Of a stretch of 64,000 nucleotides of DNA, positions 1-64,000 are shown piece by piece. A program made the translations under genes and the position numbers. Each line of letters opens with the position of its first letter. Position 1 is the stretch's first letter. The stretch lies in assembly GCA_024762335.1 (NCBI GenBank), contig JANTHO010000006.1, positions 1,912-65,911 of the forward strand, given 5' to 3'. The notes under the pieces are model-generated. The model saw only the letters and a list, made by a program, of their open reading frames with translations, had not been told where the DNA came from and did no database searches. The stretch comes from Acidimicrobiia bacterium. GTDB taxonomy: Bacteria; Actinomycetota; Acidimicrobiia; Spongiisociales; UBA5794.

Positions 1-195
1 CAGAATTCCGGCAAGTCGATCGCGCAGGTCGCCCGAGAGTTGGGGATCTACGACTCGACGTTGGGGAACTGGGTCAAACAGGATGAGATCAATCGCGGTG
101 TCCGTGACGGTGTGACTACCGATGAGCGGGAAGAGGTCGCGGAGTTGCGTCGGGAGAACGCCCGGCTGCGGATGGAGCGTGAACTCTTGAAGTGA
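1..195 (+). CDS. IS3-family transposase OrfA, C-terminal part (5' end outside window)
   Basis: Frame 1 reads QNSGKSIAQVARELGIYDSTLGNWVKQDEINRG...EEVAELRRENARLRMERELLK*. This is an HTH plus leucine-zipper-like tail typical of IS3 OrfA. Stop TGA at 193-195. Confidence 0.8.
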   Translation, partial: QNSGKSIAQVARELGIYDSTLGNWVKQDEINRGVRDGVTTDEREEVAELRRENARLRMERELLK

Positions 196-659
196 GCTGT
201 GGCCTTCTGGGTGAGGGAGTCGAACGAGTGATGCTCTACCGCTTCGTCGACGAACAGAAGGCCGAAGGATTCCCCGTGGGGCGCATCTGCGAGATCGCCG
301 GCGTGTCGACGTCGGCGTACTACGACTCGAAGCAGCATCGTGACGGCAGGCCCACCGCCACCGAGCTTCGTGAACGGCTCCTCGTCAACGAGATCCGGCA
401 GATCCACACGACGTCGAAAGGGACGTATGGGTCGCCTCGCGTCACCGTCGAGCTCTGTACCCGGGGCCGGGTGGTGAACCACAAGCGGGTGGAGCGTCTG
501 ATGCGGATCCATGACATTGTCGGCCATACGCCGAAGAAGTGGACGGTGACGACGATCCCGTCTGCGACGCATCGCATCCCCGACCTGGTGAATCGGGACT
601 TCGTGCCCGACGGGCTCGATGTGACCTGGGCGGGCGACATCACGTATATCCGTACCTGG

Positions 660-1994
660 TGACCACGCTCATTGAATCTCCCCAGACCTGCTCAACGGGT
701 TCCAGGCATCATGGCTACACCTGAGGTAAGGAGTAGCGATGAGATCTGTTTCCAGAGGGCGTCCTGGGCGTCAGCCTATGACCGAGAAGCGTATTGCGTA
801 CGCTCGTCTGATTCGCCAGGGTGTGTCGAACTCGGAGGCGTGCCGCCAGCTGGGCATCGACCGCAAGACCGGACATTGGTGGAAGAACGGCGGGGTTATC
901 ACCCGCAACGGGGTCACCCGGGTCGTCGAGCCGATTCTCAACCAGTATGAGGTCCGAGCCGAGTCGGGCCACTTCCTGAGCGAGGACGAGCGAGTTGTGA
1001 TCGCCGATGGCGTCCGTGCCGGGAGGTCGGCGCGCTCGATCGCCGCCGAGCTAGGGCGCGCCGTGTCGACGGTGAGCCGAGAGCTGGCACGCAATCAGGT
1101 GGATGGCGAGTATCGACCGCACGCTGCGCAGCAACTGATGCTGTCCCGACGGCCCCGCCCCAAGCAGCGTCGCATCGAGCGTGATCCCGAGCTGCGTAGG
1201 CTGGTACAGCACTACCTCGATCAGCATTGGAGCCCCGAGCAAGTCGTCCACGAACTGAGCCACCAGCATGGACGCAGCATCGCCGTCGAGACGATCTACC
1301 AGGCGCTCTACAGTCCGGGGCGATGCGTGGAGCGGGACCCTCGCAGCGTGCTACGCACTGGCCGCCCGCACCGACGTCCCCGTCGGCGAGGCGATCAGCG
1401 ACGGCCCAGGTTCAGTGTGCCGATCCGATCAATCACGGAACGACCTGCCGAAGCAGAGGATCGCCGTGTGCCTGGCCACTGGGAGGGAGACCTCATCGTC
1501 GGGGCGTTCAACCGTTCGGCGATCGGCACGCTCGTCGAACGAACCAGCCGCTACACGATCCTCGTCCACCTCGACGGCCCGTCCCGAGCCGACAGCCTAC
1601 GCGATCAGCTCGTGACGATCTTCGAGGACCTCCCCAAGCCGCTACGACGATCACTGACCTGGGACCAGGGCAGCGAGATGTGCCATCACCACGCTGTCGC
1701 CGAAGAGACCGGGATGCCGGTGTTCTTCTGTCATGCCGGCATGCCCTGGCAGCGGCCAAGTAACGAGAACACCAACGGCCTGCTCCGTGACTACTTCCCA
1801 AAGGGCACCAACCTGAGTGTTCACACCGCCAACGACCTCGCCCGAGTCGCCGACGAACTCAACCGACGTCCTCGCAAGACCCTCGGATGGCAGACCCCAC
1901 ACGACCTATTCGCTACCCTCCGAACCGGACCCACGTAGCCATGACCGCTGGAACCCGCCGAGCAACCCTGGGGAATTTCAGTGAGCGGCGTCAC
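660..1994 (+). mobile_element. IS30-family insertion sequence, apparently intact (1335 bp)
   Basis: Imperfect terminal inverted repeats of about 60 bp. The left end is TGACCACGCTCATTGAATCTCCCCAGACCTGCTCAACGGGTTCCAGGCATCATGGCTAC. The reverse complement of the right end is TGACGCCGCTCACTGAAATTCCCCAGGGTTGCTCGGCGGGTTCCAGCGGTCATGGCTAC. A TGG direct repeat sits at 657-659 and 1995-1997. Confidence 0.85.
739..1938 (+). CDS. IS30-family transposase
   Basis: 399-aa ORF. It has an N-terminal HTH (RLIRQGVSNSEACRQLGIDRKTGHWW), a second HTH (GRSARSIAAELGRAVSTVSRELARN) and a DDE region (PGHWEGDLIVG...TLTWDQGSEM...NENTNGLLRDYFPKGT...LNRRPRKTLGWQTP). The true start may be M14. Confidence 0.9.
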   Translation: MRSVSRGRPGRQPMTEKRIAYARLIRQGVSNSEACRQLGIDRKTGHWWKNGGVITRNGVTRVVEPILNQYEVRAESGHFLSEDERVVIADGVRAGRSARSIAAELGRAVSTVSRELARNQVDGEYRPHAAQQLMLSRRPRPKQRRIERDPELRRLVQHYLDQHWSPEQVVHELSHQHGRSIAVETIYQALYSPGRCVERDPRSVLRTGRPHRRPRRRGDQRRPRFSVPIRSITERPAEAEDRRVPGHWEGDLIVGAFNRSAIGTLVERTSRYTILVHLDGPSRADSLRDQLVTIFEDLPKPLRRSLTWDQGSEMCHHHAVAEETGMPVFFCHAGMPWQRPSNENTNGLLRDYFPKGTNLSVHTANDLARVADELNRRPRKTLGWQTPHDLFATLRTGPT

Positions 1995-2097
1995 TGGGAA
2001 GGGTTCCTGTATCTGGCGGTCGTTGAGGACCTGGTGTCTCGACGCATCCTGGGGATGTCGATGGCCAGCCACATGCGTGCCAGCCTCGTCGGCGACG

Positions 2098-2200
2098 CCC
2101 TCAACACCCGACCCCGCAAGACCCTCGGATGGCGCACACCCGCCGACGTCTTCAACGAACACCTGCGCTCCGTAGAACAAGCCAGTGTTGCGACCACCAG
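2098..2200 (+). pseudogene. Remnant of the 3' end of a second IS30-family transposase gene
   Basis: Reads LNTRPRKTLGWRTPADVFNEHLRSVEQASVATTS*. This parallels the C-terminus of the intact copy (LNRRPRKTLGWQTPHDLF) and shares the 19-nt string CGCAAGACCCTCGGATGGC with it. It is embedded in the IS3 orfB frame. Confidence 0.5.
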
Positions 2201-2564
2201 TTGAACCCGGTCAATACACGCCCGGTGACTACGGCGACCTGTGCGTCGGCCACGGCGTCACCCAGTCGGTGGGTCGAACCGGGGTGTGTTGGGACAACGC
2301 CCCATCTGAATCGTTTTTCGCGACATTGAAGAAAGAACTCGTCTACCCAACCACATTCCGTACCCACGCTGAAGCCCGCCTGGCGATCCGCCATTGAATC
2401 GAATCCTGGTACAACCGGCGCCGCCTCAGCTCCGTGATCGGATACCAGACACCAATCAGATGGGAGAACCACTACCGTCACAACCCCAACACCCTGGCCG
2501 CGTAACAACCGTGTCCGGCCAGCGGGGGGACCTCCACACGTCCTCGATAAGGATTGTGCGTGGG

Positions 2565-4172
2565 CTACGGACGGCCGCGGCATACGGTGGTGCTGCCGGC
2601 TCCATCCCCGACAATGACAATGGCGAGGGGATCCGTTACTGGGTAGATAGTGGCGGCAGTCTCGAATGTCTTGTCCCCGATACCGAATCCATCGACGTAC
2701 TGCACCGAGATTCCTCCGCCGGGGCTAGTTTCGATAGAAAAAGGCATCGCATCGAGTATGAGCTGATCGCCATTGTTGAGCCGCGAGCAATTGGTGAAGG
2801 TCGCGATGAGGCGGCGCGGCGCGTACAACCGGATATTTCCCCTCGCAGAGGACTCGATCGCATCATCTTGCGGCGGAGGAGGATCCCATCCGTCCTCGGC
2901 AACGGTTGCGAGGCCACCGGCAGTCAACATTCCGGCTCTAACGCCGTCGACGGATGCGCGATCCGCATACGGCTCACCCCGGTCGAGCATCCAACCAGCG
3001 GCTTCGACGATCTGGCGGCTCGCCAGGCTTCGGCTCTGCCAGAAAGCCAGTTCCGCTTTCAACCCGATGGCGTTGGCCCTCGTGACGAAGAGTCCTGCTG
3101 CGATGACGACGATGGTCGCTGCGGCTGCGACCCGGCGATCGAGAATTGTCAACCGTAAGCGCGGAACGACGATCGCGAGAAGCGCCAGCAAGACGAGATA
3201 TTCATACCGGCTAGCGTGAACACGGGCTTGACCGGCAGCGATCCGGGTGATGGAGACGAGTGTTACGAATCCGCCGATCCAAAGCGCCATCGTCATGTCG
3301 AACACGGACAGGGGCGCATGGCGGTAAGAGATCGCGATTGCCAAGGCCAATCCGACGAGGAGAACGCCACCGAACGCAAAGCTCACCCCCACATAACTAG
3401 CGACGCCGTCGGTCGTGATCTGAAGCAGGTTCCAGGGAATGTCGCGAAGCGCAGAGAAGTCCATCGGAGGTCCACCGGTCGAACCGCGTACAACGAGATA
3501 CCAGGGAACGTAGAGAATCGCACTAGCGGCCAGAGGAAGGAGATACCGTCTGGCCGCGGGGATGGTCACTGCTGCGACTGCGAGTGCGATCAGTCCAACA
3601 ACCCCGACCCCGGTCGATATGATAGCGACACCACCCAGTAGACCCACTGCGGTTCTCCTGCCGAGGGATGGATCGCGGCGGCCTTCAATGAGGAAGGCCG
3701 CGGAGAGTATTGCGATGATCGCAATGGGATTGCCGATGAGCCATCCCATGACCCATCCGCTTAGTCCGAAGACTGAGATCGACGCGGCATACGCGAGCGC
3801 CACCACGGGATCCGCTCCGCGCCGTCGCGCTATGAACCAGCTCACTCCAACGAGTGACGCCCAGATGAGCATCCGCAGCAGGACCAGCCACTTCCACGCA
3901 TCGAGCCGAGCTGCGAGGTAGGTCAGCTGAACTGCTGCAACGTGGAAGATCGCGAGATGGCCGGCGTGCGGCTCAAGCAGTCCCCGCAGTGACATGTTGT
4001 GGTTGAGCAGCAAACCCCAGTAGTCGGCATGGAACCAGACGTGCTGTCCGTAGCGCAGATAGACGACCCAGGAGGTCACAACGATTGGGAGAAGGGCTGC
4101 ATACTCCCATGCCCGGATCCCTTCCGAACGAGTTGAATCCGGTATGGGTTGAAGACCGGGTGATTTATCCAT
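2565..4172 (-). CDS. Polytopic membrane protein with a C-terminal ~130-aa soluble domain; function unknown (possibly a polymerase or GT-C-like enzyme of glycan assembly)
   Basis: 535-aa ORF with about 11 hydrophobic segments. Its start overlaps the stop of the sulfotransferase gene by 8 nt. Coding-like composition. Confidence 0.75.
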   Translation of the reverse strand: MDKSPGLQPIPDSTRSEGIRAWEYAALLPIVVTSWVVYLRYGQHVWFHADYWGLLLNHNMSLRGLLEPHAGHLAIFHVAAVQLTYLAARLDAWKWLVLLRMLIWASLVGVSWFIARRRGADPVVALAYAASISVFGLSGWVMGWLIGNPIAIIAILSAAFLIEGRRDPSLGRRTAVGLLGGVAIISTGVGVVGLIALAVAAVTIPAARRYLLPLAASAILYVPWYLVVRGSTGGPPMDFSALRDIPWNLLQITTDGVASYVGVSFAFGGVLLVGLALAIAISYRHAPLSVFDMTMALWIGGFVTLVSITRIAAGQARVHASRYEYLVLLALLAIVVPRLRLTILDRRVAAAATIVVIAAGLFVTRANAIGLKAELAFWQSRSLASRQIVEAAGWMLDRGEPYADRASVDGVRAGMLTAGGLATVAEDGWDPPPPQDDAIESSARGNIRLYAPRRLIATFTNCSRLNNGDQLILDAMPFSIETSPGGGISVQYVDGFGIGDKTFETAATIYPVTDPLAIVIVGDGAGSTTVCRGRP

Positions 4173-4926
4173 TCCACACCGTCAGGTCGAGTCCGAACAT
4201 TTCGGCGAGGCGGTGATTGTGCGGCTCGTACGATGCTCGCAGCTCTTGCAAGAGGGACGGAGACAGGGATGGGACAGGAGCCTGAGATGAGTTGACCACC
4301 TCAAGCCGGGTGACGGGGAGCGGGTCTACGCCCAGAAAGTCATGGATCCCCTCGATGACAGTTGTGTCGGTGCCGAGTCGCTCAAGCTCCACGACGCGCA
4401 TGCGGGACGCGCCAAACTCGTCCAACCAAGGCTCGAGGAGCTCTGCGTACCGGCCACGCTTCAGATAGCTGTACGGGGACACCGAGTATTTCGTCACGTC
4501 GTAGGGACGCACTTCGGCGTCGCTGGTGAGCGCCTCTTCGATCGGGAGGTTCTCAGCCCCGTGACTCGATGAGAAGCGAAAGTGTGAGACTGCCCGGGCC
4601 GACGGCTCTCGAACGATTGCGATGATCGATGCGTCGGGGATTGCGTCGTGGATCGCTGCGGCGCTGTCTGGGCGGTCGAGGTAGCTGGTGCTCTTCTCCC
4701 CGAATACCGAGACGTCAATGTTCCCGAACCTGCTGAGGTACTCAGATGCGCTCCTCGGTGCGGTGGTTCCGATGAACGAACGCGGCTCCGGTCGTTCGGG
4801 CTCAAGGAACCGAATGTCTGGATGAGTGTTAAGAACACGTCGAAGCAGCGTCGACCCGCATCGCTGGCCGCCAATGATGAAAACGAACCGCGGGGCGGGA
4901 CGGTGGTCTGTTCCCGAGTCTGGCAT
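4165..4926 (-). CDS. Sulfotransferase (PAPS-dependent family)
   Basis: 5'-PSB-like loop FIIGGQRCGSTLLRRVL near the N-terminus. 3'-PB-like motif IAIVREPSARAVSHFRF. Confidence 0.8.
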   Translation of the reverse strand: MPDSGTDHRPAPRFVFIIGGQRCGSTLLRRVLNTHPDIRFLEPERPEPRSFIGTTAPRSASEYLSRFGNIDVSVFGEKSTSYLDRPDSAAAIHDAIPDASIIAIVREPSARAVSHFRFSSSHGAENLPIEEALTSDAEVRPYDVTKYSVSPYSYLKRGRYAELLEPWLDEFGASRMRVVELERLGTDTTVIEGIHDFLGVDPLPVTRLEVVNSSQAPVPSLSPSLLQELRASYEPHNHRLAEMFGLDLTVWNG

Positions 4927-5017
4927 GAAACGCTGTTCTGGCTTGTTGGGTTTCGAGGATAGGACGTGGTGGTGGGAACGAACCGATTGTTGGATTTCAG
5001 GCTGGTATCTTCTTCAC

Positions 5018-5614
5018 ATGGCGGGTTCACAAAGGAGCGATCGGACGCGAGACTCTTCGGCGAGGGCGGCACGACCTGGTCTGGAGTGGGCGTTCGGAAC
5101 GACATCGCGCAAGCGGCGACTCAATGAGTGGTATGTGTGGGCGGCTAATCTCGCTCACTCCGTTCTGGAGCTCTTTCCAGGGCCGGTACGGCGATTCGTG
5201 TGGCGTCGCGCATTTGGTTCATGCGGACGCGAAGTCTTCATCGATCACAAGGTGTATGTGAAGTTCCCGTGGCTTGTGTTCGTGGGTGATCACGTGTCGC
5301 TCAATCGAGGATGCGAGTTCTATCCGGACCTCTCATCGGGTTCGACGATCACACTCGGGGCGGATGTCTACGTAGCTCCCAACGTCCGGTTCCATGCATC
5401 CGGCCACGACATCGGGGATTTGGAGCGGCACATTGGTGGAGATATCCGAGTGGGGAACGGATGCTGGATCGGTGCAGGTGCCACAGTGTTGCCCGGGGTG
5501 GTAATCGGGGCTGGAAGCGTTGTTGGCGCGGGGGCCGTGGTCGCACGGGATGTGCCCGAAAGAGTCGTGGTGGCAGGAGTTCCGGCGCGAATTGTCAATG
5601 CCGTTGAACGGTGA
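5018..5614 (+). CDS. Left-handed beta-helix (hexapeptide repeat) O-acetyltransferase, WcaF/maltose acetyltransferase-like
   Basis: C-terminal hexapeptide repeats: IRVGNGCWIGAGATVLPGVVIGAGSVVGAGAVVARDVPERVVVAGVPARIV. I trimmed the start to the ATG at 5018 because the upstream part of ORF 4826 overlaps the divergent sulfotransferase gene. Confidence 0.8.
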   Translation: MAGSQRSDRTRDSSARAARPGLEWAFGTTSRKRRLNEWYVWAANLAHSVLELFPGPVRRFVWRRAFGSCGREVFIDHKVYVKFPWLVFVGDHVSLNRGCEFYPDLSSGSTITLGADVYVAPNVRFHASGHDIGDLERHIGGDIRVGNGCWIGAGATVLPGVVIGAGSVVGAGAVVARDVPERVVVAGVPARIVNAVER

Positions 5615-5650
5615 GCGGTCAGGTGCGGTGGCCCGGCGGCCGCGCCGGTG

Positions 5651-6652
5651 TCAGCGGTTCCGCAGGTAGGTGCCGGCGAACAGACCCATGATCGCCTGGG
5701 TCATCTTGCCTTTGATATGACGGCCGTCCTCTTCCCAGGCGTTCTCCTGTCTCGTGTTCATCGCCGCCTCGTAGCTGGGGAAGTAGTGGACGTTGTCATG
5801 CTGCGATGCGAACTCGTCGGCGGCGGTTCGCAGTGTCGACTTGGAGTAGGTGTTCGCAACGACGATGTCACGGTCCGTGAAGGTCGCCATCAGCGGGACG
5901 GGCGACACGGTGACGACGAGTTGCAGGTTCGGGTGGCCGAAGCGGGTCAGTGTGTCGTAGACCGCTTCGAGGTTGTTGAGGTTCTCGTCGAATCCGAGGA
6001 TCCGGAACCGGTAGCGACCCGGGTAGGCCGCGAGCATCTCTCTCGTGGGTGTCATGTTGATGTAGACACCGACCGTTTCGTCGTACCACGCCTCGACGAG
6101 ACCGAGCGTCATGAATACAACACGGCAATCTGCGACCCTGCGGGTCACATCTTGGATGATCGCCCGCCGTTCCAGGGTGCGGGAACGGTCGACGAACTGC
6201 AACGTCGGATTCGTGTGAGGATCGATCGAGACGTTCTCAAGGTCGACGATGCTGTCGAACGGGAAGGGCGTGTCGGGGTCGAGAGCCCATTGAAGGCTGT
6301 CACGAATCGATCGGGTCGTGTACTTGTTGGTGAACCCGAGCGTGGTCACGCCGGGGCGACTGAGTTCGAATTTATCGAACTCGACGGCGGCGCTGGCGAC
6401 GTCGAGGCCTCGACCGACGAGGGTCTGCTCGATACCGCGGGCAAAGCAGGAACCGATCGCGTACACGCGGTCATCCGGCTGTAGCTCGAATTCGGCATGG
6501 ACGACGGGCAGGAAGAACTCGGTGGTCAGGCGCTGTACGGCGAACGGGCCTACCGGGTCTTCCACGTCGATGTTTCGCTTGTGCCACCGACCTGCGGTGT
6601 TGCGGGAGAGCCTCCCGAAAGCGTCCTCGGCAGAAGTGTCGATGTTCGACAT
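5651..6652 (-). CDS. GSCFA-domain protein
   Basis: The name-giving motif is present (RVYAIGSCFARGI). Length (333 aa) and overall layout fit the GSCFA family. Biochemical function unknown. Confidence 0.8.
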   Translation of the reverse strand: MSNIDTSAEDAFGRLSRNTAGRWHKRNIDVEDPVGPFAVQRLTTEFFLPVVHAEFELQPDDRVYAIGSCFARGIEQTLVGRGLDVASAAVEFDKFELSRPGVTTLGFTNKYTTRSIRDSLQWALDPDTPFPFDSIVDLENVSIDPHTNPTLQFVDRSRTLERRAIIQDVTRRVADCRVVFMTLGLVEAWYDETVGVYINMTPTREMLAAYPGRYRFRILGFDENLNNLEAVYDTLTRFGHPNLQLVVTVSPVPLMATFTDRDIVVANTYSKSTLRTAADEFASQHDNVHYFPSYEAAMNTRQENAWEEDGRHIKGKMTQAIMGLFAGTYLRNR

Positions 6653-6749
6653 CAGATATTCCTCTCGGGCAACCGCGTTGTTTGAAAGAGCGTAGACGCG
6701 GAAGGGGACGGACAGCGTCCGTCCCCTTCCAGTCGTTGTCGGCTATCGG

Positions 6750-7892
6750 TCAGTTGCCCATGTTCGACATCGGCGAGTAGTAGCCGGTGACGATGAGACG
6801 GACGTCGCCGCTGCTGTTCTGCATCTTCAACGACATCTGGTCGTTTCCGGCGATCGGAATGGTTGAGGATCCGTTCCAGCGTGGCAGGTCGTTCGTGAAA
6901 GCGACGAGGCCCGCCGGTTCTGTGCCGCCCTGGGCCCATGCCTTGAGCGTTCCCGTCCCCGCTGGTGACAGTACGAGGATGTTAGTCTGCACCGCCGTAG
7001 CGGCGGCGTTGATTCCACAGTTCCCGTCGCCGCCGACCCCGCTCGTGTCACCGGTGACGGTGAACGAACGTATCTCGTTGGCAGCGAACGCACCTGTGCC
7101 GCCCTGCCCAGTACGCGAATCGAAGATCGCACACGGCTCGACCGGCGTGAACGTCTGGTTGTCTCCGGTCGCCTGAACTTGGTAGGCAACCGTTGCTCCA
7201 CACAGCGTGTGGTTCTCACCCGCTGAGATTGTGGGCTGCCACCCAAGTGAGAAGAAGTTCTTCGTGAACCCGGTAAGGAAACCGCCTACGTATCCCGCAG
7301 CGAGGTCCGGATCAACATCGACATAGACGGAGCCGATTCCGCTCAACCCGGAGCTCGAGCCTGTTGCAACGGTCTCGGATGTCAACGAGGCAGTGCCGCC
7401 GAGGAGGCCAGGACTGTAGACCTGGCCACGATCTACGGTGAAGGTCATGTTGCTGCCCGCATCCGAATCCTTCCCATGGAACGTCACGCTCAGCAAGAGA
7501 GCACCCTGCGGCAACTCAATAGGGGCTTTCGCCAGGACTACGGAACCGAGCGAATTGGATCCGGGTGATACGCATGATCCGGAGTAATCCAGCTGGACCG
7601 TGTCGCTCAGGTCGACGCTCGGTACGAACGCGTCGCCGGGGATGAACTTGGTCAACACGGTGGGATCGTACATGGCGCCGGAAACTGAGATCGACTGCGG
7701 CACGACCGACGTCTCGTCGAAATATCCCAATGTTTCGGTGGCGTCTCCTGCCGTCAGTGCCTTTCCGCCGGTTAGCGGCCCGACGTAGCCGGGGCCGTCG
7801 TCCGTCGCGTCCTGAGCGACGATCGGCGCAGCGCTCAGAACGAGCAGCAGGGCGACCGACGCAGTCAGCAGCAGCTTTCTTCCCTTGAACAT
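6750..7892 (-). CDS. Secreted protein of unknown function
   Basis: Signal peptide MFKGRKLLLTASVALLLVLSAAPIVAQDA, preceded by a strong RBS (GAAGGAGGGG). The C-terminal ~130 aa (CAIFDSRTG...IRSFTVTG...AVQTNILVLSPAGTGTLKAW...VRLIVTGYY) resemble a beta-rich module recurrent in actinobacterial secreted proteins. Confidence 0.8.
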   Translation of the reverse strand: MFKGRKLLLTASVALLLVLSAAPIVAQDATDDGPGYVGPLTGGKALTAGDATETLGYFDETSVVPQSISVSGAMYDPTVLTKFIPGDAFVPSVDLSDTVQLDYSGSCVSPGSNSLGSVVLAKAPIELPQGALLLSVTFHGKDSDAGSNMTFTVDRGQVYSPGLLGGTASLTSETVATGSSSGLSGIGSVYVDVDPDLAAGYVGGFLTGFTKNFFSLGWQPTISAGENHTLCGATVAYQVQATGDNQTFTPVEPCAIFDSRTGQGGTGAFAANEIRSFTVTGDTSGVGGDGNCGINAAATAVQTNILVLSPAGTGTLKAWAQGGTEPAGLVAFTNDLPRWNGSSTIPIAGNDQMSLKMQNSSGDVRLIVTGYYSPMSNMGN

Positions 7893-7995
7893 TGTCCCCT
7901 CCTTCAGGTGGACGTACTCCCACTAATGTAGTACACGAATTCGAGCGCTCGGCGCTCCAGGATGTTGTGGAGAATTAGAGGGGGTTGGGAAGTCG

Positions 7996-9372
7996 ATGAC
8001 GGTTGTCTCGGTGCATGTGCCGAAAGCAGCGGGGACGAGCCTGTTCGAGGCATTCAAGGGTGCCTTCGGTGAGGCTTCTGTTCAGCGAATCGATGATGAT
8101 CCGCTCGATCCGCTCTCGCTGTGCCGGATCGACCCCTCGAGCTATCTCGAGACGGCCCGTCGCGTGGGTGCGCCGGACGGTGCGGCAGTTCTCCACGGAC
8201 ATTTCTGGGCAAGACGATTCGATTTCATGCCCGACGCCGTCAAGATCACTGTGCTTCGCGACCCGGTGGAGCGCATGTTAAGTCACTATTTCTTCTGGCG
8301 ACATTCAAGACGAAGAGGACACGGACTCCTCGACTACGTACGGGACCACGAACTCACCATCGAACAGTTCGCCCGGCTTCCCTCCATTGCCCGCATCTAC
8401 GGTGGTGTGTTTTTCCGGGACGTTGATCCCGCTTCTTTCGACTTCATCGGAAACACGGGAACGCTCCATGCCGAACTTCCCCACCTCAGCACGGCCGTCG
8501 GACGTGAACTTGTGATGCCACACGTGAACGAAAGCCCCGAACCGGAATATTCGAGAGAACTGGCTGCGGTGCACGAGAACACTCGGCTGATGGAGCGATT
8601 GCGGGAGATTCTCGCCGAAGACATCGCATGGTATGAGCACGCGCTCCGGCCGCGTGCTCAAGCGGATACGACACCTGCCTTCCTGACTCCTCCGGCCGGC
8701 GGCAGCCAGTATGCGGATCCGGTCAAAGTTGAGCGACAGGTGAAACAGGGTGAGCATCGTGCAGTGATCGGTGGCATGTGGGATGAGATCGGGCGACTGG
8801 CGGAGCGGTTCCTCATCGCCGACGGGCTCCGTCCCGATGATCGGTTTCTCGACGTCGGCTGCGGTTCGCTACGCGTGGGCGTGCGACTCGTGCCGTACCT
8901 GGACGCAGGAAGGTACTTCGGCACGGACCTCAACAAGCCGCTTCTCGACGCAGGATTCGAACGGGAGATCATCCCGCTCGGATTGGCCGGCCGACTACCG
9001 AGACGCAACCTCGCAGCGATCTCCGGGTTCAACGTGCCGTTCGAGGGCGCGTTCGACGTGCTCCTCGCGCTGTCGGTTTTCACCCACCTGCCGATCAACG
9101 ACCTCAGGGTCTTCCTTGAGCGATCCGTCGCCGCCACCCATCCCGGTTCGAGGATCTACGTCACCTACTTCCCGGCAGATCGTGCTGGACGGCTGGCAGA
9201 TGCTGTCAACCACCACCCGGGGGGCGTGCGCACGTTTGGGGACCGCAACCCGTTCCACCTGCGCGGGGGCGATCTTCAGTACGCGGCGGATGGCCTGCCT
9301 TTCGATCTCAACATCATCGGTGAGTGGGGACACCCGCGAGCTCAGCACATGGCCCGTTACGACCGGTGGTAA
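7996..9372 (+). CDS. Fusion protein: N-terminal sulfotransferase (family 2 type) + C-terminal class I SAM-dependent methyltransferase
   Basis: N-terminus has VHVPKAAGTSLFEAF and VLRDPVERMLSHYFF (sulfotransferase family 2 signatures). C-terminus has FLDVGCGSLRVGVRLVPYLDAGRYFGTDLN (SAM-binding motif I) and DVLLALSVFTHLP. Confidence 0.8.
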   Translation: MTVVSVHVPKAAGTSLFEAFKGAFGEASVQRIDDDPLDPLSLCRIDPSSYLETARRVGAPDGAAVLHGHFWARRFDFMPDAVKITVLRDPVERMLSHYFFWRHSRRRGHGLLDYVRDHELTIEQFARLPSIARIYGGVFFRDVDPASFDFIGNTGTLHAELPHLSTAVGRELVMPHVNESPEPEYSRELAAVHENTRLMERLREILAEDIAWYEHALRPRAQADTTPAFLTPPAGGSQYADPVKVERQVKQGEHRAVIGGMWDEIGRLAERFLIADGLRPDDRFLDVGCGSLRVGVRLVPYLDAGRYFGTDLNKPLLDAGFEREIIPLGLAGRLPRRNLAAISGFNVPFEGAFDVLLALSVFTHLPINDLRVFLERSVAATHPGSRIYVTYFPADRAGRLADAVNHHPGGVRTFGDRNPFHLRGGDLQYAADGLPFDLNIIGEWGHPRAQHMARYDRW

Positions 9373-9439
9373 GTGTCCCCGATTCCGACCACATCTCTGA
9401 TGCGACACCCGTGCCACTGAGCAGAGGGGGGCGGTCGGG

Positions 9440-10561
9440 ATGAGCACTCGACAGATCGTCAGAGCATCGCTACCCGATCCGCCAGCTGATACCGTGATCG
9501 TGTCTACCCCGGGATGGCGTAGGAATCTCAGATGGACGATTGGCAGCGGGCCAGTACCGGGGAGCGGATCGCTGCTCGACGCTGCCGCGATCGCTCTCAC
9601 GCCACTTGCCCAGGCACGCGGATGGGCACTTCGGCTCGAAGGTCTCGTAGACGTCGACCTTCTCGCTCAACTGGAGGAGTACCAGGAGGCGTTCGCCAAA
9701 CTCCATCCAGGAATCTTCAGTCGGGTGCCGGTTTCGGCAAGTAGCGTTGGAGAAAGTAATATACCGACCGGGGCACAAGGCACCGTACTGGCGTTCTCCG
9801 GCGGGGTTGACTCGGTGTGGACTCTCTTAGCAAACCAGACGGGTGAGTTCGGCTTTCGAACGAAAGAGATCGTGGCGGCCATCCAGTTCCACGGATTCGA
9901 TCTATCCCTTGCCGACACGGCGGCACATCGAAGGGCCGCAACTCATGCAATGGCGATCACCTCCGCGTTCGACGTACCGCTCGGGACCGTCAATACGAAC
10001 TGGCGCGAGGAATTCTCCCCAAACTACACGCTTAGCTTCGTCGCAGGACTCGCTGCCGGGCTTCGACGGTACTCGGGCATCGCCGATGTTGGCATAGTCA
10101 CGCTCGACAATCACTACGGACATGAGACGGTCGGATGGGGTTCGTCGTCATCGACGAACCCGTTGCTCGGCAGTCGCCGGTTTCCGATTCGCAGTGCCGG
10201 CGGCGGCAGGTCGCGGTTCGAGAAGATCACCGACATTGCCCGGTATCCAGTTGTGCGGCAACACATCCGATCATGTTGGGAGGGGACCGAGACAGCGGGT
10301 GAAAATTGTGGCCGGTGTGAAAAGTGTCTTCGAACCATGCTGGGCTTCGCGGCGGCCGGATACCAGTACACCGGGGCGTTCGGTCGCACGGAAGCGCCCC
10401 TTGTGCGCACCATCAGAGCCAGAACTGCGGGGCAACTCGCTTATCTAGACGAACTCGTCGGCGTCGGACTCGCCCCCGATCTCGAGGACGCTCTCGACGA
10501 GGCGATCGAGCATTCGAGGATGCTGATCGATGTGATGAACGACCCGGGGACGCCGCCGTGA
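9440..10561 (+). CDS. PP-loop ATP pyrophosphatase superfamily protein (QueC-like or N-acetyl-sugar amidotransferase-like)
   Basis: PP-loop motif VLAFSGGVDSVW. C-terminal Cys cluster SCWEGTETAGENCGRCEKCLRT, reminiscent of the QueC zinc site. Sits inside the glycan operon. Confidence 0.7.
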   Translation: MSTRQIVRASLPDPPADTVIVSTPGWRRNLRWTIGSGPVPGSGSLLDAAAIALTPLAQARGWALRLEGLVDVDLLAQLEEYQEAFAKLHPGIFSRVPVSASSVGESNIPTGAQGTVLAFSGGVDSVWTLLANQTGEFGFRTKEIVAAIQFHGFDLSLADTAAHRRAATHAMAITSAFDVPLGTVNTNWREEFSPNYTLSFVAGLAAGLRRYSGIADVGIVTLDNHYGHETVGWGSSSSTNPLLGSRRFPIRSAGGGRSRFEKITDIARYPVVRQHIRSCWEGTETAGENCGRCEKCLRTMLGFAAAGYQYTGAFGRTEAPLVRTIRARTAGQLAYLDELVGVGLAPDLEDALDEAIEHSRMLIDVMNDPGTPP

Positions 10562-11634
10562 CCGGCACGAGGTCGCAGCCCAGAGGTGAACCATTTATCG
10601 CGATTCGCTCGGCGCTTGTTCGGCAAGTCAGCCAAGCGCTTGCGGGGGCGAGGCGGATCGCGTTCATCAACTTTCCAGACATCGGAAACCTCGGTGATGC
10701 TGCGATTTGGCTCGGCACGATGGACATCCTTGCAGAGCTCGGTGTGGCCGTCGCATACCACACACGTGCACAGGACCTGTCGATCGATGCCATTCTTGCC
10801 ACCGGACCGGATGCAGTCGTCCTCAATGGCGGCGGAAACCTCGGAGACCTGTGGGCCGGCCAACACCAGGCACGCGAAGCAGTCCTTCGACAACTCCACG
10901 ATCTACCGATTCTCCAGTTGTCCCAGAGCATGTGGTTCAACAGTCGGGCGAATCGCGAACGCTTCGCCGGGATTGCAGCCGGGCCCCGGGATCTGACGAT
11001 GCTCTGGCGGGAGCAGCGAAGTTTCGATGAGGCCACCGCGTGTCTCTCCGGTTCGCATGTCCTGGCCCACGACATGGCATTTGGGCTTACTCCGACATCG
11101 CGAATTGGAGACCCGATCACACCGGTGCTCGCACTGCTCCGCACAGACCGGGAACGGCGGATCGAGTCGATCCACGCCGCCCGCTCGGGCATCGCGGTCG
11201 AAGACTGGCAAACATCGCCGGTCCCAACCGACGACAGAATCGTCGCTGCATCCAGCGAAGCGGCCGATCTCCACGCCGACCCGCTCGGCAACCTCCCCCA
11301 TATCGAAGCACTCTATCTCGAACTTGCGCGGCGTCGGGTGAGCCGAGCCATCAAGATCCTCAGCCGCGGAGAGGTCGTGATCACCGATCGGCTCCACGCA
11401 CACCTGCTTGCCGGCATCGCCGGAATCCCATCGGTCGCTCTGGATAACACGTACGGCAAAGTGTTGGGGGTTCGCCGTCGCTCGCTCGGTGAGACCGAGG
11501 CCCTGCGAGAAGCGGCGAGTTTCGATGAGGCTCTCAACTCAGCAATGTCTCTGGCCGGCACATTGTCGCGACCGAGCACAGGTCATCGTGAGGATGATCT
11601 GGGTGTCCCTAGAATTCCCTCTTCACCGGACTGA
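10558..11634 (+). CDS. Polysaccharide pyruvyl transferase (CsaB/WcaK family)
   Basis: FINFPDIGNLGDAAIW near the N-terminus and ITDRLHAHLLAGIAGIPSVALDNTYGKV near the C-terminus. The GTG start at 10558 overlaps the upstream stop (GTGA). Confidence 0.8.
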   Translation: MTGTRSQPRGEPFIAIRSALVRQVSQALAGARRIAFINFPDIGNLGDAAIWLGTMDILAELGVAVAYHTRAQDLSIDAILATGPDAVVLNGGGNLGDLWAGQHQAREAVLRQLHDLPILQLSQSMWFNSRANRERFAGIAAGPRDLTMLWREQRSFDEATACLSGSHVLAHDMAFGLTPTSRIGDPITPVLALLRTDRERRIESIHAARSGIAVEDWQTSPVPTDDRIVAASSEAADLHADPLGNLPHIEALYLELARRRVSRAIKILSRGEVVITDRLHAHLLAGIAGIPSVALDNTYGKVLGVRRRSLGETEALREAASFDEALNSAMSLAGTLSRPSTGHREDDLGVPRIPSSPD

Positions 11635-11647
11635 TGAGCCATCCTTT

Positions 11648-12490
11648 ATGACAACGACTGCTTCCCATCGCGTATACGACTCCGCTGCAAAGCGGACGCC
11701 GCTCGTCAGCGATTTTCGCAATCTCTATGCCCACCGCAAGCTGATCCGGTTGCTTGTGACGAGGGATCTTACGATCCGCTACAAGCGATCGGTGCTCGGC
11801 ATCTGGTGGACCCTCCTCAACCCGATTCTCACGACTGCCGTGATGTGGGTGATCTTTTCCCAGGTCTTCAAACGGGCCGACACGGGAGATGTCCCCTTCA
11901 TCATCTACCTACTTTCCGGTGTCTTGTTCATCTCGGTGTTTTTTGCTCAGGGCTTGTTGGCAACCGGGTCTTCTCTGCTGAACAGCCGAGCGATTCTGAG
12001 CAAGATTCCCGTACCAGGCGAGGTACTCGCCGTCACGGCTGCCCTCGCTGTTGCACTGAACTTTGTGCTCGCCCTCGTCCCGATGTTCGCTCTCCAACTC
12101 ATTCTCGGTGTGGGTATTCCCTGGACCGTTCTTCTCCTGCCGATTCCGATTCTCGCGATGCTCTTGCTTGTGACCGGTCTCGGCATGGCGGTAGCGTCGG
12201 CGGCCGTGCACTTCTACGACACGCTCGACTTTGTCAGTTTCCTTGTACAACTCTCCGTATGGGCCGTGCCGACGTTCTATCCGATCGGCATGGTGCCGGA
12301 CACGTTCCAGATCCTCATCAAGATCAATCCGTTGTTCTCATTCCTCACTGTGTTCAGGGGCTTTGCCTATGGCGGGGAGTTCGCGCCGCTGTGGAATTTC
12401 GCTTACATGGGAGGCTTCGCTCTCGTGGCGTTCGTTGGGGGAATCTGGATCTTCTCGAGCAGTTGGCGAAGACTGGTGGCATACCTGTGA
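11648..12490 (+). CDS. wzm: ABC-2 type polysaccharide/teichoic acid exporter permease
   Basis: DLTIRYKRSVLGIWWTLLNPILTTAVMWVIFSQVF plus six hydrophobic segments. Start trimmed to the ATG at 11648. Confidence 0.9.
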   Translation: MTTTASHRVYDSAAKRTPLVSDFRNLYAHRKLIRLLVTRDLTIRYKRSVLGIWWTLLNPILTTAVMWVIFSQVFKRADTGDVPFIIYLLSGVLFISVFFAQGLLATGSSLLNSRAILSKIPVPGEVLAVTAALAVALNFVLALVPMFALQLILGVGIPWTVLLLPIPILAMLLLVTGLGMAVASAAVHFYDTLDFVSFLVQLSVWAVPTFYPIGMVPDTFQILIKINPLFSFLTVFRGFAYGGEFAPLWNFAYMGGFALVAFVGGIWIFSSSWRRLVAYL

Positions 12491-13254
12491 GCGACGCGGC
12501 CACGCCGATCACCATCTCGAACGTGTCGATGGCGTATCGAATGAGTCGAAACAAAGCTGCGACGTTCAAAGAGTATGCGATCAATTTGATGCGCCGCCAG
12601 ATCGAGCATGAGGAGTTCTGGGCCCTCACCGACGTGTCGTTCGAAGTCCCGAAGGGAGAGGTGTTCTCCGTCATCGGCCCGAACGGTGCGGGTAAGAGCA
12701 CCCTCATGAAGGTGGCGGCGGGGATTCTCGCACCGTCGAAGGGCCGAGTCGTCGTGCGCGGATCCGTGTCGCCTCTCATCGAGGTCGGTGGCGGACTGAA
12801 CGACGAACTTACCGGTCGAGAGAACATTGTGATCTACGGGTCGATGCTCGGACGCGATCCTGCCGAGATGCGCGAACGCGTCGATCAAGTCGCCGGATGG
12901 GCCGGGCTTCGACAGTTCCTCACCGTGCCGGTCCGAAGCTACTCGACCGGCATGCGGGCGAGGCTTGCGTTCTCCATCGCGACCGACCAACGGCCGGATG
13001 TGCTGCTCGTCGACGAGATTCTCTCGGTCGGCGATGAGGATTTCAGACTCAAGTCGTTCAAACGCATTCGGAACATGATCGACGCGGGTACAACCGTTCT
13101 CCTTGTATCCCACCAATTGAAGCAAGTTGAAGAACTCTCGACGCGGACCATGTGGCTCCACAACGGTGAGATACGGATGCTCGGCGAAACAGCGCCGATC
13201 GTCGACGCCTACCGGGAATCGGCGGAGAGCGGACAGGAGGGGACCGTGGCATGA
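12487..13254 (+). CDS. wzt: ABC polysaccharide exporter ATP-binding protein; short form without a C-terminal carbohydrate-binding extension
   Basis: Walker A GPNGAGKSTL, signature YSTGMRARLAF, Walker B VLLVDEILSVGD. The GTG at 12487 overlaps the wzm stop (GTGA). 255 aa. Confidence 0.9.
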   Translation: MSDAATPITISNVSMAYRMSRNKAATFKEYAINLMRRQIEHEEFWALTDVSFEVPKGEVFSVIGPNGAGKSTLMKVAAGILAPSKGRVVVRGSVSPLIEVGGGLNDELTGRENIVIYGSMLGRDPAEMRERVDQVAGWAGLRQFLTVPVRSYSTGMRARLAFSIATDQRPDVLLVDEILSVGDEDFRLKSFKRIRNMIDAGTTVLLVSHQLKQVEELSTRTMWLHNGEIRMLGETAPIVDAYRESAESGQEGTVA

Positions 13255-13799
13255 ACGTTGAACGAACAACGATCCCGGACGTGCTCGTCATCCGGCCGGA
13301 GGTGTACGGAGACGACCGAGGTTTCTTTTTCGAGGCATTCAACCTCGAAGCGTTCGAAGCAGCGACCGGAGTCGTGAGAAACTGGGTTCAGGACAACCAC
13401 TCGAGATCGGTTCACGGTGTACTCAGAGGACTGCACTTCCAGAACCCGAAGGCGCAAGGCAAGCTCGTGCGATGTGCGTCAGGCCGGGTCTTCGACGTCG
13501 TCGTGGACGTTCGCCGATCCTCAGGTACGTTCCTCGAATGGACCGGCATCGAACTATCCGAGCAAAATCGCCTGCAACTATGGGTGCCCGAAGGATTTGC
13601 TCACGGCTTCCTCACGCTGTCCGAGAGCGCCGACCTCATCTACAAGGCCACCGACTACTACGACCGGGAGGCCGACCAGTCGATGAGGTGGAACGATCCG
13701 GCAATCGGCATCGACTGGCCGCTCGACGATACGATGCCCCTCCTATCGGAGAAAGATGCCGGCGCACCGCTCGCAGAGGATGCCCATCTCTACGAGTGA
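13251..13799 (+). CDS. rmlC: dTDP-4-dehydrorhamnose 3,5-epimerase
   Basis: IPDVLVIRPEVYGDDRGFFFEAFN, VQDNHSRSVHGVLRGLHFQ, LWVPEGFAHGF. ATGA overlap with wzt. Confidence 0.95.
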   Translation: MNVERTTIPDVLVIRPEVYGDDRGFFFEAFNLEAFEAATGVVRNWVQDNHSRSVHGVLRGLHFQNPKAQGKLVRCASGRVFDVVVDVRRSSGTFLEWTGIELSEQNRLQLWVPEGFAHGFLTLSESADLIYKATDYYDREADQSMRWNDPAIGIDWPLDDTMPLLSEKDAGAPLAEDAHLYE

Positions 13800-13847
13800 G
13801 GTAGCCTCTCGGCAACACGGAGGGAAATTATCGCACGCCAGTATCTC

Positions 13848-14801
13848 GTGACCGGAGGCGCCGGGTTCATCGGCTCCAACTTCATCCGGTACGTGCTCGA
13901 CCACGAACCCGAAGCGCAGATCACGAACCTCGACGCTCTCACCTATGCGGGCGTTCCTGCAACGGTTGCGGAACTCGACGAGAGTCCCCGGCACACATTC
14001 ATCAAGGGCGACATACGGGATCGGAGACTCATCGACGAGATCATGCCGACGCATGACATCGTTGTTCACTTCGCCGCGGAGAGCCACGTGGATCGATCCA
14101 TCGAAGGACCAGCGCAGTTCTTGGAGACCAATGTCGTCGGCACCGGTGTCGTAATCGACGCGGCGCGGCGACACCATGTCAGCCGCTTCGTCCACGTCTC
14201 CACCGACGAGGTGTACGGATCCATCGCGGACGGGTTCGCGGCCGAAGACGATCCACTTGCACCGTCATCGCCATACTCAGCCTCGAAAGCGGCCTCGGAT
14301 CTGCTCGTTCAGTCGTATGGGACCACCTACGGAACCGATGTGATCGTGACCCGATGCACGAACAACTACGGGCCTTACCAGTTTCCGGAGAAAGTGATCC
14401 CCCTCTTTGTCACCAACCTCATCGACGGACTGAAAGTACCGCTCTATGGGGAGGGCCTCAATCAGCGTGACTGGCTCCACGTCGAGGACCACTGTTCGGC
14501 CATCCATCTACTTGTCGACGCAGGCATCGCAGGAGAGATCTACAACATCGGAGCGAACGCCCAGCTCACGAACGTCGCACTGACGGACGCCATTCTCGCC
14601 GCCTTCGGAAAGGACGAGACCTGGATCGAACACGTCCCAGACAGGCTCGGCCATGATCTCAGATATGCGGTGGATTCCTCGAAGATCCGCTCGCTCGGAT
14701 GGAGTCCCCGCCACGACTTTCGAGAGCAGCTCGAGAAGACGATCGACTGGTACCGTCGCCGCACGGACTGGTGGACACCGCTCAAGGGAGGCAAGACGTG
14801 A
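13848..14801 (+). CDS. rmlB: dTDP-glucose 4,6-dehydratase
   Basis: VTGGAGFIGSNF Rossmann motif, YSASKAASD catalytic motif, DWLHVEDH. The start may lie a few codons upstream (ATT/ATC at 13827/13830 after GGAGGGA). Confidence 0.95.
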   Translation: MTGGAGFIGSNFIRYVLDHEPEAQITNLDALTYAGVPATVAELDESPRHTFIKGDIRDRRLIDEIMPTHDIVVHFAAESHVDRSIEGPAQFLETNVVGTGVVIDAARRHHVSRFVHVSTDEVYGSIADGFAAEDDPLAPSSPYSASKAASDLLVQSYGTTYGTDVIVTRCTNNYGPYQFPEKVIPLFVTNLIDGLKVPLYGEGLNQRDWLHVEDHCSAIHLLVDAGIAGEIYNIGANAQLTNVALTDAILAAFGKDETWIEHVPDRLGHDLRYAVDSSKIRSLGWSPRHDFREQLEKTIDWYRRRTDWWTPLKGGKT

Positions 14802-15667
14802 AAGGCATCCTGCTCGCGGGCGGCGCCGGCTCCCGGCTGGACCCGATTACCCGGGTAGCGAGCAAGCAACTCCAACCCGTCTATGACAAGCCGATGGTGT
14901 ATTACCCGCTGGCAACCCTGATGGCGGCCGGAATCCGTGACATTCTCGTCGTCTCGACGCCCACGGACACGCCGCGGTTCCGGGACCTTCTCGGCGACGG
15001 CTCGGCGTGGGGCCTGTCTCTCTCATACGCCGTCCAGGCGGAACCGAAGGGCATTGCCGAAGCATTCCTCGTGGGCGCGCACTTCATTGGCACGGACCCG
15101 GTCGCGCTCGTTCTCGGCGACAACATCTTCCACGGCCTGCCCAACCTCGCAGGAATCGTCGAAGGTTTCGACGACGGTGCCATGATCTTCGGCTACGAGG
15201 TTCGTGACCCCAGACGTTACGGCGTCGTCGAGATGAGCCCGGATGGTTTCGCGGTTTCTCTGGAGGAGAAACCGGCTAAACCGAGGTCGAATCTGGCGGT
15301 GCCAGGGCTCTACTTCTACGACGGCAGTGTTGTTCAAACGACGAGAAACCTCAAACCGTCCGCGAGAGGTGAACTTGAAATCACGGACCTCAACCGTGCA
15401 TACCTCGACCGGGGCATGCTCACCGTCGTACCGCTCGGCCGCGGGGTGGCATGGCTAGACAGCGGAACCCACGACAGCCTGCTCGATGCCGCCAATTTCA
15501 TCGCCACCATCGAACACCGGCAAGGTCTCAAGATCGCGTGCCTCGAAGAGGTCGCATTCGAAATGGGATACATCGACAAGGCGCACCTCAGCGAACTCAT
15601 CGGTGACATGCCACGCTCGACCTATCGTGAGTACCTGGAAGGTATTCTGCCCAACGGTCCGGCATGA
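14798..15667 (+). CDS. rmlA: Glucose-1-phosphate thymidylyltransferase
   Basis: VKGILLAGGAGSRLDPITRVASKQLQPVYDKPMVYYPL. GTGA overlap with rmlB. Confidence 0.95.
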   Translation: MKGILLAGGAGSRLDPITRVASKQLQPVYDKPMVYYPLATLMAAGIRDILVVSTPTDTPRFRDLLGDGSAWGLSLSYAVQAEPKGIAEAFLVGAHFIGTDPVALVLGDNIFHGLPNLAGIVEGFDDGAMIFGYEVRDPRRYGVVEMSPDGFAVSLEEKPAKPRSNLAVPGLYFYDGSVVQTTRNLKPSARGELEITDLNRAYLDRGMLTVVPLGRGVAWLDSGTHDSLLDAANFIATIEHRQGLKIACLEEVAFEMGYIDKAHLSELIGDMPRSTYREYLEGILPNGPA

Positions 15668-16509
15668 TCCTCGTCCTCGGATCCTTCGGACAACTCGGGA
15701 CGGCATTCCGGACGATCCTGGGCCCTGATGCGCGCTCCATCGACATGGAGGATCTTGACCTATCGGACACTGAGACGATTTACGACCGCCTGTCGGCATA
15801 CCGCCCCGAGATGATCATCAATTGTGCCGCCTACACGGCGGTTGATCGTGCCGAGTCCGAGCCGGAGATCGCCAGGGCTATCAACGCCGACGCCGTGAGA
15901 GAGATGGCCAAAGCAGCCGGTGACCTCGGTGCGCGACTCGTCACATTCTCAACGGACTACGTCTTCGACGGGACAGCGAACGGGTCATACGTCGAGTCCG
16001 ACGAACCGAACCCGATCAACATCTACGGACTCACGAAGCGAGAAGGCGAAGTCGCCGCCCTCGCTGTGAATCCCGATGTTCTCGTTGTACGAACCTCATG
16101 GCTGCTCTCCGGAACCCACCCCAACTTCGCATCGACAATGCTGCGTCTCGCCGGAGGCGAAGGTGGCCGGATCGTGAACGATCAACGGGGACATCCGACA
16201 CTCGTCGACGACCTCGCTCCTGCTGCGCTTGAGGCGGTTGAACGGGGCGTCACCGGAATACTTCACCTGACAAATCAGGGAACGGCAAGCTGGTTCGGGC
16301 TCGCAGGCGAGATTGCGGTGATCGCTGGTCTGGATTCCACAGTATTCGAACCCTGCACAACCGCAGACTTCCCGACACCGGCACGGCGACCTGCGAACTC
16401 GGTCTTGAAGAGCGAACGGCTGGATGCGTTCGGCCTCCACGAAATGCCTCACTATCGAGAAGGCCTCGAAGAGGCCGTGCATGGGCTCGTGGATAGGGGG
16501 CTCGCCTGA
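15664..16509 (+). CDS. rmlD: dTDP-4-dehydrorhamnose reductase
   Basis: MILVLGSFGQLG, INCAAYTAVDRAE, VTFSTDYVFDG, YGLTKREGE. ATGA overlap with rmlA. Confidence 0.9.
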   Translation: MILVLGSFGQLGTAFRTILGPDARSIDMEDLDLSDTETIYDRLSAYRPEMIINCAAYTAVDRAESEPEIARAINADAVREMAKAAGDLGARLVTFSTDYVFDGTANGSYVESDEPNPINIYGLTKREGEVAALAVNPDVLVVRTSWLLSGTHPNFASTMLRLAGGEGGRIVNDQRGHPTLVDDLAPAALEAVERGVTGILHLTNQGTASWFGLAGEIAVIAGLDSTVFEPCTTADFPTPARRPANSVLKSERLDAFGLHEMPHYREGLEEAVHGLVDRGLA

Positions 16510-16540
16510 CCCAATCCGGGCGCGTGTGCGATAACCTCGC

Positions 16541-18286
16541 ATGGCCATGAAGATCACGATCGTCAACGTCGACGGCTCACCGAACCGCGTGGATGCCGCT
16601 CTCGATCTCGCCGCACGATCCCTCGCAGACGCAGGATGGGATGTCGAGCAACTGCGACTGCCCTCTCGCGGGATACCGGCTGAAGCCAGCGACGAGCACC
16701 GCAGGCTCCTGCATCTATTCACGCTAACGCCGGGCACACTGATCGAATCGTGGCGAATCGCCCGACATCTCGAGTCGCTCACTTCCCCCGGCGACACCGT
16801 GTTGCTCTCCGACTATCGAGGGTTCGGAGGCATGTTCGCCCTCGAGCAAGCATCGCACTCTGAGAGAGAACGTCGCAGTGTCTGGACTCTTGCAGGAGCG
16901 TCGATCACTCTTGCACACCTCGATACGCTGGGAACGATCGGCGGATACGAAGGCGAGACCAACTCAGCCATCGACTGGGAACTCGTTCAATACCGCTTCA
17001 GCGAAGCGGTTATCTGTCCGGCACGGCGAGGTGTCGAACTCCTCGAGAAAGTAGGCGTATCGGCGGTCCCCATGCCCGTCTCAGGACCTACCGTTGCCAC
17101 GGCGTCATCCGGGACGGAGTCCGTGATCTGGCTTCCGGAAGTCGTATCTCGGACATCGAAAACGTCGATGATCGTGAGAAGCCTCGTGTCCGTGCTCGAA
17201 GCGCGGCCCGACACACTGGTCGTGATGAGTGAGGAAGACGAAGAAGACGAGATCTGGGAAGGCACGACATGGAGGCAAGTCGCTGCGACGGCCGAGCGGT
17301 ACGGCGCCCGCATTCAGAGGAGCTCGGAGGATCCGGGGGGCTGGGTCGTCCTCGGCGACGCGTTCGTGGTCCCCGACCCAAAGCTGGTCGAGGCATACGC
17401 CTCCGGGAGACGGATCTTCGCCCCGATTGGCAGCGTCGCAGCGGCGATGATGCCCCAGGCCGTGCCTTGGAAAGACGAAGACAGTCTTGAGGACGCGCTC
17501 CTCCGGGGTACGACTCCGACCGCAAAGGATCAAGAGCAGGAGAGATCATGGCCGCTGCCGATGCCACACAGTGATCCTGACCGTGCCAGCAAGGTGTCGG
17601 TCGGAATCCCGGTTTTCCGGGATGTGCGCTTCCTCGATCAATGTCTCCAGTCGGTGCTCGATCAGTCCCAGCCTCCTCATGAGTTGGTCTTGTTTGATGA
17701 CGGGTCTCTCTCGGCCGAGGTGGGGGCCACCCTCGAAGTGTGGAAAAGCCGCCACCCCAACCTTATCCGGGTGATGCAGGGTCCGAATCGAGGCGTGTGC
17801 GTAGCCCGCAACGCGATGATCGAAGCATTCACCGGGGACGCCTTCGTGCTCGTCGACAGCGACGATGTGCTCCACCCCGACTTCATCGAAGCATGCAGGA
17901 ACGTTCTCCGATCGAGACCGGAAGTCGTGGCCGTTGCAACCTGGACCGAATTCTTCGGCGGATACGAAGGTGTGGAGGCCAAGCCGCCCTTCGACGCTCG
18001 CGTCGGCATGCGCGAGAACCCGATCATCTCTACAGCTGTGCTCGTCGACGCGAAGATTCGTGACGACGGGATCAGATTCGCCCCCGACCTGGCCTTTCTC
18101 TACTGCGAGGATTGGCATCTGTGGTCGCAGATCGTCGCCGACGGCGGTACCTTTGGCCTCGTACCCAGGGCCCTCGTCCGTCATCGAGTTCACCCGTCGT
18201 CGGGCGCCATGAAGCGGACTGCCCTCGCCCACACGGTTGGCCGGGCGCGAGCAACCGAACCGATCCGGCCCGGTGATCTTCCATGA
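16541..18286 (+). CDS. Two-domain glycosyltransferase: divergent GT-B-like N-terminal half + GT2 C-terminal domain
   Basis: C-terminal GT2 signature VSVGIPVFRDVRFLDQCLQSVLDQSQPPHELVLFDDGS ... VLVDSDDVLHPDF. Confidence 0.85.
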   Translation: MAMKITIVNVDGSPNRVDAALDLAARSLADAGWDVEQLRLPSRGIPAEASDEHRRLLHLFTLTPGTLIESWRIARHLESLTSPGDTVLLSDYRGFGGMFALEQASHSERERRSVWTLAGASITLAHLDTLGTIGGYEGETNSAIDWELVQYRFSEAVICPARRGVELLEKVGVSAVPMPVSGPTVATASSGTESVIWLPEVVSRTSKTSMIVRSLVSVLEARPDTLVVMSEEDEEDEIWEGTTWRQVAATAERYGARIQRSSEDPGGWVVLGDAFVVPDPKLVEAYASGRRIFAPIGSVAAAMMPQAVPWKDEDSLEDALLRGTTPTAKDQEQERSWPLPMPHSDPDRASKVSVGIPVFRDVRFLDQCLQSVLDQSQPPHELVLFDDGSLSAEVGATLEVWKSRHPNLIRVMQGPNRGVCVARNAMIEAFTGDAFVLVDSDDVLHPDFIEACRNVLRSRPEVVAVATWTEFFGGYEGVEAKPPFDARVGMRENPIISTAVLVDAKIRDDGIRFAPDLAFLYCEDWHLWSQIVADGGTFGLVPRALVRHRVHPSSGAMKRTALAHTVGRARATEPIRPGDLP

Positions 18287-19446
18287 GCCAATTCATCGCT
18301 GTCGCAGGGCGCATGCCGAGACCGGTCCGACGACTCGCCAAGATGCTTCCCGGTTCGGAAACCCTACGCCGACTGGCAGCGGGCAAACCCGGGGGCCAGG
18401 CACCCGCCTCCGGGACGCTGCGACCCGTTGTGTACCTCCCAACCTGGGCTCGGTGGGACGTCATGCGACAGCGGCCGCAATTCCTCCTCGAAGTGTTCGC
18501 GTCGGCCGGCCACCCGGTGTACTTCGTTGATCCACGCGCGGACACCGAACGCATCGCCGACGGAGTGACGATCGTTCCTTCGGTCGCTTCTGTACCGGCG
18601 GAACACGTCATCCTCTACATCCACTTCGCCCCGCTGCGCGCGCTCATCGATCGATTCACCGACGCGGTCGTCGTGTACGACGTCCTCGACGACCTGACCA
18701 TCTACGAAGCCGACGAAATCGGCCTACCGACCAAGCGGACCGTCGCCTATCATCACCCGTTCCTCATCGAACGAGCCGATCAGATGATCGTCTCCAACTC
18801 GGTCTTGCACGACCGGTACGGACATGACCGGGACGGCGTTCTACTCATCGAGAACGGCGTCGACTCTGCCTGGTTCGCGAAGAAGCGACAGCGACCCGCA
18901 GATCTCGTCGAGACGACACGGCCCGTGATCGGCTACCGGGGAGCGGTGGGGGAGTGGTTCGACTTCGATCTTCTCGAGGCCGTTGCCGAACAGGAGCCGG
19001 AATGGCATTTCATCGTTGTCGGACCGATCTACGACCGTGTCGCGGACCGGGCCGATCGGCTGTCACGAATGGCCAACGTCGACTTCATAGGGGAGCGGCC
19101 GTCCGATGAGATGCCGGCGTACGCTCAGGCGTTCGACGCCGAGGCGATCTGGTTTGTCGTCGATGAAATGACCTCCGGTGTCACCCCACTGAAAATGTTC
19201 GAAGCGCTCGCCGCGGGAACCCCGGTAGTCGCAACACCACTGCCTGCATGTGTCTCAGAAGGGACGATTCGAACCGCCAATGACCCGGTGTCGGTGCGGG
19301 TCGCTCTGCAGGCCGCTCTGAACGACGGGCACGATGAGAGCTGGCTTTCTCGTGCGTCCCGTGCCGCCGCCGATGCAGACTGGGCCAACCGGGTCCAGCC
19401 GTTGCTCGACCGACTCGACGAGCAGAACCAACGGCTTGTCCCATGA
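18283..19446 (+). CDS. Glycosyltransferase, GT-B fold (TuaH-like)
   Basis: MRQRPQFLLEVFASAGHPVYFVDP and the C-terminal nucleotide-sugar binding region TPLKMFEALAAGTPVVATPLP. ATGA overlap upstream. Confidence 0.85.
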   Translation: MSQFIAVAGRMPRPVRRLAKMLPGSETLRRLAAGKPGGQAPASGTLRPVVYLPTWARWDVMRQRPQFLLEVFASAGHPVYFVDPRADTERIADGVTIVPSVASVPAEHVILYIHFAPLRALIDRFTDAVVVYDVLDDLTIYEADEIGLPTKRTVAYHHPFLIERADQMIVSNSVLHDRYGHDRDGVLLIENGVDSAWFAKKRQRPADLVETTRPVIGYRGAVGEWFDFDLLEAVAEQEPEWHFIVVGPIYDRVADRADRLSRMANVDFIGERPSDEMPAYAQAFDAEAIWFVVDEMTSGVTPLKMFEALAAGTPVVATPLPACVSEGTIRTANDPVSVRVALQAALNDGHDESWLSRASRAAADADWANRVQPLLDRLDEQNQRLVP

Positions 19447-21995
19447 GCCGACACATCGTCTTCGCCACCACCGAATACGACCCTCTCGTTCGCGGCGGAG
19501 CCGGCGCCGTGATTTCCGGCCTGCATGGGCTGCTGGAGGATCGCGGCGACATCGTGACGATCGTGCTCGTCACAGACCAGGACGTTCCATCGCTCGATGG
19601 TGTGACCGTGGTACATCCCGGGACAGGCGAGGGTGATGATCCCGCTGCCCTGAGCGCATCGAAGGCGGCGTTCAAGGCAGTGCTGGGTCTTGCTCGGCGG
19701 CAGCCAATTGACCTCGTCGAATTCCAAGACTTCGACGGACTGGCCTTCTGGACGCTCGCTCATCGCGTCGGCACGCCTCTCGAATCGTTACGGATCGCCG
19801 TCCGATACCACCTGCCCGCCGACCACATTCTCGATGCCATCGGAGCGGAGCGGCCCGAATTCTCGGTGGTGCGTGCTATGGAGAGAGCGTCGCTGCGCAG
19901 CGCGGACGTTGTGATTGCCCAAACTCCCTCGATGGCCGATTCGATATACGAGCGATACGGGACCGAGCCGGACCGAATCGTCGCTGGTCCACCTCCGGTG
20001 CTCTCGGTCGGCCGCGTCGAAGGGGGGCGCTCGGGGACACCGCGTCTCGTCGTCGTCGGTCGGCTCAGCGAGCAGAAAGGCACCCACGACTGCGTGCGGG
20101 CGCTCGGGCCGGTGCTTGCCCGGCATCGGGACCTCATCCTCGAGTTCGTTGGGAGCGATGGCTGGAGCGCTACGGCGAACCAGCCGATGCGCCAGTGGGT
20201 GTGGAGTCTTGCTCCAGACGACGTACGGAATCAGATTGTGTTCACCGACCCGATGCTCCGCGAAGACCTCCCGGGACATCTGTCGGGGGCTTGGGCTGTG
20301 CTCGTCCCCAGCCGGTTGGAGAGCTTCTGCCTCGCAGCGCATGAGGCACGAGCCATGGGGCTCCCACTCATCGCCAGGAATCTCCCCCCGATCACAGACT
20401 ACTTCGACACGAGCGCGGGGGCGCTTATCTATGACGGTACGGATGATGATCTGCGCCGGACCGTCTCTGCCGTGCTCGAACATCAGGAGATCCTCGACGA
20501 ACTCGGTGCAGCACCGCTCCCGACATACGACGATCCGGCATCCGTTTACACCGATGTGCTTCCTCGCTCGAGGCATCCGCACAGTCAGGCCGGGCATGCC
20601 ACCGCGGCGATCCACGCCCTCGAGGAGGTTCTTGCAGGAACCGCGTCCGGTCGTCGGGGACGCATTGCCATCCAGCGAGCGCTTGAGGTCCTACCGCCGT
20701 CAGTGGCACGTGCCGCCGTTCGCATCGTCCCGCAGCGGATGAAGGAGCGGTTCCGAGGCGTAGCGTCATGGCCTGCAGAGCAAGAGCGACGGCAACTCGT
20801 GGAGCGACAGGCGACGGTCGATGATCGGATCAGTGCCGGCTTGTTCCCCGAACTGACCGCTCCGCAGGTGTCGATCATCATCCCTTGCTACAACCACGGG
20901 TCCTACCTTGCCGGTGCGCTTCTGACGGTCTTCGAACAGACACACGATTCGTGGGAGGTCATCATCGTCGATGATGGCTCGACGGAGGCCGAGACGGTCA
21001 CCTTTCTCGATGAACTCGACATGCCCCGGGTCCGGGTCGTGCACCAGGACAACTCCGGCCTGCCTGGTGCGCGCAACCTCGGAATTCGTCATGCACGGGG
21101 CGAGTTCATCGTTCCCCTCGATGCCGATGACGAACTCCTCCCCGAGTATGTCGCGACCATGCTCAAAGCCCTCGAGGGCGAACCTGCGGCAGCATTCGCC
21201 CACTGTTGGGCCGAACTCTTCGGAGACGTCAATTGGATCTGGGCGACCCGTCCCTATAACCCGTACACGGTGCTGCTGTCGAACTCAGTGCTCCAGGTCG
21301 CGACGTTCAGACGGGCGGCATGGGAGGCCGTAGGAGGCTACGACGAGACGATGATACGCGGCAACGAGGATTGGGACCTGTGGCTGCGGTTCCAGGAAGC
21401 CGGATGGGGCAACGTGCAGATCTACCGGCCCCTCTACCGCTATCGCAAGCACGGGATCACGATGAGCGTCGATACCGAAGCCGACTTCGAAAAGGGCCGG
21501 GAACGGATCAGACAGCGGCACCCGATGCTCTACCAACCGGCGGCGATCCGAGAGAACAAGGCCGCTCACTTTCCCCTGCTTTCGATCGTCGTTACCCCAA
21601 CGCATGGGGGCAGGGCGAACGCATTCGGATTGGAGGATGTGCAGATCATCGATGGGATGATCGGTCGATGTGAAGCGATCGCCGCAGCGCGCGGCAAGTA
21701 CGTCGTATTCTGGGCAGGTGGGGCCGCCGACATCGTGTTGGATCTCGTCGATCGCCTGGAACGCGACCCGAATCTCGGAGCCGCAACGGGCGCTGGTGAA
21801 ACGGTCTATCGGAGATGGGAACTCGTTGACCCGCGCACCGGCCTCGACCTGGGCGAGGCGCCGGTGCCGGAGCGGTGTCCGGAGGACGGTTGGGCTGTCC
21901 CCGCCCAGATGAGTGTCTCTGGACGTGTCCTGCCGGTCGTGCGGCAGCGGCCGGAGGAAGAAGGCCGTCTTCCCGAGTGGGTGGACGCATCGTGA
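19443..21995 (+). CDS. Bifunctional glycosyltransferase: N-terminal GT4 (group 1) + C-terminal GT2
   Basis: GT4 part: SEQKGTHD ... PSRLESFCLAAHEARAMGLPLIARN. GT2 part: VSIIIPCYNHGSYLAGALLTVFEQTHDSWEVIIVDDGSTE ... VPLDADDELLPEY ... GNEDWDLWLR. 850 aa. Confidence 0.9.
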   Translation: MSRHIVFATTEYDPLVRGGAGAVISGLHGLLEDRGDIVTIVLVTDQDVPSLDGVTVVHPGTGEGDDPAALSASKAAFKAVLGLARRQPIDLVEFQDFDGLAFWTLAHRVGTPLESLRIAVRYHLPADHILDAIGAERPEFSVVRAMERASLRSADVVIAQTPSMADSIYERYGTEPDRIVAGPPPVLSVGRVEGGRSGTPRLVVVGRLSEQKGTHDCVRALGPVLARHRDLILEFVGSDGWSATANQPMRQWVWSLAPDDVRNQIVFTDPMLREDLPGHLSGAWAVLVPSRLESFCLAAHEARAMGLPLIARNLPPITDYFDTSAGALIYDGTDDDLRRTVSAVLEHQEILDELGAAPLPTYDDPASVYTDVLPRSRHPHSQAGHATAAIHALEEVLAGTASGRRGRIAIQRALEVLPPSVARAAVRIVPQRMKERFRGVASWPAEQERRQLVERQATVDDRISAGLFPELTAPQVSIIIPCYNHGSYLAGALLTVFEQTHDSWEVIIVDDGSTEAETVTFLDELDMPRVRVVHQDNSGLPGARNLGIRHARGEFIVPLDADDELLPEYVATMLKALEGEPAAAFAHCWAELFGDVNWIWATRPYNPYTVLLSNSVLQVATFRRAAWEAVGGYDETMIRGNEDWDLWLRFQEAGWGNVQIYRPLYRYRKHGITMSVDTEADFEKGRERIRQRHPMLYQPAAIRENKAAHFPLLSIVVTPTHGGRANAFGLEDVQIIDGMIGRCEAIAAARGKYVVFWAGGAADIVLDLVDRLERDPNLGAATGAGETVYRRWELVDPRTGLDLGEAPVPERCPEDGWAVPAQMSVSGRVLPVVRQRPEEEGRLPEWVDAS

Positions 21996-23641
21996 CCCTC
22001 TCAATAGCGGTCAAGCGGATGCTCCGGCCGCTGATCCCGGATCGTCTGATGGCGCGTTACCGGCTGATGCAGCATTCCCGGCAGGTCAGAACAAACGTCG
22101 ACGTAGTGCTCACAGACCGGCGGCTACGCAAGCGATGGTTGGTGGCCACACCCGACACATACCGGGTTGTGAATCCGCCTGAAATCGACACACCACGACC
22201 ATCGGCACACGACATCGAAGCCTTCGGTCTCGACAGCGCGCGAGCGATCGAATTACTAAGTCTCCCCGGCGTCGATGTCGGCGTTATCGCTCGTGTGGCT
22301 GTTCCAGCAATCATCGGACGGAGACGGGTTGAACCGCCGATGGAGCCGGTCGCAATCGCTGCCCCTCGTGATGTCATCGCAGAGATCGGAGGTCCTCCCG
22401 GACGTCCAGAGTCTCTGCCCGGACTCCTGGCAAGACTTCGGGCAGCAGGGCGGAGACTCGCCGTCCTACCCATCGAGACGGATGCGGTCGAAACCGAGCG
22501 GAACGATCCCATCGAAAAGCCGCCCGTTGTGATCCTCTCCGCCGTTCCCCTCCACGACATCGGAGGCGGTTCACGCGCTGCACAGTTAACGTTCGCGTTG
22601 CTCAGATCCGGCTTCCACGTCACATACGTGACGATGCACGGCACGCAGGAGTCCACCGACCTGGGGCTCCGCTACATTCATCCAAGCCTCGAGCAGTACA
22701 GCGTCGACCGATTTGACGTGGTCAGTACGGCCGATCGCGCCGGCAGGGCGGGGTTGGTGCTCATCGAGGTGCCCGCCAGCACCTACCGCGAATCGATTGA
22801 GGCGCTGACCAGGCGAGGTTGGACGGTCGGATACGACATCATCGACGACTGGTCCGACCCGGCACTCGGGGGGGAGTGGTTCGACGCCGACACTGAAGAG
22901 TGGATGATTGGCAGGGCCGACTTCGTGACCGCATCCGCTCCTGATCTTGTCGAGCGGGCTCATGCAATCGGCTCGTCGGCAACCTTGATCCCGAATGCCG
23001 TGAATCGCGACCTGTTCGGGCCGATTGCTGTCGACCGCCCCTTGGATCTGCCCGAAACGGACGGTCCCGTCCTCGGGTACTGCGGATCGCTCTACGGGGA
23101 TTGGTTCGACTGGGACGCATTGCGATCGGTTGCCGACGCTTTCCCCCAGGCGAGGATTGTGGTAATCGGTGATGCCAGGGGAATCGACCATGGCATGCCC
23201 GCGAATGTCGATCTTCTCGGTCTCAAGGCGCAAGGGGACCTTCCCTCCTACATCCAGCGTTTCGACGTTGGACTCCTTCCGTTTCACGTCACGAGAACGA
23301 CCCACGCCGTGAGTCCGCTCAAGGTGTACGAGTACCTGGCCTCCGGTGTCCCTGTTGCAGCCCCACCGTTACGCGCCCTGGAGTCACTCGACGGTGTGTA
23401 CACCGCCCGCAATCTGGTGTCGGCGGCGAAGGCGGCACTTGACGCGGCTCCGCCCGATCGGCAAGCGGTGCTGGGGCAACACTCGTGGAGTGCCCGCGTC
23501 GACACGATCCTTGCCCGCGCCGGCCTCGATCGTCCTACGGTGCCGGGGGATCCAGCGCTGATCCGGAAGCGACCCGTCGTGCACTACGCCCGGCGTGAGA
23601 GGGATGTGCGAACAGGCACCGGTAGGCTTGACGAACCATGA
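21992..23641 (+). CDS. Glycosyltransferase, GT-B fold (TuaH-like paralog of 18283..19446) with an extra ~190-aa N-terminal region
   Basis: ILSAVPLHDIGGGSRAAQLTFALLRSGFHVTYV and SPLKVYEYLASGVPVAAPPL. The GTG at 21992 overlaps the upstream stop (GTGA). Confidence 0.8.
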   Translation: MTLSIAVKRMLRPLIPDRLMARYRLMQHSRQVRTNVDVVLTDRRLRKRWLVATPDTYRVVNPPEIDTPRPSAHDIEAFGLDSARAIELLSLPGVDVGVIARVAVPAIIGRRRVEPPMEPVAIAAPRDVIAEIGGPPGRPESLPGLLARLRAAGRRLAVLPIETDAVETERNDPIEKPPVVILSAVPLHDIGGGSRAAQLTFALLRSGFHVTYVTMHGTQESTDLGLRYIHPSLEQYSVDRFDVVSTADRAGRAGLVLIEVPASTYRESIEALTRRGWTVGYDIIDDWSDPALGGEWFDADTEEWMIGRADFVTASAPDLVERAHAIGSSATLIPNAVNRDLFGPIAVDRPLDLPETDGPVLGYCGSLYGDWFDWDALRSVADAFPQARIVVIGDARGIDHGMPANVDLLGLKAQGDLPSYIQRFDVGLLPFHVTRTTHAVSPLKVYEYLASGVPVAAPPLRALESLDGVYTARNLVSAAKAALDAAPPDRQAVLGQHSWSARVDTILARAGLDRPTVPGDPALIRKRPVVHYARRERDVRTGTGRLDEP

Positions 23642-24561
23642 ACCGATCCTCCGCAACACCCGACGTCTCCATCGTGCTCCCCGTCTACAACGAGCGGGGA
23701 CACATCGAACAAGAGCTCCAGCGGATTCGCTCGTCGATGGACGCGAGCAACTACACCTACGAGATCATTGTGATCGACGATGGATCCTCCGACGGCTCGG
23801 GGGACCTGCTGCGTGAGATCGAAGGCATCCGGCTGATCCAGTTCGCCCAGAATCGCGGCTCCGGGTCATCTCGGCGAATCGGGACCAACGCCGCCCGAGG
23901 TGAGATCGTCGTGTGGACCGACGTCGACATGACCTACCCGAACGATGAGATGCCGGCGCTCATCGACGAGCTCGACGGCGTCGACCAGGTCGTCGGAGCG
24001 CGAACGAGCGAACAAGGGACGGTGAAGGCGCTGCGCGTTCCCGCGAAGTGGGGCATTCGTAAACTTGCCTCGTATCTGACGAGTACACCGATCCCGGACC
24101 TGAACTCCGGGTTTCGCGCGATGCGACGGGATGTCGCTCTCCAATTTCTCCATCTCCTCCCGCCCGGCTTCTCATGCGTGACGACGATCACCATGACGTT
24201 TCTCAACAATGGGTACTCGGTGAAGTACGTGCCGATCGAGTACGGTGAACGGTCGGGCGAATCGAAGTTCCATTGGTACCGAGACACGAAACGCTACCTG
24301 CTGCAGGTCGTTCGCCTCATCATGATGTACAACCCTCTGCGCGTCCTCATGCCCATCGCCCTGTCTCTGCTCGGCATGGGCCTGGTCAAGCTGGTCTACG
24401 ACCTGGTGACGAAGAACTTCCGGCCGGCTGCCAACACGCTGCTCATCTTCTCTGCGGCATTCGCCGTCGTGCTGGTTGCGGTCCTTGCCGATCTCACGGT
24501 CCAGGTCAGCAAACCGCGGCACAGCGTCGAGCCCGCGTCGGTGTTTCGTCGCGACCGGTAG
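23638..24561 (+). CDS. Polyprenyl-phosphate glycosyltransferase (GT2; GtrB/ArnC/GacI-like) with two C-terminal TM helices
   Basis: VSIVLPVYNERGHIEQ ... IIVIDDGSSDGS ... VWTDVDMTYP. C-terminal hydrophobic hairpin LRVLMPIALSLLGMGLV ... LLIFSAAFAVVLVAVLADL. Confidence 0.85.
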   Translation: MNRSSATPDVSIVLPVYNERGHIEQELQRIRSSMDASNYTYEIIVIDDGSSDGSGDLLREIEGIRLIQFAQNRGSGSSRRIGTNAARGEIVVWTDVDMTYPNDEMPALIDELDGVDQVVGARTSEQGTVKALRVPAKWGIRKLASYLTSTPIPDLNSGFRAMRRDVALQFLHLLPPGFSCVTTITMTFLNNGYSVKYVPIEYGERSGESKFHWYRDTKRYLLQVVRLIMMYNPLRVLMPIALSLLGMGLVKLVYDLVTKNFRPAANTLLIFSAAFAVVLVAVLADLTVQVSKPRHSVEPASVFRRDR

Positions 24562-24615
24562 TTGGACTCGTCGTCGGGGAGGCATCACTTCGGGGCGCCG
24601 TCTCTCTGTCCGTCG

Positions 24616-26166
24616 CTACCCGTCGGCCTCATTCCCCAGCATGACCCGTGGTTGGGTCGTTGCCTTCGATCTTGGATCCCCACGTGAAACGCCGAACAGC
24701 GCCACTACATACAAGAGAGCGATCAGGACAAAGAGGGTGATAGGCACCGCAGACGGCACCGGCGCCCAATAGAGCCAGGTACTCATCGGATCAGCCGGGC
24801 CGTAGTACGTTGAGACGATGCCGACGAACGCGGCCTCCAGCATTATGGCCGCGGCGAGCAGCACAACGGCCGGAACAGCTCGCGATCTGGATCCGGCGAG
24901 AGTAACCCAAAGCGTCGCGGCGATCGCGGCGATCGCGGCGATCATCGGGAATAAGTACCGACCCTGTATGCCGGCCGTGACACCAGTGTTGACATAGGCG
25001 GAGTAGGCCCGGTTGATCACGATTCCGAGGATGATTGCCCCGGGAGTCAGCAATATCCAGTGCTCTCCTCGCGTGATCGGGTTCCCGGCCGGAGGGTGAA
25101 TCAGGCCGATGGCGAGGGTGACGGCGAGCACCAGTGTGGCAACCGCAATGAGTGGGATCGGGAGTTTCACCTCGAGCCAACCCAGCCATCCCCAGAAACT
25201 CTCGACAAACCACACGATGAATCGCTCTGCCCACCAGATCGGCTGCGGGGCCCCGGTAGCTTCCGAAGCGTGAGCGGGCAGTGACGACTGAAGACGGCCG
25301 AGAACGATGAGATTTCTCACCCACCACCAACCGCCCGCGACGAATGCCGCGAGAGCCGCCTCGGCAAGTCGCGTGACCGCGATCTCCGGCTCTCCGCTCC
25401 GCTTGCCCACAACGAAGTAGAGGAGCACCACCCAGATGGGGAACACGAGGGCGAAGCCCTTCGTCAACAGCGCGAGCCCCAACACGACGCCAATTGCGAT
25501 GGCTGTTCGGTGAGAGTCATCGCCGCGCAAGACCTTCGCAACAAAGAGCGTCAGCACGGCGGCGAGAAGAATCAAGAGACCGTCGTTGTTGACGGAGGAC
25601 CCGATGTGGATGAGTTGAGGCACCATCAGGGGAAACGCTGCGGCAGCGAAGCCGGCCCGCTCGGTACCTCCGAGACGCCGGACCGTTGCATAGGCGAGTG
25701 CCGGGAGGGGGGCCACCATCACAGCCGTGAAGATGCGCAATATCCACACGGTCATGTCATACGGGAGAGCAGCGCCGCCGAAGGCGTTAACGATTCGCAG
25801 GAGCGAGCCAAGTACCGCGTAGTAGAGAGGAGGATGTTGCGGCATCCTGTTCGGGCGATCCGACGGTACGTCGGGCGCCAGATCGGCGAAGCTCCCCCGC
25901 TGGCCTCTCGGGGCGATGTCGTCCGGGGAGAGGTTCCGCTCCATGAAGTGGACACGGTCCAACGACACGTCTGTCTGCTCGGAGAGCGACATCTCGTCGT
26001 ACGCGGGGTAGTCCCACGTTCTGCTCATTCGAATTGCAAGGTCGACGTGCTCGGGTTCATCCGGCGCCCGGTATGTTGGAAACAACGTTGCACTCAACGC
26101 CATGAGCACGAAACCGAGTGCGACGAGAACTCCAACGATACGACCGGGATGGCGAGTCTTGGACAT
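24616..26166 (-). CDS. GT-C fold membrane glycosyltransferase (ArnT/PMT/DUF2142-like)
   Basis: 516 aa with at least 11 TM segments. First extracytoplasmic loop motif YRAPDEPEHVDLA (DE motif). Convergent with the GtrB-like gene. Confidence 0.75.
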   Translation of the reverse strand: MSKTRHPGRIVGVLVALGFVLMALSATLFPTYRAPDEPEHVDLAIRMSRTWDYPAYDEMSLSEQTDVSLDRVHFMERNLSPDDIAPRGQRGSFADLAPDVPSDRPNRMPQHPPLYYAVLGSLLRIVNAFGGAALPYDMTVWILRIFTAVMVAPLPALAYATVRRLGGTERAGFAAAAFPLMVPQLIHIGSSVNNDGLLILLAAVLTLFVAKVLRGDDSHRTAIAIGVVLGLALLTKGFALVFPIWVVLLYFVVGKRSGEPEIAVTRLAEAALAAFVAGGWWWVRNLIVLGRLQSSLPAHASEATGAPQPIWWAERFIVWFVESFWGWLGWLEVKLPIPLIAVATLVLAVTLAIGLIHPPAGNPITRGEHWILLTPGAIILGIVINRAYSAYVNTGVTAGIQGRYLFPMIAAIAAIAATLWVTLAGSRSRAVPAVVLLAAAIMLEAAFVGIVSTYYGPADPMSTWLYWAPVPSAVPITLFVLIALLYVVALFGVSRGDPRSKATTQPRVMLGNEADG

Positions 26167-26176
26167 CTAGAGAAGG

Positions 26177-27820
26177 TTAGATCCCTTGGGAACCAGTGCA
26201 GTCTCGCGGCACGATTCTGGATACGCGGTCGCTCACCGACGGGGGCTCGTCAATCGTCATTCCATCGGCGGTCTTGTGGGGGCTCACGAACGGATCGAGC
26301 GGCGCGAACGGCATGGCCGGTGACATCTCGGTCGAGAACGGATGGTCTCCGATGTCGACGGTGACAGCCGGTTCGGCGATGCACACACCGTCGCGAAGTC
26401 GGGCGAGCCGGGTGGTCAGATCCACTCCCGCCAGGTGAAGGGGGAGCGACAGATTGAGGCCCCCTACGGCCATGAAATCGGATCGACGAATCGCAACTGC
26501 CACCCCGCCGACGGCGGTCACCTCACGAGCCACCTCGAGAAACGGAACCGCTACCCGCTCATGACCGTGACCGTACGGGCGGGCACGCCCCCCCGAACCG
26601 ATCCATCCGAGTTCGACGACCGAGCCGTTCCCACCGATGATCATCGGTCCGACGGCGGCGACCGAGGGATCGTGAAGCCACCCGGCTAACTGCAGGGCCA
26701 TCCCGTCGTCGATGGAGATGCCCTGCAACGTCAGTATCACGACGTCGGAGGCCGCCCTCCGGACTGCCGCGTTCACCTCGGCACTCGATGAGCCGCTCAC
26801 GATCAGGCTGGTTCCCGGAGCGGACTCGAACCGCACAACGAACCGATAGGGTCCAGCATTGGGAGCATCGGCGATGCGGGCATCGATGCCGCGACGGGTG
26901 ACGGCAGCCTGAACGGAGCGTCGGGCCGCATCCAACGCCCACGGTTTCACATGCTCGTCACCGGCCACCGACCGGTCACTTTGACGCCAGTGGTAGAGCA
27001 CCTTTGGGATGTGGCTGAATCGGTGTGGGGTTTCGGAGAGGCGCAGCAATAGATCGTGATCTTGTGCGCCCGACATCGACGGGTCCAGACCCCCGACCGT
27101 CCGTAGCACTTCGCTGCGCACGGCCATCAGATGATTCACGTAGTTCATACCGAGGAGGAGGCGTGGTGACCAAGCGGGTTTCATGAAAGGACGAATACGA
27201 TCGCCGGATTCGGTGAGTTGATCCTCGTCTGTGTAGATGACGTCGGCGTCACGCGTCGCAAGCGTCAACCACTCGATGGCGTCCGGTGCCAATTCGTCGT
27301 CGTGGTCGACGAAGGCTATGAAGTCTCCCGAGGCCCGGTCGATGCCCATGTTGGTCGCTGAGGCAATCCCGCGATTTGACGCGGATCGAAGTACGGCTAC
27401 GAGCGGATCTTGTTCGAAGCGCGCCAGGAGAGCAGCAATTTCCGGGTCCATTGAGCCGTCGTCAACGAGGATCAACTCTCGGACGGAGACTGATTGATCG
27501 AGGACCGAACGAACGCATTTGGCCAACATCGATGGTGGCGTGTCGAACACGGGACAGACAACCGAGACGTGACCGGGTGTCTGCCCGGTCGGAGGTCGGA
27601 GGTCGTCGTAGGCTGACACCCACGGTCCGTACTCGGCAGGAATCGAGTCGATTGGGCGGCCCCGCGCTCGCCACCGCAAGTAGGCGGCGACGTCTTTCAC
27701 CGAAGACACAGACTCTCCGAAGACACCGCACCCGAGCCGGAGATGACGGGTGATCCGGCCGGCACCGTCATGCCGGAGGTCGACCGATAGAGTGGTACCG
27801 CAACCCTGCAGCGGCTGCAT
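26177..27820 (-). CDS. Glycosyltransferase family 2 (two-lobed)
   Basis: VSVVCPVFDTPPSMLAKCVRSVLDQSVSVRELILVDDGSMDPE ... FVDHDDELAPDA. The annotated start overlaps the ugd 3' end by 53 nt, so the true start may be further downstream. Confidence 0.8.
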   Translation of the reverse strand: MQPLQGCGTTLSVDLRHDGAGRITRHLRLGCGVFGESVSSVKDVAAYLRWRARGRPIDSIPAEYGPWVSAYDDLRPPTGQTPGHVSVVCPVFDTPPSMLAKCVRSVLDQSVSVRELILVDDGSMDPEIAALLARFEQDPLVAVLRSASNRGIASATNMGIDRASGDFIAFVDHDDELAPDAIEWLTLATRDADVIYTDEDQLTESGDRIRPFMKPAWSPRLLLGMNYVNHLMAVRSEVLRTVGGLDPSMSGAQDHDLLLRLSETPHRFSHIPKVLYHWRQSDRSVAGDEHVKPWALDAARRSVQAAVTRRGIDARIADAPNAGPYRFVVRFESAPGTSLIVSGSSSAEVNAAVRRAASDVVILTLQGISIDDGMALQLAGWLHDPSVAAVGPMIIGGNGSVVELGWIGSGGRARPYGHGHERVAVPFLEVAREVTAVGGVAVAIRRSDFMAVGGLNLSLPLHLAGVDLTTRLARLRDGVCIAEPAVTVDIGDHPFSTEMSPAMPFAPLDPFVSPHKTADGMTIDEPPSVSDRVSRIVPRDCTGSQGI

Positions 27821-29075
27821 CAGCCGGTTCGTAGAGGTTGCGGAGGTCTATGACGACCGGCGCGGCGAGTCGTTCCCGTACCTCGTTCAGATCGAAAGTC
27901 GAGAATTCGGGCCACTCAGTTGCGATGACGAGCGCGGCCGCGCCGTCAATGGCGGAGGAGGCGTTCTTCGCGTAGTCGATCGATGGCAGCAGGCTTCGTG
28001 CTCGCTCCATGCCTCTGGGGTCGTAGGCGACGACCGACGCACCGCGACCGACGAGATCTCGGATGATGTGGAGCGCTGGGCTCTCACGGAGGTCGTCGGT
28101 GTTCGCCTTGAACGTCAAGCCGAGGACCGCGATCCGTTTGCCGACGACGGTCCCGCCGATCGCGTTGGTGATCTTGTCGGCCATCCAGCGCACGCGGTTT
28201 CGATTCACATCTACGGCTGCGGCCAGAAGCCGCGACGGTGCCCCGTGGACCTGAGTCGTGTGGAGAAGCGCCTGTGTGTCCTTCGGGAAGCACGACCCCC
28301 CGAAACCGGGCCCTGCGGCAAGGAATCGGCTGGAAATGCGACTATCGAGACCCATGCCGAGGGCGACATCTGCGATCGACGCCCCGGTCTGTTCGCACAG
28401 ATCCGCCATCTCGTTGATGAACGAGAGCTTGGTTGCAAGGAACGCGTTCGATGAATACTTGATCAATTCTGCCGTCTCCAGGTTGGTGGAGACGACGGGT
28501 ACCCCCATCTGGATCAATGGGTTGTAGATCTGATGGATCGTACGGCGGGACCGTTCGTCGTCGGCGCCGATCACGATGCGGTCGGGGTGCATGAAGTCGT
28601 CAACAGCGTTGCCCTGACGAAGGAATTCCGGGTTCGAACCAATGGTGATAGGGATGTCGGGGCGCAACCTCGCCAGTTGACGGGCAACGTCACCGTTCGT
28701 GCCGACGGGAACCGTCGACTTCATTACCACCGTCGTTGCCTCGGTCAGATAGGGGGCCATCATCCTGACCGACGCTTCGACATGCGTTAGGTCTGCCTCG
28801 CCCGTATCGGACGATGGTGTGCCGACGGCGATGAACACAGCGTCGGACTCGGGGATCGTCGATCTGTACTTCGTGCTGAATCGGAGTTTCCCTCGCTCGA
28901 CATTTCGTCGGATCATGCCGTCGAGGCCGGGTTCGAAAATGGGGACGCGAGACTCATCGAGTTCGGAGATCTTCGATTCGTCGATGTCGAGGCAAGCGAC
29001 GGTATGCCCAAGCTCCGCGAGGCACGCGCCGGTGACAAGGCCGACGTAGCCGGTACCGATCATTGTGATTCGCAT
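27768..29075 (-). CDS. ugd: UDP-glucose 6-dehydrogenase
   Basis: MRITMIGTGYVGLVTGACLAELGHTV, GFGGSCFPKD catalytic Cys motif. Start trimmed to the ATG at 29075. Confidence 0.95.
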   Translation of the reverse strand: MRITMIGTGYVGLVTGACLAELGHTVACLDIDESKISELDESRVPIFEPGLDGMIRRNVERGKLRFSTKYRSTIPESDAVFIAVGTPSSDTGEADLTHVEASVRMMAPYLTEATTVVMKSTVPVGTNGDVARQLARLRPDIPITIGSNPEFLRQGNAVDDFMHPDRIVIGADDERSRRTIHQIYNPLIQMGVPVVSTNLETAELIKYSSNAFLATKLSFINEMADLCEQTGASIADVALGMGLDSRISSRFLAAGPGFGGSCFPKDTQALLHTTQVHGAPSRLLAAAVDVNRNRVRWMADKITNAIGGTVVGKRIAVLGLTFKANTDDLRESPALHIIRDLVGRGASVVAYDPRGMERARSLLPSIDYAKNASSAIDGAAALVIATEWPEFSTFDLNEVRERLAAPVVIDLRNLYEPADAAAAGLRYHSIGRPPA

Positions 29076-29086
29076 GGCGCCTGAGT

Positions 29087-30127
29087 CTACGGGTGTCTCG
29101 GACTGTCGTCGGAAACGAAGGCGGCGAACTGCACGGCAGCTCGCGCGTCGTGTGCGGTCATCCATGCCCGCGCGCGCTCGACGCCTTCTGAGCGATGTTC
29201 GAGCAGTCGCAGGGCCTTTTCAGCGATCGCTCTCGGATTGTCCGTCTCTGCAACCGTGGTCATCTCGTAGAGAACCTGGTCCTCGCGGAACAGCGCCGAC
29301 GTAGCAGACACGAGGCACGGTACTCCGGTTAAGTAGCTCTCCATGGGCATCATCGGATGGCACTCCGAGAGTGTCACGTTGAAATTCAGCGTCATACTCG
29401 CCTGGAGACCGACGAAATCTCCCCACGCGAGATCGCCGTGCTCGACGATGTCCACGTCTTCGAGATAGTCGACGGCAGGTCGGTGTGCTACGTGTGCTCT
29501 GCCATTGAGCAGAGCGACTGCACCGAGCTGCGTCGTGACATTCTTGCGCCAGTACGGGTCGAGGAAGACACCGATGTTCAGTCCGTCTTCGAGAGGGACC
29601 GTCTCGTAGCCGGTGAGATTCGGCACCCGGTTCGGGACGTAGAAAGCGTTGTAGCCGAACGAGCGGAACACCTCGGCAAGGCCATCCTTGACGAACCCGA
29701 CCCTATCGACGGAACCGACCTTCGAGAGGTTCAGTGCCTCCGAGACGGCCTCTCCCTCCCCGGCATCCGTGCCGTGCTGGGCCATGGACGAATGGAACAC
29801 GACGGCGGTGCGAATTCCCCGTCGCGATGCGTGTTCCAGGAGTGCAGCGCTGCCCGGTGGCCACGCCTGGACGACGAGCGTCTGAACGCCGTTCTCGGCG
29901 AACTCGCCGGCAAGTGCCTCGGCGTGACCGGTGAAGTCGGGCGACTCGACCACAGGAGTTCGAAATGCGTGCGTGGCGGTCCGCACGCCGCGCCAGTCCG
30001 GATGGCAGACCTGCACGACGCTCCGTTCCACCCCGTCCAGATCGGTCCATGCTCCAAAGGATCGATGGAGGGGAGGTGTCCGATCGACCCGGGAAGCCCG
30101 CTCCGGGCGTCGGAAGCGGTCAAGCAT
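29087..30127 (-). CDS. Probable glycosyltransferase, GT-B fold (divergent group 1)
   Basis: 346 aa. C-terminal half (ECHPMMPMESYLTGVPCLVS) resembles the E-x7-E region of GT4 enzymes. The ATG at 30127 overlaps the wecB stop by 8 nt. Confidence 0.6.
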   Translation of the reverse strand: MLDRFRRPERASRVDRTPPLHRSFGAWTDLDGVERSVVQVCHPDWRGVRTATHAFRTPVVESPDFTGHAEALAGEFAENGVQTLVVQAWPPGSAALLEHASRRGIRTAVVFHSSMAQHGTDAGEGEAVSEALNLSKVGSVDRVGFVKDGLAEVFRSFGYNAFYVPNRVPNLTGYETVPLEDGLNIGVFLDPYWRKNVTTQLGAVALLNGRAHVAHRPAVDYLEDVDIVEHGDLAWGDFVGLQASMTLNFNVTLSECHPMMPMESYLTGVPCLVSATSALFREDQVLYEMTTVAETDNPRAIAEKALRLLEHRSEGVERARAWMTAHDARAAVQFAAFVSDDSPRHP

Positions 30128-31220
30128 GAACGGCCTCGACGATCGCATCGACCGTGCTTTGAGGAGCCGTCGAATCCCCGTAGGGGGAGGGCAACTGTGA
30201 CAGGCCGCGGTGAAGTTGCTCGAGATCACCGAGCCAGTCATTCGCTGTGGCTCCTATGGCGGGTCCCGGGTCAACGAGCTCTGCGAAAGTCCCGAGGACT
30301 TCCGGACGTTCTGTCGATCGCCGCACGACGATGAGGGGTCGTTTGTACACCGATACCTCCTCCTGGACACCGCCCGAGTCGGAGATGAGGAGGGCCGCTT
30401 CCGAACCGAGAGCGAGGAAGTCCCGGTAGCCGACCGGGTCGACGACGACCAGACTCGACAGTGCTGTCCCCATGTCGAACTCCTCGATCCTGCGGACAGT
30501 TCGGGGGTGGAGCGGGAGGATCACGGGAAGGGGAATGGACGCAAGCTGATCCAGGATGGCACTCAGATTCGCGGGGTCATCGACGTTCTCGGGGCGATGG
30601 AACGTCGACAGGACGAACCGGTTCGGTTCGACGCCGAACCGGCTGAGCGTTTCCCGTCGAACCTCCGGCTCCGGCATGAGACGCTGCACGGCCTCCACGA
30701 TGGTGTTGCCTGTGATCACGATTCGTTCGTCGTCGATTCGTTCGGCGAGGAGATTCTCGCGGTTCGCCGCCGTCGCTGCGAGGCACCGGTCCGAGAGATG
30801 GTCGGTGATGACGCGATTGTGCTCTTCGGGCATCCGACGATCGAAGCTCCTGAGTCCTGCTTCTACGTGGACGAGGGGAATGCCCGTAGCATTGGCGGCC
30901 AGCGCACCGGCGGCGACCGTGTTCGTGTCTCCCTGGACGACGACCGCGAGCGGCCGGTCCTGTGAGAACAGCTCGTCGAGACCTGCCGTGGCGCGACCGA
31001 TCTGCGTTCCACGACGCTCGGCGCCGATGCCGATATGCACGTCGGGGCGGTGCATTCCGAACTCGTCGAAAAAGACGCCCGAAAGCTCCGGGTCGTAGTG
31101 CTGGCCCGTGTAGATGACACGCGCCGCATCCCCCAGGAGGCGAACCGTACCGGCAAGCTTGATGATCTCTGGACGCGTCCCGAGAACGACGGCGACGGAG
31201 CGACTGGGAAGTTCGGTCAC
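30120..31220 (-). CDS. wecB: UDP-N-acetylglucosamine 2-epimerase (non-hydrolysing)
   Basis: VAVVLGTRPEIIKLA, VVVQGDTNTV, HVEAGLRSFDRRMPEEHNR, SDSGGVQEE. Confidence 0.95.
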   Translation of the reverse strand: MTELPSRSVAVVLGTRPEIIKLAGTVRLLGDAARVIYTGQHYDPELSGVFFDEFGMHRPDVHIGIGAERRGTQIGRATAGLDELFSQDRPLAVVVQGDTNTVAAGALAANATGIPLVHVEAGLRSFDRRMPEEHNRVITDHLSDRCLAATAANRENLLAERIDDERIVITGNTIVEAVQRLMPEPEVRRETLSRFGVEPNRFVLSTFHRPENVDDPANLSAILDQLASIPLPVILPLHPRTVRRIEEFDMGTALSSLVVVDPVGYRDFLALGSEAALLISDSGGVQEEVSVYKRPLIVVRRSTERPEVLGTFAELVDPGPAIGATANDWLGDLEQLHRGLSQLPSPYGDSTAPQSTVDAIVEAVHA

Positions 31221-31265
31221 GCTGGGTCCTGCCTGTTACGGGTACGCGGTACGCTTTGGGTCGTC

Positions 31266-32447
31266 ATGCTACGGCTTCTCGCATCCATCCCGCAGGCTCT
31301 GATCGCCGCTCTCGCCGGGTACAACGCAATCGTGGCACTCTGGGGATGGAAGGACCGTACACCCGCACCGACCGCAGCGGCGCGCAGGATCCGCGTTGTC
31401 ATCCCCGCTCACAACGAGGCCACCGTCATCGGCAATCTCGTCGCAGATCTCCAGAACCAGAACTTCCCGACCGATCTGACCGAGATCGTCGTCATCGCGG
31501 ATCGTTGCACCGACGGGACCGTCGGTGCGTCTGCACCCGTTCGCGCTGTCGAACGCGATGAAGGGGCCGAGGGGAAGGGTGCCGCCATCGCGTGGCACCT
31601 GAACAGCGAACCCCTGGATCCAACCGATATTCTCGTCGTCATCGACGCCGACAACCGGGTGCCGTCGAACTTTCTTGAACGCATATGCGCCGAGATCACT
31701 GCCGGACACGATGTCGTCCAGTGTTGTCTCGACGTTACGAATCCAGACGAGTCCCCGATGACGCTCGCGTCGGCCCTGTCCTACTGGGCCGGGAACCGGA
31801 TGGTCCAACTCGCCCGTTCGAATCTCGGATGGTCGGCCGATCTCGGAGGGACCGGAATGGCATTCACGGGCGTGGCACTGGCTGAGGTCGGCGGCTTTGG
31901 CGAAGGCCTCACGGAAGATCAGGAACTCGGCGTGCGGTTTGCTCTCGCAGGCCGTACGGTCGAGTGGCTCCACGAAGTTCGGATCTACGACGAGAAACCT
32001 GCAGGTGCTGTTCCTGCCGTCCGTCAGCGGGCTCGGTGGATGGCAGGTAGGCGTGCCGTCGCGCGTCGGTATCTCGGCTCTCTTTGGAAGGGCGCCGCGC
32101 GGGAGCGGTCAATCCGTCTGTTCGACGTCGGTTTGCGACTGATACAGCCCGGACGGTCGTTCATCGCAGCGCTCTCGGGAGTCCTCGCGTTGACCTCGTG
32201 GGTGACGCGGTCGCGTCTCCTGTTCCCGTGGCCGGTGTGGGGTGCAATCACCGCAGTACAGTTCTTCGAGCCGATCCCGTTCCTCGCGCGCGACGGTGTC
32301 GATCGCCGGTACTTGCTTCGTTATCCATTCCTGGCGATCCTCGGCATCCTGTGGATTCCGATCCGTGTCGCGAGCGCCGTGGCGACCGGCTGGGGCCACA
32401 CCCCGCACAAAGGCACAGATCCCGAAGTGTCGACCCCGGTCGTGTAG
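31266..32447 (+). CDS. Membrane-embedded processive-type GT2 synthase (D, DxD, ED, QxxRW motifs)
   Basis: N-terminal TM, IRVVIPAHNEATVI, VVIDADNRVP, LTEDQELGVR, VRQRARWMAGR (QxxRW at about 32029-32049) and C-terminal TM helices. Start trimmed to the ATG at 31266. Confidence 0.85.
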   Translation: MLRLLASIPQALIAALAGYNAIVALWGWKDRTPAPTAAARRIRVVIPAHNEATVIGNLVADLQNQNFPTDLTEIVVIADRCTDGTVGASAPVRAVERDEGAEGKGAAIAWHLNSEPLDPTDILVVIDADNRVPSNFLERICAEITAGHDVVQCCLDVTNPDESPMTLASALSYWAGNRMVQLARSNLGWSADLGGTGMAFTGVALAEVGGFGEGLTEDQELGVRFALAGRTVEWLHEVRIYDEKPAGAVPAVRQRARWMAGRRAVARRYLGSLWKGAARERSIRLFDVGLRLIQPGRSFIAALSGVLALTSWVTRSRLLFPWPVWGAITAVQFFEPIPFLARDGVDRRYLLRYPFLAILGILWIPIRVASAVATGWGHTPHKGTDPEVSTPVV

Positions 32448-32459
32448 GGGGACGCCCCC
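32447..32459. terminator. Short GC hairpin between convergent genes (candidate bidirectional terminator)
   Basis: GGGGG-ACG-CCCCC immediately after the stop of 31266..32447 and 30 nt before the stop of 32489..33472. No T-tract. Confidence 0.3.
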
Positions 32460-32488
32460 CTGCGGCCTCGCCAGAGGGCATTGGGGAT

Positions 32489-33472
32489 TCACGAATCAAT
32501 TGATCGGCGGACCGGGCCGGGACCGCGGAGCAGCCCCCAGGGGAGGCCGATTCCGTAGGACAGGTGCATGATTGCAGCGGCGAACATCACCCCGAGTGTC
32601 GAAGCCTCGGACCGCAGCCCGACGAACAGGAGCCATAGGAGCCACGCCCCGGCAAGTCCAGCGAGCCCCCACCAGAATCCGGTGGCGAAGGCGAGGATCC
32701 CGAAAGCGATCAGCCCCGCGACGAGGAGGGCGGGAGCGAGCGGACGCAATGATGGCAGCCTGCGATTCGCCCACAGCATCTCGGCCTTTCCCATGCCGTA
32801 ACGGAAGTATTGCTTCCACAATGTCCCGAGCGACGTTCGCGGTGCGTATTCGGTCCTGATGGCCGGGTCGACGATCACAGTCCTTCCCTCGGCCCGCCAC
32901 CTCGCATAGAGATCGGCGTCCTCGGAGGTGCCGGAGGGGAACATGCGAAAACCGCCGATGTCGAGAAGGTCCGAACGGCGGAAGGCACCCAGGTAGACGG
33001 TATCGACCTCCTCGCGACGGCGGGCATGATGGAACCGTGCCGGCAGCACCATCGGCGAGTTCATCGCACCGGCGACGGCGGCGGGGAAGCCGCTCAACGC
33101 TACCGGGTTCATGGGGCCGCCGACGGCGACCGCATTCGTCTCGCGAAGCGCGGCAACGGACCGGGCGACGTAATCGGGGGCGTATCGCGTGTGCCCGTCG
33201 GCACGAATGAGTATCTCCCCGGCGGCTCTCTCGGCGGCCAGGTTGAGACCCGGAGACTGACGGCGCTGAGGATTGTCTACCACGACGACGCGAGGCTCGT
33301 TCCCGACCCGGGCTTGTAGTCGTCGACCGGTGCCATCGCTTGACCCACCGTCGGCGACGACAATCTCGATGAATCCCTCGTACTCCTGACCCGTCAGATC
33401 GTCGAGGACGGCGTCGATGTTGTCGACCTCGTTGAGGACGGCGAGGATGATGCTGACGGGCGGCGGTGACAC
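32489..33472 (-). CDS. Glycosyltransferase family 2 with C-terminal TM helices (ExoA-like)
   Basis: VSIILAVLNEVDNIDAVLDDLTGQEYEGFIEIVVADGGSSDGT, followed by four hydrophobic segments at the C-terminus. Confidence 0.85.
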   Translation of the reverse strand: MSPPPVSIILAVLNEVDNIDAVLDDLTGQEYEGFIEIVVADGGSSDGTGRRLQARVGNEPRVVVVDNPQRRQSPGLNLAAERAAGEILIRADGHTRYAPDYVARSVAALRETNAVAVGGPMNPVALSGFPAAVAGAMNSPMVLPARFHHARRREEVDTVYLGAFRRSDLLDIGGFRMFPSGTSEDADLYARWRAEGRTVIVDPAIRTEYAPRTSLGTLWKQYFRYGMGKAEMLWANRRLPSLRPLAPALLVAGLIAFGILAFATGFWWGLAGLAGAWLLWLLFVGLRSEASTLGVMFAAAIMHLSYGIGLPWGLLRGPGPVRRSIDS

Positions 33473-33593
33473 GTTCCAGGAGACTACCGACCTCCGACGC
33501 TTTGACCGTCATGTGGCGGTTTCGCGACTCGGGACGAAGGGTCTTCGCAGTGTTCGAACTCAAGTCTTGCTCGCCGCGGTCGATAGAACACCA

Positions 33594-35573
33594 ATGGAGC
33601 TCACCTTCGTCGCGTCGCGCCGCCTGATCGGTAGTTTCGTTGTGCTGGCCCTCGCGTCGGCTCTCCTTGTCTTGGGCGGTCAACCGGCAGATGCAGCAGG
33701 CATCATCGAGGTACCGGCAGCAGGACGTGCGGCAGGGGGCATCTACTCGTCCGAGTGGCATGTGGCCGACGATTTCGACGCGCTCGCCGCGGCGACGGGC
33801 AAGAGAGTCACGTTCGGCGGAACATTCCACAACATCTTTGAGAACGACCACATCACCACGCCATCCTGGTCGAACACACGAGAGATCCTCGACGAGGTCT
33901 GGCGTGGTCGGGCGACCCCATTCGCGAACGTGGGCATAGATGCTTCAGCGTATCGAATCGCCCGGGGCGACTATGACGCCAAGATCGCAGAGTGGGCGAC
34001 GCATGTGAAGCAATACATCGACCTCGGTGGTGACCGCAGCGTCATCATCGCTCCCTTGCAGGAGATGAACTACGCCGGATCGAAGTGGGGATGCGACCCC
34101 GTCAACTACCAACTCGCCTACAAGAAGTTCGTGGACACGTTCCGTTCGATGGGGTTCGACGAGACGATGGTCCGATGGGCATTCGCTCCGAACAACTGGT
34201 CGTCACCAGGATGCGGGTCGATTGCCGACTACTACCCGGGTGATGGGTACGTCGACGTAATCGGCATCTCCGCCTACAACTGGGGGACATGTGTCGGTTC
34301 GGCATGGGAGACGCCCGCCGCCGTGTTCGGACCGGCTCTCACTGAGATCCGGGCGACCGTGAACGCGACGAAGCCCTACATCATCGCCCAGGTGGCTGCG
34401 CCCCGATCCGCGTCCTGCGGAGGGAACCAGGACGAGTGGGTCCGGGATGCCTTCGCCTACGTGACCGCCGACCCGAATGCTGTCGGCTTGGTCTACTTCA
34501 ATTTCCTCAAGGAGACAGATTGGCGTATCTGGACGAGGCCAACGGTCACAGCCGGATGGAGAGACGCGATGCTGCGACCCTCGACCGTCCACGAATGGCC
34601 GTTGACCTCCTGGTTCCGGCCCGGCACGTTGACGGTGTCGATGCCGGAGGGCGTCGGCAGCAATGTGACCGTTCTCGGGGGGCCGGCCGCGGTTTCCGAC
34701 GCCGCTCTCTATGACATCGTTGGAATGCTGGGCGGGATGCCAAATCGGATTTTCGGACCAAACCGATACAGCACGGCGGCCGCCGTATCAGGCGAGATCT
34801 TCCGACCGGATGTCCCGGCAGTGTTCGTCGCGACGGGAACAGGGTATGCGGATGCCCTCTCTGCTGGGGCAGCAGCCGCTCACCTTGATGGGCCGCTGCT
34901 CCTCGTCACGAAGGATTCCGTTCCGGCTGAGACACGAGCCGAGTTGAACCGTCTCCGACCACGAGCGATCTACGTCGCAGGCGGATCGGCGGTCATCTCG
35001 CAGAGTGTGGTGGATGATCTGGGCCGGTACGCAGGGACGGGCCGGGCCGTTCGCCTCGACGGAGCGAACCGGTACGGGACGGCCGCGGCCGTCGCCGTCG
35101 CGACGTTCCCGGACGGTGTCGGCACGATCTACCTCGCGACGGGCCTGGGCTTCGCTGACGCACTGTCGGCGGGAGCCGCTGCCGCCGCCACGGACGGAGC
35201 CGTCCTCCTGTCGACTCCAGATCGTCTGCCGATGGAGATCGCCGACGCTGTGCGAACTCTGAAACCCGGCGAGGTCGTGCTCGTCGGCGGAACCGCTGCG
35301 CTCTCACCGGCCATCGAGGATGAGTTGCGCAGGCTCGGTGTCAAAACGGTGCGGCGTATCGCCGGCTCCAACCGGTACACCACGTCGGCTGCCGTGTCGG
35401 CCGATGCATTCGGATCGGGTGCGGCCACGGCATTCCTGGCGACCGGGACAAGGTTCCCGGATGCCCTCGCCGGTGCCGCCGCAGCAGGTAAGCTTGGTGT
35501 CCCGCTGTTGCTGACCGATCCGACGAGTGTTCCCCCGGTGATACTCAACGAACTCGATCGTCTGTTCGGATAG
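33594..35573 (+). CDS. Secreted GH26-like glycoside hydrolase domain + 3 x CWB2 (cell wall binding repeat 2)
   Basis: Signal peptide LIGSFVVLALASALLVLGGQPADA. GH26-like LQEMNYAGSKWG and YVDVIGISAYNWG. Three CWB2 modules from about 34663 (PNRYSTAAAVS.., ANRYGTAAAVA.., SNRYTTSAAVS.., each with a (Y/F)(A/P)DAL(S/A)(A/G)(G/A)AAA ... LLL core). Confidence 0.85.
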   Translation: MELTFVASRRLIGSFVVLALASALLVLGGQPADAAGIIEVPAAGRAAGGIYSSEWHVADDFDALAAATGKRVTFGGTFHNIFENDHITTPSWSNTREILDEVWRGRATPFANVGIDASAYRIARGDYDAKIAEWATHVKQYIDLGGDRSVIIAPLQEMNYAGSKWGCDPVNYQLAYKKFVDTFRSMGFDETMVRWAFAPNNWSSPGCGSIADYYPGDGYVDVIGISAYNWGTCVGSAWETPAAVFGPALTEIRATVNATKPYIIAQVAAPRSASCGGNQDEWVRDAFAYVTADPNAVGLVYFNFLKETDWRIWTRPTVTAGWRDAMLRPSTVHEWPLTSWFRPGTLTVSMPEGVGSNVTVLGGPAAVSDAALYDIVGMLGGMPNRIFGPNRYSTAAAVSGEIFRPDVPAVFVATGTGYADALSAGAAAAHLDGPLLLVTKDSVPAETRAELNRLRPRAIYVAGGSAVISQSVVDDLGRYAGTGRAVRLDGANRYGTAAAVAVATFPDGVGTIYLATGLGFADALSAGAAAAATDGAVLLSTPDRLPMEIADAVRTLKPGEVVLVGGTAALSPAIEDELRRLGVKTVRRIAGSNRYTTSAAVSADAFGSGAATAFLATGTRFPDALAGAAAAGKLGVPLLLTDPTSVPPVILNELDRLFG

Positions 35574-35624
35574 GGACAACTACCCGGCCGCGACTTCGTC
35601 GGCTTGATTCCTACACTGCTCGCG

Positions 35625-36743
35625 ATGAAACCCCTTCTCAAGACCCTTATCGTTGCCGTCGCGCTCGCCACGATTGCTGCGGCGTGCTCAGCCGGAAACG
35701 CCACCGAAGCCGCGCCCGCCGCCACCACCACGTCCACCGAACCTGTGACGACATCCGAGGTGCCGACGACAGCGGAGACAACCTCGACGACATCGACATC
35801 GTCAACGTCGACCACGACGACCACCACCCTTGCCGCCGAAGTCGCGCCGACCATCAACGGCCTGCCAGGCGAAGACGGCACGGAGGATCGTCGGATCGTC
35901 GCCGTCAAAATCGACAACCACCCTGCGGCACGGCCGCAGTCGGGCATCGAGGCAGCGGACGCCGTCTATGAGGTTCTCGTCGAAGGCGGTCTCACGCGAT
36001 TCATCGGGATGTTCCAGCAGTCGGACAGCGACTACGTGGGTCCGAACCGTTCCGGTAGACCGACCGACTCCACGCTGATGGCGCCATTGGGCGCGGCGTT
36101 TCAGATTTCAGGGGCACAGTCCTGGGTACAGGACATCTTCAAACGGGACGGCGTCCACGTCAGCTACGACACTGGGGCGACGACGTGGCGGATGCACCAT
36201 CGTGTGGCACCGCACAACCTGTACACGTCGACGCTCAAGATCCGGGACTACGCGGATGCCCGCGGCTGGCCGGACGAGGCTCCATCCCCGTTGTTCGTCT
36301 ACGGGAACGAACCGACCGAAGCGTCGAGTTCTGCTGACACGATCACCCTCGATTGGTCGGATCACCCCAGCGTCGTATGGAAGTGGGACGGGGAACAGTA
36401 TCTGCGATTCAACGGCACGACTCCGCATGAGTGGGTTGACGACCGTGCCTCGGTCGACGAGGCCGGACAGATCGCGACCGACACCATCGTCGTGATCGAA
36501 GGACGCAAGTACACGGCATCTGACCCTGCCGGCAAAGGCTCGTCCGTTCCAGCCATCCACACCGTCGGCACCGGCGATGCGCTTGTCTTCTACGACGGCG
36601 GCATGTTCGAAGCGACGTGGACCCGGGATTCGATCGACGAACTGATCCGCATCGTGGACGACGAAGGCAATGACGTGATCCTGCCCGCGGGACGGATCTG
36701 GATCAACGTCTTTCCCGACAACCGCACCGTCGCCTGGGAGTAG
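35625..36743 (+). CDS. DUF3048-family lipoprotein (YerB-like)
   Basis: Lipobox LATIAAAC|S, a Thr/Ser-rich linker, then RRIVAVKIDNHPAARPQSGIEAADAVYEVLVEGGLTRFIGMF, typical of DUF3048. Confidence 0.85.
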   Translation: MKPLLKTLIVAVALATIAAACSAGNATEAAPAATTTSTEPVTTSEVPTTAETTSTTSTSSTSTTTTTTLAAEVAPTINGLPGEDGTEDRRIVAVKIDNHPAARPQSGIEAADAVYEVLVEGGLTRFIGMFQQSDSDYVGPNRSGRPTDSTLMAPLGAAFQISGAQSWVQDIFKRDGVHVSYDTGATTWRMHHRVAPHNLYTSTLKIRDYADARGWPDEAPSPLFVYGNEPTEASSSADTITLDWSDHPSVVWKWDGEQYLRFNGTTPHEWVDDRASVDEAGQIATDTIVVIEGRKYTASDPAGKGSSVPAIHTVGTGDALVFYDGGMFEATWTRDSIDELIRIVDDEGNDVILPAGRIWINVFPDNRTVAWE

Positions 36744-36746
36744 CCG

Positions 36747-38132
36747 ATGGGAGCGATCGCCGTCCTCTCCGAGACGATCCGACGTGGAGATCGAACGGCG
36801 GTCCAGGCGATCGGCGCCGCGCTCGATGTGGCCGAATCTTCACAACTCGACCTGAACGCCTTTACGACGATCGATCGCGGCGGCTCGCTCGATCGGGCGA
36901 CAGCGATTGATGGACAGATCGACACCGGTGGCGACGTGGGTCCACTTGCCGGGGTGCCTGTTGCGATCAAGGATCTGATCGACCAAGAAGGTACTCGGAC
37001 GACGAACGGCGCCGCTTTCCCGACCACGCCTGCGAAGGCTTCGGCAACCGTTGTGCGACGTCTCGAAGATGCCGGGGCGGTCATCATCGGACGAACCGGT
37101 CTTCACGAGTTCGCCTTCGGATTCACGTCCGAGAATCAGCACTTCGGCCCGGTCCGCAATCCGTGGGATCCGAACCTCTCGCCGGGCGGCTCCTCCGGCG
37201 GATCCGCCGCAGCGGTGGCCGCGGGGATCGTCTCCGTCGCCATCGGAACCGATACCGGCGGGTCGATCCGCGTTCCGGCCGCTCTGTGCGGTGTCGTGGG
37301 GCTCAAAGTCACCCACGGCCGCGTGCCGCTCACGGGCGTTACACCGCTTGCACAGTCTCTCGACACGGTGGGACCGATCGCACGCTCCGTGGCCGACCTC
37401 GCCGCCGTGTACATGGTCATCGCAGGCGACGATCCGTCGGATCCATGGTCGGCCCCGCTTTCGGTCGAGGCGCCCGGGGAAGCCCGCGACCCGTCGACAC
37501 TTCGTATCGGTATCCCGCGCCAGTGGATGGACGTCCCGACCGACGAGGCCACTCGCGACGCCTTCCGGAGTACGATCGACCACCTCCGATCGCTCGGAGC
37601 GACGGTCGAAACCATCGACGATCCGGCGCTCGAGAAGACCGATCCGGCCACGTTCGCAGCCGCAGCGGAAGTGTTCCGGGTGCATCGTGAGCGGTGGGAG
37701 AAACATCCCGACACCTACGGGTCCGACGTGGCCGAACGGCTCCGGCTGGCGGCGACCGTCGGTCTCGACACCGCGGTGGACGTTCTCGAATGGGATGCCG
37801 GCGCCCGTCATGCCCTCGCACGCATCTTCACTCGGTTCGATGTGCTCGCCACACCGACCGTGGGGTCGACGAGGAAGGTCATCGGAGACGACAAGATCGA
37901 CATCGACGGCGAGCGGTTCTCCCACCGCACGGTCATCGCCCAGTACACGTGGCCGGTGAACCGGGTGGGGAACCCCGCTCTTGCCCTCCCGATCAAGAGC
38001 GAAGGTACCCCGCCGGCGAGTCTCCAGCTGATCGGTCCCCGATGGGGTGAAGCTGCGCTCCTCGAGATCGGTCTCGGTCTCGAAGAGTCCGGGATCGTCC
38101 AGGTTCGCCAACCCCCCATTTACTTCGGATAG
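36747..38132 (+). CDS. Amidase (amidase-signature family)
   Basis: GVPVAIKDLI and GGSSGGSAAAVAAGIVSVAIGTDTGGSIRVPAALCG. Confidence 0.9.
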   Translation: MGAIAVLSETIRRGDRTAVQAIGAALDVAESSQLDLNAFTTIDRGGSLDRATAIDGQIDTGGDVGPLAGVPVAIKDLIDQEGTRTTNGAAFPTTPAKASATVVRRLEDAGAVIIGRTGLHEFAFGFTSENQHFGPVRNPWDPNLSPGGSSGGSAAAVAAGIVSVAIGTDTGGSIRVPAALCGVVGLKVTHGRVPLTGVTPLAQSLDTVGPIARSVADLAAVYMVIAGDDPSDPWSAPLSVEAPGEARDPSTLRIGIPRQWMDVPTDEATRDAFRSTIDHLRSLGATVETIDDPALEKTDPATFAAAAEVFRVHRERWEKHPDTYGSDVAERLRLAATVGLDTAVDVLEWDAGARHALARIFTRFDVLATPTVGSTRKVIGDDKIDIDGERFSHRTVIAQYTWPVNRVGNPALALPIKSEGTPPASLQLIGPRWGEAALLEIGLGLEESGIVQVRQPPIYFG

Positions 38133-38265
38133 GGCAACCTCTCTCCCTCTCATCCGCAATCGACCGACGGTCGACGGACATGTGATTTGAATGGCATAGA
38201 CTTGACCCCCGCACATCGGAGGACCGGCTCGTGCCGGACTCCAATCGCAATCAGGAGCAGACACC

Positions 38266-40140
38266 GTGTCATCAGACACCGAGACCGACGCACGGCCCAC
38301 ACCCGAGAAGATCGACCGGGTCGTGATCCGGTTCGCCGGCGACTCAGGCGACGGCATGCAGCTCGCAGGTACGCAGTTCACAGCGAGCTCGGCGATGTTC
38401 GGCAACGACCTCGCCACCCTGCCAAATTTCCCTTCCGAGATCCGGGCACCTGCCGGCACGATCGCCGGGGTATCGTCGTTCCAGGTCCACATTGCCGACT
38501 GGGACATTCTCACCCCCGGAGATCATCCCGACTGCCTCATCGCGATGAATCCTGCGGCCCTCAAAGCCAACCTCCACGACCTCAAACCCGGGGCGCTCAT
38601 CATCGTCAACGTCGACGCGTTCAACGAGCGGAACCTCGCCAAGGCCGGATACGAGTCGAACCCGCTCGAGGATGATTCGCTGCGCGCCTATCACGTGCTC
38701 ACTGCACCGATGGAGGAGTTGACGAAGAAGGCGCTCGTGGGCACCGGCGTCAAGGGTCGGGCGGTGCTCCGCTCGAAGAACTTCTTCGCACTCGGTCTGA
38801 TGTCATGGATGTATTCGCGGCCGCTCAAGCCGGTCGAGCAATGGATCACGAAGAAGTTCGGTGAGGACAATCCGGTCGCCGCCGCGAACCTCGCGGCGCT
38901 CCATGCCGGGTACAACTACGGCATCACCGCCGAAGGCTTCCACCACACATTCGAAGTTGAACCCGCGGCGCTCCCGAAGGGGGAGTACACGAACATCAGC
39001 GGCAACATCGCCACCGCATGGGGTCTGATCGCCGGTGCCCGGGCTGCGAACCTGCCGCTATTCCTCGGTTCCTACCCGATTACCCCGGCCACGTCGATTC
39101 TCGAAGAGCTGGCGAAGCAGAAGCACTTCGGGGTGAAGACCTTCCAGGCCGAAGATGAGATCGCCGGTGTCGGCAGCGCCGTCGGGGCCGCCTTCGCAGG
39201 AAACCTGGCTGCGACGACGACATCGGGTCCCGGTCTCGCTCTCAAGTCCGAGACGATCAGCCTTGCCTTCACTCTCGAACTGCCGCTCATCGTCATCGAT
39301 GTGCAGCGTGCCGGACCGTCGACCGGCATGCCGACGAAGGTCGAGCAATCCGATCTCCTCTTCGCCATGTACGGCCGTCACGGAGAGGCACCGCTCCCGG
39401 TGGTGTCGATCGCATCACCTGCCGATGCGTTCTCGGCGACGATGGAAGCCGTCCGAATCGCCACGAAGTACATGACGCCGGTGATCCTGCTCTCCGACGG
39501 CTACATCGCTAACTCGTCCGAACCGTGGAAGCTCCCGGACGTAGCGGACCTGCCGACCTTCCCCGTGACGTTCACGACCGAACCGAACCATGGTGACGAG
39601 TTCCTGCCGTACACGAGGGATCCGGAGACGCTCGCACGGCCGTGGGCCATCCCCGGCACACCGGGCCTCGAGCACCGCGTCGGCGGTCTCGAGAAGCACG
39701 ATGGCACCGGCAACGTCGCGTATGAGCCGGACAATCATCAGCTCATGACGGAGCTGCGGGCGGCGAAGATCGATGCGATCCGCAAAGACATCCCGCCGAT
39801 CAAGGTGCACGGCGACGCCGACTCGAAAATCCTCGTTCTCGGATGGGGATCGACCTTCTCGGCGATTCGTGCCGGAGTGCTCAACGCCCGGCGTAACGGG
39901 CGATCCGTGGCCCACGCACAGATCCGGCATCTCAACCCGCTTCCTCCCGACCTCGGCGATGTGCTCGAGGGACGGGAGGTGATCCTCATCCCGGAGTTGA
40001 ACAACGGGCAATTCGCCAGGATGATCCGGGCCGAGTACCTGATCGCCCCGAGATCGTTCGCCAAGATCCAGGGGGAGCCGTTCAAGGCGGACGAGATCGA
40101 AGAACAACTGAACGAGATCTGCCGGGAGATCAACTCATGA
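38266..40140 (+). CDS. korA: 2-oxoglutarate/2-oxoacid:ferredoxin oxidoreductase subunit alpha
   Basis: VVIRFAGDSGDGMQLAGTQFT, YPITPATSILEEL, FQAEDEIAGVGSAVGAAFAG. GTG start after CAGGAG. Confidence 0.95.
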   Translation: MSSDTETDARPTPEKIDRVVIRFAGDSGDGMQLAGTQFTASSAMFGNDLATLPNFPSEIRAPAGTIAGVSSFQVHIADWDILTPGDHPDCLIAMNPAALKANLHDLKPGALIIVNVDAFNERNLAKAGYESNPLEDDSLRAYHVLTAPMEELTKKALVGTGVKGRAVLRSKNFFALGLMSWMYSRPLKPVEQWITKKFGEDNPVAAANLAALHAGYNYGITAEGFHHTFEVEPAALPKGEYTNISGNIATAWGLIAGARAANLPLFLGSYPITPATSILEELAKQKHFGVKTFQAEDEIAGVGSAVGAAFAGNLAATTTSGPGLALKSETISLAFTLELPLIVIDVQRAGPSTGMPTKVEQSDLLFAMYGRHGEAPLPVVSIASPADAFSATMEAVRIATKYMTPVILLSDGYIANSSEPWKLPDVADLPTFPVTFTTEPNHGDEFLPYTRDPETLARPWAIPGTPGLEHRVGGLEKHDGTGNVAYEPDNHQLMTELRAAKIDAIRKDIPPIKVHGDADSKILVLGWGSTFSAIRAGVLNARRNGRSVAHAQIRHLNPLPPDLGDVLEGREVILIPELNNGQFARMIRAEYLIAPRSFAKIQGEPFKADEIEEQLNEICREINS

Positions 40141-41153
40141 ACATCGACGTCAAGCAATACACGAGGGCAGATTTCCAGTCGAATCAGGAGGTCCGCTGGT
40201 GCCCGGGGTGCGGCGACTACACGATCCTCGCTTCGGTGCAGACGTTCCTCGCCGAACTCGGCATCGACCGGGAGAAGCACGTGTTCATCTCGGGTATCGG
40301 CTGCTCGAGCCGGTTCCCGTACTACATGAACACCTACGGGATGCACAGCATTCACGGGCGGGCTCCGGCAATCGCTTCCGGTGTGGCTGCGGCGAACCCG
40401 GACCTCACCGTGTGGGTGATCACCGGCGACGGTGACGCACTGTCGATCGGCGGCAACCACCTCATCCACGCCTTGCGTCGCAACATCAACCTGAAGATCT
40501 TGCTGTTCAACAACCAGATCTACGGGCTGACGAAGGGCCAATACTCGCCGACCTCGGAGCAGGGGAAGCGGACGAAGACATCGCCGATGGGTTCCATCGA
40601 TTACCCGTTCAACCCGGTGAGCCTCGCCCTCGGAGCAGAAGCGACGTTCGTCGCACGCACGCTCGACATGGACCGGAAGCACACGGCCGAGATCCTCGCT
40701 GCCGCCGCCGAGCATCGCGGGACGGCGTTCATCGAGTTCTATCAGAACTGCAACGTTTTCAACGACAAGGCGTTCATCGAGCTGACGAGCCGGGAGACTC
40801 GCGACGACAATCGCGTCTATCTCGATCACGGCAAACCGATCCTGTTCGGCCCCGACAATGAGTTCGGGATCCGGATCGGACCGACCGGCGCCGAGATCGT
40901 CGAGGTGTCGAAGGTAGGCATCGACTCCATCCAGGTCCACAACGCTAAGGATCCCGAACCGGGTGTCGCCTTCGCCCTGAGCCGTCTTTCGCGCGGCCCG
41001 CACGGTCCGACCCCGCTCGGGATCTTCCGCGACGTGGAACGTCCCGTCTACGAGGACTTGCTCGTCGGTCAGATCGAAGAGGCCCAAGCCCAGAAGGGCA
41101 CCGGCGATCTCGCCGACCTGCTCCGCTCAACGGGAACCTGGACCACCAACTAG
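40137..41153 (+). CDS. korB: 2-oxoglutarate/2-oxoacid:ferredoxin oxidoreductase subunit beta
   Basis: WCPGCGDYTILASVQ, SGIGCSSRFPYY, GDGDALSIGGNHLIH (TPP-binding). ATGA overlap with korA. Confidence 0.95.
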   Translation: MNIDVKQYTRADFQSNQEVRWCPGCGDYTILASVQTFLAELGIDREKHVFISGIGCSSRFPYYMNTYGMHSIHGRAPAIASGVAAANPDLTVWVITGDGDALSIGGNHLIHALRRNINLKILLFNNQIYGLTKGQYSPTSEQGKRTKTSPMGSIDYPFNPVSLALGAEATFVARTLDMDRKHTAEILAAAAEHRGTAFIEFYQNCNVFNDKAFIELTSRETRDDNRVYLDHGKPILFGPDNEFGIRIGPTGAEIVEVSKVGIDSIQVHNAKDPEPGVAFALSRLSRGPHGPTPLGIFRDVERPVYEDLLVGQIEEAQAQKGTGDLADLLRSTGTWTTN

Positions 41154-41155
41154 CG

Positions 41156-41220
41156 CACACCCAGGCGTCTGGCGTTGATATGAATGAAATACGGTCTGTG
41201 GCGACACCAGACTGGGCAGG
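41156..41220 (+). promoter_or_regulatory. Conserved ~65-bp leader element, copy A (between the korB stop and the AlkD-like start)
   Basis: About 75-80% identical to 56593-56660. Contains the inverted repeat GTCTGGCG (41167-41174) / CACCAGAC (41205-41212) and an internal alternative arm GTCTG (41193-41197). Confidence 0.45.
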
Positions 41221-41222
41221 GA

Positions 41223-41915
41223 ATGGGCTTGAACACTGATCGCCTCGCCGCGTTCGTGGGGGGACGGCTCGCCGCGGCGGCCGATCCGGACAAGGCCGGG
41301 CCGATGGCGGCATACATGAAGACCGACATGCCGTTCTACGGCGTGCAGAAGGCCGGACGGGTGCCGATCCTCCGCGAGGCGGTCGCCGGGTTCCCAGCGA
41401 AGACGAGAGATGAGTATCGCGCCGCCGTTCTCGCCCTCTGGCGGCAACCTCACCGGGAGGAGAAGTATCTCGCCATCGGGTACGCGGCGGCCTTCCCCCG
41501 CTTCGTCACGCTCTCGTCTGTCTCGCTCTACCGAAAGATGATCGTCGAAGGTGCCTGGTGGGATTTCGTCGACGGGATCGCCACCAGCCTTGTCGGTGAG
41601 GTTCTCCTCAACCAGCGGGAGCGGATGACACCGAGGATCAGGGCGTGGATCGACGATCCGGATCTGTGGCTCCGCAGAACGGCGATCATCTCACAACTCG
41701 GGCACAAGGATCGGACCGATGAGGATTTGTTGTTCGAGGCGTGCGAACGGCGAATGTACGAACGGGAGTTCTTCATCCGCAAGGCGATCGGCTGGGCGCT
41801 GCGCGACTACGCCAGGACCGCTCCCGAAGCCGTCGCTGCATTCGTGACCGAACACCGAGTGGGTCTGTCGGGGTTGTCGTACAGAGAGGCCACGAAGCAC
41901 CTCGACCTCGGATAG
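41223..41915 (+). CDS. DNA alkylation repair protein (AlkD-like HEAT-repeat family)
   Basis: GPMAAYMKTDMPFYGVQKAGR, DPDLWLRRTAIISQL, REFFIRKAIGWALRDYAR. An alternative ATG at 41184 lies inside the conserved leader, so I prefer 41223. Confidence 0.8.
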   Translation: MGLNTDRLAAFVGGRLAAAADPDKAGPMAAYMKTDMPFYGVQKAGRVPILREAVAGFPAKTRDEYRAAVLALWRQPHREEKYLAIGYAAAFPRFVTLSSVSLYRKMIVEGAWWDFVDGIATSLVGEVLLNQRERMTPRIRAWIDDPDLWLRRTAIISQLGHKDRTDEDLLFEACERRMYEREFFIRKAIGWALRDYARTAPEAVAAFVTEHRVGLSGLSYREATKHLDLG

Positions 41916-41946
41916 GCCGGCTCGCATGGACGGCGGCGCTTCCCGT

Positions 41947-42045
41947 GGCTTCACGGGCTTCGACGTCGAGCGAGATGAGAAAGTGATCCGGTCAACGAAA
42001 GCCGGAGACGCGATCGACGTCGTGCTCATGGCGCGTAGGCCGTGA
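41947..42045 (+). pseudogene. 3' fragment of a SAM methyltransferase gene (paralog of 56667..57263)
   Basis: Reads GFTGFDVERDEKVIRSTKAGDAIDVVLMARRP*, against FAGFDVERNEKVIRSTNAGDAIDIVLVARKP* at 57165-57263. No 5' part is present. Confidence 0.8.
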
Positions 42046-42230
42046 ATCGGATACGCGTTGTACGGATGGTCAACCGGCAGCGCGTCACATCCGTCCAACC
42101 CCCGCCAGGGATCGGGCCGAGAACCCTGCCGTCCTCCTACGTCACGCAGCGGTTGTCACCTTGTACGCAGACCATGCCTTCGGGGACGGTGGCAGCGGAC
42201 TCGTCGCACTTCGCCGTCGACGTGGATCTC
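42046..42230 (-). pseudogene. 3' fragment of a sodX-type signal peptidase gene (paralog of 57265..57735)
   Basis: The minus strand reads PEGMVCVQGDNRCVT*EDGRVLGPIP, against PEGMVWVLGDNRCGSSVDSRVLGPIP in the full copy. It has an in-frame TAG (42137-42139) and a ~30-bp internal deletion. Confidence 0.75.
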
Positions 42231-42269
42231 ACGGACCTGTTGCGTTCAACGGGGACGTGGACGACGAAC
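42225..42269 (+). pseudogene. Fragment matching the last 15 codons of korB
   Basis: DLTDLLRSTGTWTTN against DLADLLRSTGTWTTN* at 41106-41150. 36 of 45 nt are identical, and 7 of the 9 differences are at third codon positions. Confidence 0.7.
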
Positions 42270-42345
42270 GATCAGCCGGGAATCGATGTCGCCACTCTGC
42301 CGCCGCGGTTCCGTGGGGACGGAGTTGAGTTCCTACCGTCCGGCT

Positions 42346-42801
42346 TCAGATGCCGAGCCAGTATGCAATGTCATCGCCGAGGGGCTTGTACTGTGGACAC
42401 AGGTACCGGGGTGCCGCCGAGAGGATGAGCCCGTATGTTGCAACCTCCGTGGAGTCGAGATGGCGGAGATCTTGGGTCCAGAGAACCCGGATCGCGTAGT
42501 GGGCATCCCTTCCCTGGTTGAAGAACCCCTCCAGACTCGCACAGACGTCGTCGCCGGCGACGAGGATCTCGTTGCCGGTCACCGTGCTGCCGAGCGGGAG
42601 CGATCCGTTGACGGCGGCAACGTAGGTGTCGCGAGCTGCCGGATCGCCGTATCGGGGGAGGGTTGATGTGGTCGTTGCCAACGTGGCCGCGGCTTCCTGC
42701 GTGGGGCCGCTCGCGGTCGACCGGCCGATTGCGATTCCCACGAGCAGCGCCACAACGATCGCGACCGCCGCTCCGATCCATGTCCATCGTTCTCGTGTCA
42801 T
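42346..42801 (-). CDS. Membrane-anchored hypothetical protein (N-terminal TM helix; two-Cys extracytoplasmic domain, possibly DUF732-like)
   Basis: Start trimmed to MTRERWTWIGAAVAIVVALLVGIAIG. The C-terminal domain has CASLEGFF ... APRYLCPQY. Confidence 0.6.
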   Translation of the reverse strand: MTRERWTWIGAAVAIVVALLVGIAIGRSTASGPTQEAAATLATTTSTLPRYGDPAARDTYVAAVNGSLPLGSTVTGNEILVAGDDVCASLEGFFNQGRDAHYAIRVLWTQDLRHLDSTEVATYGLILSAAPRYLCPQYKPLGDDIAYWLGI

Positions 42802-42980
42802 GGGGCCACGATACTGCCGTCCCGGATCCCCAGGGCATGCAGGGTCCCGTCCACCGACGATTGAATGGACAATGGCGAAATGAGCGTTACCGTGCAGGTA
42901 CCAAACGGCGGATAGTCCACGGGTTCGAGATGAAGGCCGGTAGGAAGGCGCACTCCAAGCCAGGAGGAAGGCCCGAGAAG

Positions 42981-45900
42981 ATGTCAATCCGAACCGATCG
43001 TCCCGGCCTCAGGGAACTACTCATCGCAACACTGTTCCTGCCGTTCCTACTCGGTTTCACCACGGCCGGGGGAGACTCCGACCTGACGCACGACACATAC
43101 ACCCTCACATTCACTGCCGTGGACGGTGCAGGCCCGGGCGCCTTCGAATCGGCCGTTGTCGAGTCCACGTTCACGATGTTCGGACTCACGTGGACGGGCA
43201 TCGCGCCCGAAGAGGTGTGGTATCGCGCTTCTCCTGCCACCGGACGCTGGTCGGATTGGACATCCTTCGACGTGTCGTCGGACGATCTTCCCGACCCCGG
43301 TGGGAACGAGTCCGACTACAGGCGGTCGAGCACTGATCTGATATACGCAGGCCCGAATGAGCAGATCCAGTTCCGTCTCTCGGGGAACGTGCCGCGCGAC
43401 GTCGAACTCGTTGTGTTCGACACTTCGGGAGGCGTCGACGCCGCGAATTCACCGTTCGTCGAGGAGCCGGAACTGTCTTTGTCCGAGATGTCGGTTCCGT
43501 CCATGCCCGTCATTCGACCGCGTACCGACTGGGACCCCACCAATCGATGTCCCCCCCGTGAGATTCCCGAGGAGATCCAGGTCACGACGGCGATCGTTCA
43601 CCACACGGGCGGCACGAACCGGGCCTACTACGCGTCTGAGGTCCCGAACATCATCCTCGGATACTGCCTCTATCACCGCAACACGCTCGAATTCGACGAC
43701 ATCGCCTACAACTTCCTGATCGACCGATTCGGTGGCATCTGGGAAGGTCGGGCCGGCGGCATCGACAAGGGAATCCGGGGAGGCCACGCCAAGGGTTTCA
43801 GCAGTTACTCGACCGGCATCGTGATGATCGGGAACTTCGAAGGGGCGAGCCCGACGTGGGCTCAGCGGGCCGCGCTCGAACACCTCCTTGCATGGAAACT
43901 CAGCGTCCACAATCTTGATCCTCTCGGCATGACCAACCTCATCTCGATGGGCTCCTACAAGTACGACGAGGGCGTGCCGGTCACTCTCAACACGATCAGC
44001 GGACATCGCGATGTCCAGGCGACGGCATGCCCGGGAATCTACGCCTACAACCTGCTGCCGACCTTCAGGTCCGACGTCGCTTCCGTTTGGAGACCACCAG
44101 CGGTCGACTACTACGCGAATCCCGTCACCGGGGACTTCGACGGTGACGGCGCAGAAGAAGGAGCCGTCTACCGACGCACAGACGGAACTTGGTGGGTCTA
44201 TGACGGAGGGTCGTCGAATATTGCGCTCGATGGACCCGACGGGCAGGCCGTGGATGGTGCGATCGGTGCCGATGTGGACGGAGACGGGTCGGACGAGATC
44301 GTGGTCCGATCCGGCGCGTCCGTGAGCTTCTTGAATCTGTCCGAGGGCGCACTCGCGTCGACCGGAGTTGGTTCTCTGGGATCGGCATCAGATTGGTCCG
44401 TGGACGTCGGGGATGTGGACGGCGACGGACACGAGGATGCTGTGTTCGTGGATGGATCCGGATCCGTTCGGGTCTTGTCCGCGGGAGCCATCGCCCCGTG
44501 GGGTTCCATCGGAGCCGGCCATCAGCTCTCAGCGATCGGTGATTTCGATGGCGACGGTAGAGATGATCTCGCAGGTCTCCGCTCGACCGGCGCAGTCGAC
44601 GTGGCGCTGTCCAACGGTACCGGCTTCGGGTCCGCCGGCGTTTGGGGCGACGCAGGGCCGGAGGGCGGTTGGCAGTACCTGGTCGCAGGCGATCTCGACG
44701 GCGACGGGGATGACGACGTGGCAGCGTTCCGGTCTTCTACGAATACGTGGTATGGGCTGCGGTCGAACACGTCTTTGTTCGCTTCCATGCGTCCCATCGA
44801 GACGCCGACGCTGGACCATTGGAGCGAGGCCTTCCCCTTCGACTACCAGGACGACGGAATCGTCGAAGTAGTCGCGCTCAACGCCTACACCGGGACCTGG
44901 CATCTGGGGCGATTCGACGGATTCGAACCGGTGTTCACCCGCCTCGAAGATGCGCCGCATCGCACCACTGTTGTTCGCAACGAATCCGGGGAGGGAACCT
45001 CGTACCTCTCATGGTTCGGTCAGGAATTCTCGTGGGAAGAGACGGACTTGGGCTACGGCGTGGGTGATGAAGCGGACGCAACACGCCGAATCTTCGGCGC
45101 ATCACGCTACGAGTCGGCGGCCCGGATCTCCCGCGCGGCATTCGCCTCCGCAGATGTTGTCTTCGTTGGAACCGGTGAGAGATATCCGGATGCGCTGACG
45201 GGAGGTTCGGCGGCAGTGCGGCTCGACGCGCCGATGTTGCTCACCTCCTCGGTTTCGCTTCCAGAGAGCACGCGTGCCGAGATCGAGCGACTCCACCCCG
45301 ATCGCATCGTCCTGCTCGGCGGACCGGCGGCGGTCTCAACAGCAGTTGAGGCGGAACTCGCGGCTCTGGCACCGGACGGTGTGCTGAGGATTGGTGGAAC
45401 CGATCGCTATGAAACGGCGGCGATGATCTCGCGAACCTACTTCGCTCCATCCGCCGGGACCGTGTACGTCGCTACGGGGCTGAACTTCCCCGACGCCCTC
45501 GCCGGTGTCCCGGGAGCCGGCAGCGCCGACGCCCCGATCTTGCTGGTCCGTACCGGCTCGGTGCCCGCTACAACGGCGGCTGAAATCCGCCGGCTGGCTC
45601 CCAGCGAGATCGTCATTCTCGGCGGCCCTGTGGCCGTCTCCGAGTCCGTTGCTCAGTCGCTCACGAGTTACGCTCCGACGGTTCGGCGACTGTACGGTCA
45701 CGATCGCTATGGAACGGCCGCGGCGATCTCGGCAGAGGGTTTCGCCTCGGGAGCGGACATCGCATATATCGCTGTTGGAACCAACTTCCCGGATGCGGTC
45801 GCTGCGGGACCGGCGGCGGCACATCTCGGGGGAGTGTTGTTGCTGTCTCGGAGCGACACAGCGACAGCTCAGACGACGGGGGAGCTCCGTAGGCTTCGCG

Positions 45901-46019
45901 TTACCCGGATCACCGTCATCGGGGACGAGAACATCATTTCAGAGGAGGCGATCGATGATCTCGAAGGCATCGGTATCGGCGGTCTAACCAGCCGGATGTC
46001 GAACTTGCCGCGTCCGTAG
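42981..46019 (+). CDS. Surface protein: N-acetylmuramoyl-L-alanine amidase (Amidase_2/PGRP type) + FG-GAP/VCBS-like repeats + 3 x CWB2
   Basis: RBS CAGGAGGAAG before the ATG at 42981, then an N-terminal hydrophobic segment. Amidase motifs TAIVHHTGGTN ... DIAYNFLIDRFGGIWEGR ... ISGHRDVQATACPG. Five DxDGDG loops (GDFDGDG, ADVDGDG, GDVDGDG, GDFDGDG, GDLDGDG). Three CWB2 modules from about 45083. Confidence 0.9.
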   Translation: MSIRTDRPGLRELLIATLFLPFLLGFTTAGGDSDLTHDTYTLTFTAVDGAGPGAFESAVVESTFTMFGLTWTGIAPEEVWYRASPATGRWSDWTSFDVSSDDLPDPGGNESDYRRSSTDLIYAGPNEQIQFRLSGNVPRDVELVVFDTSGGVDAANSPFVEEPELSLSEMSVPSMPVIRPRTDWDPTNRCPPREIPEEIQVTTAIVHHTGGTNRAYYASEVPNIILGYCLYHRNTLEFDDIAYNFLIDRFGGIWEGRAGGIDKGIRGGHAKGFSSYSTGIVMIGNFEGASPTWAQRAALEHLLAWKLSVHNLDPLGMTNLISMGSYKYDEGVPVTLNTISGHRDVQATACPGIYAYNLLPTFRSDVASVWRPPAVDYYANPVTGDFDGDGAEEGAVYRRTDGTWWVYDGGSSNIALDGPDGQAVDGAIGADVDGDGSDEIVVRSGASVSFLNLSEGALASTGVGSLGSASDWSVDVGDVDGDGHEDAVFVDGSGSVRVLSAGAIAPWGSIGAGHQLSAIGDFDGDGRDDLAGLRSTGAVDVALSNGTGFGSAGVWGDAGPEGGWQYLVAGDLDGDGDDDVAAFRSSTNTWYGLRSNTSLFASMRPIETPTLDHWSEAFPFDYQDDGIVEVVALNAYTGTWHLGRFDGFEPVFTRLEDAPHRTTVVRNESGEGTSYLSWFGQEFSWEETDLGYGVGDEADATRRIFGASRYESAARISRAAFASADVVFVGTGERYPDALTGGSAAVRLDAPMLLTSSVSLPESTRAEIERLHPDRIVLLGGPAAVSTAVEAELAALAPDGVLRIGGTDRYETAAMISRTYFAPSAGTVYVATGLNFPDALAGVPGAGSADAPILLVRTGSVPATTAAEIRRLAPSEIVILGGPVAVSESVAQSLTSYAPTVRRLYGHDRYGTAAAISAEGFASGADIAYIAVGTNFPDAVAAGPAAAHLGGVLLLSRSDTATAQTTGELRRLRVTRITVIGDENIISEEAIDDLEGIGIGGLTSRMSNLPRP

Positions 46020-46025
46020 GCGTAT

Positions 46026-46991
46026 TCAGGGTTCGCGTCGCCGTGAGAATCGCACGATGTCTTCGAAGCCGAAAGCCACTGCAGGTAGCGCGAGAGCGAT
46101 CCAGCCGGTCGCTCGGATGAGTGCTGCAGCGAGTGCCCCGACGGCGGCGGGGATGCCGAACAGAGCAGCCAGCGCAGCAAGTCCTAATTCCTGAATTCCG
46201 AGGTTTCCCGGTGTCAGGACGATGAAACTGCTCGCTTGGAGAAGCGCATAGATGGCGATCGCTTCGCCGATTCCGAGATTCCAGTCGATCACGCCGAACA
46301 CGGCCCGGTACAGCGTCACGACGATGATGATCGTGACGAACCAAACAGCGATGAACCGCAGGATGAGACGGACATCTTGCAGCGCTGTCAATGCGGCGGT
46401 TGCAACGCGCCGTGCCGCATCGATGATCCCCGCCGGCGACTCTCGATCCTGCAGCGGGCGGACGAGGCGCCGGATCGCGAACGGTGCACCTGCGACCACA
46501 CCCGCGGCGAGGATGAGGACGAGTGGTGCTGGAAGACCGAAAATCGTCTGTGACGGCGATTGCACGGCGAGGAACGGGGCGGCGACGGCGAGGCTTGTTG
46601 TGACACTCATGATCACGAAAGCGGCCATCCCCCCACCGAAGTCGGCGATGGCGATACCGAATTCACGTTTCAGTTTGAGCGCTCGATACACGTTCCCGCT
46701 CTGAGGGACGAACGTGTTCAGGAAACGTCCGACGGCGAAGATCTTGAACCAGCGCACCGAAGCGATGCTGACATCGGAGGAGGATTCGATGACGATCTTC
46801 TGCCGTTGGCTTTCAGGCAGCAGGTAGAGGACCTGGAGAACGAGAATGACGATCAGGTCGGTCGGGTCGAGATTCGCGAACGTGTCGAGCGCCGGTCGAT
46901 CCCGGAGGATCACCCAGACGACGAGACCGAGTGTCGTTACGACGATGACACCGGACACCCACCGGGGGACGTGGAAGCCGTCGGTGGTCAC
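46026..46991 (-). CDS. Flippase-like / UPF0104 (lysyl-PG synthase TM-region family) membrane protein
   Basis: Eight hydrophobic segments and the motif FVPQSGNVYRALKLKREFGI. GTGA overlap with the upstream GT4 gene. Confidence 0.8.
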   Translation of the reverse strand: MTTDGFHVPRWVSGVIVVTTLGLVVWVILRDRPALDTFANLDPTDLIVILVLQVLYLLPESQRQKIVIESSSDVSIASVRWFKIFAVGRFLNTFVPQSGNVYRALKLKREFGIAIADFGGGMAAFVIMSVTTSLAVAAPFLAVQSPSQTIFGLPAPLVLILAAGVVAGAPFAIRRLVRPLQDRESPAGIIDAARRVATAALTALQDVRLILRFIAVWFVTIIIVVTLYRAVFGVIDWNLGIGEAIAIYALLQASSFIVLTPGNLGIQELGLAALAALFGIPAAVGALAAALIRATGWIALALPAVAFGFEDIVRFSRRREP

Positions 46992-48076
46992 GATACGGCC
47001 GCAACGCTTCGGAGCACCTCAAGCATGGCCGCTACCGAGTCGTTCCATTCGAACGTGCGCCTGACGAACTCGCGGCCGGCGATACCCATGTGCGATCGAG
47101 CGTCCGGGTCGGATGCAAGGTCGACAACGGCGGCGGCGACGGCGACGGGATCCTGTGGTGGTACGAGACATGCGGTAACTCCGTCGATGCACACCTCCCG
47201 AATACCTCCGACGTCGGTCGAGACCACCGGTATGCCCGTAGCCGAGCCTTCGAGTATCACCACACCGAACGACTCGGGTACGATCGTCATGTTGAGGAGA
47301 ACGTCAAACGTTCGCATCAGTTCGGGAATGTAGCCGTGTTCAACGCGTCCGAGGAAGTCCACAGCCTCCTCGACGCCAAGGCTCGCAGTGAGGGACTCAA
47401 GATTCTGTCTCAAGCTCCCTTCACCGACGATTGTGAGGCGCGCATCCGAACGATGGGCGAGGATGGCTGGCATCGCCCGGATCGCGTATTCGATGCCATA
47501 CCGCTGCTCGAGCGACTTGACGAGTCCGATCGACAAGCCGCCGGGTACCGCCGGTATCTCCGGCGGGTGGAACATCTCCGTATCGACACCGAACGGCACG
47601 ACGGTGACCTCTGCGTCGGGGGCCAGCGTCCGTACCCATCCGGCGAGGTAGTGGCTGGCGACGGTGACGCGATCGGCCTTCGCTAGTGCCATGCGGTTGA
47701 TGGTTCGCAGCGTTCGGCTCTGGGCCACACCGTCGGCAGGGATGATGTCAGATCCCCATGCGGTTATCACGACCGGATTGCTGCCGGCGATTCTTGCGAT
47801 GGTGCCGCTGGTCGAAACGAAGTGCGCGTTCACAACATCCGGATTGCAGCGGGCGACGATGCCTCTGGCCGCTGCCGCCAGTCGGGCGTAGGAGAGCAAC
47901 GACCAGGTCGACGACGGGTCATTGACCCGTCCGAGAGACACCGTGTGCACGGGGATGCCGGGAATCGAGGCACTCCGTATCGAAATGATCTCGACAGGGT
48001 GTCCGGCGTCTCGGTATGCCATCGCCCAGCGCTGAAGGTGCGGCGCCCTTGCGTTTCCGATCAGACAGATGCGCAT
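46988..48076 (-). CDS. Glycosyltransferase family 4 (group 1)
   Basis: MRICLIGNARAPHLQRW ... VPESFGVVILEGSATGIPVVSTDVGGIREV (E-x7-E region). Confidence 0.9.
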   Translation of the reverse strand: MRICLIGNARAPHLQRWAMAYRDAGHPVEIISIRSASIPGIPVHTVSLGRVNDPSSTWSLLSYARLAAAARGIVARCNPDVVNAHFVSTSGTIARIAGSNPVVITAWGSDIIPADGVAQSRTLRTINRMALAKADRVTVASHYLAGWVRTLAPDAEVTVVPFGVDTEMFHPPEIPAVPGGLSIGLVKSLEQRYGIEYAIRAMPAILAHRSDARLTIVGEGSLRQNLESLTASLGVEEAVDFLGRVEHGYIPELMRTFDVLLNMTIVPESFGVVILEGSATGIPVVSTDVGGIREVCIDGVTACLVPPQDPVAVAAAVVDLASDPDARSHMGIAGREFVRRTFEWNDSVAAMLEVLRSVAAVS

Positions 48077-49107
48077 CAGGGCCGTCGGTACGATTCGAAG
48101 TGTTGGAGCATCCAGGTTGTGAGATCGACCTTGTCGCGCAGCAGAGCCTTTCGGGCATCGGCCGCCGACACCTGGGCATCGTCGTCCATGAACCCGATGG
48201 TGGCATCGATGGCAGCATCGAAGTCGGTGGGGTCGAAGTGGCGCACTAGCCCGTAGCGCCGTTCGAGGTCGTCGACGTAGCCGCGACCGGTTACCGCGAT
48301 GTACACCGCTGGTGTCCCAAGGACGGCGGCCTCGGAAGCCATCGTCGCAGAATTGCCGACGACCACGTCGGCGAAAGCCAACAGGTGGTGGATCGAGCGC
48401 GCCGGGCCGTCGTACCGGTACGGCGCGAGGTCGTCGGGTAGAGCGGTCTCGGAGCTGATCAACACGCTCCCCCGATCGACCAGGCGCGAGACGAGAAGGC
48501 GTTTCTGCTCGTCGATGAGAGCGAGCTCTGCCCGGTCATGCGAGGACTGTCCCGAGACGAATCGGATAACTGAGAATGGTGTGGAGATGTCGATGCCGAG
48601 TTGTTTCACGAGCTCAGGATCCGGTGTGAACCGATCGGGGTGGAGATAGGCGAGTTCGTGATAGCTCGGGTAGGTGATGTGGTTGCCTCTCACGGGTGCG
48701 GCGTAGCAGTCGGGTGTGACGACTTCCGTTGCGAGGGGGTAGACGACACGGTTCGTGGTCGTCGCCACTTCGGTGTCGTAAAACACAATGGAAGGGATCC
48801 TCAACAGTCGACCGACCGGAGCGATCGAAACGCCCATGATGCCGATCATCACGTCGGGGCGGAACGTGCGAGCGACACGGCCGAGATGGATGGTGCGACC
48901 CGCCCACTCACGAGTCAGACCCATCGGTCCGGTGGCCTGTGTGGAGATCACCGAGTGTCCGAGTCCGTATTCCTCGAGTAGCTCGACGGTGACGTCCTTG
49001 TCGCGGGCTGTGATGAGCACCTCACTGCCACGGGCGCGTGCCTCCGCGATCAGGTTGCGGAAGACGTGCACGTGGGCGGGGTGGAGAATGTCGACGAGGA
49101 TTCGCAT
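48076..49107 (-). CDS. DUF354-family protein (predicted GT-B glycosyltransferase/epimerase-like)
   Basis: MRILVDILHPAHVHVFRNLIAEARARGSEVLITARDKDVTVELLEEYG is the typical DUF354 N-terminus. Start trimmed to the ATG at 49107. Its stop overlaps the GT4 start by 1 nt (TGATG). Confidence 0.8.
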   Translation of the reverse strand: MRILVDILHPAHVHVFRNLIAEARARGSEVLITARDKDVTVELLEEYGLGHSVISTQATGPMGLTREWAGRTIHLGRVARTFRPDVMIGIMGVSIAPVGRLLRIPSIVFYDTEVATTTNRVVYPLATEVVTPDCYAAPVRGNHITYPSYHELAYLHPDRFTPDPELVKQLGIDISTPFSVIRFVSGQSSHDRAELALIDEQKRLLVSRLVDRGSVLISSETALPDDLAPYRYDGPARSIHHLLAFADVVVGNSATMASEAAVLGTPAVYIAVTGRGYVDDLERRYGLVRHFDPTDFDAAIDATIGFMDDDAQVSAADARKALLRDKVDLTTWMLQHFESYRRP

Positions 49108-49156
49108 GGATTGAAACGACCCTACCAGTGGTCGATTGCCGATCCGAGACGGAAGG

Positions 49157-51349
49157 TCATCGGAACAGCCGCGTGAGTTCGATCTGAGTGTCCGGCGGGA
49201 GCGATGATGCGCGGCTGAGGAGCAGTGGTCCACCGTATCGGGCCGCTACGGCCGCTCCGCTGAGGGCGTCCGGGAAGGCTTGTCCGGTCGCGAGGAATAC
49301 CGGCCGGGCGTTGGAGTCGAAGAACGCGGTTGAGAGACTCGCCGCCGTGGCGTACCGATCCGAGCCGGTGATCCGGTCCACGTTCGGTCCGAGTGCCCTG
49401 ATGGATGCCTCCACGCTGTCCGCGACGGCGTTCGTGCCGCCGACGACGATGACGGACGCGGGGGACAAGCGGATGATCTCGGAGCGAGTCGCCTCCGGTA
49501 GATTCGCGCTTCGTGTCAGCAAGATCGGTGCGGAGAGACTTGCAGCGGCGGGCGCAGCCGCGAGGCCGTCGGGAAATGCCTCGCCGGTTACGACCACAAC
49601 CGACTCGACGCTGGGGGAGAACGCATTCAGCGACACGGCCGCTGCAGTTGCGTATCGATCCGACCCGGCGATGCGGGTGATGTCGGCCCCACTTGCCGTC
49701 GCTGCCTGAGCCTCAACGGATGATTCGATGACGGCTTCACCTCCTACGATCACGATTTCGGACGGAGCGAGCCGGCTGAGTTCTGCAGCTGTAGTCGCCG
49801 GGACATCGGTCCGGGTGACGAGCAAGATCGGTGCATCGTGTAGGGCGGCTACGGGGCCGATCGCGAGCGTGTCGGGAAAGTTCTCACCTGTGACGAGGTA
49901 GACACGATCGGCACCATACGGATTGAATTCCCGGGAGACTGCAACCGCTGTTGCGTACCGATCCGGCCCGGCAAGTCGCGATGGGGCAGAACCGATGATC
50001 ATCGCAGCCTCATTCAGCACCGAACTACTGACCGCCGCCGACCCTCCGAGGATGAACGCCTGATCCGCGATCTCCGGCGGCACCGCGGCGAGGGCAGCTG
50101 CCGCAGCGTCGAGTCGACCGGCGCCGTAGAGCGGGTCCCATCCGGGGGCACCGAGGTCGACGGCGGTGTCGATCAATAGCTCCTTCAAACCGGTGACGGT
50201 GAGAAGAGGATCAACGGAGAGAGCCAAAGCCGCGGCACCGGATACGTGCGGTGCCGCGGAGGAAGTACCGATCTGCTCGACGATACGCCAGCCGAGCGAG
50301 TCGAAACTCTCCTGGAAGATCCCGTCTGGGCGCCCGTTTCCGTCGAGATCTCCGGTGTTGCCCCCGGGCGCCACCAGATCGAGGGCGCTCCCAAAGTTGG
50401 AGTAGACCGCCAGGGTGTCGATGGTGGTCGTTGCCCCGACGGCGAAGGAGGCAGGATTGTTAGCCGGAGAAGAAACGAACCCGATGCCGTCGTTGCCGGC
50501 GGCGACGACGACCAAGACGCCGCGATCGGTGGCGTCGTCGATGGCCGAATCGACTGCAATGTCGGAGCATGTGGGCCAGGTCGACGAACATGCGCGGCCA
50601 AGAGACAGGTTGATGATGTCGGCGCCGTGATCAACAGCCCACTGGATGCCGTTGGCCACCTCGAGAGAGGATCCACTTCCTGCGCTGAGAACCTTGACGG
50701 GCATGATGGAGACGTCGGGTGCGACACCGGCAGCTCCGACGCCGTTATTGGTGCACTGGGCAATCGTGCCGGTGACGTGGGTCCCGTGACCGTGGTCGTC
50801 GAGTACCGAGGCGAGCGTTGTCTCGCCGGTGAAAGCGTTGTAGGGGGCGACGAAGGACCGGCATGTGAGATCGGAACCCCCAAGGGCGATGCCGGAGTCG
50901 AGTACAGCCACCGTCACATCCGTGCCCGTTCCGTGTTCCCATGCACTCTCGACGCCGATTGTTCGAAGATGCCACTGGTCGGGGTATGCAGGGTCATTCG
51001 GTTCGGAAGCCTCCCGATATTCGAACTCCGGTGCCACCTGCATCGGAATCCGGCCAAGTCTGAATCGTTCTTGCAGATCGCCGATCGTCACACCCGGATT
51101 GATCGGCATCCGGGACCACATCTGCGTTTTCCCCTGAGATTCTGGACGGACGAGAACATGCCCCGTCGATGCTCCGGTGAATTCGATTACCGTTTCCGGT
51201 GTCGTTGCTGCAACCGACTGGGCGACGGGCCCGAGCCATACGGCCAAAGCCATGAAGAGCAGCGCCAGTGGTCGGGCATTGGAGATCACGAGTGACCGAC
51301 GCCAAGGGATCATGCCGTGGCAGGCTGATCCAGCGACTTGACTCCTCAC
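49157..51349 (-). CDS. Secreted subtilisin-like serine protease (S8) + 3 x CWB2
   Basis: Catalytic triad contexts VAVLDSGI, HGHGTHVTGTIA and GTSSAAPHVSGAAALA. Three C-terminal CWB2 modules (about 49157-50070). The GTG at 51349 overlaps the upstream stop (GTGA); an alternative ATG lies at 51313. Confidence 0.9.
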   Translation of the reverse strand: MRSQVAGSACHGMIPWRRSLVISNARPLALLFMALAVWLGPVAQSVAATTPETVIEFTGASTGHVLVRPESQGKTQMWSRMPINPGVTIGDLQERFRLGRIPMQVAPEFEYREASEPNDPAYPDQWHLRTIGVESAWEHGTGTDVTVAVLDSGIALGGSDLTCRSFVAPYNAFTGETTLASVLDDHGHGTHVTGTIAQCTNNGVGAAGVAPDVSIMPVKVLSAGSGSSLEVANGIQWAVDHGADIINLSLGRACSSTWPTCSDIAVDSAIDDATDRGVLVVVAAGNDGIGFVSSPANNPASFAVGATTTIDTLAVYSNFGSALDLVAPGGNTGDLDGNGRPDGIFQESFDSLGWRIVEQIGTSSAAPHVSGAAALALSVDPLLTVTGLKELLIDTAVDLGAPGWDPLYGAGRLDAAAAALAAVPPEIADQAFILGGSAAVSSSVLNEAAMIIGSAPSRLAGPDRYATAVAVSREFNPYGADRVYLVTGENFPDTLAIGPVAALHDAPILLVTRTDVPATTAAELSRLAPSEIVIVGGEAVIESSVEAQAATASGADITRIAGSDRYATAAAVSLNAFSPSVESVVVVTGEAFPDGLAAAPAAASLSAPILLTRSANLPEATRSEIIRLSPASVIVVGGTNAVADSVEASIRALGPNVDRITGSDRYATAASLSTAFFDSNARPVFLATGQAFPDALSGAAVAARYGGPLLLSRASSLPPDTQIELTRLFR

Positions 51350-52956
51350 CGTCGATCAGGATGGAGCGGGTTGTAGCTCCACCACCAGTACTGGGTCCTG
51401 GCTGTGCCATCCGCGTAGGCAATGGTCCGGCTGACGCGCACGCTCCCTCCATCCTCGGTCGTGGCGCTACCCGAGAGTCCGGCCGAAACGCGCCGACCGT
51501 CATTCCATCCCCAGAATTGGACGGTGACGGACGTCGCTGTGTGCTTCGTGCGCATCGTGACGGGGGCCGTTGTGTCGTTACGGAATTTCACGTCGGGTCC
51601 GGTCCATCCGAGGGTTGCCTCTCGTCCGAGCGGATAGTGGCTGAACCAGATCGAATGAGGCTTGTGATAGACATCCTCATAGCCACCGAAGAAGATCGCG
51701 TTGTAGAGGGTTGTAGCGAACTGGCTGGTACCGCCGCCGATGTTCGTGGGACTGTCACAACAGTAGATCTCTCCATTGATGATCGCCGGTGCGGCGACAT
51801 AGCCCTTCTCCACCGTGCGTTGTCCGACGTAATCGTTCAGTGAGAACGTTTCGCCGGGCAGCACCGTTGCTCCGTCGGCTGCGTCGGCAATCGTGTGGAT
51901 GTTTGTGACACGTGCCTGCCCAGCCTTGTAGTACGTCGTAAATTCGGAAACCTTCACGATCGGAGTGCAGGGGCGCCCTGTGAAGGAGGTGATCGCTGTC
52001 GCGGTTGCGGTGGGAAGCCCTGCTTCAGAGACCAACAGCATCGGGTTCGCGAGGGCGAGCGGGGTAGCGGCAACCGCATCGGGGAACTTCAGTCCGGTCG
52101 CAATGTAGATCGTGGACGCCGGTGTCGGCAGGGTCTCCGAAGTTGCCGCAGCGGTCGCGTAGCGGTCTCTTCCGGCAAGGCGCGAAACCGGGGCATGCGC
52201 GGATAGGGCGGTCTCCACATTCGGATCGATGGCTGCTGGCCCGCCAAGGATGACGATCTTGCCCGGTTGGAGACGGACGATTTCGGCTTCGGTGGCTGTT
52301 GACAATTGGTTCGGGTCTGTGAGGAGGATCGGACCGCCGGCCATATAGGCAGCCGGACCTCCGACGAGAGCATCGGGGAAGTTGGTGCCGGTCGCAATGT
52401 ACGCGACGTCGACCGGAGTTGCGAACGTCGATGCCGAGATGGCGGCCGCTGTTGCGTCACGGTTTGATCCGGCGATGCGCGTGACCTTGAACTCCGTAGC
52501 CAACTGGGATTCGACAGACGCGGAGATAGCGCCCTCCCCGCCGAGCACGACGACCTGGGTGACGTTGAGGTCCCTCAGCGCCAGGAGTGTTTCGCCCGGA
52601 AGGACCGCCGCTGTCGTGAGTAACAGAGGAGCATCGTTCATCGCGGCAACGGGTCCGGCCGCTACGGCGTCCGGGTACGCGGTGCCGTTCGCCAGATACG
52701 CCGTGGTCGCACCGGATGGAAATGCCTGTCGGGCGATCTGCGCTGCGGTTGCGTAGCGGTTCGGTCCTGCGATCCGAGTGACGGTGCCGTCCGTACACGA
52801 CGCGAGATGCCCTTCGACGGCTTCGGGCACGACGGCGGTCCCCCCGAGAATCACGATGTCCACGTTCGTTTGCGTGTCTTCGGCAAGCGCGGCCGCGGGG
52901 GCCGATAGGCCGCCGAGCATTGCGACAACGAGGAACATGCGGACAAATCGCGACAT
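51346..52956 (-). CDS. Secreted protein: N-terminal 3 x CWB2 + C-terminal VanW-like domain
   Basis: Signal peptide MSRFVRMFLVVAMLGGLSAPAAALA after AGGAAA. Three CWB2 modules. VanW-like LPGETFSLNDYVGQRTVEKGYVAAPAI ... GGGTSQFATTLYNAIFFGGYEDV. Start trimmed from 53322 to 52956. Confidence 0.85.
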   Translation of the reverse strand: MSRFVRMFLVVAMLGGLSAPAAALAEDTQTNVDIVILGGTAVVPEAVEGHLASCTDGTVTRIAGPNRYATAAQIARQAFPSGATTAYLANGTAYPDAVAAGPVAAMNDAPLLLTTAAVLPGETLLALRDLNVTQVVVLGGEGAISASVESQLATEFKVTRIAGSNRDATAAAISASTFATPVDVAYIATGTNFPDALVGGPAAYMAGGPILLTDPNQLSTATEAEIVRLQPGKIVILGGPAAIDPNVETALSAHAPVSRLAGRDRYATAAATSETLPTPASTIYIATGLKFPDAVAATPLALANPMLLVSEAGLPTATATAITSFTGRPCTPIVKVSEFTTYYKAGQARVTNIHTIADAADGATVLPGETFSLNDYVGQRTVEKGYVAAPAIINGEIYCCDSPTNIGGGTSQFATTLYNAIFFGGYEDVYHKPHSIWFSHYPLGREATLGWTGPDVKFRNDTTAPVTMRTKHTATSVTVQFWGWNDGRRVSAGLSGSATTEDGGSVRVSRTIAYADGTARTQYWWWSYNPLHPDRR

Positions 52957-53046
52957 GCGGTAGTTTCCTGATGGTGGGTGGGGCGAGGATAGTGCGATCG
53001 GGCACAATCCTTTAGAACTCAAGATCTGCGGCGAAGGAGCCGAAAC

Positions 53047-54564
53047 ATGACCATGACCGAAAACGCGGGTCGTCGGCTCACATTCGTTCTGATCCTGGTC
53101 GCGCTCGTCATGGCGCTCTTCACGACGGCCGCATCGGCGGAGCCACAGAGCTCCGACTTTTCCGCGTCGTCCGCAGATCTGATCTATCCGATCACGTTTC
53201 CCGTTGTCGGTGATACGTACTACTCGGATACCTTCGGCGCTCCCCGATCCGGAGGAAGAACTCACAAGGGAATCGACATCATGGGCTATGGGTGGAAGGG
53301 ACTGCCCGTAGTTGCCGCTCACGATGGAACGATCACCCTGACGACCGAATCGGCCGGTCGAGACTGCTGCGCGATCTGGGGACTGACAGGCGATGACGGA
53401 TGGTCATCGCTCTACATCCACCTCAACAACGATACACCCGGGACCGACGATGGGAAGGGATGGGGGTTCGCCCCGGGTATCGACGTGGGAGTCCACGTCA
53501 AAGAAGGACAGCTCGTCGGGTGGGTCGGGGACAGCGGCAACGCCGAGTGGGTCAGCCCCCACCTCCACTTCGAGCTCCACAAGGACGGCGTCGCCGTCAA
53601 TCCATACCCCTCGCTCGAGGCAGCGACGAGGATCGACATGCCTCGCGTCGCCGGACACGATCGGTTTGCGACGGCAATCGAGATCTCGATGGATGCTTTT
53701 CCCGATGGGGCCGACGTCGTCTACCTAGCGACGGGCTACAACTTTCCCGATGCTCTCGCAGGTGGCCCCGCAGCGGTGAAGACGGACGGGCCGATTCTTC
53801 TGTCGAGGGTGGAGTCGCTTCCCGCCGAAACGCTGACCGAATTGCGTCGTCTTTCTCCGTCGCGAATCGTGATCCTTGGCGGGGAAGTTGCCCTGGATCG
53901 GTCCGTGGCCGAAGATCTGGCGCCGCTCGGGGCGGAGGTACTGCGCCTGGCCGGTCGGGATCGATATGACACTGCAGCGATGATCTCGGCGATGCATTTC
54001 GAGCCGGGGATCAGAATGGCATTCGTGACAGGCGGCATCGATTTCCCGGCTGCCGTCGCCGGAGCTCCCGCTGCCGCGGCCAATGGCTCGCCTTTGTTGC
54101 TCTCCAGGCCCGATGACCTGCCTTCATATACGCGAGACGAACTGGCACGCCTCCAGCCGGACGTCATCATTGTACTGGGCGACGTCAGCGTTGTCGGAGA
54201 CGCAGTGATGCGGGAACTCAGCCCGTACGCCCGATCGGGGAGGGTTGAACGACTCGCAGGAAGTGATGACTTCGGTACCGCGGTAGCGATCTCTCAGTGG
54301 GCTCACCCCGATGGATCCGCAACGGCCTACCTTGCCACGAGCGGCACATTTGTCGATGCTCTCGCCGGTGTTTCGGTGGCTCTGAGAGACGGAGCGCCGA
54401 TCCTCCTGGTTGATGAAGACCTCCCGTCTGATGTCTCCGCGGAGATCGAACGTCTCGGAGCGGATCGCGTCGTGGCTCTGGGTGGTCCGGCGGCGGTCGT
54501 GCCACGCGTTGCCATGCGGATTTGGAGTCTCTTCAACGGCAACGACATGCCGGTCTGGAAGTAG
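53047..54564 (+). CDS. Secreted M23 (LytM-type) metallopeptidase + 3 x CWB2
   Basis: THKGIDIMG, GWVGDSGNAEWVSPHLHFELH, then three CWB2 modules (about 53640-54540). Divergent from 51346..52956. Confidence 0.9.
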   Translation: MTMTENAGRRLTFVLILVALVMALFTTAASAEPQSSDFSASSADLIYPITFPVVGDTYYSDTFGAPRSGGRTHKGIDIMGYGWKGLPVVAAHDGTITLTTESAGRDCCAIWGLTGDDGWSSLYIHLNNDTPGTDDGKGWGFAPGIDVGVHVKEGQLVGWVGDSGNAEWVSPHLHFELHKDGVAVNPYPSLEAATRIDMPRVAGHDRFATAIEISMDAFPDGADVVYLATGYNFPDALAGGPAAVKTDGPILLSRVESLPAETLTELRRLSPSRIVILGGEVALDRSVAEDLAPLGAEVLRLAGRDRYDTAAMISAMHFEPGIRMAFVTGGIDFPAAVAGAPAAAANGSPLLLSRPDDLPSYTRDELARLQPDVIIVLGDVSVVGDAVMRELSPYARSGRVERLAGSDDFGTAVAISQWAHPDGSATAYLATSGTFVDALAGVSVALRDGAPILLVDEDLPSDVSAEIERLGADRVVALGGPAAVVPRVAMRIWSLFNGNDMPVWK

Positions 54565-54749
54565 CCGGCGAGTTCGGGTCATCTTGACCTGTGGTAACTC
54601 ACGGCGTACGGCGGCGTCAACGGTGATGCCTCAGGTCTCCTTTCAAGCTTCGGACCCGCTGCGGGCTCCTGTGATGCCCCGGGCCGCCCAACCATCGCTC
54701 TGGACCGTCTCGTAGAGGGACGGTCCCGTCCGGACAACGCCATGGTGCC

Positions 54750-54980
54750 TCACCTGTGCTCTTGAAAGGCCACTCCGATGGCTGCGGAGACGTCGTCAAC
54801 GTCTTCGAATCTTGCCGGTGCCGGCACCAGGATCGCGGGAACGGGGATGGTGAGCGTGGCACGACCGTCTGCCCTGCGGATGCGACTCTCACTCGCCGGG
54901 CACTTCTCGCCCAGGCCGCTGTCGGCTGGATGTCTGACAACTGCCACGTCGCCCTCGAGAACCCGTTCTAGCGGATCCAC
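54750..54980 (-). CDS. Small hypothetical ORF (76 aa), weakly supported
   Basis: This is the only frame in the 460-bp gap with G/C-rich third codon positions (about 55 of 76 by my count) and an acidic, non-Arg/Pro-rich composition. GTG start, no recognisable RBS, no recognised motif. Confidence 0.3.
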   Translation of the reverse strand: MDPLERVLEGDVAVVRHPADSGLGEKCPASESRIRRADGRATLTIPVPAILVPAPARFEDVDDVSAAIGVAFQEHR

Positions 54981-55025
54981 GGCACGAACGGAACCGACGA
55001 TGTTCGCTGCGATCGAGGATGAATC

Positions 55026-56483
55026 TCAAGGGATGGCGTGAACCGTCGTTCCGATGGGGGCCCACTGATAGAGAGCGTAGGCCTTGGCGTCGGATTGTCG
55101 AACGCAACCACCCGAAAGGTGGGTACCGAGCTGATCCTCCGTCTGCAACGGCCGACCGTCGGCATATCTCGGGATCGCGTGGAACCCGTACGACCATTTG
55201 TTGTCCCAGGTATATGGTCTCACGAACCGAACCATGTATTTCATCGTGATACCGCCGTACGGGGCCCACGCGTTCACGGACTTCGAGAAGACCTTGTACG
55301 TTGCATAGTGGGGGATCCCAACACGGCCGGACACGAGATAGGTGTCATGCAAAGTCTCGTCCGCGTTGATGAGCCAGACTCGCTGTGCCGAGTTGGAGTA
55401 GATGATCCGCTTGCCCGAACCGACCGCCGGGTACGGTGGAACCCACGACTCGCACGCCGATCCTGTGCGAGCGGCGATCGCATCGCCGGTGATCGAGTTC
55501 ATCGAAGCGGCCGTCACGAAGAGGATCGGCGCCCCTCCTGTGGCGGGCGTGGCGGCCAGCCCATCGGGGAAGTTGTTGGCCGTGACGATGAAAACCCGGC
55601 TGCCAGGCGCGTCCGCGGCTACAGCAGCAGCCGTGGTGTATCGGGAAGCTCCGGATATCCGTGTGACCTCGCCCGTGGCGAAGGTCGCCAGCTCCGACAT
55701 GACAGCGTCGCTAACCACACCTGAACTGCCGACGATCACGATCCGCTCGGGCCCGAGCCGACGCAACTCCGCCCCTGTAGCGTCCGGTACGTTGTCCTTT
55801 GTGACGAGGAGCAGTGGAGCGTTCTCCGTCGCGGCACGGGGTCCGGCAACCATTGCGTCGAGGTAATTGAGGCCCGTCACCACAAAGGCGGTCGAGGCGC
55901 CGGCGCTGAAGTACCACTGTGAGATCGCGGCCGCGGTTTCGTAGCGGTCTCGACCGTCGAGTCGTATGACTTCTGGGAAACGCGACTTGAGTTCCTGCTC
56001 GACTTTGGCGGAAATGACGGCGGTTCCGCCGAGAAGGATGATCCGGTTCGGGGACACTCGCGAGAGCGCGGCGTCCGTTGCCCATGGAATGTCGTCCCGT
56101 TCGGTCAGAAGCATCGGGGCATTCAGCAGTGCCGCGACGGGTCCTCCGCCGAGGGCATCGGGGTAATTCAAGCCCGTGGCGAGGAAGACGGTGTCCGCTG
56201 ATTCCCACTCGTCGGCCAGAGCAGCAGCCGTTTCGTACCGGTTGGGTCCAGCGATTCTTCGGACGCTATCGGGGGTACATGACCCGAGATGATCGACCAT
56301 GGCGTCAGGTATGACCGCGGTGCCTCCCACAACCACGATCTCAGCATCCGACGTGGCTGCCTGTGCAGATGCCAGGCCGACGATCTGCACGAGTGTCAAT
56401 ACCAGGGCCATCCCCGCCATGATCATGAATCGTTGATGTCGCACGCGTTTTCCTCCCAAATGGGTCATCGGCAGAACGGACAT
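55026..56483 (-). CDS. Secreted protein: N-terminal 3 x CWB2 + C-terminal YkuD-type L,D-transpeptidase domain
   Basis: Signal peptide ...MIMAGMALVLTLVQIVGLASAQA. Three CWB2 modules. YkuD-like C-terminus GFHAIP ... GTHLSGGCVRQSDAKAYALYQWAPIGTTVHAI (catalytic Cys context). Confidence 0.85.
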   Translation of the reverse strand: MSVLPMTHLGGKRVRHQRFMIMAGMALVLTLVQIVGLASAQAATSDAEIVVVGGTAVIPDAMVDHLGSCTPDSVRRIAGPNRYETAAALADEWESADTVFLATGLNYPDALGGGPVAALLNAPMLLTERDDIPWATDAALSRVSPNRIILLGGTAVISAKVEQELKSRFPEVIRLDGRDRYETAAAISQWYFSAGASTAFVVTGLNYLDAMVAGPRAATENAPLLLVTKDNVPDATGAELRRLGPERIVIVGSSGVVSDAVMSELATFATGEVTRISGASRYTTAAAVAADAPGSRVFIVTANNFPDGLAATPATGGAPILFVTAASMNSITGDAIAARTGSACESWVPPYPAVGSGKRIIYSNSAQRVWLINADETLHDTYLVSGRVGIPHYATYKVFSKSVNAWAPYGGITMKYMVRFVRPYTWDNKWSYGFHAIPRYADGRPLQTEDQLGTHLSGGCVRQSDAKAYALYQWAPIGTTVHAIP

Positions 56484-56592
56484 CTGCCTGAACGCCCTCG
56501 TACCTCCACGTTGAATGAATTATACGCTGGATGACCCGCCGGTACGCCAGTCAGCCGAGTGGACAACAAAGACCGCATAGAGACTGCCCGCC

Positions 56593-56660
56593 CCCACGCA
56601 GGATTCTGGCGCTGATCAGAAAGAAATATCGTCTGTGGCAACGCCAGATTGCATAGGGTG
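56593..56660 (+). promoter_or_regulatory. Conserved ~65-bp leader element, copy A' (upstream of the methyltransferase)
   Basis: Homologous to 41156-41220. Inverted repeat TCTGGCG (56604-56610) / CGCCAGA (56642-56648) with about 31 nt between the arms. Confidence 0.45.
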
Positions 56661-56666
56661 GCGCTC

Positions 56667-57263
56667 ATGGACATCGATGCTTTCCGTGACATGTGGGACG
56701 ACCGGTACAACGCGAAGGGCGCTGTGTGGGGGCTCGAGCCGAACCGGTTCCTCGTCGAGATCGCCGACGGGCTGAGTCCGCGCCGTGTCCTCGATCTCGG
56801 ATGCGGTCAGGGACGCAACTCGCTGTGGCTCGCCGCGCAGGGGCACACGGTCACCGGTCTCGACCTGTCGCCGGTCGCCATCGACCAGGCCCGCGAAGCA
56901 GCAGCGAAACTCGGTCTCGACATCACGTTCGAAGCCGTCGACCTCTCCACATGGGATCCTGCGGGGCAGGAGTGGGATCTCGTCATCCTGACCTACCTGC
57001 ACCTCCCCGACGACCTGCGGCGCATCGTGCACCGGACGGCGCGAGAAGCCGTCGCTCCCGGTGGAACCGTCGCCGTCATCGCCCACCACCTAGAGAATCT
57101 GACTACCGGGGCGGGCGGTCCGCAGAACGCCGAACTGCTCTTCACCGAAACGCAACTCGCTGAGGACTTCGCCGGCTTCGACGTCGAGCGAAATGAGAAG
57201 GTGATCCGGTCAACGAATGCCGGAGACGCGATCGACATCGTGCTCGTGGCACGCAAACCGTAG
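56667..57263 (+). CDS. Class I SAM-dependent methyltransferase (TehB-like small-molecule type)
   Basis: RVLDLGCGQGRNSLWLAAQGHTVTGLDLSPVAIDQA, WDLVILTYLHL. Start trimmed to the ATG at 56667. Confidence 0.9.
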   Translation: MDIDAFRDMWDDRYNAKGAVWGLEPNRFLVEIADGLSPRRVLDLGCGQGRNSLWLAAQGHTVTGLDLSPVAIDQAREAAAKLGLDITFEAVDLSTWDPAGQEWDLVILTYLHLPDDLRRIVHRTAREAVAPGGTVAVIAHHLENLTTGAGGPQNAELLFTETQLAEDFAGFDVERNEKVIRSTNAGDAIDIVLVARKP

Positions 57264-57264
57264 A

Positions 57265-57735
57265 TCAAATACGTGTCGCCCGGCTGGGCGGCCAGTAGCG
57301 CGCCACGACCTTCCAATCCACGTCTGCGATCGGGATCGGGCCGAGCACCCTGCTGTCCACCGACGACCCGCACCGGTTGTCGCCCAGGACCCAGACCATG
57401 CCCTCGGGAACGATGTCATCGGACTCGCCGCACATCCGCCCCTCGCACCACGGGTCTGCGAGCACCTCGCCGTCGATGTAGATCTCGCCGTTCGACGCTG
57501 TGACGCGCTCTCCGGGCAGACCAATCACTCGCTTGACGATGAACCGATCGGGATACGACGGGTGGGTGAATACGACAACGTCGCCACGCGATGGGACACC
57601 GCGCCGGCGCTGGGCGATCACCCAATCGTCCGGCTCGAACGCCGGTTGCATCGAAGCATCGACGATCGTGAAACGACGCGACATGCCGCCGATCGCTGCG
57701 ACACCGATCATCGCCACACCGGCGGTGGCGGCCAC
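57265..57735 (-). CDS. sodX: Signal peptidase I-family protease, Ni-SOD maturation protease type
   Basis: SMQPAFEPDDWV (catalytic Ser context), FIVKRVIGLPGERV (Lys), VWVLGDNRCGSSVDSR. Divergent from sodN. Confidence 0.8.
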   Translation of the reverse strand: MAATAGVAMIGVAAIGGMSRRFTIVDASMQPAFEPDDWVIAQRRRGVPSRGDVVVFTHPSYPDRFIVKRVIGLPGERVTASNGEIYIDGEVLADPWCEGRMCGESDDIVPEGMVWVLGDNRCGSSVDSRVLGPIPIADVDWKVVARYWPPSRATRI

Positions 57736-57855
57736 GAGACCCCTCTTGCGGATATGCCCTCCTCTGCCCGATGCGAGTGTACGCGAAGGAACTCGCGAGA
57801 TGGCGTCATCCGCCGGGGTAGGGTGGAACGGTCAGCCGATCCCATAGGAGGGACC

Positions 57856-58284
57856 ATGAATCTCGTCGAGAAGATCCTCGCACCCCGCTACGAGGCGCAC
57901 GCCCACTGCGACCTATTTTGCGGGACGTACGACCCGGCTCAGGCAGCGATCGAAGCCGACTCGTGTCTCAAGATCGTCAAGAAGTACCACGACTCCGACG
58001 ACGAGGTGTTCCGCGCCCGGGCGATCTTCATCAAGGAGGAGCGTGCCGAACTCGTCAAGCAGCACCTTTGGATTCTGTGGACCGACTTCTTCGAGCCGAA
58101 GCACGTCGAGGAGTTCCCGGGTCTGCATGATCTGTTCTGGCGTGCCACGAAGGCGGCCGGCGCGGCGAAGAAGTCGATGAGCGTCGAAGCGCAACAGGAG
58201 ATGATCGACCTCATCGGAGAGGTGGCCGAGGTGTTCTGGGCGACGGACAAGGCCAAGGGCGCCGGCGTCTATCCTCCGAGCTGA
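57856..58284 (+). CDS. sodN: Nickel-containing superoxide dismutase precursor
   Basis: 16-aa leader MNLVEKILAPRYEAHA followed by the Ni-hook HCDLFCGTYDPAQAAIEA. RBS AGGAGGGA. 142 aa. Confidence 0.95.
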   Translation: MNLVEKILAPRYEAHAHCDLFCGTYDPAQAAIEADSCLKIVKKYHDSDDEVFRARAIFIKEERAELVKQHLWILWTDFFEPKHVEEFPGLHDLFWRATKAAGAAKKSMSVEAQQEMIDLIGEVAEVFWATDKAKGAGVYPPS

Positions 58285-58288
58285 TCGG

Positions 58289-58305
58289 ACCCGGATCGTC
58301 CGGGT
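58289..58305 (+). terminator. Candidate intrinsic terminator hairpin after sodN
   Basis: ACCCGGA-TCG-TCCGGGT (7-bp stem, 3-nt loop) starting 5 nt after the sodN stop. No T-tract. Confidence 0.4.
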
Positions 58306-58359
58306 GGAACCGATCGTACGAGCCGGACATCGCCCGGCGGTGAGCAACGGAGGAAATCG

Positions 58360-58722
58360 ATGGGAGACACCTGGACGATCAACTATCTGCCGGAAGACGG
58401 TGGACGACTCACGGGCAAACTGACCGTCGGCGACGAGAACGTGCAGTTCGATGCACTGTACGACTCGTCGAACGCACAGGTGGTCAAAGGTATTCTGAGT
58501 TCGGCCGCTGCGTTCGCCGCTACGGGGGGACACGCGGCGTACATTCATAACACCGACACCGAACTCTCGGTCGTGTTGCCCAGAGCCGACATCGCCTCGG
58601 CCGAGCAAGCCAAGAAGGGCATGATGAAACGCGCCGTCATCAAGATGAAAGACGGCAGCGAGTTCGTCTTCGACTACGGGATGCTCTCGACGAAGAAGCT
58701 CGTCGCAGCCATCAACGGATAA
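58360..58722 (+). CDS. Hypothetical protein (120 aa)
   Basis: RBS GGAGGAAA before the ATG. Coding-like composition. No motif recognised. Confidence 0.7.
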   Translation: MGDTWTINYLPEDGGRLTGKLTVGDENVQFDALYDSSNAQVVKGILSSAAAFAATGGHAAYIHNTDTELSVVLPRADIASAEQAKKGMMKRAVIKMKDGSEFVFDYGMLSTKKLVAAING

Positions 58723-58793
58723 CTCTTAGCGGAGGGCCCGGTCGGTTCTCGGCCGGGTCCTCCGTGATACCGTGCGGCAACTGTGAGGCGACG

Positions 58794-60029
58794 ATGAGCG
58801 AGACTGCGGCAACCCGCGTGTACGGCTACCGGTGGGTCGTGCTCGGTGTCTTCGCCCTCCTCAACGCCCTCGTCCAGATGAACTGGATCACGTTCGCAGC
58901 AGTCACCGGTGACGCCTCCGCCTTCTACGACGTGTCGGTGCTGAACATCGGCCTGCTGTCGATGATCTTCATGATCGTGTTCATCGTGATGGCCGTCCCG
59001 GCGTCGTGGGTGATCGACACCTACGGTCTCCGATTCGGCGTCGGTGTCGGCGCCGCCTTCACCGGCGTGTTCGCCCTCATGCGTGGCATCTTCGCCGACG
59101 ACTACACGATGGTTGTGATCGCGACGGTCGGTCTCGCCATCGGCCAGCCGTTCGTGATGAACGCCGTCACGAAGGTCGGAGCCCGGTGGTTCGCGGTGAC
59201 CGAACGGGCCACGGCGGCATCGGTCCCGTCCCTCGCTCAGTTCTTCGGCATCATCACAGCGATGGTCGTGACCCCCATCCTCGTTTCGAGTTACGGGATG
59301 GAGGGGATGCTCCGGATCTATGGCCTGGCAACGGCCGTCGGCGCTCTGGCGGCGATCGTCCTGATCCGGGAACGACCACCGACGCCGCCGAGCCTCGTCG
59401 ACGCCGAAGAGCGCTTCGCCGTGTTCACCGGCCTGCGGCACATCTTCCGCCAGCGCGACATGTGGATCCTCCTGGTCGTGTTTTTCGTCGGTCTGGGGAT
59501 GTTCAACGGGATCAGCACCTGGATCGAACAGATCGTTGCACCGCGCGGCTTCGACCCGGAGCAGGCCGGTCTCATCGGCGGATCGATGCTCGTCGGGGGT
59601 ATCGTCGGCGCCGCGGTGATCTCTGTCTGGTCGGATCACTCCCGTCGCCGGAAGCCGTTCCTCGTCATGGCGCTCGTCGGCGTGCTGCCGGGTCTCGTCG
59701 GTTTGGCGTTCGCCGGACAACTGTCGATTCTGCTCCTCGCGGCGTTCGTTTTCGGATTCTTCCTCATGAGCGCCTATCCGGTCGGGATGCAGTACAGCGC
59801 CGAAGTCAGCTACCCGGCACCCGAATCGACGTCGCAGGGCCTCATCATCCTGGCCGGCCAGATCGCCGGAATCATCTTCATCTTCGGAATGGACGCGCTT
59901 CGCTCCGGGCCGGATGCGTCCATGACGGCGTCGTTGGTCGTGTTCATCGTTCTCACCCTGGCAACGATCGGCCTCACCGCGTTCATGGGTGAGTCCCCGA
60001 TGATCATCGCCGAGCGCGATCGCACATAG
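58794..60029 (+). CDS. MFS transporter
   Basis: Twelve hydrophobic segments. The N-terminus YRWVVLGVFALLNALVQMNWITFAAV is reminiscent of FLVCR-type or oxalate:formate-type MFS proteins. Confidence 0.9.
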   Translation: MSETAATRVYGYRWVVLGVFALLNALVQMNWITFAAVTGDASAFYDVSVLNIGLLSMIFMIVFIVMAVPASWVIDTYGLRFGVGVGAAFTGVFALMRGIFADDYTMVVIATVGLAIGQPFVMNAVTKVGARWFAVTERATAASVPSLAQFFGIITAMVVTPILVSSYGMEGMLRIYGLATAVGALAAIVLIRERPPTPPSLVDAEERFAVFTGLRHIFRQRDMWILLVVFFVGLGMFNGISTWIEQIVAPRGFDPEQAGLIGGSMLVGGIVGAAVISVWSDHSRRRKPFLVMALVGVLPGLVGLAFAGQLSILLLAAFVFGFFLMSAYPVGMQYSAEVSYPAPESTSQGLIILAGQIAGIIFIFGMDALRSGPDASMTASLVVFIVLTLATIGLTAFMGESPMIIAERDRT

Positions 60030-60100
60030 CGGAGCGCCGGGAACGTTTCCGTCACACCCGACTCGTACGGTGTCCGCATGCTCTGACCGAAGGGGGTACC

Positions 60101-60716
<616 letters not shown>

Positions 60717-60739
60717 GACGGGTGTGGTCGGTGGTGGGG

Positions 60740-61117
60740 TCAGGCGAGCGGGCGGTTCCTGAGACTGTGGAGCATCCGCTGGATCTCTGAGAGTTCGGAG
60801 AGATGATCTGAGGCCTGATTCTTGTCGAAGAGGCCGATGTCTCGCGCGATGAGTATCTGCGTCTCGAGCTCGTATGCCGAGCCCAGGGCGATTCCCAGAA
60901 AGCGTTGGAAGTCTCGCTGCGACCTCCGGCCTGCACCTTCGGCGATGTTGGAAGGTATCGAGACGCTCGCTCGGGTGATCTGGTCACCGATGGAGTAGCG
61001 CTCAGGTCCTCTGAACCGGCGAGCAGCATCGATCAGTTCTATCGATAGTCGAAGAGAGCGCTGCCACACTCGCAGGCGTTTGAAGTCGTGCACCCCGACA
61101 CCGATATCAGAGATCAC
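60740..61117 (-). CDS. Four-helix-bundle protein (23S rRNA intervening-sequence protein family)
   Basis: DFKRLRVWQRSLRLSIELI ... ITRASVSIPSNIAEGAGRRSQRDFQRFLGIALGSAYELETQILIA. Confidence 0.9.
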   Translation of the reverse strand: MISDIGVGVHDFKRLRVWQRSLRLSIELIDAARRFRGPERYSIGDQITRASVSIPSNIAEGAGRRSQRDFQRFLGIALGSAYELETQILIARDIGLFDKNQASDHLSELSEIQRMLHSLRNRPLA

Positions 61118-61145
61118 CGACGATTACCAGACCCCCGCCTTCGTG

Positions 61146-61180
<35 letters not shown>

Positions 61181-61183
61181 CGA

Positions 61184-62797
61184 TCACCCGATGATCTCCA
61201 TCAGATCCGTTTCGTCCGGGTCGTTCGAGGGGCGTCGTCTTGCAGCGGCCGTCAGGATGTCGTAGAGGAACGACCCGAGGCTGAAGGCGATCCCGGCGAA
61301 CACGGCTGACCCAACGAGCACGGCCGTGAGGCTCACGATCGTGGTCGGCCCCGGCATGTTCGTTGCAATCACCCAACTGGTGAGGAAAGCTGCACCGGCG
61401 CCGATGACGCTCGGGGGAATGGCTCTCCCCGCGACGGCCAGGACCTTGCGCAGCCGTGCTCGCCCTTCGGGGCCCTTGTACCAGAGCAGCGCCAGCACGG
61501 TCGTGTAGAAACCGAGCGACAGGACGCTTGCCAGGGCGACACCGCGGATTCCGAACGTCTCCGCCAGGAAGAAGTACAGCGGGATCGCGACCGCGGTCGA
61601 CACCGTGCCGACGATCACCGGCGTCCACATCGACCGGCGTGCGTAGAAGGCCCGTGTAATGATCTGCAGCGCACCCCAGATGGGGATGGCGAGCGCGTAG
61701 AAGAACAGAGCCGCCGCCGTTGCCGAACTGTCGGAAACGTCGAACGCGTAACGTTCGAACAGCGTGCGGACGACCGGCAATGCAAGCGCAGCAAGGAGAC
61801 CGGCCGCAGCGATCGACAGGACCAGCACCCATCGCATCGCCTTGTCGACGGTGCGATGCATGGCCCGAATGTTGCCTTCGGCCCACAGGCGGGAAAGGAA
61901 CGGGTAGGCCGCGACCGCAGCTCCCTGGGCGATGATGCCGATCGGCACGAACATCGTTCGCCGTGCGTAGAGAAGTTGGGTCTGGACGCCGTCGCCGACG
62001 AGGTCTCCGAAGACCGACATGAACGACTCATCGAGCGCGACGACCGATTGCCCGATCATGAGCGGGATCGCGAGCAGGACGTACTGCCGGACCGCCGGAT
62101 GGAGCCACCCGCCGCTGAAGTCGAGCCGCATGCCGACCCGTCTCGCCCCCCACCACTGGATGATGAAGTTCCCGATGAACGCACCTGCAACGGCGCCCCA
62201 GATGAACCCCTCCGGGTCTGCGTTGCCGGTAATCCAGGCCCAGAGGACACCTCCGGCGATGATGCCCACGTTGTAGATGATCGGAGCCAGCGTCGGAATG
62301 GCGAAGAAGCCTTTCGCATACTGGACGGATGCGAACATGGCGCCGACGACGAACGCGAACTGTGCGGTCATGACGATGCGGGTCAATCGCACCGTGTTCG
62401 TGATCTGCAGTGCGGTGAATTCTGGATAGATCGTGCGGATGATCCACGGTGCCGCGAACCAGGCGGCGATGATCAGGACCGTGATCGAGATGGCGAGCCA
62501 TCGGACGATCGAGGAGAAACCCCGCCACCCCTCGGCCTCCTCCTCACGGGCGAGGTACTTGGAGAAGATGGGGATGAAGGTGATGGTGAGGAATCCGCCG
62601 GCGAGCAGATAGTTCGCATAGTCGGGGATACGGAACGCAGCGACGTACTGGTCGGTGACCCCGTCCGCGCCGAGGATCGCGGCGAAGATGATCTCACGCA
62701 GCACGCCGAGAACACGGGAGATAAGGATGCCGCCGGAGACGATGAGCGCGGCGATCCCGATCCTGCTCGTTTTCAGCCGGTCCGTGGAGGGGCTCAT
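61184..62797 (-). CDS. murJ: Lipid II flippase MurJ/MviN
   Basis: ILISRVLGVLREIIFAAILGADGVTDQYVAAFRIPDYANYLLAGGFLTITFIPIF. 14 predicted hydrophobic segments. Confidence 0.9.
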   Translation of the reverse strand: MSPSTDRLKTSRIGIAALIVSGGILISRVLGVLREIIFAAILGADGVTDQYVAAFRIPDYANYLLAGGFLTITFIPIFSKYLAREEEAEGWRGFSSIVRWLAISITVLIIAAWFAAPWIIRTIYPEFTALQITNTVRLTRIVMTAQFAFVVGAMFASVQYAKGFFAIPTLAPIIYNVGIIAGGVLWAWITGNADPEGFIWGAVAGAFIGNFIIQWWGARRVGMRLDFSGGWLHPAVRQYVLLAIPLMIGQSVVALDESFMSVFGDLVGDGVQTQLLYARRTMFVPIGIIAQGAAVAAYPFLSRLWAEGNIRAMHRTVDKAMRWVLVLSIAAAGLLAALALPVVRTLFERYAFDVSDSSATAAALFFYALAIPIWGALQIITRAFYARRSMWTPVIVGTVSTAVAIPLYFFLAETFGIRGVALASVLSLGFYTTVLALLWYKGPEGRARLRKVLAVAGRAIPPSVIGAGAAFLTSWVIATNMPGPTTIVSLTAVLVGSAVFAGIAFSLGSFLYDILTAAARRRPSNDPDETDLMEIIG

Positions 62798-62840
62798 GAC
62801 ACCCCGATCGTAGGGCGTCCACGCCCCGGATCGTGGTCAC

Positions 62841-63590
62841 TCACGCCAGATCGCGTCTGCGCAGCACCATCGTCGTAGCGGCGATCGACACGGCGACCAC
62901 CACGAACGCTCGCAGCGTCGTCGATCCGAGACCCGAGAGGTTCACCGCACCGAAGTCGACCAGGTCTGCGGCGACACTGTCGGGGGCGAGGGCCGCGAAC
63001 GTCGACAGTCCGAGACGCCACGGAGACAAAGCCGAGAGGCCGCTCAGGGCGCTGACGACACCGTTCTCGAACACGAAGACGAACGCCAATCCAGCGAGCA
63101 CGGCACGGTCGGTGAAGAACCCGAGGGGGACGAACAGGGCCGTGTAGACGGTTCCGGCAACGATGCCGCCGAGGATAAGAGGGATCAGCACCCCCCAGAC
63201 TCCGGTCTCGAGCCCGTACATGAGGCCGAGGGCGCCTCCGCCGAGGCCGTTGAGGGCACCGACGACCAGTGCGGCTCCCAGGAACTTCGCTCCGGAAATT
63301 GCAGAGCGGGGGATCGGACGGATGACGAGGAACGACAGCGTCCCGTCCCGGCGCTCGTCGCCGAGCGCCGACGCTGAGATGATGAGCGACACGATCGGGA
63401 CGAGGAGCGGGAAGTAGAGGCCGACGACCATGGCGAGCAAACGGTTGAGAGCCGCTTCGTCGGCGAGCGTCTGCGAGGAGACGAGGAACACGAGGGCCGG
63501 GGCGATCGCGGCGAAACCGAAGATCAGGGCACGGCGAATCCCGAAGACCTGCCGGATCGTTGCCGTTGTGATCGCAAGTGACGCCCTCAT
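62841..63590 (-). CDS. ABC-2 type transporter permease
   Basis: 249 aa with six hydrophobic segments. 4-nt overlap with the upstream ATPase gene. Confidence 0.8.
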   Translation of the reverse strand: MRASLAITTATIRQVFGIRRALIFGFAAIAPALVFLVSSQTLADEAALNRLLAMVVGLYFPLLVPIVSLIISASALGDERRDGTLSFLVIRPIPRSAISGAKFLGAALVVGALNGLGGGALGLMYGLETGVWGVLIPLILGGIVAGTVYTALFVPLGFFTDRAVLAGLAFVFVFENGVVSALSGLSALSPWRLGLSTFAALAPDSVAADLVDFGAVNLSGLGSTTLRAFVVVAVSIAATTMVLRRRDLA

Positions 63591-64000
63591 CGCCGACCCA
63601 CCAGGTAGCGGAAGACGCTCTCGAGGGAGGCATCCTCCGGTCGGAAAACGGTGATGCGGGCGTCGACGTCGCCGGCGATGACCGGTACTCGTCTCCCGAG
63701 GGCCGCGAGGTCCCCGGTTTCGACGTGGAGGACGTCGTCGTCGATCGTGACACCGTGGACGAGTGCCTCTTCGAGAAGACGGGCGGCGAGCACCCGGGAC
63801 CGGTCCGTTTCGACCCGGACCCGATAGGGGATGTCGGACATGGCCCGACGGATCGCCGCTATGTCGCCGGCGGCGGCGAGGCGGCCGTCGACGATCGCGA
63901 TCACCCGGTCGGACATGCGTTCGACTTCGTCGAGAACGTGAGAGGAGACGACGATGGTCCGGCCCTCGTCGCCGAGTTGCCGGAAGAGGTTGATGAGGTG
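63587..64000 (-). CDS. ABC transporter ATP-binding protein, C-terminal part (5' end outside window)
   Basis: The frame continues to the window edge: ...LINLFRQLGDEGRTIVVSSHVLDEVERMSDRVIAIVDGRLAA (H-loop region), then a C-terminal regulatory-type domain. Confidence 0.85.
   Translation of the reverse strand, partial: HLINLFRQLGDEGRTIVVSSHVLDEVERMSDRVIAIVDGRLAAAGDIAAIRRAMSDIPYRVRVETDRSRVLAARLLEEALVHGVTIDDDVLHVETGDLAALGRRVPVIAGDVDARITVFRPEDASLESVFRYLVGRR

Follow-up and report, generated by a model that had tools for sequence, protein, structure and literature searches.

Organization of the polymer locus

The DNA analyzed here (the window, 64,000 nucleotides) derives from an uncultured Acidimicrobiia-like actinobacterium and contains an ABC transporter-dependent locus, the predicted product of which is a cell-wall polysaccharide rich in rhamnose. 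The gene of interest, PvT, is part of an operon (7996–24561) that contains, in this order, MT458, unk373, PvT, wzm, wzt, rmlC, rmlB, rmlA, rmlD, and five glycosyltransferase genes, with ORFs mostly joined by 4-nt overlaps. The operon genes and the adjoining pair on the opposite strand are as follows:

7996–10561, plus strand: MT458 and unk373, the two genes upstream of PvT in the same operon
10558–11634, plus strand: PvT, a ketal-pyruvyl transferase of 358 aa (PF04230, Pvg1p/WbbZ-like), predicted cytoplasmic
11648–13254, plus strand: ABC exporter, Wzm (11648–12490) and Wzt (12487–13254), from ABC2_membrane and ABC_tran matches and gene calls
13251–16509, plus strand: dTDP-L-rhamnose pathway, rmlC, rmlB, rmlA, and rmlD
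16541–24561, plus strand: GT2 of 581 aa, GT1 of 387 aa, bifunctional GT4-GT2 of 850 aa, GT1 of 588 aa, and GT2 of 307 aa
24616–27820, minus strand: GT-C-type membrane protein (DUF2142/PMT_2) with 8 TM segments, and GT2 of 547 aa

The GTG start codon of PvT overlaps the stop codon of unk373 (GTGA) and wzm starts 14 nt downstream of PvT. PvT therefore lies inside the polymer operon, where the preliminary description had placed it, and forms a run with wzm/wzt and rmlCBAD in which the ORFs overlap or nearly touch.

MT458 carries a C-terminal SAM methyltransferase domain and an N-terminal region that is weakly sulfotransferase-like, and no family was assigned to unk373. PDB sequence searches with MT458, unk373, and unk384 (described below) returned nothing useful. 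Wzt (255 aa) lacks the C-terminal carbohydrate-binding domain through which some exporters recognize caps; specificity is also absent from the exporter of Klebsiella O1/O2a (PMC10629545). Homologues of Wzm and Wzt in an Acidimicrobiia MAG (L004/L022) are 47%–53% identical, and rmlCBAD share 50%–74% identity with related loci. The first four glycosyltransferases are conserved in L003–L008, L018, and L023. The fifth, the 307-aa GT2, ends in C-terminal TM helices and probably forms, together with the pair at 24616–27820, an extracytoplasmic side-chain glycosylation module; no GT-C block is present in L018, the syntenic relative. Scans for operon promoters and terminators gave counts at or below the shuffled expectation, and an Rfam scan of the 64-kb window had no matches. 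No TagA/WecG-type transferase (PF03808) was found in any window ORF. We also rejected a Wzx/Wzy AP locus of the Clostridioides difficile type, as the window has a Wzm/Wzt pathway instead and none of its ORFs belongs to the LCP, Wzy, or glycerophosphotransferase families.

PvT belongs with Pvg1p and WbbZ

Calling genes independently on the contigs of the source metagenome reproduced the coordinates of PvT. The PF04230 profile (PS_pyruv_trans) covers the protein end to end, matching at profile positions 1–278 of 280 with 83 bits (E 4.4e-23, cut-off 25.3), and TM prediction found no TM segment. By sequence, the best characterized match is Pvg1p of S. pombe (5AX7; 96 bits, E 2e-26). An AF2 model of PvT (pLDDT 89.5) matched Pvg1p (E 4e-18, TM 0.72/0.78) and WbbZ of Klebsiella pneumoniae O1b (6X1L; E 2e-9, TM 0.57/0.76) in Foldseek searches, at sequence identities of 18%–26%. 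These are the closest characterized proteins in both sequence and structure, and PvT belongs with them, an assignment made from the best matches rather than from a tree.

In an alignment of 62 sequences, N44-x-G46-D47 (x being L), R151..S155, R195, and T276-D277-R-L-H280 of PvT are invariant or nearly so, and GGGN (91–94) is family-invariant. According to PMC10629545, the PEP site of pyruvyl transferases has NxGD, RxxxS/T, and the TDRLH His as conserved residues. PvT has all of these; it is intact and is predicted to be active.

The preliminary description assigned PvT to the CsaB/WcaK family. This stands at the level of the PF04230 superfamily only. The equivalog HMM sets PvT apart from CsaB (TIGR03609, 28.9 bits versus a cut-off of 213.1, over the C-terminal half only), and pairwise comparison sets it apart from WcaK (BLASTP against E. 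coli WcaK, 26.6 bits over 78 residues, pairwise E 0.001); PvT has no match to the NCBIfam WcaK model. A tree of PvT could not reveal its acceptor, because pyruvyl transferase clades follow neither sugar nor linkage (PMC10629545).

PvT would be a soluble, PEP-dependent enzyme. Its substrate is most likely the glycan while still linked to undecaprenyl on the cytoplasmic side, presumably before export by Wzm/Wzt, and the pyruvate ketal that it would add carries a negative charge. WbbZ places a terminal pyruvate that ends polymerization of an ABC transporter-dependent O antigen, and mobile elements flank its gene (PMC10629545). Since PvT directly adjoins wzm/wzt and neighbors a methyltransferase, it may cap the non-reducing end with pyruvate in the same way, as suggested by gene position alone. 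The acceptor of WbbZ is β-Gal, whereas the candidate acceptor of PvT is the rhamnan or a side chain.

PvT is part of an accessory decoration module

Upstream of the operon lies a set of genes with predicted decoration functions:

192–1938, plus strand: IS-related genes, an HTH_21 fragment and an IS30-like HTH_38 + rve transposase
2565–4172, minus strand: 8-TM protein (TM count)
4165–4926, minus strand: sulfotransferase (Sulfotransfer_3, 51.6 bits)
5135–5614, plus strand: hexapeptide acyltransferase (Hexapep, 50 bits)
5651–6652, minus strand: GSCFA protein (GSCFA, 153 bits)
6750–7892, minus strand: unk380

The IS genes flank this module on its left side. In the related loci that we fetched, no homologue was found for the genes at 2565–7892, MT458, or unk373, and none of MT458, unk373, and unk380 recurs beside PvT homologues. 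The module shows no clear difference in GC or GC3 from the rest of the window, so we make no claim of horizontal transfer from composition.

PvT itself is a singleton. Its best non-self relative is 39%–45% identical (a search of 5.8 billion clusters and an exhaustive search of 1.84 billion representatives), and no relative above 45% identity was found in about 15 billion proteins. It is absent from the rhamnan loci of L003–L008, L018, and L022–L024, and L018, the closest relative, has no detectable orthologue in protein-database searches and in the approximately 21 kb of its 55-kb contig that were read directly. A further PvT could be encoded elsewhere in the genome of L018 or of the window organism. 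PvT homologues elsewhere belong to EPS or O-antigen-like loci that have no CWB2, and one of them (L010) is next to wzm/wzt.

We conclude that PvT is not in the conserved core of the locus and is part of an IS-flanked accessory module (methyl, sulfate, acyl, and pyruvate) found only in this population. Strain-level decorations of this type are usually what underlies variation in antigens or phage receptors. With a PvT that seems to be active and a genuine sulfotransferase, a polymer carrying both pyruvate and sulfate, as predicted from the genes, is credible.

The wecB block and six CWB2 proteins follow the polymer locus

Downstream of the operon, a block of nucleotide-sugar and glycosyltransferase genes directly abuts the first of six genes encoding CWB2 proteins:

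27768–29165, minus strand: UDP-glucose 6-dehydrogenase (UGDH)
29087–30241, minus strand: unk384
30120–31220, minus strand: wecB (TIGR00236, 276 bits versus a cut-off of 210)
31035–32447, plus strand: synthase-like GT2
32489–33472, minus strand: GT2
33417–35573, plus strand: GH26-like hydrolase (likely start 33594) with a C-terminal CWB2 triplet (around 34746–35567)
42663–46019, plus strand: Amidase_2, FG-GAP repeats, and a CWB2 triplet (around 45087–45953)
49157–51349, minus strand: subtilase S8 and a CWB2 triplet (around 49160–49978)
51346–53322, minus strand: CWB2 triplet (around 51964–52776) and a VanW domain
53047–54564, plus strand: peptidase M23 and a CWB2 triplet (around 53644–54513)
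55026–56483, minus strand: CWB2 triplet (around 55458–56258) and a YkuD L,D-transpeptidase

WecB is a true non-hydrolysing UDP-GlcNAc 2-epimerase according to TIGR00236. The dehydrogenase near wecB is a UDP-glucose 6-dehydrogenase and not WecC. Pfam yields only a weak GT1 match for unk384, the single-sequence AF2 model of which has a pLDDT of 36. The distance between wecB and PvT, given earlier as 19 kb, measures 18.5 kb, and wecB lies on the other strand in a different gene block, which also occurs without PvT (L004/L022 and L018). With this separate and PvT-independent block, the low TIGR03609 score of PvT, and no TagA/WecG in the window, the proposed analogy to CsaB and ManNAc does not hold.

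The six CWB2-triplet proteins were confirmed, with three PF04122 domains each (E 9e-48 to 2e-56), that is, 18 CWB2 domains in the window by local HMM. The ILL motif of CWB2 is essential in C. difficile (PMC4973711); 15 of the 18 domains have a P-[ILVM]-L-L motif. All six proteins start with an N-terminal hydrophobic segment, and they are exported enzymes with canonical triplets. No SLH domain (PF00395) was found in the approximately 55 plausible genes of the window, in the 75 other ORFs of at least 150 aa in six frames, or with a local SLH HMM at E ≤ 10 across the 64 kb. The statement that the locus has CWB2 rather than SLH proteins is thus correct within the 64 kb and does not extend to the lineage, since L018 encodes both.

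The anchor of a conserved wall-enzyme suite differs between Acidimicrobiia lineages

L018 is 86%–87% identical to the window in KorA/B, 79% in WecB, and 67% in the GT4-GT2. It keeps the core glycosyltransferases, the UGDH-unk384-wecB-GT2 genes, the GH26-CWB2 protein, and a second CWB2 protein, and encodes an SLH protein beside korAB, in a syntenic region. UGDH, unk384, wecB, and both GT2s are retained there at 62%–87% identity. Among the related loci fetched, UGDH and unk384 occur only in L018 (62%–64% identity) and are absent from every FG-GAP-type locus. The order wecB-GT2-GT2-GH26 is syntenic in the window, L018, and L022.

At the C terminus, the 120 GH26 homologues carry CWB2, SLH, or a 4x FG-GAP-like repeat, and a metagenome scan with GH26-CWB2 returned one locus, L017, which carries an SLH variant. 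The S8 domain of the window is 37%–47% identical to L023/L024 proteins with the 4x repeat in place of CWB2. The M23 domain shares 44%–51% identity with proteins of L017/L023/L024 that end in different modules, and the YkuD domain shares 74% with a protein of L024 in which the 4x repeat module is N-terminal. Orthologous S8, M23, YkuD, and GH26 domains thus carry the 4x repeat in L022–L024 and SLH in L017.

Several Acidimicrobiia genomes have the GH26-like enzyme next to genes for rhamnan or to wecB, and in two complete-genome-scale contigs the S8, M23, and YkuD enzymes are located there as well. This supports a linkage between a wall-polymer locus and the cluster of CWB2-anchored enzymes. A new observation is that a wall-enzyme suite (GH26-like, S8, M23, and YkuD) is conserved beside rhamnan loci and that its anchor module differs by lineage, being the 4x FG-GAP-like repeat in most Acidimicrobiia, an SLH triplet in some, and CWB2 here. 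Judging from L018, PvT is not co-inherited with the CWB2 suite: this relative has the suite and the shared polymer genes and no detectable PvT counterpart. PvT is also absent at three loci surrounding CWB2 homologues.

Candidate ligands of the CWB2 triplets

PSII of C. difficile is the single CWB2 ligand known, and what pyruvate does on the wall polymers of actinobacteria has yet to be established (PMC6801904). The window answers neither question, and the comparison with relatives narrows both: anchor differences on a conserved suite amount to a natural experiment, in which comparative genomics can approach the ligand through polymer genes that co-vary with each anchor type. The reading that we prefer, at a probability of roughly 0.55, combines three elements: PvT is an accessory decoration enzyme, the CWB2 ligand is an anionic polymer made by conserved genes, and pyruvate is at most a modulator. 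The six CWB2 proteins would be the local version of the conserved wall-remodeling suite adjoining the rhamnan locus, the anchor of which has been exchanged between lineages among the 4x FG-GAP-like repeat, the SLH triplet, and the CWB2 triplet. It is plausible that CWB2 docks on an anionic polymer made by the locus, and this polymer would probably come from the conserved neighboring genes. Pyruvate would be an optional modulator of binding at most and not the defining epitope. For CWB2 of C. difficile, “positive patches” have been mentioned for PSII binding, the binding residues themselves being not mapped (PMC8881574).

A more specific proposal is that the ligand is a uronic-acid polymer, or a GlcA decoration, specified by the UGDH-unk384-wecB-GT2-GT2 block, which wecB would feed instead of PvT. 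This is possible, though we would not bet on it. The block abuts the first CWB2 gene, UGDH and unk384 follow the CWB2 state in both CWB2-type genomes, and in an unrelated contig (L014) a CWB2 gene adjoins a nucleotide-sugar 6-dehydrogenase/epimerase locus. GH26 is a β-mannanase family, which would fit a β-ManNAc-type substrate, and its gene is syntenic with wecB and the two GT2s. However, the comparison is based on two or three CWB2-type loci with 10-kb flanks each, and unk384 has no assignable function. L022 has wecB-GT2-GT2-GH26 with a non-CWB2 anchor, so these four genes alone cannot be the determinant. As first candidates for the CWB2 state, the comparison favors the uronic-acid genes over pyruvylation, and uronic acid appears to be the better comparative candidate for the determinant as judged from gene content.

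The preliminary description instead proposed that a pyruvate ketal, with or without sulfate, on the rhamnan is the CWB2 epitope, a new pair convergent with SLH/pyruvyl-ManNAc. PvT is intact and inside the export operon, the CWB2 cluster adjoins the polymer locus, and the sole known CWB2 ligand is anionic (PMC4973711). A pyruvate cap as docking site has a precedent in SLH domains, whose ligand is a pyruvylated residue at the terminus (PMC8942822), and anchor modules swap within the class, which suggests co-evolution of polymer/anchor pairs. Against this, PvT is at most 45% identical to anything known, its homologues elsewhere lie in loci without CWB2, CWB2-bearing L018 has counterparts of the neighboring genes and none of PvT, the three loci around CWB2 homologues lack it, and PSII is not pyruvylated. 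We therefore consider the epitope proposal improbable, and pyruvate as a CWB2 binding determinant “in this lineage” is doubtful, with odds that we put low; in this one organism, a singleton PvT and its pyruvate may be important for CWB2 binding. The fuller scenario, in which CWB2 triplets replaced an ancestral 4x FG-GAP-like anchor and dock on the pyruvate-capped, sulfated rhamnan of the adjacent operon, is a long shot. If true, it would provide the first CWB2 ligand outside Firmicutes, and surface display that depends on pyruvate would have arisen convergently, by a route without CsaB.

The S-layer glycan cluster of Geobacillus stearothermophilus encodes an ABC transporter-dependent rhamnan, a methyltransferase, and a bifunctional glycosyltransferase. 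The gene set of the window recalls this cluster, and the rhamnan might accordingly be a protein-linked S-layer-type glycan, capped by PvT and the methyltransferase, rather than a peptidoglycan-linked polymer. The WsaF-type rhamnosyltransferase in a relative's locus, the PMT_2/DUF2142 GT-C protein, and a window free of LCP ligase genes are consistent with this. We nevertheless hold it to be unlikely, as neither an S-layer protein candidate nor an oligosaccharyltransferase was identified, L018 lacks the GT-C block, and the LCP ligase and initiating transferase may be encoded outside the window.

Least probable of all is that PvT pyruvylates a polymer anchoring SLH proteins encoded outside the 64 kb: SLH/pyruvate coupling is well established (PMC6801904), L018 has an SLH protein along with CWB2 proteins, and the GH26 enzyme has SLH versions in the class, but PvT is no CsaB equivalog, the window has neither TagA/WecG nor SLH genes, and L018 has SLH without an orthologue of PvT.

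Comparison with known systems

As in the CsaB/pyruvylated β-ManNAc SCWP/SLH systems of Bacillus anthracis and Paenibacillus alvei, the window combines a PF04230 enzyme, there acting on a lipid-linked precursor in the cytoplasm, with a polymer locus close to genes encoding wall proteins that are held non-covalently by triple-repeat anchors. It differs in its CWB2 anchors, in having no TagA/WecG in the window, and in a wecB unlinked to PvT.

Streptococcal and lactococcal Rgp/GAC loci combine rmlABCD, rhamnosyltransferases, an ABC exporter, a polyprenyl-P-sugar GT2, a GT-C side-chain module, and charge-adding decorations. The window likewise has rml genes, an ABC exporter, and a probable GT2 and GT-C side-chain module. 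The charge is glycerol phosphate in those loci, whereas pyruvate, sulfate, or GlcA would serve here, and the window comes from an actinobacterial class without a cultured model for such a locus.

In C. difficile, PILL-motif triplets are likewise found on amidase, protease, and L,D-transpeptidase-type enzymes beside a polysaccharide locus. The cwp cluster adjoins the AP locus, an arrangement that the window resembles (PMC4973711), and a MurJ-family gene is nearby in both. PSII has phosphate linkages and no pyruvate, and its synthesis follows a Wzx/Wzy-like route with MviN, the CD2777 polymerase, LCP ligases, and a glycerophosphotransferase in the AP locus. In contrast, the pathway described here is Wzm/Wzt-dependent and rhamnose-based, no LCP or polymerase is seen in the window, and the phylum is another one.

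Pyruvate ketals and sulfate occur on wall glycopolymers of Promicromonospora, Nocardiopsis, and Brevibacterium, where their function is unknown (PMC6801904). For those polymers there are structures to which no genes are assigned, whereas the window offers genes without a structure.

In Peptostreptococcaceae, wall-enzyme repertoires swap SLH and CWB2 anchors and keep the catalytic domains (bioRxiv 10.1101/2025.04.02.646754). The Acidimicrobiia suite similarly keeps its catalytic domains and exchanges the anchor between related lineages; it belongs to another phylum, and a third module, the 4x FG-GAP-like repeat, is the majority state here.

Annotation of the window

About 55 plausible genes were annotated against Pfam and NCBIfam, and the other 75 open reading frames of at least 150 aa were scanned in six frames. 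The G+C content is ~62% and the closest genome loci are Acidimicrobiia MAGs. The gene order is as follows:

192-1938: IS-related genes (HTH_21 fragment and IS30-like transposase), the left border of the accessory decoration module
2565-7892: accessory block (8-TM protein, sulfotransferase, hexapeptide acyltransferase, GSCFA, unknown gene)
7996-24561 (+): polymer operon (MT458, unk373, the pyruvyl transferase PvT, wzm, wzt, rmlC, rmlB, rmlA, rmlD, five glycosyltransferase genes)
24616-27820: GT-C/GT2 pair
27768-33472: UDP-glucose 6-dehydrogenase (UGDH), unk384, wecB, two GT2 genes
33417-35573, 42663-46019, 49157-51349, 51346-53322, 53047-54564 and 55026-56483: CWB2 proteins with three PF04122 domains apiece
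Interspersed among these: korAB, amidase, DUF3048 and a small LPG_synthase_TM/GT4/DUF354 cluster
Last stretch, right of the CWB2 region: sodN/sodX, MFS transporter, Uma2 nuclease, murJ

The pyruvyl transferase is not of the CsaB type

The 358-aa product of 10558-11634 (+) matched PF04230 across the whole profile (83 bits). The stop codon of unk373 overlaps its GTG start, wzm follows 13 bases on and most junctions further downstream are 4-nt overlaps, so that PvT is embedded in the polymer operon, as the preliminary description had it. The CsaB/WcaK-family assignment made there holds only at superfamily level: the CsaB equivalog model scored 28.9 bits, below its cut-off of 213, and the alignment with E. 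coli WcaK was marginal (26.6 bits). Judged by these scores, PvT is not CsaB-like.

The best solved relative is Pvg1p of S. pombe (96 bits, E 2e-26). A confident AF2 model (pLDDT 89.5) superposed on Pvg1p with TM 0.72/0.78 and on Klebsiella WbbZ with TM 0.57/0.76. Pyruvyl transferases form three clades (CsaB, WcfO and WbbZ with Pvg1p), which are not segregated by sugar or linkage, with three motifs conserved among them: NxGD, RxxxS/T and a His (PMC10629545). All three motifs are invariant in a 62-sequence alignment (N44/G46/D47, R151..S155 and TDRLH276-280 in PvT), which together with the fold match suggests that the enzyme is probably active. Its acceptor sugar is not readable from the sequence. 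WbbZ serves as the capping and chain-terminating enzyme of an O antigen that depends on an ABC transporter (PMC10629545). PvT abuts wzm/wzt, which fits capping in an ABC-transporter pathway, and one homologue (L010) also lies next to wzm/wzt. By analogy, we infer that PvT may cap the chain.

Two other proteins of this region were observed. MT458 (7996-9372) pairs a SAM methyltransferase at its C-terminus with a weakly sulfotransferase-like N-terminal region; its gene lies two ahead of wzm/wzt, and it could be a WbdD-like chain-end modifier. On the border of the accessory module, adjoining the sulfotransferase, 2565-4172 (-) encodes a 535-aa protein without a family match that has ~8 TM segments and could be a membrane enzyme of ligase- or polymerase-like type.

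PvT lies outside the core of the lineage

The PvT sequence was found only in metagenome assemblies of runs SRR19843165 and SRR19843167. Its best non-self identity was 39-40% in a word-indexed search of 5.8 billion clusters and 42-45% in an exhaustive HMMER search of 1.84 billion representatives, where it represents its own 50% cluster. The 55-kb contig of the closest relative, L018, carries counterparts of KorA/B (86-87%), GT2_470 (87%), WecB (79%), GH26 (73%) and the 850-aa GT (67%). More distant Acidimicrobiia rhamnan loci (L003-L008, L022-L024) retain rml and core glycosyltransferases, and L004/L022, from one MAG, also wzm/wzt; neither PvT nor homologues of the other accessory genes occur in these loci. 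Elsewhere, PvT homologues belong to loci of exosortase, Wzx or rhizobial/sphingomonad EPS type that have no CWB2. This distribution places PvT outside the lineage's core. It is a genuine, probably active singleton decoration enzyme of Pvg1p/WbbZ type in an ABC-transporter rhamnan operon.

At 23638-27820, GT2_307 (TM helices at its C-terminus), a GT-C protein of DUF2142/PMT_2 type and GT2_547 probably make up a module for extracytoplasmic glycosylation of side chains. The syntenic L018 lacks this set, which is thus a second variable module of the locus.

CWB2 anchors and their candidate ligand

The preliminary description noted CWB2 rather than SLH proteins in the window and proposed that in this lineage CWB2 modules may dock on a pyruvylated, possibly sulfated rhamnose polymer made by the locus. 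All six CWB2 proteins have an N-terminal hydrophobic segment, and 15 of their 18 domains carry the motif P-[ILVM]-L-L; in C. difficile the ILL core of this motif is indispensable (PMC4973711). SLH was detected in no window ORF by Pfam, nor by a local HMM at E<=10. What the preliminary description observed is confirmed. The contrast holds for the window but not for the lineage, since L018 encodes an SLH protein (L018:19853-20551, Pfam 43.8 bits) directly after korB, on the 21-kb stretch that also encodes its CWB2 proteins, so that the lineage has both anchor types.

The wecB gene (30120-31220, -) is present (276 bits against the TIGR00236 cut-off of 210), and the block of wecB, synthase-like GT2, second GT2 and GH26-like hydrolase shows synteny between the window, L018 and L022. 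This block also occurs without PvT, the adjoining dehydrogenase is UDP-glucose 6-dehydrogenase-like (TuaD model 473 bits vs 187 for the UDP-ManNAc dehydrogenase model) and no TagA/WecG family protein was found in the window. As far as these data show, the pairing of PvT with UDP-ManNAc supply is therefore coincidental. A GT2 of 327 aa whose C-terminal part is a membrane region (32489-33472, -) occupies the apparent gap that separates GT2_470 from the first CWB2 gene; L018 and L022 also keep it beside their GH26 gene.

Comparative support for docking on pyruvate is absent, and the PvT product is unlikely to be the CWB2 ligand, although it might be so in this one organism. A uronic-acid feature is the better candidate determinant in this tiny sample with short flanks: UGDH and unk384 are the polymer genes common to both CWB2-type genomes (window and L018) and absent from all FG-GAP-type loci compared. 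This reading also draws on an unrelated contig (L014:10001-21068), where a CWB2 protein adjoins a nucleotide-sugar 6-dehydrogenase, acetyltransferase, aminotransferase, oxidoreductase and 2-epimerase locus that looks like a diacetamido-uronic-acid sugar pathway. Synteny between the anchored enzyme suite and the polymer locus is conserved, which supports recognition of a locally encoded polymer by the CWB2 anchors, as has been suggested for the cwp/AP loci of C. difficile (PMC4973711). Wall polymers bearing pyruvate and sulfate have chemical precedent in Actinobacteria (PMC6801904), and uncultured Actinomycetota and Chloroflexota have abundant CWB2 proteins.

Anchor modules are exchanged among Acidimicrobiia

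The GH26-like domain has >120 homologues, the named ones nearly all from Acidimicrobiia. The C-terminal module is CWB2 in 4 and an SLH triplet in 15-16 (local HMM; in L017 by Pfam SLH, 52 bits), while the remaining 100, mostly ~570-600 aa, have neither. All five inspected of these 100 carry a fourfold ~47-aa repeat, 'FFFGNPGD...GDWDGDG...YR', weakly FG-GAP_3-like (21-29 bits). The L017 orthologue (L017:8339-9988) is 52% identical in the catalytic domain, with an SLH triplet in place of CWB2, and the M23 homologue on that contig is also without CWB2. On the megabase-scale contigs L023 and L024, GH26, S8 and M23 homologues are grouped beside rhamnan genes, with CAP and YkuD added in L024, and bear the fourfold repeat where the orthologous window domain bears a CWB2 triplet (identities: YkuD 74%, GH26 48-54%, M23 45-51%, S8 37-47%). 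Fourfold-repeat proteins were located at:

L022:10001-11755
L023:10001-17104 and 19283-21229
L024:10001-17855
further ones in L003, L004/L022, L007 and L008

In many Acidimicrobiia the repeat is borne by GH26-like, CAP, S8, M23, YkuD, SpoIID and other exported enzymes encoded beside rhamnan loci, and it appears to be a wall-anchoring module not described before. Between these lineages the anchor module is exchanged in place and suite-wide, analogous to the SLH/CWB2 swaps reported for Peptostreptococcaceae (bioRxiv 10.1101/2025.04.02.646754). This three-state swap is the most useful by-product of the analysis and a route to the true ligand determinants.

Two further observations concern the CWB2 region and its right flank. 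Amid the CWB2 genes, 46026-49233 (-) encodes an LPG_synthase_TM-type membrane protein, a GT4 and a DUF354 protein, which may form a glycolipid or second polymer pathway. The nickel superoxide dismutase gene (57217-58284, +) overlaps an S26 signal-peptidase-like ORF of SodX type on the opposite strand (57265-57735, -); the dismutase domain lies in the C-terminal third of the long sodN ORF, which is probably over-extended at its 5' end.

Follow-up and report, generated by a model that had tools for sequence, protein, structure and literature searches.

Sequence evidence for a degraded scar left by an old duplication and joined at a microhomology, downstream of korB in an uncultured Acidimicrobiia bacterium

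Three groups of described rearrangements come closest to the locus considered here. Microhomology-mediated, RecA-independent duplication and template switching of the FoSTeS/MMBIR type are treated in a review (PMC2583991), with bacterial examples among the material of two further papers (PMC11111574, PMC3411829). Homology-facilitated illegitimate recombination (HFIR) has been described in several studies (de Vries & Wackernagel 2002; Prudhomme et al. 2002; Meier & Wackernagel 2003) that are summarised in PMC3240628; its junctions typically contain 3–10 bp of microhomology and a deletion of similar size in the recipient is usual. Lastly, rhs and T6SS effector-immunity arrays contain displaced 3' ends that result from "C-terminal displacement" (PMC5361080).

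The DNA under study is a 64,000-nucleotide stretch (the window) from an uncultured Acidimicrobiia bacterium. Judged from its sequence, approximately 1.1 kb located 3' of korB appears to be an old duplication scar that has decayed. The korB gene itself (40137–41153, + strand) is intact and encodes the 338-aa beta subunit of a 2-oxoacid:ferredoxin oxidoreductase (Pfam TPP_enzyme_C), equal in length to KorB of the related loci L171–L173. Its last 45 nt (41106–41150, + strand) are the functional copy of the korB tail. The only alkD-like DNA alkylation repair gene of the window (41223–41915, + strand; PF08713, E 7e-60) follows; its product corresponds to protein P0001 of L086. Convergent with korB is a gene for a small membrane protein, smallTM (42349–42801, – strand), the first gene of a cell-envelope island (42987–56483). 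From Pfam domains, the island encodes CWB2-repeat enzymes (amidase_2/FG-GAP, S8, VanW, M23 and YkuD) and also carries genes with LPG_synthase_TM, GT4 and DUF354 domains. Beyond it are three further genes assigned by Pfam: an intact SAM-dependent, TehB/TPMT-like methyltransferase gene (MT; 56667–57263, + strand), the intact S26 peptidase gene sodX (57265–57735, – strand) and the nickel superoxide dismutase gene sodN (Sod_Ni; 57856–58284, + strand). The island was considered as a mobile element and this was rejected; it has no integrase and no flanking repeats, its GC content is flat and it is syntenic in several lineages.

Window positions 41106–42272 contain second copies, approximately 80% identical, of the korB 3' end, an intergenic hairpin, the MT gene and the 3' half of sodX. 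The korB tail is followed by the hairpin, MT and the sodX 3' half, and all four then recur in direct orientation. The earlier note on this DNA had listed the korB end, a leader, the methyltransferase tail and the sodX half as duplicated and had proposed a local alignment of the two regions; run as self-blastn, this returned each of the pieces at significant E-values (5e-5 to 6e-61). The longest match pairs 41949–42212 with 57167–57436 (78.5%, E 6e-61). The hairpin region at 41158–41214 pairs with 56595–56651 (79%, E 9e-8), and 42225–42269 pairs with 41106–41150 (36/45, E 5e-5), the latter also being recovered as repeat family D1. A weaker match between 41912–41947 and 56653–56688 (75%) includes the MT start codon. 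A second direct repeat, D2 (41246–41267 / 42301–42322), was rejected as meaningful and is probably due to chance.

The MT remnant (MT'; 41926–42045, + strand) translates in frame to 39 amino acids made up of codons 1–8 and the last 31, with a 477-bp internal deletion between GAC...GAC and the start codon kept. It is annotated as a 39-aa gene in independent contigs, and since this "gene" called in public assemblies is a methyltransferase relic, it serves as a caution for annotation. The sodX remnant (sodX'; 42047–42230, – strand), derived from the 3' half of the gene for the NiSOD maturation peptidase, bears the in-frame TAG and the deletion of about 30 bp reported earlier, the latter being exactly 32 bp, together with an additional 6-bp deletion, and its stop codon is gone. 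The korB' tail (42225–42272, + strand) is a relic of the original korB 3' end in which the stop codon TAG has become GAT.

On the left side, the joint, approximately 12 nt of a lost DUF402 3' end and hairpin copy A occupy 41154–41214 (+ strand), the outer stem of the hairpin (TCTGGCG...CACCAGA) spanning 41168–41211. Copy B, with approximately 22 nt of the DUF402 3' end, occupies 56580–56651 (+ strand; hairpin 56605–56648), and the hairpin pattern occurs only these two times in the window. The sequences that flank alkD in copy 1 (41158–41214 and 41912–41947) run contiguously in copy 2 (56595–56688), where an alkD-sized loss of about 0.7 kb at 56652–56666 (+ strand) leaves the hairpin abutting the MT start. 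The DUF402 gene, kept by the relatives, is gone from both copies. The net outcome is that alkD lies 70 nt 3' of korB and that the old alkD leader is now joined to MT. The kept start codon of MT', the alkD deletion in copy 2 and the loss of DUF402 from both copies were absent from the earlier note. Rfam at the gathering threshold matched nothing in the entire window, which means that the leader belongs to no known RNA family. Both hairpin copies fold no better than shuffled sequences (z = –0.3 and –1.2); the L093 version alone folds strongly (z = –6.3). A scan of 40900–42900 found no sigma-70-like promoter and no intrinsic terminator.

The joint between sodX' and the korB' tail is at GATCTC (42225–42230), which is common to both. 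As had been claimed earlier, it falls within a 10-mer, GATCTCGCCG, that both parents contain, in korB at 41106–41115 (+ strand) and within sodX at 57481–57490. This string is also the single longest run common to korB and sodX on the + strand. With breakpoints paired at random, the chance of hitting a shared run of 10 nt or more is P = 2.3e-5, and for 6 nt or more it is P = 2.9e-3. The microhomology is ancestral at both sites according to the outgroups, as the sodX of L176 carries the identical 10-mer and the korB of L177 reads CTCGCCGAC at the corresponding site. The joint fuses a downstream sequence (sodX) to an upstream one (korB), and the korB tail, hairpin, MT and sodX 3' half are each present twice, which is a duplication-type join. 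At the left joint, between the korB stop and the DUF402 3' end, divergence is too great to show any microhomology.

The relatives retain the empty site. In L171–L174, an intact korB is followed by 76 nt and then by smallTM and the island. These loci are collinear with window positions 33743–41157 and 42228–46022, the exception being 41158–42227; the synteny comparison suggested in the earlier note thus gave an intact korB-smallTM-island arrangement without the segment. The korB' tail and 42273–42348 align collinearly with the end of korB and the spacer that follows it in the same loci. Homologues of smallTM (58–74% identity) lie directly 3' of intact korB in L171–L175; they came from a protein search, a tblastn search of smallTM against the alkD-anchored loci having given no match. 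Island gene order is conserved in L175, L171, L107 and L096.

For the other end of the duplicated segment, alkD is directly upstream of MT in all relatives, and in L091–L093 and L096–L098 this hairpin separates DUF402 from alkD. The alkD-MT-sodX-sodN group follows the island in L096 and L107 and follows korB-DUF402 in eight other relatives, with the island-less order korB-DUF402-alkD seen in L092, L093, L095, L099 and L103–L106. In L177 and L178, korB is followed after 34 nt by alkD with no island between them, so an island-less donor layout is not hypothetical, which counts against an in-lineage history. A GTDB scan with korB gave only relatives of at most 73% amino-acid identity, informative for deep synteny only, in which the korAB block is inverted relative to alkD-sodN. 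From these arrangements, the ancestral order was probably korB-(island)-DUF402-hairpin-alkD-MT-sodX-sodN.

The two copies have not diverged evenly. The fragment and the intact MT-sodX are 80% identical and are each other's closest sequences among 12 outgroup relatives, to which the fragment is 56–63% and the intact pair 64–74% identical. The closest MT homologues (70% and 68%) are outgroups and no closer kin of either copy. When polarised by the outgroups, 39 changes fall on the fragment branch (12, 17 and 10 at the first, second and third codon positions) and 9 on the intact branch (1, 2 and 6). The sodX' part of the fragment branch shows 9, 15 and 7. Tajima relative-rate tests gave p = 1e-5 to 2e-3. 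Since first and second positions together changed 29 times on the fragment branch and 3 times on the intact branch, the fragment was under no constraint for about half of its divergence at a minimum, and probably nearly throughout; the sites are few, and it may have stayed functional for as much as about half of that time. The two korB tails differ at 9 sites with one amino-acid change. They have GAT and TCA in common, which are absent from L172 and L177, and these 2–3 shared sites in 48 nt suggest that the tails are sisters. The functional tail acquired about 2–3 changes, all synonymous, and the korB' relic about 6–8 private changes including the loss of the stop codon.

The fragment decayed neutrally over most or all of its divergence. 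An old duplicative event within the lineage followed by reciprocal loss fits best and is favoured with modest confidence. The ancestor would have had the order korA-korB-smallTM(–)-island-DUF402-hairpin-alkD-MT-sodX(–)-sodN. A segment comprising the hairpin, alkD, MT and the 3' half of sodX would have been copied within the same lineage from approximately 15 kb downstream to just 3' of the korB stop. Synthesis or joining would then have resumed 48 nt upstream, within korB at GATCTCGCCG, and doubled the korB tail. This may have proceeded by two microhomology-mediated template switches (FoSTeS/MMBIR-like) or by a tandem duplication from the korB site to the sodX site, after which smallTM, the island and DUF402 would have been deleted from the first copy. 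The sodX' fragment and the downstream korB' tail would have been non-functional from the outset. In the reciprocal decay as reconstructed, MT of copy 1 would have lost 477 bp from its interior and copy 2 would have lost alkD and DUF402. Several later deletions are required by every model.

The first alternative is HFIR from a conspecific strain without the island (korB-hairpin-alkD-MT-sodX), with donor sodX joined to recipient korB at GATCTCGCCG. The homology anchor would be in korAB, and 1.1 kb would have been inserted with duplication of the korB tail. One homologous end and one microhomology end suit the topology, the island-less layouts described above exist, and a single event would account for a copy 1 that has alkD without the island. 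However, purifying selection has left no mark on the fragment since its separation from the resident copy, so the donor must have been near-identical and yet have differed by the 14-kb island and the DUF402 deletion. As the island is also present in the outgroup lineage L171–L175, the donor lineage must have lost it. Identity along korAB, in sliding comparison with L172, shows no step and no sign of a crossover, and the similar-sized deletion that is usual in recipients is not found here. This origin is possible but on the whole unlikely.

The reverse transfer, in which a 15-kb piece from an island-bearing relative entered an island-less recipient, would be anchored in sodX or sodN with an illegitimate joint of recipient sodX to donor korB. 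Its topology is equal to that of the other models. The island is patchy among the relatives, and the right flank (sodN-p120-Uma2-MurJ) resembles L097, with an overlapping contig, L096, bearing island genes. Again, a near-identical donor is required, and composition is flat. In addition, the korB' tail and spacer are positional orthologues of the intact end of korB in L171–L174 and both korB tails appear to be sisters relative to those loci, which suggests that the island-bearing state is the older one in the lineage of the window. Import of the island is very improbable.

Slightly less credible again is the interpretation given in the earlier note, namely that the segment came from a donor about 20% diverged, with both copies working for most of that time and the acquired copy inactivated recently. 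Its count of 7 third-position differences among the 9 in the korB tails was reproduced and, like the single amino-acid change, would suit such a donor. This excess is explained by the synonymous changes on the functional branch together with the 6–8 changes on the relic. The replacements in the MT tail are mostly conservative, as was stated, which would also suit it. Long function of both copies is disfavoured by the 29 versus 3 changes at first and second positions and the highly significant relative-rate tests, and sodX' and sodX differ 10, 16 and 16 times by codon position. Among the organisms sampled, none carries intact genes that are closer to the fragment than are the MT and sodX of the window itself. 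The GC profile is flat at 60–65%, with no signal of foreign DNA, and alkD (copy 1) and MT (copy 2) give the same ranking of relatives. Any donor must have had almost the same sequence when the event took place, and import from a relative about 20% diverged is not required. Thus, of the earlier proposal of illegitimate recombination from a relative, the scar with its duplication-type microhomology joint is supported, as is the view that it is not a recent tandem duplication, and the diverged-relative import is not supported.

An artefact, whether a chimera assembled from two strains co-occurring in a metagenome or chance similarity, has negligible probability: while the source organism is uncultured and L086 stops 27 nt beyond the joint, at least five independent metagenome assemblies from different projects cover it at 99.8–100% identity (contigs from SRR19843165, SRR19843166, ERR14856882, ERR14861406, ERR14861412 and JGI 3300019850), deletions and a stop codon are unexpected in the gene of a live strain, and E-values reach 6e-61, such that the scar is genuine. 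Insertion of an IS, transposon or MITE was also rejected, as the insert consists of alkD and gene fragments with no terminal inverted repeats found; the flanking repeat is a gene tail of 45–48 nt, unlike the short exact target-site duplication of mobile elements.

The scar is a well-resolved natural case of bacterial chromosome remodelling without mobile elements. The microhomology joint, the empty site of the relatives and the complementary loss (alkD from one copy, MT and sodX from the other) are all still legible. With live and dead copies side by side, the locus contains an internal clock that could calibrate neutral decay and deletion bias in uncultured Acidimicrobiia. It is quite improbable that the duplication and reciprocal loss amount to a selected re-wiring in which alkD is now co-expressed with the korAB operon; if true, it would be a natural worked case of gene relocation without a mobile element. 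With respect to position, alkD moved from behind the 14-kb envelope island and MT gained the old alkD leader and hairpin.

In comparison with the described systems, this is a clean but ordinary bacterial genome rearrangement of an event type already known, and no new kind of system. As in rhs and T6SS arrays, the incoming or duplicated segment pushes the old korB 3' end downstream, leaving it behind as an orphan; however, those arrays diversify toxin modules through repeated events, whereas korB is a housekeeping gene of unchanged sequence type and korB' is a 45-nt relic without cargo function. The likeness to HFIR lies in a shape that would fit one side within homologous sequence, another at a 3–10-bp microhomology (6–10 nt in this case, within the range given in PMC3240628) and a cargo of approximately 1 kb. 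Unlike HFIR, the korB insert shows no sign of foreign origin, and the recipient is complete on both sides with the korB tail duplicated and nothing deleted. The illegitimate korB/sodX joint is located inside partner-homologous sequence, leading to a duplication rather than a replacement. There are also points of agreement with FoSTeS/MMBIR-type duplications: the end of the segment (sodX 3' half) is fused to its own beginning (korB tail), the joint is on a 6–10-nt shared string with mobile-element parts absent, and a 48-nt korB tail is duplicated beside an insert copied from approximately 15 kb away. While laboratory duplications are young, identical and unstable, the korB scar is old (approximately 15% neutral change on a dead branch), fixed in the species and reduced such that every gene is left once.

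The window, derived from an uncultured high-GC member of the Acidimicrobiia, has Acidimicrobiia MAGs as its nearest public relatives. From a gene map built with Pfam, the region around the scar is composed of a CWB2/GH26 protein (33390–35573), DUF3048 (35604–36743), an amidase (36747–38132), korA (38266–40140), korB (40137–41153), an alkD-like gene (41223–41915), a 14-kb cell-envelope island (42349–56483), a SAM methyltransferase (MT, 56667–57263), sodX on the minus strand (57265–57735), and sodN (57856–58284). The island encodes a small membrane protein (smallTM) and five CWB2-repeat enzymes (amidase_2/FG-GAP, S8, VanW, M23, YkuD), each with three CWB2 repeats, and includes genes with LPG_synthase_TM, GT4, and DUF354 domains. 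Its GC content equals that of its flanks. Four genes lie between sodN and murJ (58360–61123). One encodes a 120-aa protein without a Pfam match and another a Uma2-family endonuclease-like protein, and both of these genes also occur in the relative L097; the others encode an MFS transporter and a 23S rRNA intervening-sequence protein. In L099 and L104, sodN directly adjoins murJ.

A self-comparison of the window by blastn recovered all of the duplicated pieces proposed in an earlier note, namely the MT tail with the 3′ half of sodX (41949–42212 against 57167–57436, 78.5%, E = 6e-61), a "leader" (41158–41214 against 56595–56651, 79%, E = 9e-8), and the korB tail (42225–42269 against 41106–41150, 36/45 identical, E = 5e-5). 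A weaker match (41912–41947 against 56653–56688, 75%) includes the MT start codon. The anatomy was refined by base-level alignment and translation. While MT is indeed present in a second copy, that copy is an internally deleted gene and not a tail: the remnant (MT′, 41926–42045) translates as MDGGASRGFTGFDVERDEKVIRSTKAGDAIDVVLMARRP followed by a stop codon, and joins MT codons 1–8 in frame to the last 31, 477 bp having been deleted from one GAC codon to another. This 39-aa relic is annotated as a protein-coding gene in public assemblies (L086, L087); the gene call is an annotation artefact, the sequence being that of a pseudogene. The remnant of sodX (sodX′, 42047–42230, minus strand) carries the in-frame TAG noted previously, a 32-bp deletion where ~30 bp had been estimated, and a further 6-bp deletion, and has lost its stop codon. 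In the korB remnant (korB′), the stop codon TAG has become GAT. In the segment with intact MT and sodX (copy 2), the hairpin region runs straight into the MT start (56595–56688), whereas alkD lies between them in the segment following korB (copy 1); an alkD-sized stretch of ~0.7 kb is thus missing from copy 2.

All window ORFs were compared by tblastn with 80 alkD-anchored and 80 korB-anchored loci. In the nearest clade (korA 82–84% and alkD 66–78% amino-acid identity), the order is DUF3048-amidase-korA-korB-DUF402-alkD-MT-sodX(-)-sodN-MurJ(-) with no island (L092, L093, L095, L099, L103–L106), the gene between korB and alkD encoding a 175-aa DUF402 protein (PF04167). This gene is absent from both copies in the window. 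Just 5′ of alkD, a hairpin (GTCTGGCG...CGCCAGAC) separates it from DUF402 in L091–L093 and L096–L098. The supposed leader is a true duplicate, and consists of this DUF402/alkD hairpin together with a few nucleotides from the 3′ end of DUF402. The inverted repeat, TCTGGCG-N30-C(A/G)CCAGA, lies at 41168–41211 and 56605–56648 and is conserved in the same loci; its stability is very high in L093 (z = -6.3) and marginal in the window copies. The hairpin, for which a search of Rfam gave no match, could be a putative operator or terminator. In L095, L099, and L103–L107 there is no hairpin, and the DUF402 stop and alkD start codons overlap. In one relative found in two different samples (L177 and L178), alkD lies 34 nt past korB with neither DUF402 nor island; its alkD (L177 228–572, L178 1–348) is just 114 aa, with residues ~97–194 missing in frame. 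Because of this shortened alkD and missing DUF402, both genes seem to have been repeatedly eroded at this locus.

In more distant relatives, the korAB block is inverted next to alkD (L112, L122, L130, L134, L145, L156, and GTDB loci). The DUF3048-amidase-korA-korB block (35604–41153 in the window) is inverted relative to alkD-MT-sodX-sodN in these Acidimicrobiia, including GTDB loci L002–L023, such that DUF3048 and alkD are transcribed divergently. The block has the opposite orientation in the window and the nearest clade, and an older in-place inversion has therefore taken place.

The island, which in the window lies between korB and the alkD/MT region, is syntenic in L171–L175, L096, and L107, and is absent from the same site in L092, L093, L095, L099, and L103–L106. 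In L096 and L107, island genes (VanW-, M23+, YkuD-) lie directly upstream of DUF402-alkD-MT-sodX in the order and orientation of the window. The order in L171–L175 is DUF3048-amidase-korA-korB (intact, 338 aa)-76 nt-smallTM(-)-amidase_CWB2, with smallTM homologues of 58–74% identity in L171–L174 and L175. In DNA alignments, these contigs, which represent the empty site, are collinear with window positions 33743–41157 and 42228–46022, and ~49 nt of the empty-site contig match both korB tails. Compared with this lineage, the window therefore has an insertion of 41158–42227 plus a duplicated korB tail. The downstream korB′ tail with its spacer (42225–42348) is orthologous by position to the end of the original korB. 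The spacer (42273–42348), which separates the korB′ relic from the convergent smallTM, includes a GC-rich hairpin (CCGCGGTTCCGTGGGGACGGAG...), and part of it, CGGTTCCGTGG-GACGGAG, is conserved in L171–L174; originally, it probably served korB and smallTM as a bidirectional terminator.

The proposal of a microhomology joint at GATCTC (42225–42230) was borne out. The joint falls within GATCTCGCCG, which occurs in both parents (41106–41115 in korB and 57481–57490 in sodX) and is the single longest run common to the two genes. For a breakpoint pair placed at random, the probability of landing in a shared run is 2.3e-5 for runs of 10 nt or longer and 2.9e-3 for runs of 6 nt or longer. At the first joint of the scar, divergence is too high for the junction to be read.

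On balance, an old duplicative event within the lineage is favoured, with moderate confidence, as the origin of the scar, its mechanism being deduced from sequence. A copy of the hairpin, alkD, MT, and the 3′ half of sodX would have been set just past the korB stop codon, and synthesis would have restarted at the GATCTCGCCG site of korB, 48 nt upstream. This may have occurred by two template switches, or by a tandem duplication between the two GATCTCGCCG sites followed by deletion of smallTM, the island, and DUF402 from copy 1. The template-switch version requires the fewest events, since copy 1 would never have contained DUF402 or the island. Redundancy would then have been lost reciprocally, with alkD remaining only in copy 1, MT and sodX only in copy 2, and DUF402 gone. 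The main rival, which is less likely, is homology-facilitated illegitimate recombination (HFIR) with a strain that lacked the island but was otherwise nearly identical. Arrangements without the island are indeed found, alkD even lying 34 nt past korB in L177/L178, and microhomology of 3–10 bp is typical of HFIR joints (PMC3240628); however, the donor must have lost an island common to the outgroup lineage yet stayed nearly identical in sequence, and HFIR usually deletes recipient DNA, with no such deletion here. That a recipient without the island imported it is improbable, more so than either of these two readings.

The earlier note had favoured acquisition of the segment from a relative, taking both copies to have been functional genes for most of their divergence. 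The MT tail and sodX 3′ half of the fragment (A) and of the intact genes (B) were compared over 286 aligned sites with outgroups added. Since identity between A and B is 80%, against 56–63% for A and 64–74% for B in comparisons with twelve relatives, the two are sisters with A on a long branch. When changes were polarised by outgroup majority, 39 fell on the A branch (12, 17, and 10 at first, second, and third codon positions) and nine on the B branch (1, 2, and 6), with six further changes ambiguous. The excess at first and second positions (29 on A versus 3 on B) and Tajima relative-rate tests with eight outgroups (33–39 unique changes on A versus 8–13 on B, p = 1e-5 to 2e-3) argue against the claim of two working genes. 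Provided that the rate at third positions is at least about half of the neutral one, fragment A has been unconstrained for at least half of the time since the split, and most simply for all of it. The third-position bias reported for korB (7 of 9 differences; rough binomial p ~0.05, not decisive) can be accommodated if just one of the two copies is alive, since the relic has 6–8 private changes, stop loss included, and the functional tail 2–3 synonymous ones. The korB tails share GAT and TCA, both missing from L172 and L177, although very few sites underlie this tail phylogeny. There is no GC step (flat at 60–65%) and, by sliding identity, no step in korAB against L172; alkD of copy 1 and MT of copy 2 give the same ranking of relatives. 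An import from a relative diverged by ~20% is very improbable, and less likely than the in-lineage event or HFIR.

An assembly artefact is rejected as exceedingly unlikely, since same-species contigs from several projects, found by exact-protein look-ups (Logan SRR19843165/6, ERR14856879/82, ERR14861406/12; JGI 3300019850), span the joint at 99.8–100% identity: L086 corresponds to 39383–42252 (99.8%), L087 to 41767–52801 (100%), and L088–L090 (99.86–99.9%) span it too.

No mobile-element features were found in the scar. It belongs to the duplication join points mediated by microhomology and the template-switch rearrangements (PMC2583991, PMC11111574, PMC3411829). Its orphan 3′ end is like those that C-terminal displacement leaves behind in loci of the rhs and T6SS type (PMC5361080). 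The scar is a fresh instance of an already known type of event.

Follow-up and report, generated by a model that had tools for sequence, protein, structure and literature searches.

CWB2 domains were first described in the LytC and LytB autolysins of Bacillus subtilis, and by 2018 they had also been recorded in Actinobacteria, especially Micrococcales (reviewed in PMC5817068). The Cwp genes of C. difficile are clustered beside a wall-polysaccharide locus (PSII / AP polymer; PMC4973711), an arrangement also found here. Exchanges between SLH and CWB2 anchors have been described in Peptostreptococcaceae (bioRxiv 10.1101/2025.04.02.646754). A first-pass annotation of the locus presented here held that this type of surface display had not been studied in Actinomycetota. 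We found no functional study of CWB2 proteins from Actinomycetota in the literature, and to that extent the statement stands; their presence there, however, was already on record, and NCBI and JGI label the present proteins 'cell wall-binding repeat-containing protein' or 'putative cell wall-binding protein'.

We analysed a 64-kb stretch of DNA (the window) from an uncultured Acidimicrobiia-like clade of Actinomycetota. It contains 14.3 kb, bounded by alignment at about 42271 and 56588, that quite probably represent a resident, vertically inherited cell-envelope gene cluster, beside which a DNA-repair gene, and not the cluster, was relocated by a microhomology duplication. Judging from sequence and modelling, this old inherited cluster by korB encodes a real set of secreted wall-remodelling enzymes with triple CWB2 anchors and presumptive wall tethering. 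Pfam searches identified six ORFs with three CW_binding_2 (CWB2) stretches each (whole-protein E 1e-48 to 2e-56), whose heads match Glyco_hydro_26, Amidase_2 with FG-GAP repeats, Peptidase_S8, VanW, Peptidase_M23 and YkuD (Table 1). The Glyco_hydro_26 match is weak (27 bits). A simple hydrophobicity check predicted n-h-c signal peptides in all six. Five of these proteins, with different heads, are encoded in the cluster and the GH26-like one outside it, as proposed in the first-pass annotation. The remaining cluster genes also correspond to that description: one codes for a two-Cys membrane protein, which has no family match in Pfam or NCBIfam, and three for an LPG_synthase_TM/GT4/DUF354 module.

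Table 1. Features of the window discussed in the text
Feature	Coordinates	Strand	Remarks
Large cell-wall polysaccharide locus	4165..33472	.	Pfam
GH26-like secreted protein, C-terminal 3x CWB2	33594..35573	+	Sixth CWB2 protein, outside the 14.3 kb; Pfam, module HMM, signal peptide
korA	38266..40140	+	2-oxoacid:ferredoxin oxidoreductase subunit
korB	40137..41153	+	2-oxoacid:ferredoxin oxidoreductase subunit
Leader copy 1	41152..41222	+	Directly after korB stop, upstream of DNA_alkylation gene
DNA_alkylation repair gene (PF08713)	41223..41915	+	Flanked by DUF402 and MT at the opposite cluster edge in relatives
MT', decayed 3' fragment of methyltransferase gene	41949..42045	+	86% identical to 57167-57263
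sodX', decayed 3' fragment of S26 SodX-like peptidase gene	42046..42232	-	Ends at GATCTC junction
korB', 3' stub of korB, 48 nt	42225..42270	+	sodX' junction on microhomology GATCTC(GCCG)
Two-Cys protein, 151 aa, membrane-anchored	42346..42801	-	One N-terminal TM segment; korB-adjacent also in L107, L112
Amidase_2 + FG-GAP secreted protein (AmiFG), C-terminal 3x CWB2	42981..46019	+	Pfam, module HMM, signal peptide
LPG_synthase_TM membrane protein, flippase-like	46026..46991	-	Pfam
GT4 glycosyltransferase	46988..48076	-	Pfam
DUF354 protein, N-terminal half GT-B-like	48076..49107	-	Pfam
S8 subtilase, secreted, C-terminal 3x CWB2	49157..51313	-	Pfam, module HMM, signal peptide
VanW-domain secreted protein, N-terminal 3x CWB2	51346..52956	-	Pfam, module HMM, signal peptide
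M23 endopeptidase, secreted, C-terminal 3x CWB2	53047..54564	+	HxxxD and HxH motifs present; Pfam, module HMM
YkuD L,D-transpeptidase head, secreted, N-terminal 3x CWB2	55026..56483	-	SGGCVR motif; Pfam, module HMM, AF2 model
Leader copy 2	56589..56666	+	Upstream of intact methyltransferase gene
Intact SAM-dependent methyltransferase (MT), TehB/TPMT-like	56667..57263	+	
Intact S26 peptidase, SodX-like	57265..57735	-	Second GATCTCGCCG site at 57478-57487
SodN, nickel superoxide dismutase	57856..58284	+	

When the 64 kb were searched with an HMM of the window's modules, exactly 18 were recovered, all of them in the same six proteins; the remainder of the sequence contained none. The P-[ILM]-L-[LF] motif, essential for anchoring in C. 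difficile (PMC4973711), is present in 16 of the 18 modules and the hydrophobic triad in all, and repeat 3 is the shortest of the three, as in C. difficile. The triplet matches the sequences of Cwp8 (5J6Q; E 4e-27), Cwp6 (5J72; E 1e-25) and also SlpA. In an AF2 model of the YkuD protein (pLDDT 88.8), the whole predicted triplet aligns as a single unit with SlpA-HMW and Cwp8 (about 312 aligned columns, rmsd 2.5-2.7 Å; Foldseek E 5e-18 and 2e-17, respectively); Cwp6 is also matched (E 3e-20, rmsd 5.9 Å), and the head matches L,D-transpeptidases. Domains, fold and signal peptides together suggest that the triplets bind the wall. The five Sec-exported enzymes of the cluster (amidase, S8 protease, VanW protein, M23 endopeptidase and YkuD L,D-transpeptidase) would be held on it non-covalently by a pseudo-trimeric module of three CWB2 repeats.

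By analogy with C. difficile, the triplets would bind not peptidoglycan but an anionic secondary wall polymer. The adjoining ~30-kb polysaccharide locus, at whose border the GH26-like protein is encoded, is the most likely candidate source of that polymer, as judged from gene neighbourhood alone. Pfam analyses showed that it codes for a sulfotransferase, an ABC-2 exporter, RmlABCD, many GT2 and GT4 glycosyltransferases, a PMT-like membrane glycosyltransferase, and a UDP-ManNAc dehydrogenase and a UDP-GlcNAc 2-epimerase (ManNAc/ManNAcA genes). A large polymer locus with a gene content unlike that of the PSII locus does neighbour the cluster, as first annotated. The LPG_synthase_TM/GT4/DUF354 module of the cluster itself may also contribute to the ligand polymer.

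We compared the locus with those of relatives at 52-75% protein identity, the closest at about 70-75%. In three of them (L107, L108 and L112), korB is directly followed by the cluster, with the first cluster gene 60-170 nt away and no scars at the korB edge. On the other flank, the cluster is followed by DUF402-DNA_alkylation-MT-SodX-SodN in L083, L114 and L115 (YkuD-DUF402-DNA_alkylation-MT-SodX(-SodN)). The gene order AmiFG-LPG_TM-GT4-DUF354-S8-VanW-M23-YkuD is common to L107, L108, L113, L115 and L116, except that a small gene with a faint SLH match replaces AmiFG in L115 and L116. The upstream DUF3048-amidase-korA-korB block is also syntenic in relatives, and about 28 full-length orthologues of AmiFG share 39-72% identity. 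In the more distant L109 and L110, the arrangement is korB-DUF402-SH3_3-AmiFG-LPG_TM-GT4-M23cwb-GH26cwb-GT2-GT2-epimerase, contiguous with the polysaccharide locus. The cluster is conserved at the korB position in every relative that could be examined.

By the first-pass annotation's own yardstick, these data go essentially against its reading of the 14.3 kb as a portable, apparently mobile island inserted exactly between the korB stop and the leader of a once-contiguous korB-leader-MT-SodX segment. The window itself invites such a reading, as leader copy 1 starts no more than 4 nt past the korB stop, whereas 14.3 kb lie between korB' and leader copy 2. In addition, korB of the outgroup L109 is followed directly by DUF402, which neighbours DNA_alkylation-MT-SodX in L083 and L114; therefore, a cluster-free korB-DUF402-DNA_alkylation-MT-SodX ancestor is conceivable at greater depth. 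A CWB2 gene is also found near korB in only 1 of 80 korB loci of other Actinomycetota species. However, given the conservation of both flanks, any insertion would be older than lineages sharing no more than 52-75% protein identity, rather than something specific to this genome. A domain scan of the nine called genes, complemented by inspection of the small ORFs in the gaps by eye, revealed no integrase, transposase or relaxase in the cluster; no tRNA is present at the cluster, and neither GC nor GC3 shifts across it. Moreover, the CWB2 modules inside the cluster and those of the outside GH26 protein are equally diverged (about 41%). We thus rejected the inserted island, which is largely refuted as a recent event and highly unlikely overall.

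The polarity of the events is probably reversed: the korB' stub would mark the original korB-cluster junction, and what arrived would be the small leader-DNA_alkylation-MT'-sodX' block, a genome-specific feature of ~1.1 kb between korB and the stub. The scars noticed at first reading are real. By self-BLAST of the window, 41949-42212 matches 57167-57436 (78.5% over 270 nt, E 2e-59), and the leader copies match each other (41158-41214 and 56595-56651; 79% over 57 nt, E 4e-6). The korB' stub, at 42225-42269, shares 80% identity with the korB 3' end (45 nt, E 1e-4), with the translations DLTDLLRSTGTWTTN for the stub and DLADLLRSTGTWTTN for korB. sodX' carries a 32-nt deletion and a 6-nt gap and is interrupted by an in-frame stop. 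An assembly chimera, produced when contigs from two related populations were mis-joined within a metagenome bin, might be envisaged from the metagenomic source and from repeats about 79% identical, as two co-occurring relatives might give. Yet the left junction was reproduced in two independent assemblies from different projects, a JGI contig (L001, 3300019850; 99.8% over window 39383-42252, korA-korB-leader-DNA_alkylation-MT'-sodX') and a Logan contig (L111, SRR19843165; 100% over window 41767-56019, from the DNA_alkylation 3' end through the cluster). It also lies on microhomology inside genes, not at a contig-end repeat, which makes a chimera extremely improbable.

The homology of sodX' reaches GATCTC, exactly where that of korB' starts. 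This site belongs to the 10-bp sequence GATCTCGCCG, of which the window, counting both strands, has only three copies, two of them at the korB and sodX sites. This microhomology at the block edge is the mark of a head-to-tail duplication junction. The ancestral cluster would have stood immediately downstream of korB, with DUF402-DNA_alkylation-MT-SodX-SodN on its other flank. GATCTCGCCG in sodX would have been joined head to tail to the identical 10-mer close to the korB 3' end, and loss of redundant copies would have left korB-leader-DNA_alkylation-MT'-sodX'-korB'-cluster-leader-MT-SodX; so it would be the DNA-repair gene that moved. The order of these steps is tentative. As in other microhomology-mediated tandem duplications followed by reciprocal loss, the novel junction lies on shared sequence, the repeats are collinear and one copy per duplicated gene is decayed or lost; here, however, a divergence of about 21% between the copies makes the event an old one, and clean loss of a whole cluster copy has to be assumed. 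MT' is 86% identical to the window's MT and only 62-65% to those of relatives; therefore, the copies diverged after the split from the sampled relatives.

This duplication over the whole cluster has its costs. It requires three later deletions, one removing cluster copy 1 cleanly between korB stop and leader, one the 5' part of MT copy 1 and one DNA_alkylation copy 2, and the clean korB-stop/leader contact in copy 1 is the expected look of an 'empty site'. In addition, korB' keeps 14 of 15 residues although about 25% of its nucleotides have diverged, and third codon positions account for 9 of the 13 differences (P about 0.009 against an even spread), as if it were a once-functional diverged allele; this hints at recombination with a relative's DNA rather than duplication in the genome. 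By such homology-facilitated illegitimate recombination, one crossover would fall in homologous sequence, and at the other end sodX of one partner would be joined to korB of the other at GATCTCGCCG. The paired korB-3', leader, MT-3' and sodX-3' sequences would then be alleles of two lineages, and the incoming piece either a cluster-bearing or a korB-leader-DNA_alkylation segment. A single event would explain the junction, and korB of L112 is as similar to korB (83%) and korB' (79%) as these are to each other (75%). However, with one copy functional and the other decaying, the excess at third positions loses its significance (expected share about 0.45-0.5); the share over all pooled fragments is 30/66, and the fragments span no more than 48-270 nt. 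Decay is plain in MT' and sodX', where changes are spread evenly and a stop codon occurs, and the resident MT resembles MT' far more than that of any sampled relative does. We therefore regard recombination as rather unlikely and favour the duplication.

The proposed parallel with the Cwp family of C. difficile (Cwp6, Cwp8, Cwp22, Cwp84, SlpA) holds at the level of fold and architecture. Common to both are three tandem, non-identical CWB2 repeats at the N- or C-terminus of Sec-exported proteins, a conserved P-I/L-L-L motif, a short third repeat, the same three-module fold, and an amidase, an L,D-transpeptidase and a protease among the heads. In contrast with C. difficile, the host is an actinomycetote with a GC content of 63%, the amidase is of type 2 (Amidase_3 in Cwp6), the protease is an S8 enzyme (a cysteine protease in Cwp84), and VanW, M23 and GH26-like heads are present. 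PSII is probably not the ligand, given the different genes of the neighbouring polymer locus (rhamnose, ManNAc(A), sulfotransferase). Unlike in C. difficile, no SlpA-like S-layer protein or secA2 was seen in the window, and the present CWB2 system is known from its sequence and predicted structure.

Relatives carry an 89% identical YkuD head on SLH anchors, with the genes beside GT2::PS_pyruv_trans (pyruvyltransferase) loci; the scan of window proteins revealed neither an SLH domain nor a pyruvyltransferase. SLH display on pyruvylated secondary wall polymers (CsaB) in Bacillus anthracis and Paenibacillus alvei likewise combines three-repeat anchors with a dedicated polymer, and the swaps of Peptostreptococcaceae likewise show anchors exchangeable between orthologous enzymes and co-varying with polymer genes. 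In contrast with these SLH systems, CWB2 is used in the window itself, and the anchor swap occurs in MAGs of Actinomycetota, not Firmicutes. Finally, in the LytC (CwlB) and LytB system of B. subtilis, CWB2 repeats likewise direct a peptidoglycan amidase to the wall; there, a single operon provides one enzyme and its modifier, whereas here five or six enzymes share one type of anchor in a conserved cluster.

The first-pass annotation had described five secreted enzymes with three CWB2 modules each in the ~14.3-kb cluster and a sixth such protein outside it, and a Pfam scan confirmed all six. Each ORF has three CW_binding_2 stretches (PF04122), with scores of 161-189 bits in all six proteins for a cut-off of 24.9, and whole-protein E-values of 1e-48 to 2e-56. 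A profile HMM built from the window's own modules detected exactly 18 CWB2 modules. All of them are in the six proteins, and the rest of the 64 kb gave no match. Signal peptides are indicated for the six proteins by a basic n-region, a 12-residue h-region (mean Kyte-Doolittle value 2.2-3.4) and an A-x-A-like site, in a heuristic check that used the most plausible start codons and no dedicated predictor. Catalytic motifs are readable in the sequences of the M23 (HxxxD and HxH), YkuD (SGGCVR) and S8 (D/H/S motifs) proteins.

Coordinates of the ORFs coding for CWB2 proteins in the window
ORF	Coordinates	Strand	Catalytic head and evidence
GH26-like CWB2	33417-35573	+	Pfam, Glyco_hydro_26 match weak
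AmiFG CWB2	42663-46019	+	Pfam Amidase_2 + FG-GAP
S8 CWB2	49157-51349	-	Pfam Peptidase_S8
VanW CWB2	51346-53322	-	Pfam VanW
M23 CWB2	53047-54564	+	Pfam Peptidase_M23
YkuD CWB2	55026-56483	-	Pfam YkuD

The CWB2 triplet is N-terminal in the VanW and YkuD proteins and C-terminal in the GH26, AmiFG, S8 and M23 proteins, and its third repeat is the shortest. The modules are non-identical, with ~41% identity to one another. Positional orthology (first module with first, and so on) was rejected, with identities of 41.7% within positions vs 40.7% between them. In Clostridioides difficile, a P-[ILV]-[ILV]-[LV] motif in each CWB2 repeat is needed for anchoring (Willing et al. 2015, PMC4973711); the hydrophobic triad is essential, whereas the Pro residue is dispensable. 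A P-[ILM]-L-[LF] motif is found in 16 of the 18 modules and the hydrophobic triad in all 18, including the two Pro-less modules, GH26_2 ('AVLL') and AmiFG_3 ('VLLL').

The triplet is homologous over its full length to those of C. difficile Cwp8 (5J6Q, E 4e-27), Cwp6 (5J72, E 1e-25) and SlpA-HMW. The YkuD protein was modelled with AlphaFold2 (pLDDT 88.8, 36-sequence alignment), and the model was compared with known structures using Foldseek. The predicted triplet superposes as a single unit on SlpA-HMW (7ACY_B; E 5e-18, rmsd 2.7 Å, 312 columns) and on Cwp8 (5J6Q; E 2e-17, rmsd 2.5 Å, 314 columns), and it also matches Cwp6 (5J72; E 3e-20, rmsd 5.9 Å). The head matches L,D-transpeptidases. Thus, the three repeats are predicted to pack as one pseudo-threefold module, as in Cwp6, Cwp8 and SlpA.

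The two-cysteine membrane-anchored protein and the glycosyltransferase/flippase-like module previously reported for the cluster were both found. The former (42346-42801, minus strand) has 151 residues, one N-terminal membrane segment and two cysteines, with no family match in Pfam or NCBIfam. The latter comprises three genes (46026-49107, minus strand) coding for LPG_synthase_TM (flippase-like), GT4 and DUF354 proteins according to Pfam and NCBIfam; in the literature, DUF354 as a search term matched DUF354x families only, which are unrelated. Upstream, at ~4-33 kb, lies a large wall-polysaccharide locus coding for a sulfotransferase, an ABC-2 exporter, RmlABCD, many GT2 and GT4 enzymes, a PMT-like membrane glycosyltransferase, a UDP-ManNAc dehydrogenase and a UDP-GlcNAc 2-epimerase. 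The GH26-CWB2 gene is at the border of that locus and is followed by DUF3048, amidase, korA and korB genes. On the 3' side of the cluster are genes for a methyltransferase (MT), SodX, SodN, an MFS transporter, a Uma2 nuclease and MurJ.

The wall enzymes would leave the cell via Sec and be retained at the wall by a secondary polymer. The amidase, M23, YkuD and VanW proteins would cleave or re-link peptidoglycan, and the S8 protease would process other surface proteins. By analogy with C. difficile, binding would be non-covalent and would involve an anionic secondary wall polymer. The CWB2 ligand of the C. difficile wall is the polymer PSII. Here, the gene neighbourhood suggests that the ligand is probably made by the adjacent ~30-kb polysaccharide locus, with a possible contribution of the embedded LPG_synthase_TM/GT4/DUF354 module.

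The cluster had been described as apparently mobile, but the tests for a mobile element gave negative results. No integrase, transposase or relaxase was found among its nine genes using Pfam and NCBIfam, the window contains no tRNA gene, and the GC content (0.62-0.645 vs 0.60-0.65 elsewhere in the window) and GC3 (0.69-0.75, similar to the polysaccharide locus) of the cluster show no shift. The direct repeats that flank it are host-gene fragments, not att sites, and Rfam families gave zero matches across the window at gathering thresholds. The sole mobility gene found in the window, 40 kb away, codes for an IS30-like transposase (730-1938; HTH_38 and rve domains). It lies at the distal end of the polysaccharide locus and has imperfect inverted ends of ~60 nt (659-718 and 1935-1994). 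The 460-nt gap between the M23 and YkuD genes was inspected for a small gene or mobility function, and a convincing ORF was not seen.

We compared the gene order with that of relatives. The source is an uncultured, Acidimicrobiia-like member of the Actinomycetota. Its KorB has at most 72-73% identity to those of GTDB species representatives, with the top matches in Acidimicrobiia or Actinomycetota MAGs. AmiFG has ~28 full-length orthologues of the same architecture (39-72% identity), some of which are already annotated 'cell wall-binding repeat-containing protein [Actinomycetota bacterium]'. The order AmiFG-LPG_synthase_TM-GT4-DUF354-S8-VanW-M23-YkuD is common to five relatives' loci (L107, L108, L113, L115 and L116, with a different AmiFG slot in the last two), and the LPG_synthase_TM/GT4/DUF354 module is kept inside the cluster in all close relatives. 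On the left, the cluster adjoins korB: its first gene begins 60-170 nt past the end of korB in L107 and L108, and 76 nt past it in L112, which retains the upstream DUF3048-like, amidase and korA genes. In L107, korB and the two-Cys gene are arranged tail-to-tail, as they are after the korB fragment (korB') of the window. On the right, L083, L114 and L115 have the order YkuD-DUF402-DNA_alkylation-MT-SodX(-SodN-MurJ). No empty site was found among the relatives examined, the closest of which have about 70-75% protein identity. A korB-anchored scan of GTDB species representatives gave only distant relatives (KorB at most 72-73% identical) with other genes downstream, and an MT-anchored metagenome scan gave L083 and no close relatives.

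Together, these left and right gene orders indicate that the ancestral order in the clade was most likely korB-cluster-DUF402-DNA_alkylation-MT-SodX-SodN, which argues against the insertion of the cluster between korB and its downstream leader (a repeat at 41152-41222 and 56589-56666) proposed in the first-pass annotation. The korB' stub would then mark the original korB-cluster junction. The newcomer in the window appears to be the 1.07-kb segment between korB and korB', composed of the leader, DNA_alkylation and the fragments MT' and sodX', and the right side of the cluster appears to have lost DUF402 and DNA_alkylation. Flanking gene-fragment repeats alone do not tell which segment is the newcomer, and the comparison with relatives reverses the polarity inferred from the single sequence. 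Conservation of the cluster at this position in relatives, without scars, had been named as an observation that would speak against an island, and it is essentially what we found.

A more distant relative (L109/L110; AmiFG 49%, KorB 79% identity) has the order DNA_alkylation(-) ... DUF3048-amidase-korA-korB-DUF402-SH3_3-AmiFG-LPG_synthase_TM-GT4-M23cwb-GH26cwb-GT2-GT2-epimerase, in which the CWB2 genes form one continuous run with the polysaccharide locus. Compared with the window (1-23003 vs window 30000-49000), the segment DUF3048-amidase-korAB plus AmiFG-LPG_synthase_TM-GT4 has the opposite orientation with respect to GH26cwb and that locus. That cluster is devoid of DUF354, S8 and YkuD genes, and a VanW-CWB2 gene adjoins DNA_alkylation on the far side. 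In L117 (10001-11422), a CWB2-YkuD orthologue (50% identity) is alone amid the housekeeping genes alr, tsaBDE, glmS, glmM and rplM/rpsI, and therefore the cluster is not universal among CWB2-bearing relatives.

The repeats reported at the cluster edges are genuine. In a self-comparison of the window, 41949-42212 matches 57167-57436 (78.5%, 270 nt, E 2e-59), 41158-41214 matches 56595-56651 (79%, 57 nt, E 4e-6), and the korB 3' stub at 42225-42269 (45 nt, 80%, E 1e-4) reads DLTDLLRSTGTWTTN for DLADLLRSTGTWTTN in its counterpart. The 270-nt repeat corresponds to the final 97 nt of MT and the 3' end of the minus-strand S26 (SodX-like) peptidase gene preceding sodN. An assembly chimera was ruled out, since two independent assemblies show the same left junction, namely a JGI contig (99.8%, window 39383-42252) and a Logan contig (100%, window 41767-56019). 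The sodX' homology extends to GATCTC at 42225-42230, the exact start of the korB' homology, if a 32-nt deletion between GCAC[A/C]TC repeats is allowed. The parental sites share the 10-mer GATCTCGCCG (korB 41106-41115, sodX 57478-57487), which occurs three times in the window, both strands counted. Such a head-to-tail join of distal and proximal sequences on microhomology typifies the junction of a duplication, tandem or segmental, or, equally, the end of an illegitimate recombination event.

We favour a duplication within the genome followed by the loss of redundant copies, such that copy 1 would have retained DNA_alkylation and copy 2 the cluster and MT, with one survivor of each gene. The fragments MT' and sodX' have decayed, with changes even over codon positions and a stop codon in sodX'. 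Both are nearer to the window's own copies than to those of relatives, unlike korB and korB'. MT' has 86% identity to the resident MT vs 62-65% to the MT genes of relatives, and therefore the divergence of the copies postdates the split from the relatives sampled. Alternatively, DNA from a relative might have been acquired by homology-facilitated illegitimate recombination, and the fragments are too short to separate this scenario from duplication. A codon-position test for duplicates vs foreign alleles was ambiguous overall: most changes in korB' (9 of 13 differences) are at third positions, which is suggestive, and no such pattern is found in MT' or sodX'. In addition, korB' is no nearer to korB than either is to the korB of L112, and the duplication model requires the clean deletion of one cluster copy. 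Because of these three points, we keep foreign acquisition as an alternative, albeit an improbable one.

An imperfect palindrome, TCTGGCG...(about 33 nt)...C(G/A)CCAGA, is common to the two leader copies, each of which is directly upstream of a different gene (DNA_alkylation vs MT). A two-sequence consensus fold gave only a weak palindrome, and the leader may act as an operator or as a 5'-UTR hairpin. The region 41000-43100 gave neither promoter-like nor terminator-like sites. A known RNA element was rejected, as Rfam gave no match to the leader at gathering thresholds. The leader was also dismissed as a DUF402 remnant: the resemblance is by eye ('KYGLW' vs 'KYGIW'), tblastn returned nothing, and local alignment scores with L083 and L109 fall within the shuffle distribution.

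Further to the right, MFS transporter and Uma2-family nuclease genes (58764-60664) separate sodN from murJ in the window. As sodN and murJ are adjacent in L114, these genes represent a second small insertion specific to the lineage. A 128-residue ORF (60740-61123, minus strand) between the Uma2 nuclease gene and murJ is bracketed by a perfect 29-nt inverted repeat (60668-60696 and 61152-61180) with an imperfect flanking extension. This arrangement may represent a small element, either mobile or palindromic.

The comparison with relatives also revealed proteins with a YkuD head on another type of anchor. Over its last 132 residues, in the head (window 55026-55460), the YkuD protein has 89% identity to two relatives' proteins, P0169 and P0173, whose N-terminal parts consist of SLH repeats, not CWB2, with matches above the Pfam cut-off. 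A third SLH-anchored protein, P0211, has 79% identity over the head region. The closest CWB2-anchored orthologues, at 81-89% identity, are no closer than the SLH-anchored versions. The genes of P0169 and P0211 (loci L118 10001-11170 and L119 10001-11074) adjoin polysaccharide loci with a CsaB-like GT2::PS_pyruv_trans fusion, and pyruvyltransferases of the PS_pyruv_trans type create the SLH ligand in Firmicutes (PMC6030368). Neither an SLH domain nor a pyruvyltransferase was detected among the window proteins scanned. This looks like a swap between SLH and CWB2 anchors with a matching polymer locus in Actinomycetota, and similar swaps of SLH and CWB2 systems have been reported for Peptostreptococcaceae (bioRxiv 10.1101/2025.04.02.646754).

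In the close relatives L115 and L116, genes with faint SLH similarity flank the CWB2 cluster (L115 14889-15471; L116 135-1598 and 12278-12850). A small gene of this kind replaces AmiFG in both, and in L116 a faint-SLH gene also occupies the DUF402 slot. CWB2 and SLH anchors may coexist in some genomes of the clade.

We tentatively propose that a marine-sediment/hydrothermal Acidimicrobiia-like clade has a complete CWB2/secondary-polymer display system, that close relatives display the same enzymes via SLH and a pyruvylated polymer, and that the LPG_synthase_TM/GT4/DUF354 module helps make or export a new, non-PSII ligand. If so, whole-system anchor and polymer swapping of the type proposed for Peptostreptococcaceae would also operate in Actinomycetota.

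To our knowledge, nearly all detailed work on CWB2 anchoring comes from C. difficile. The cluster provides a second, distant system in which to ask what CWB2 recognises, with five peptidoglycan enzymes on one anchor beside a chemically different polysaccharide locus in a high-GC uncultured clade, and the near-identical YkuD head on SLH anchors constitutes a natural swap pair for anchor/polymer co-evolution. The first-pass annotation had called such systems unstudied in Actinomycetota. This stands for functional work, as a literature search found none on CWB2 outside Firmicutes and nothing for Acidimicrobiia. However, CWB2 in Actinobacteria, especially Micrococcales, is recorded in a review (PMC5817068), and CWB2 fusions to these enzyme classes have been catalogued (PMC6403190).

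The system is thus CWB2-based and Cwp-like: every test of CWB2 membership that we ran gave a positive result, and nothing in it is mechanistically unexpected. It differs from the C. difficile Cwp system in its occurrence in Actinomycetota, its Amidase_2, S8, VanW, M23 and GH26-like heads and its polymer genes, and the window codes for no S-layer protein. The parallel drawn initially with the Cwp repertoire nevertheless holds for triplet homology, fold and motif, and as in the Cwp proteins, the anchors are found at either the N- or the C-terminus and have three repeats, of which the third is the shortest.
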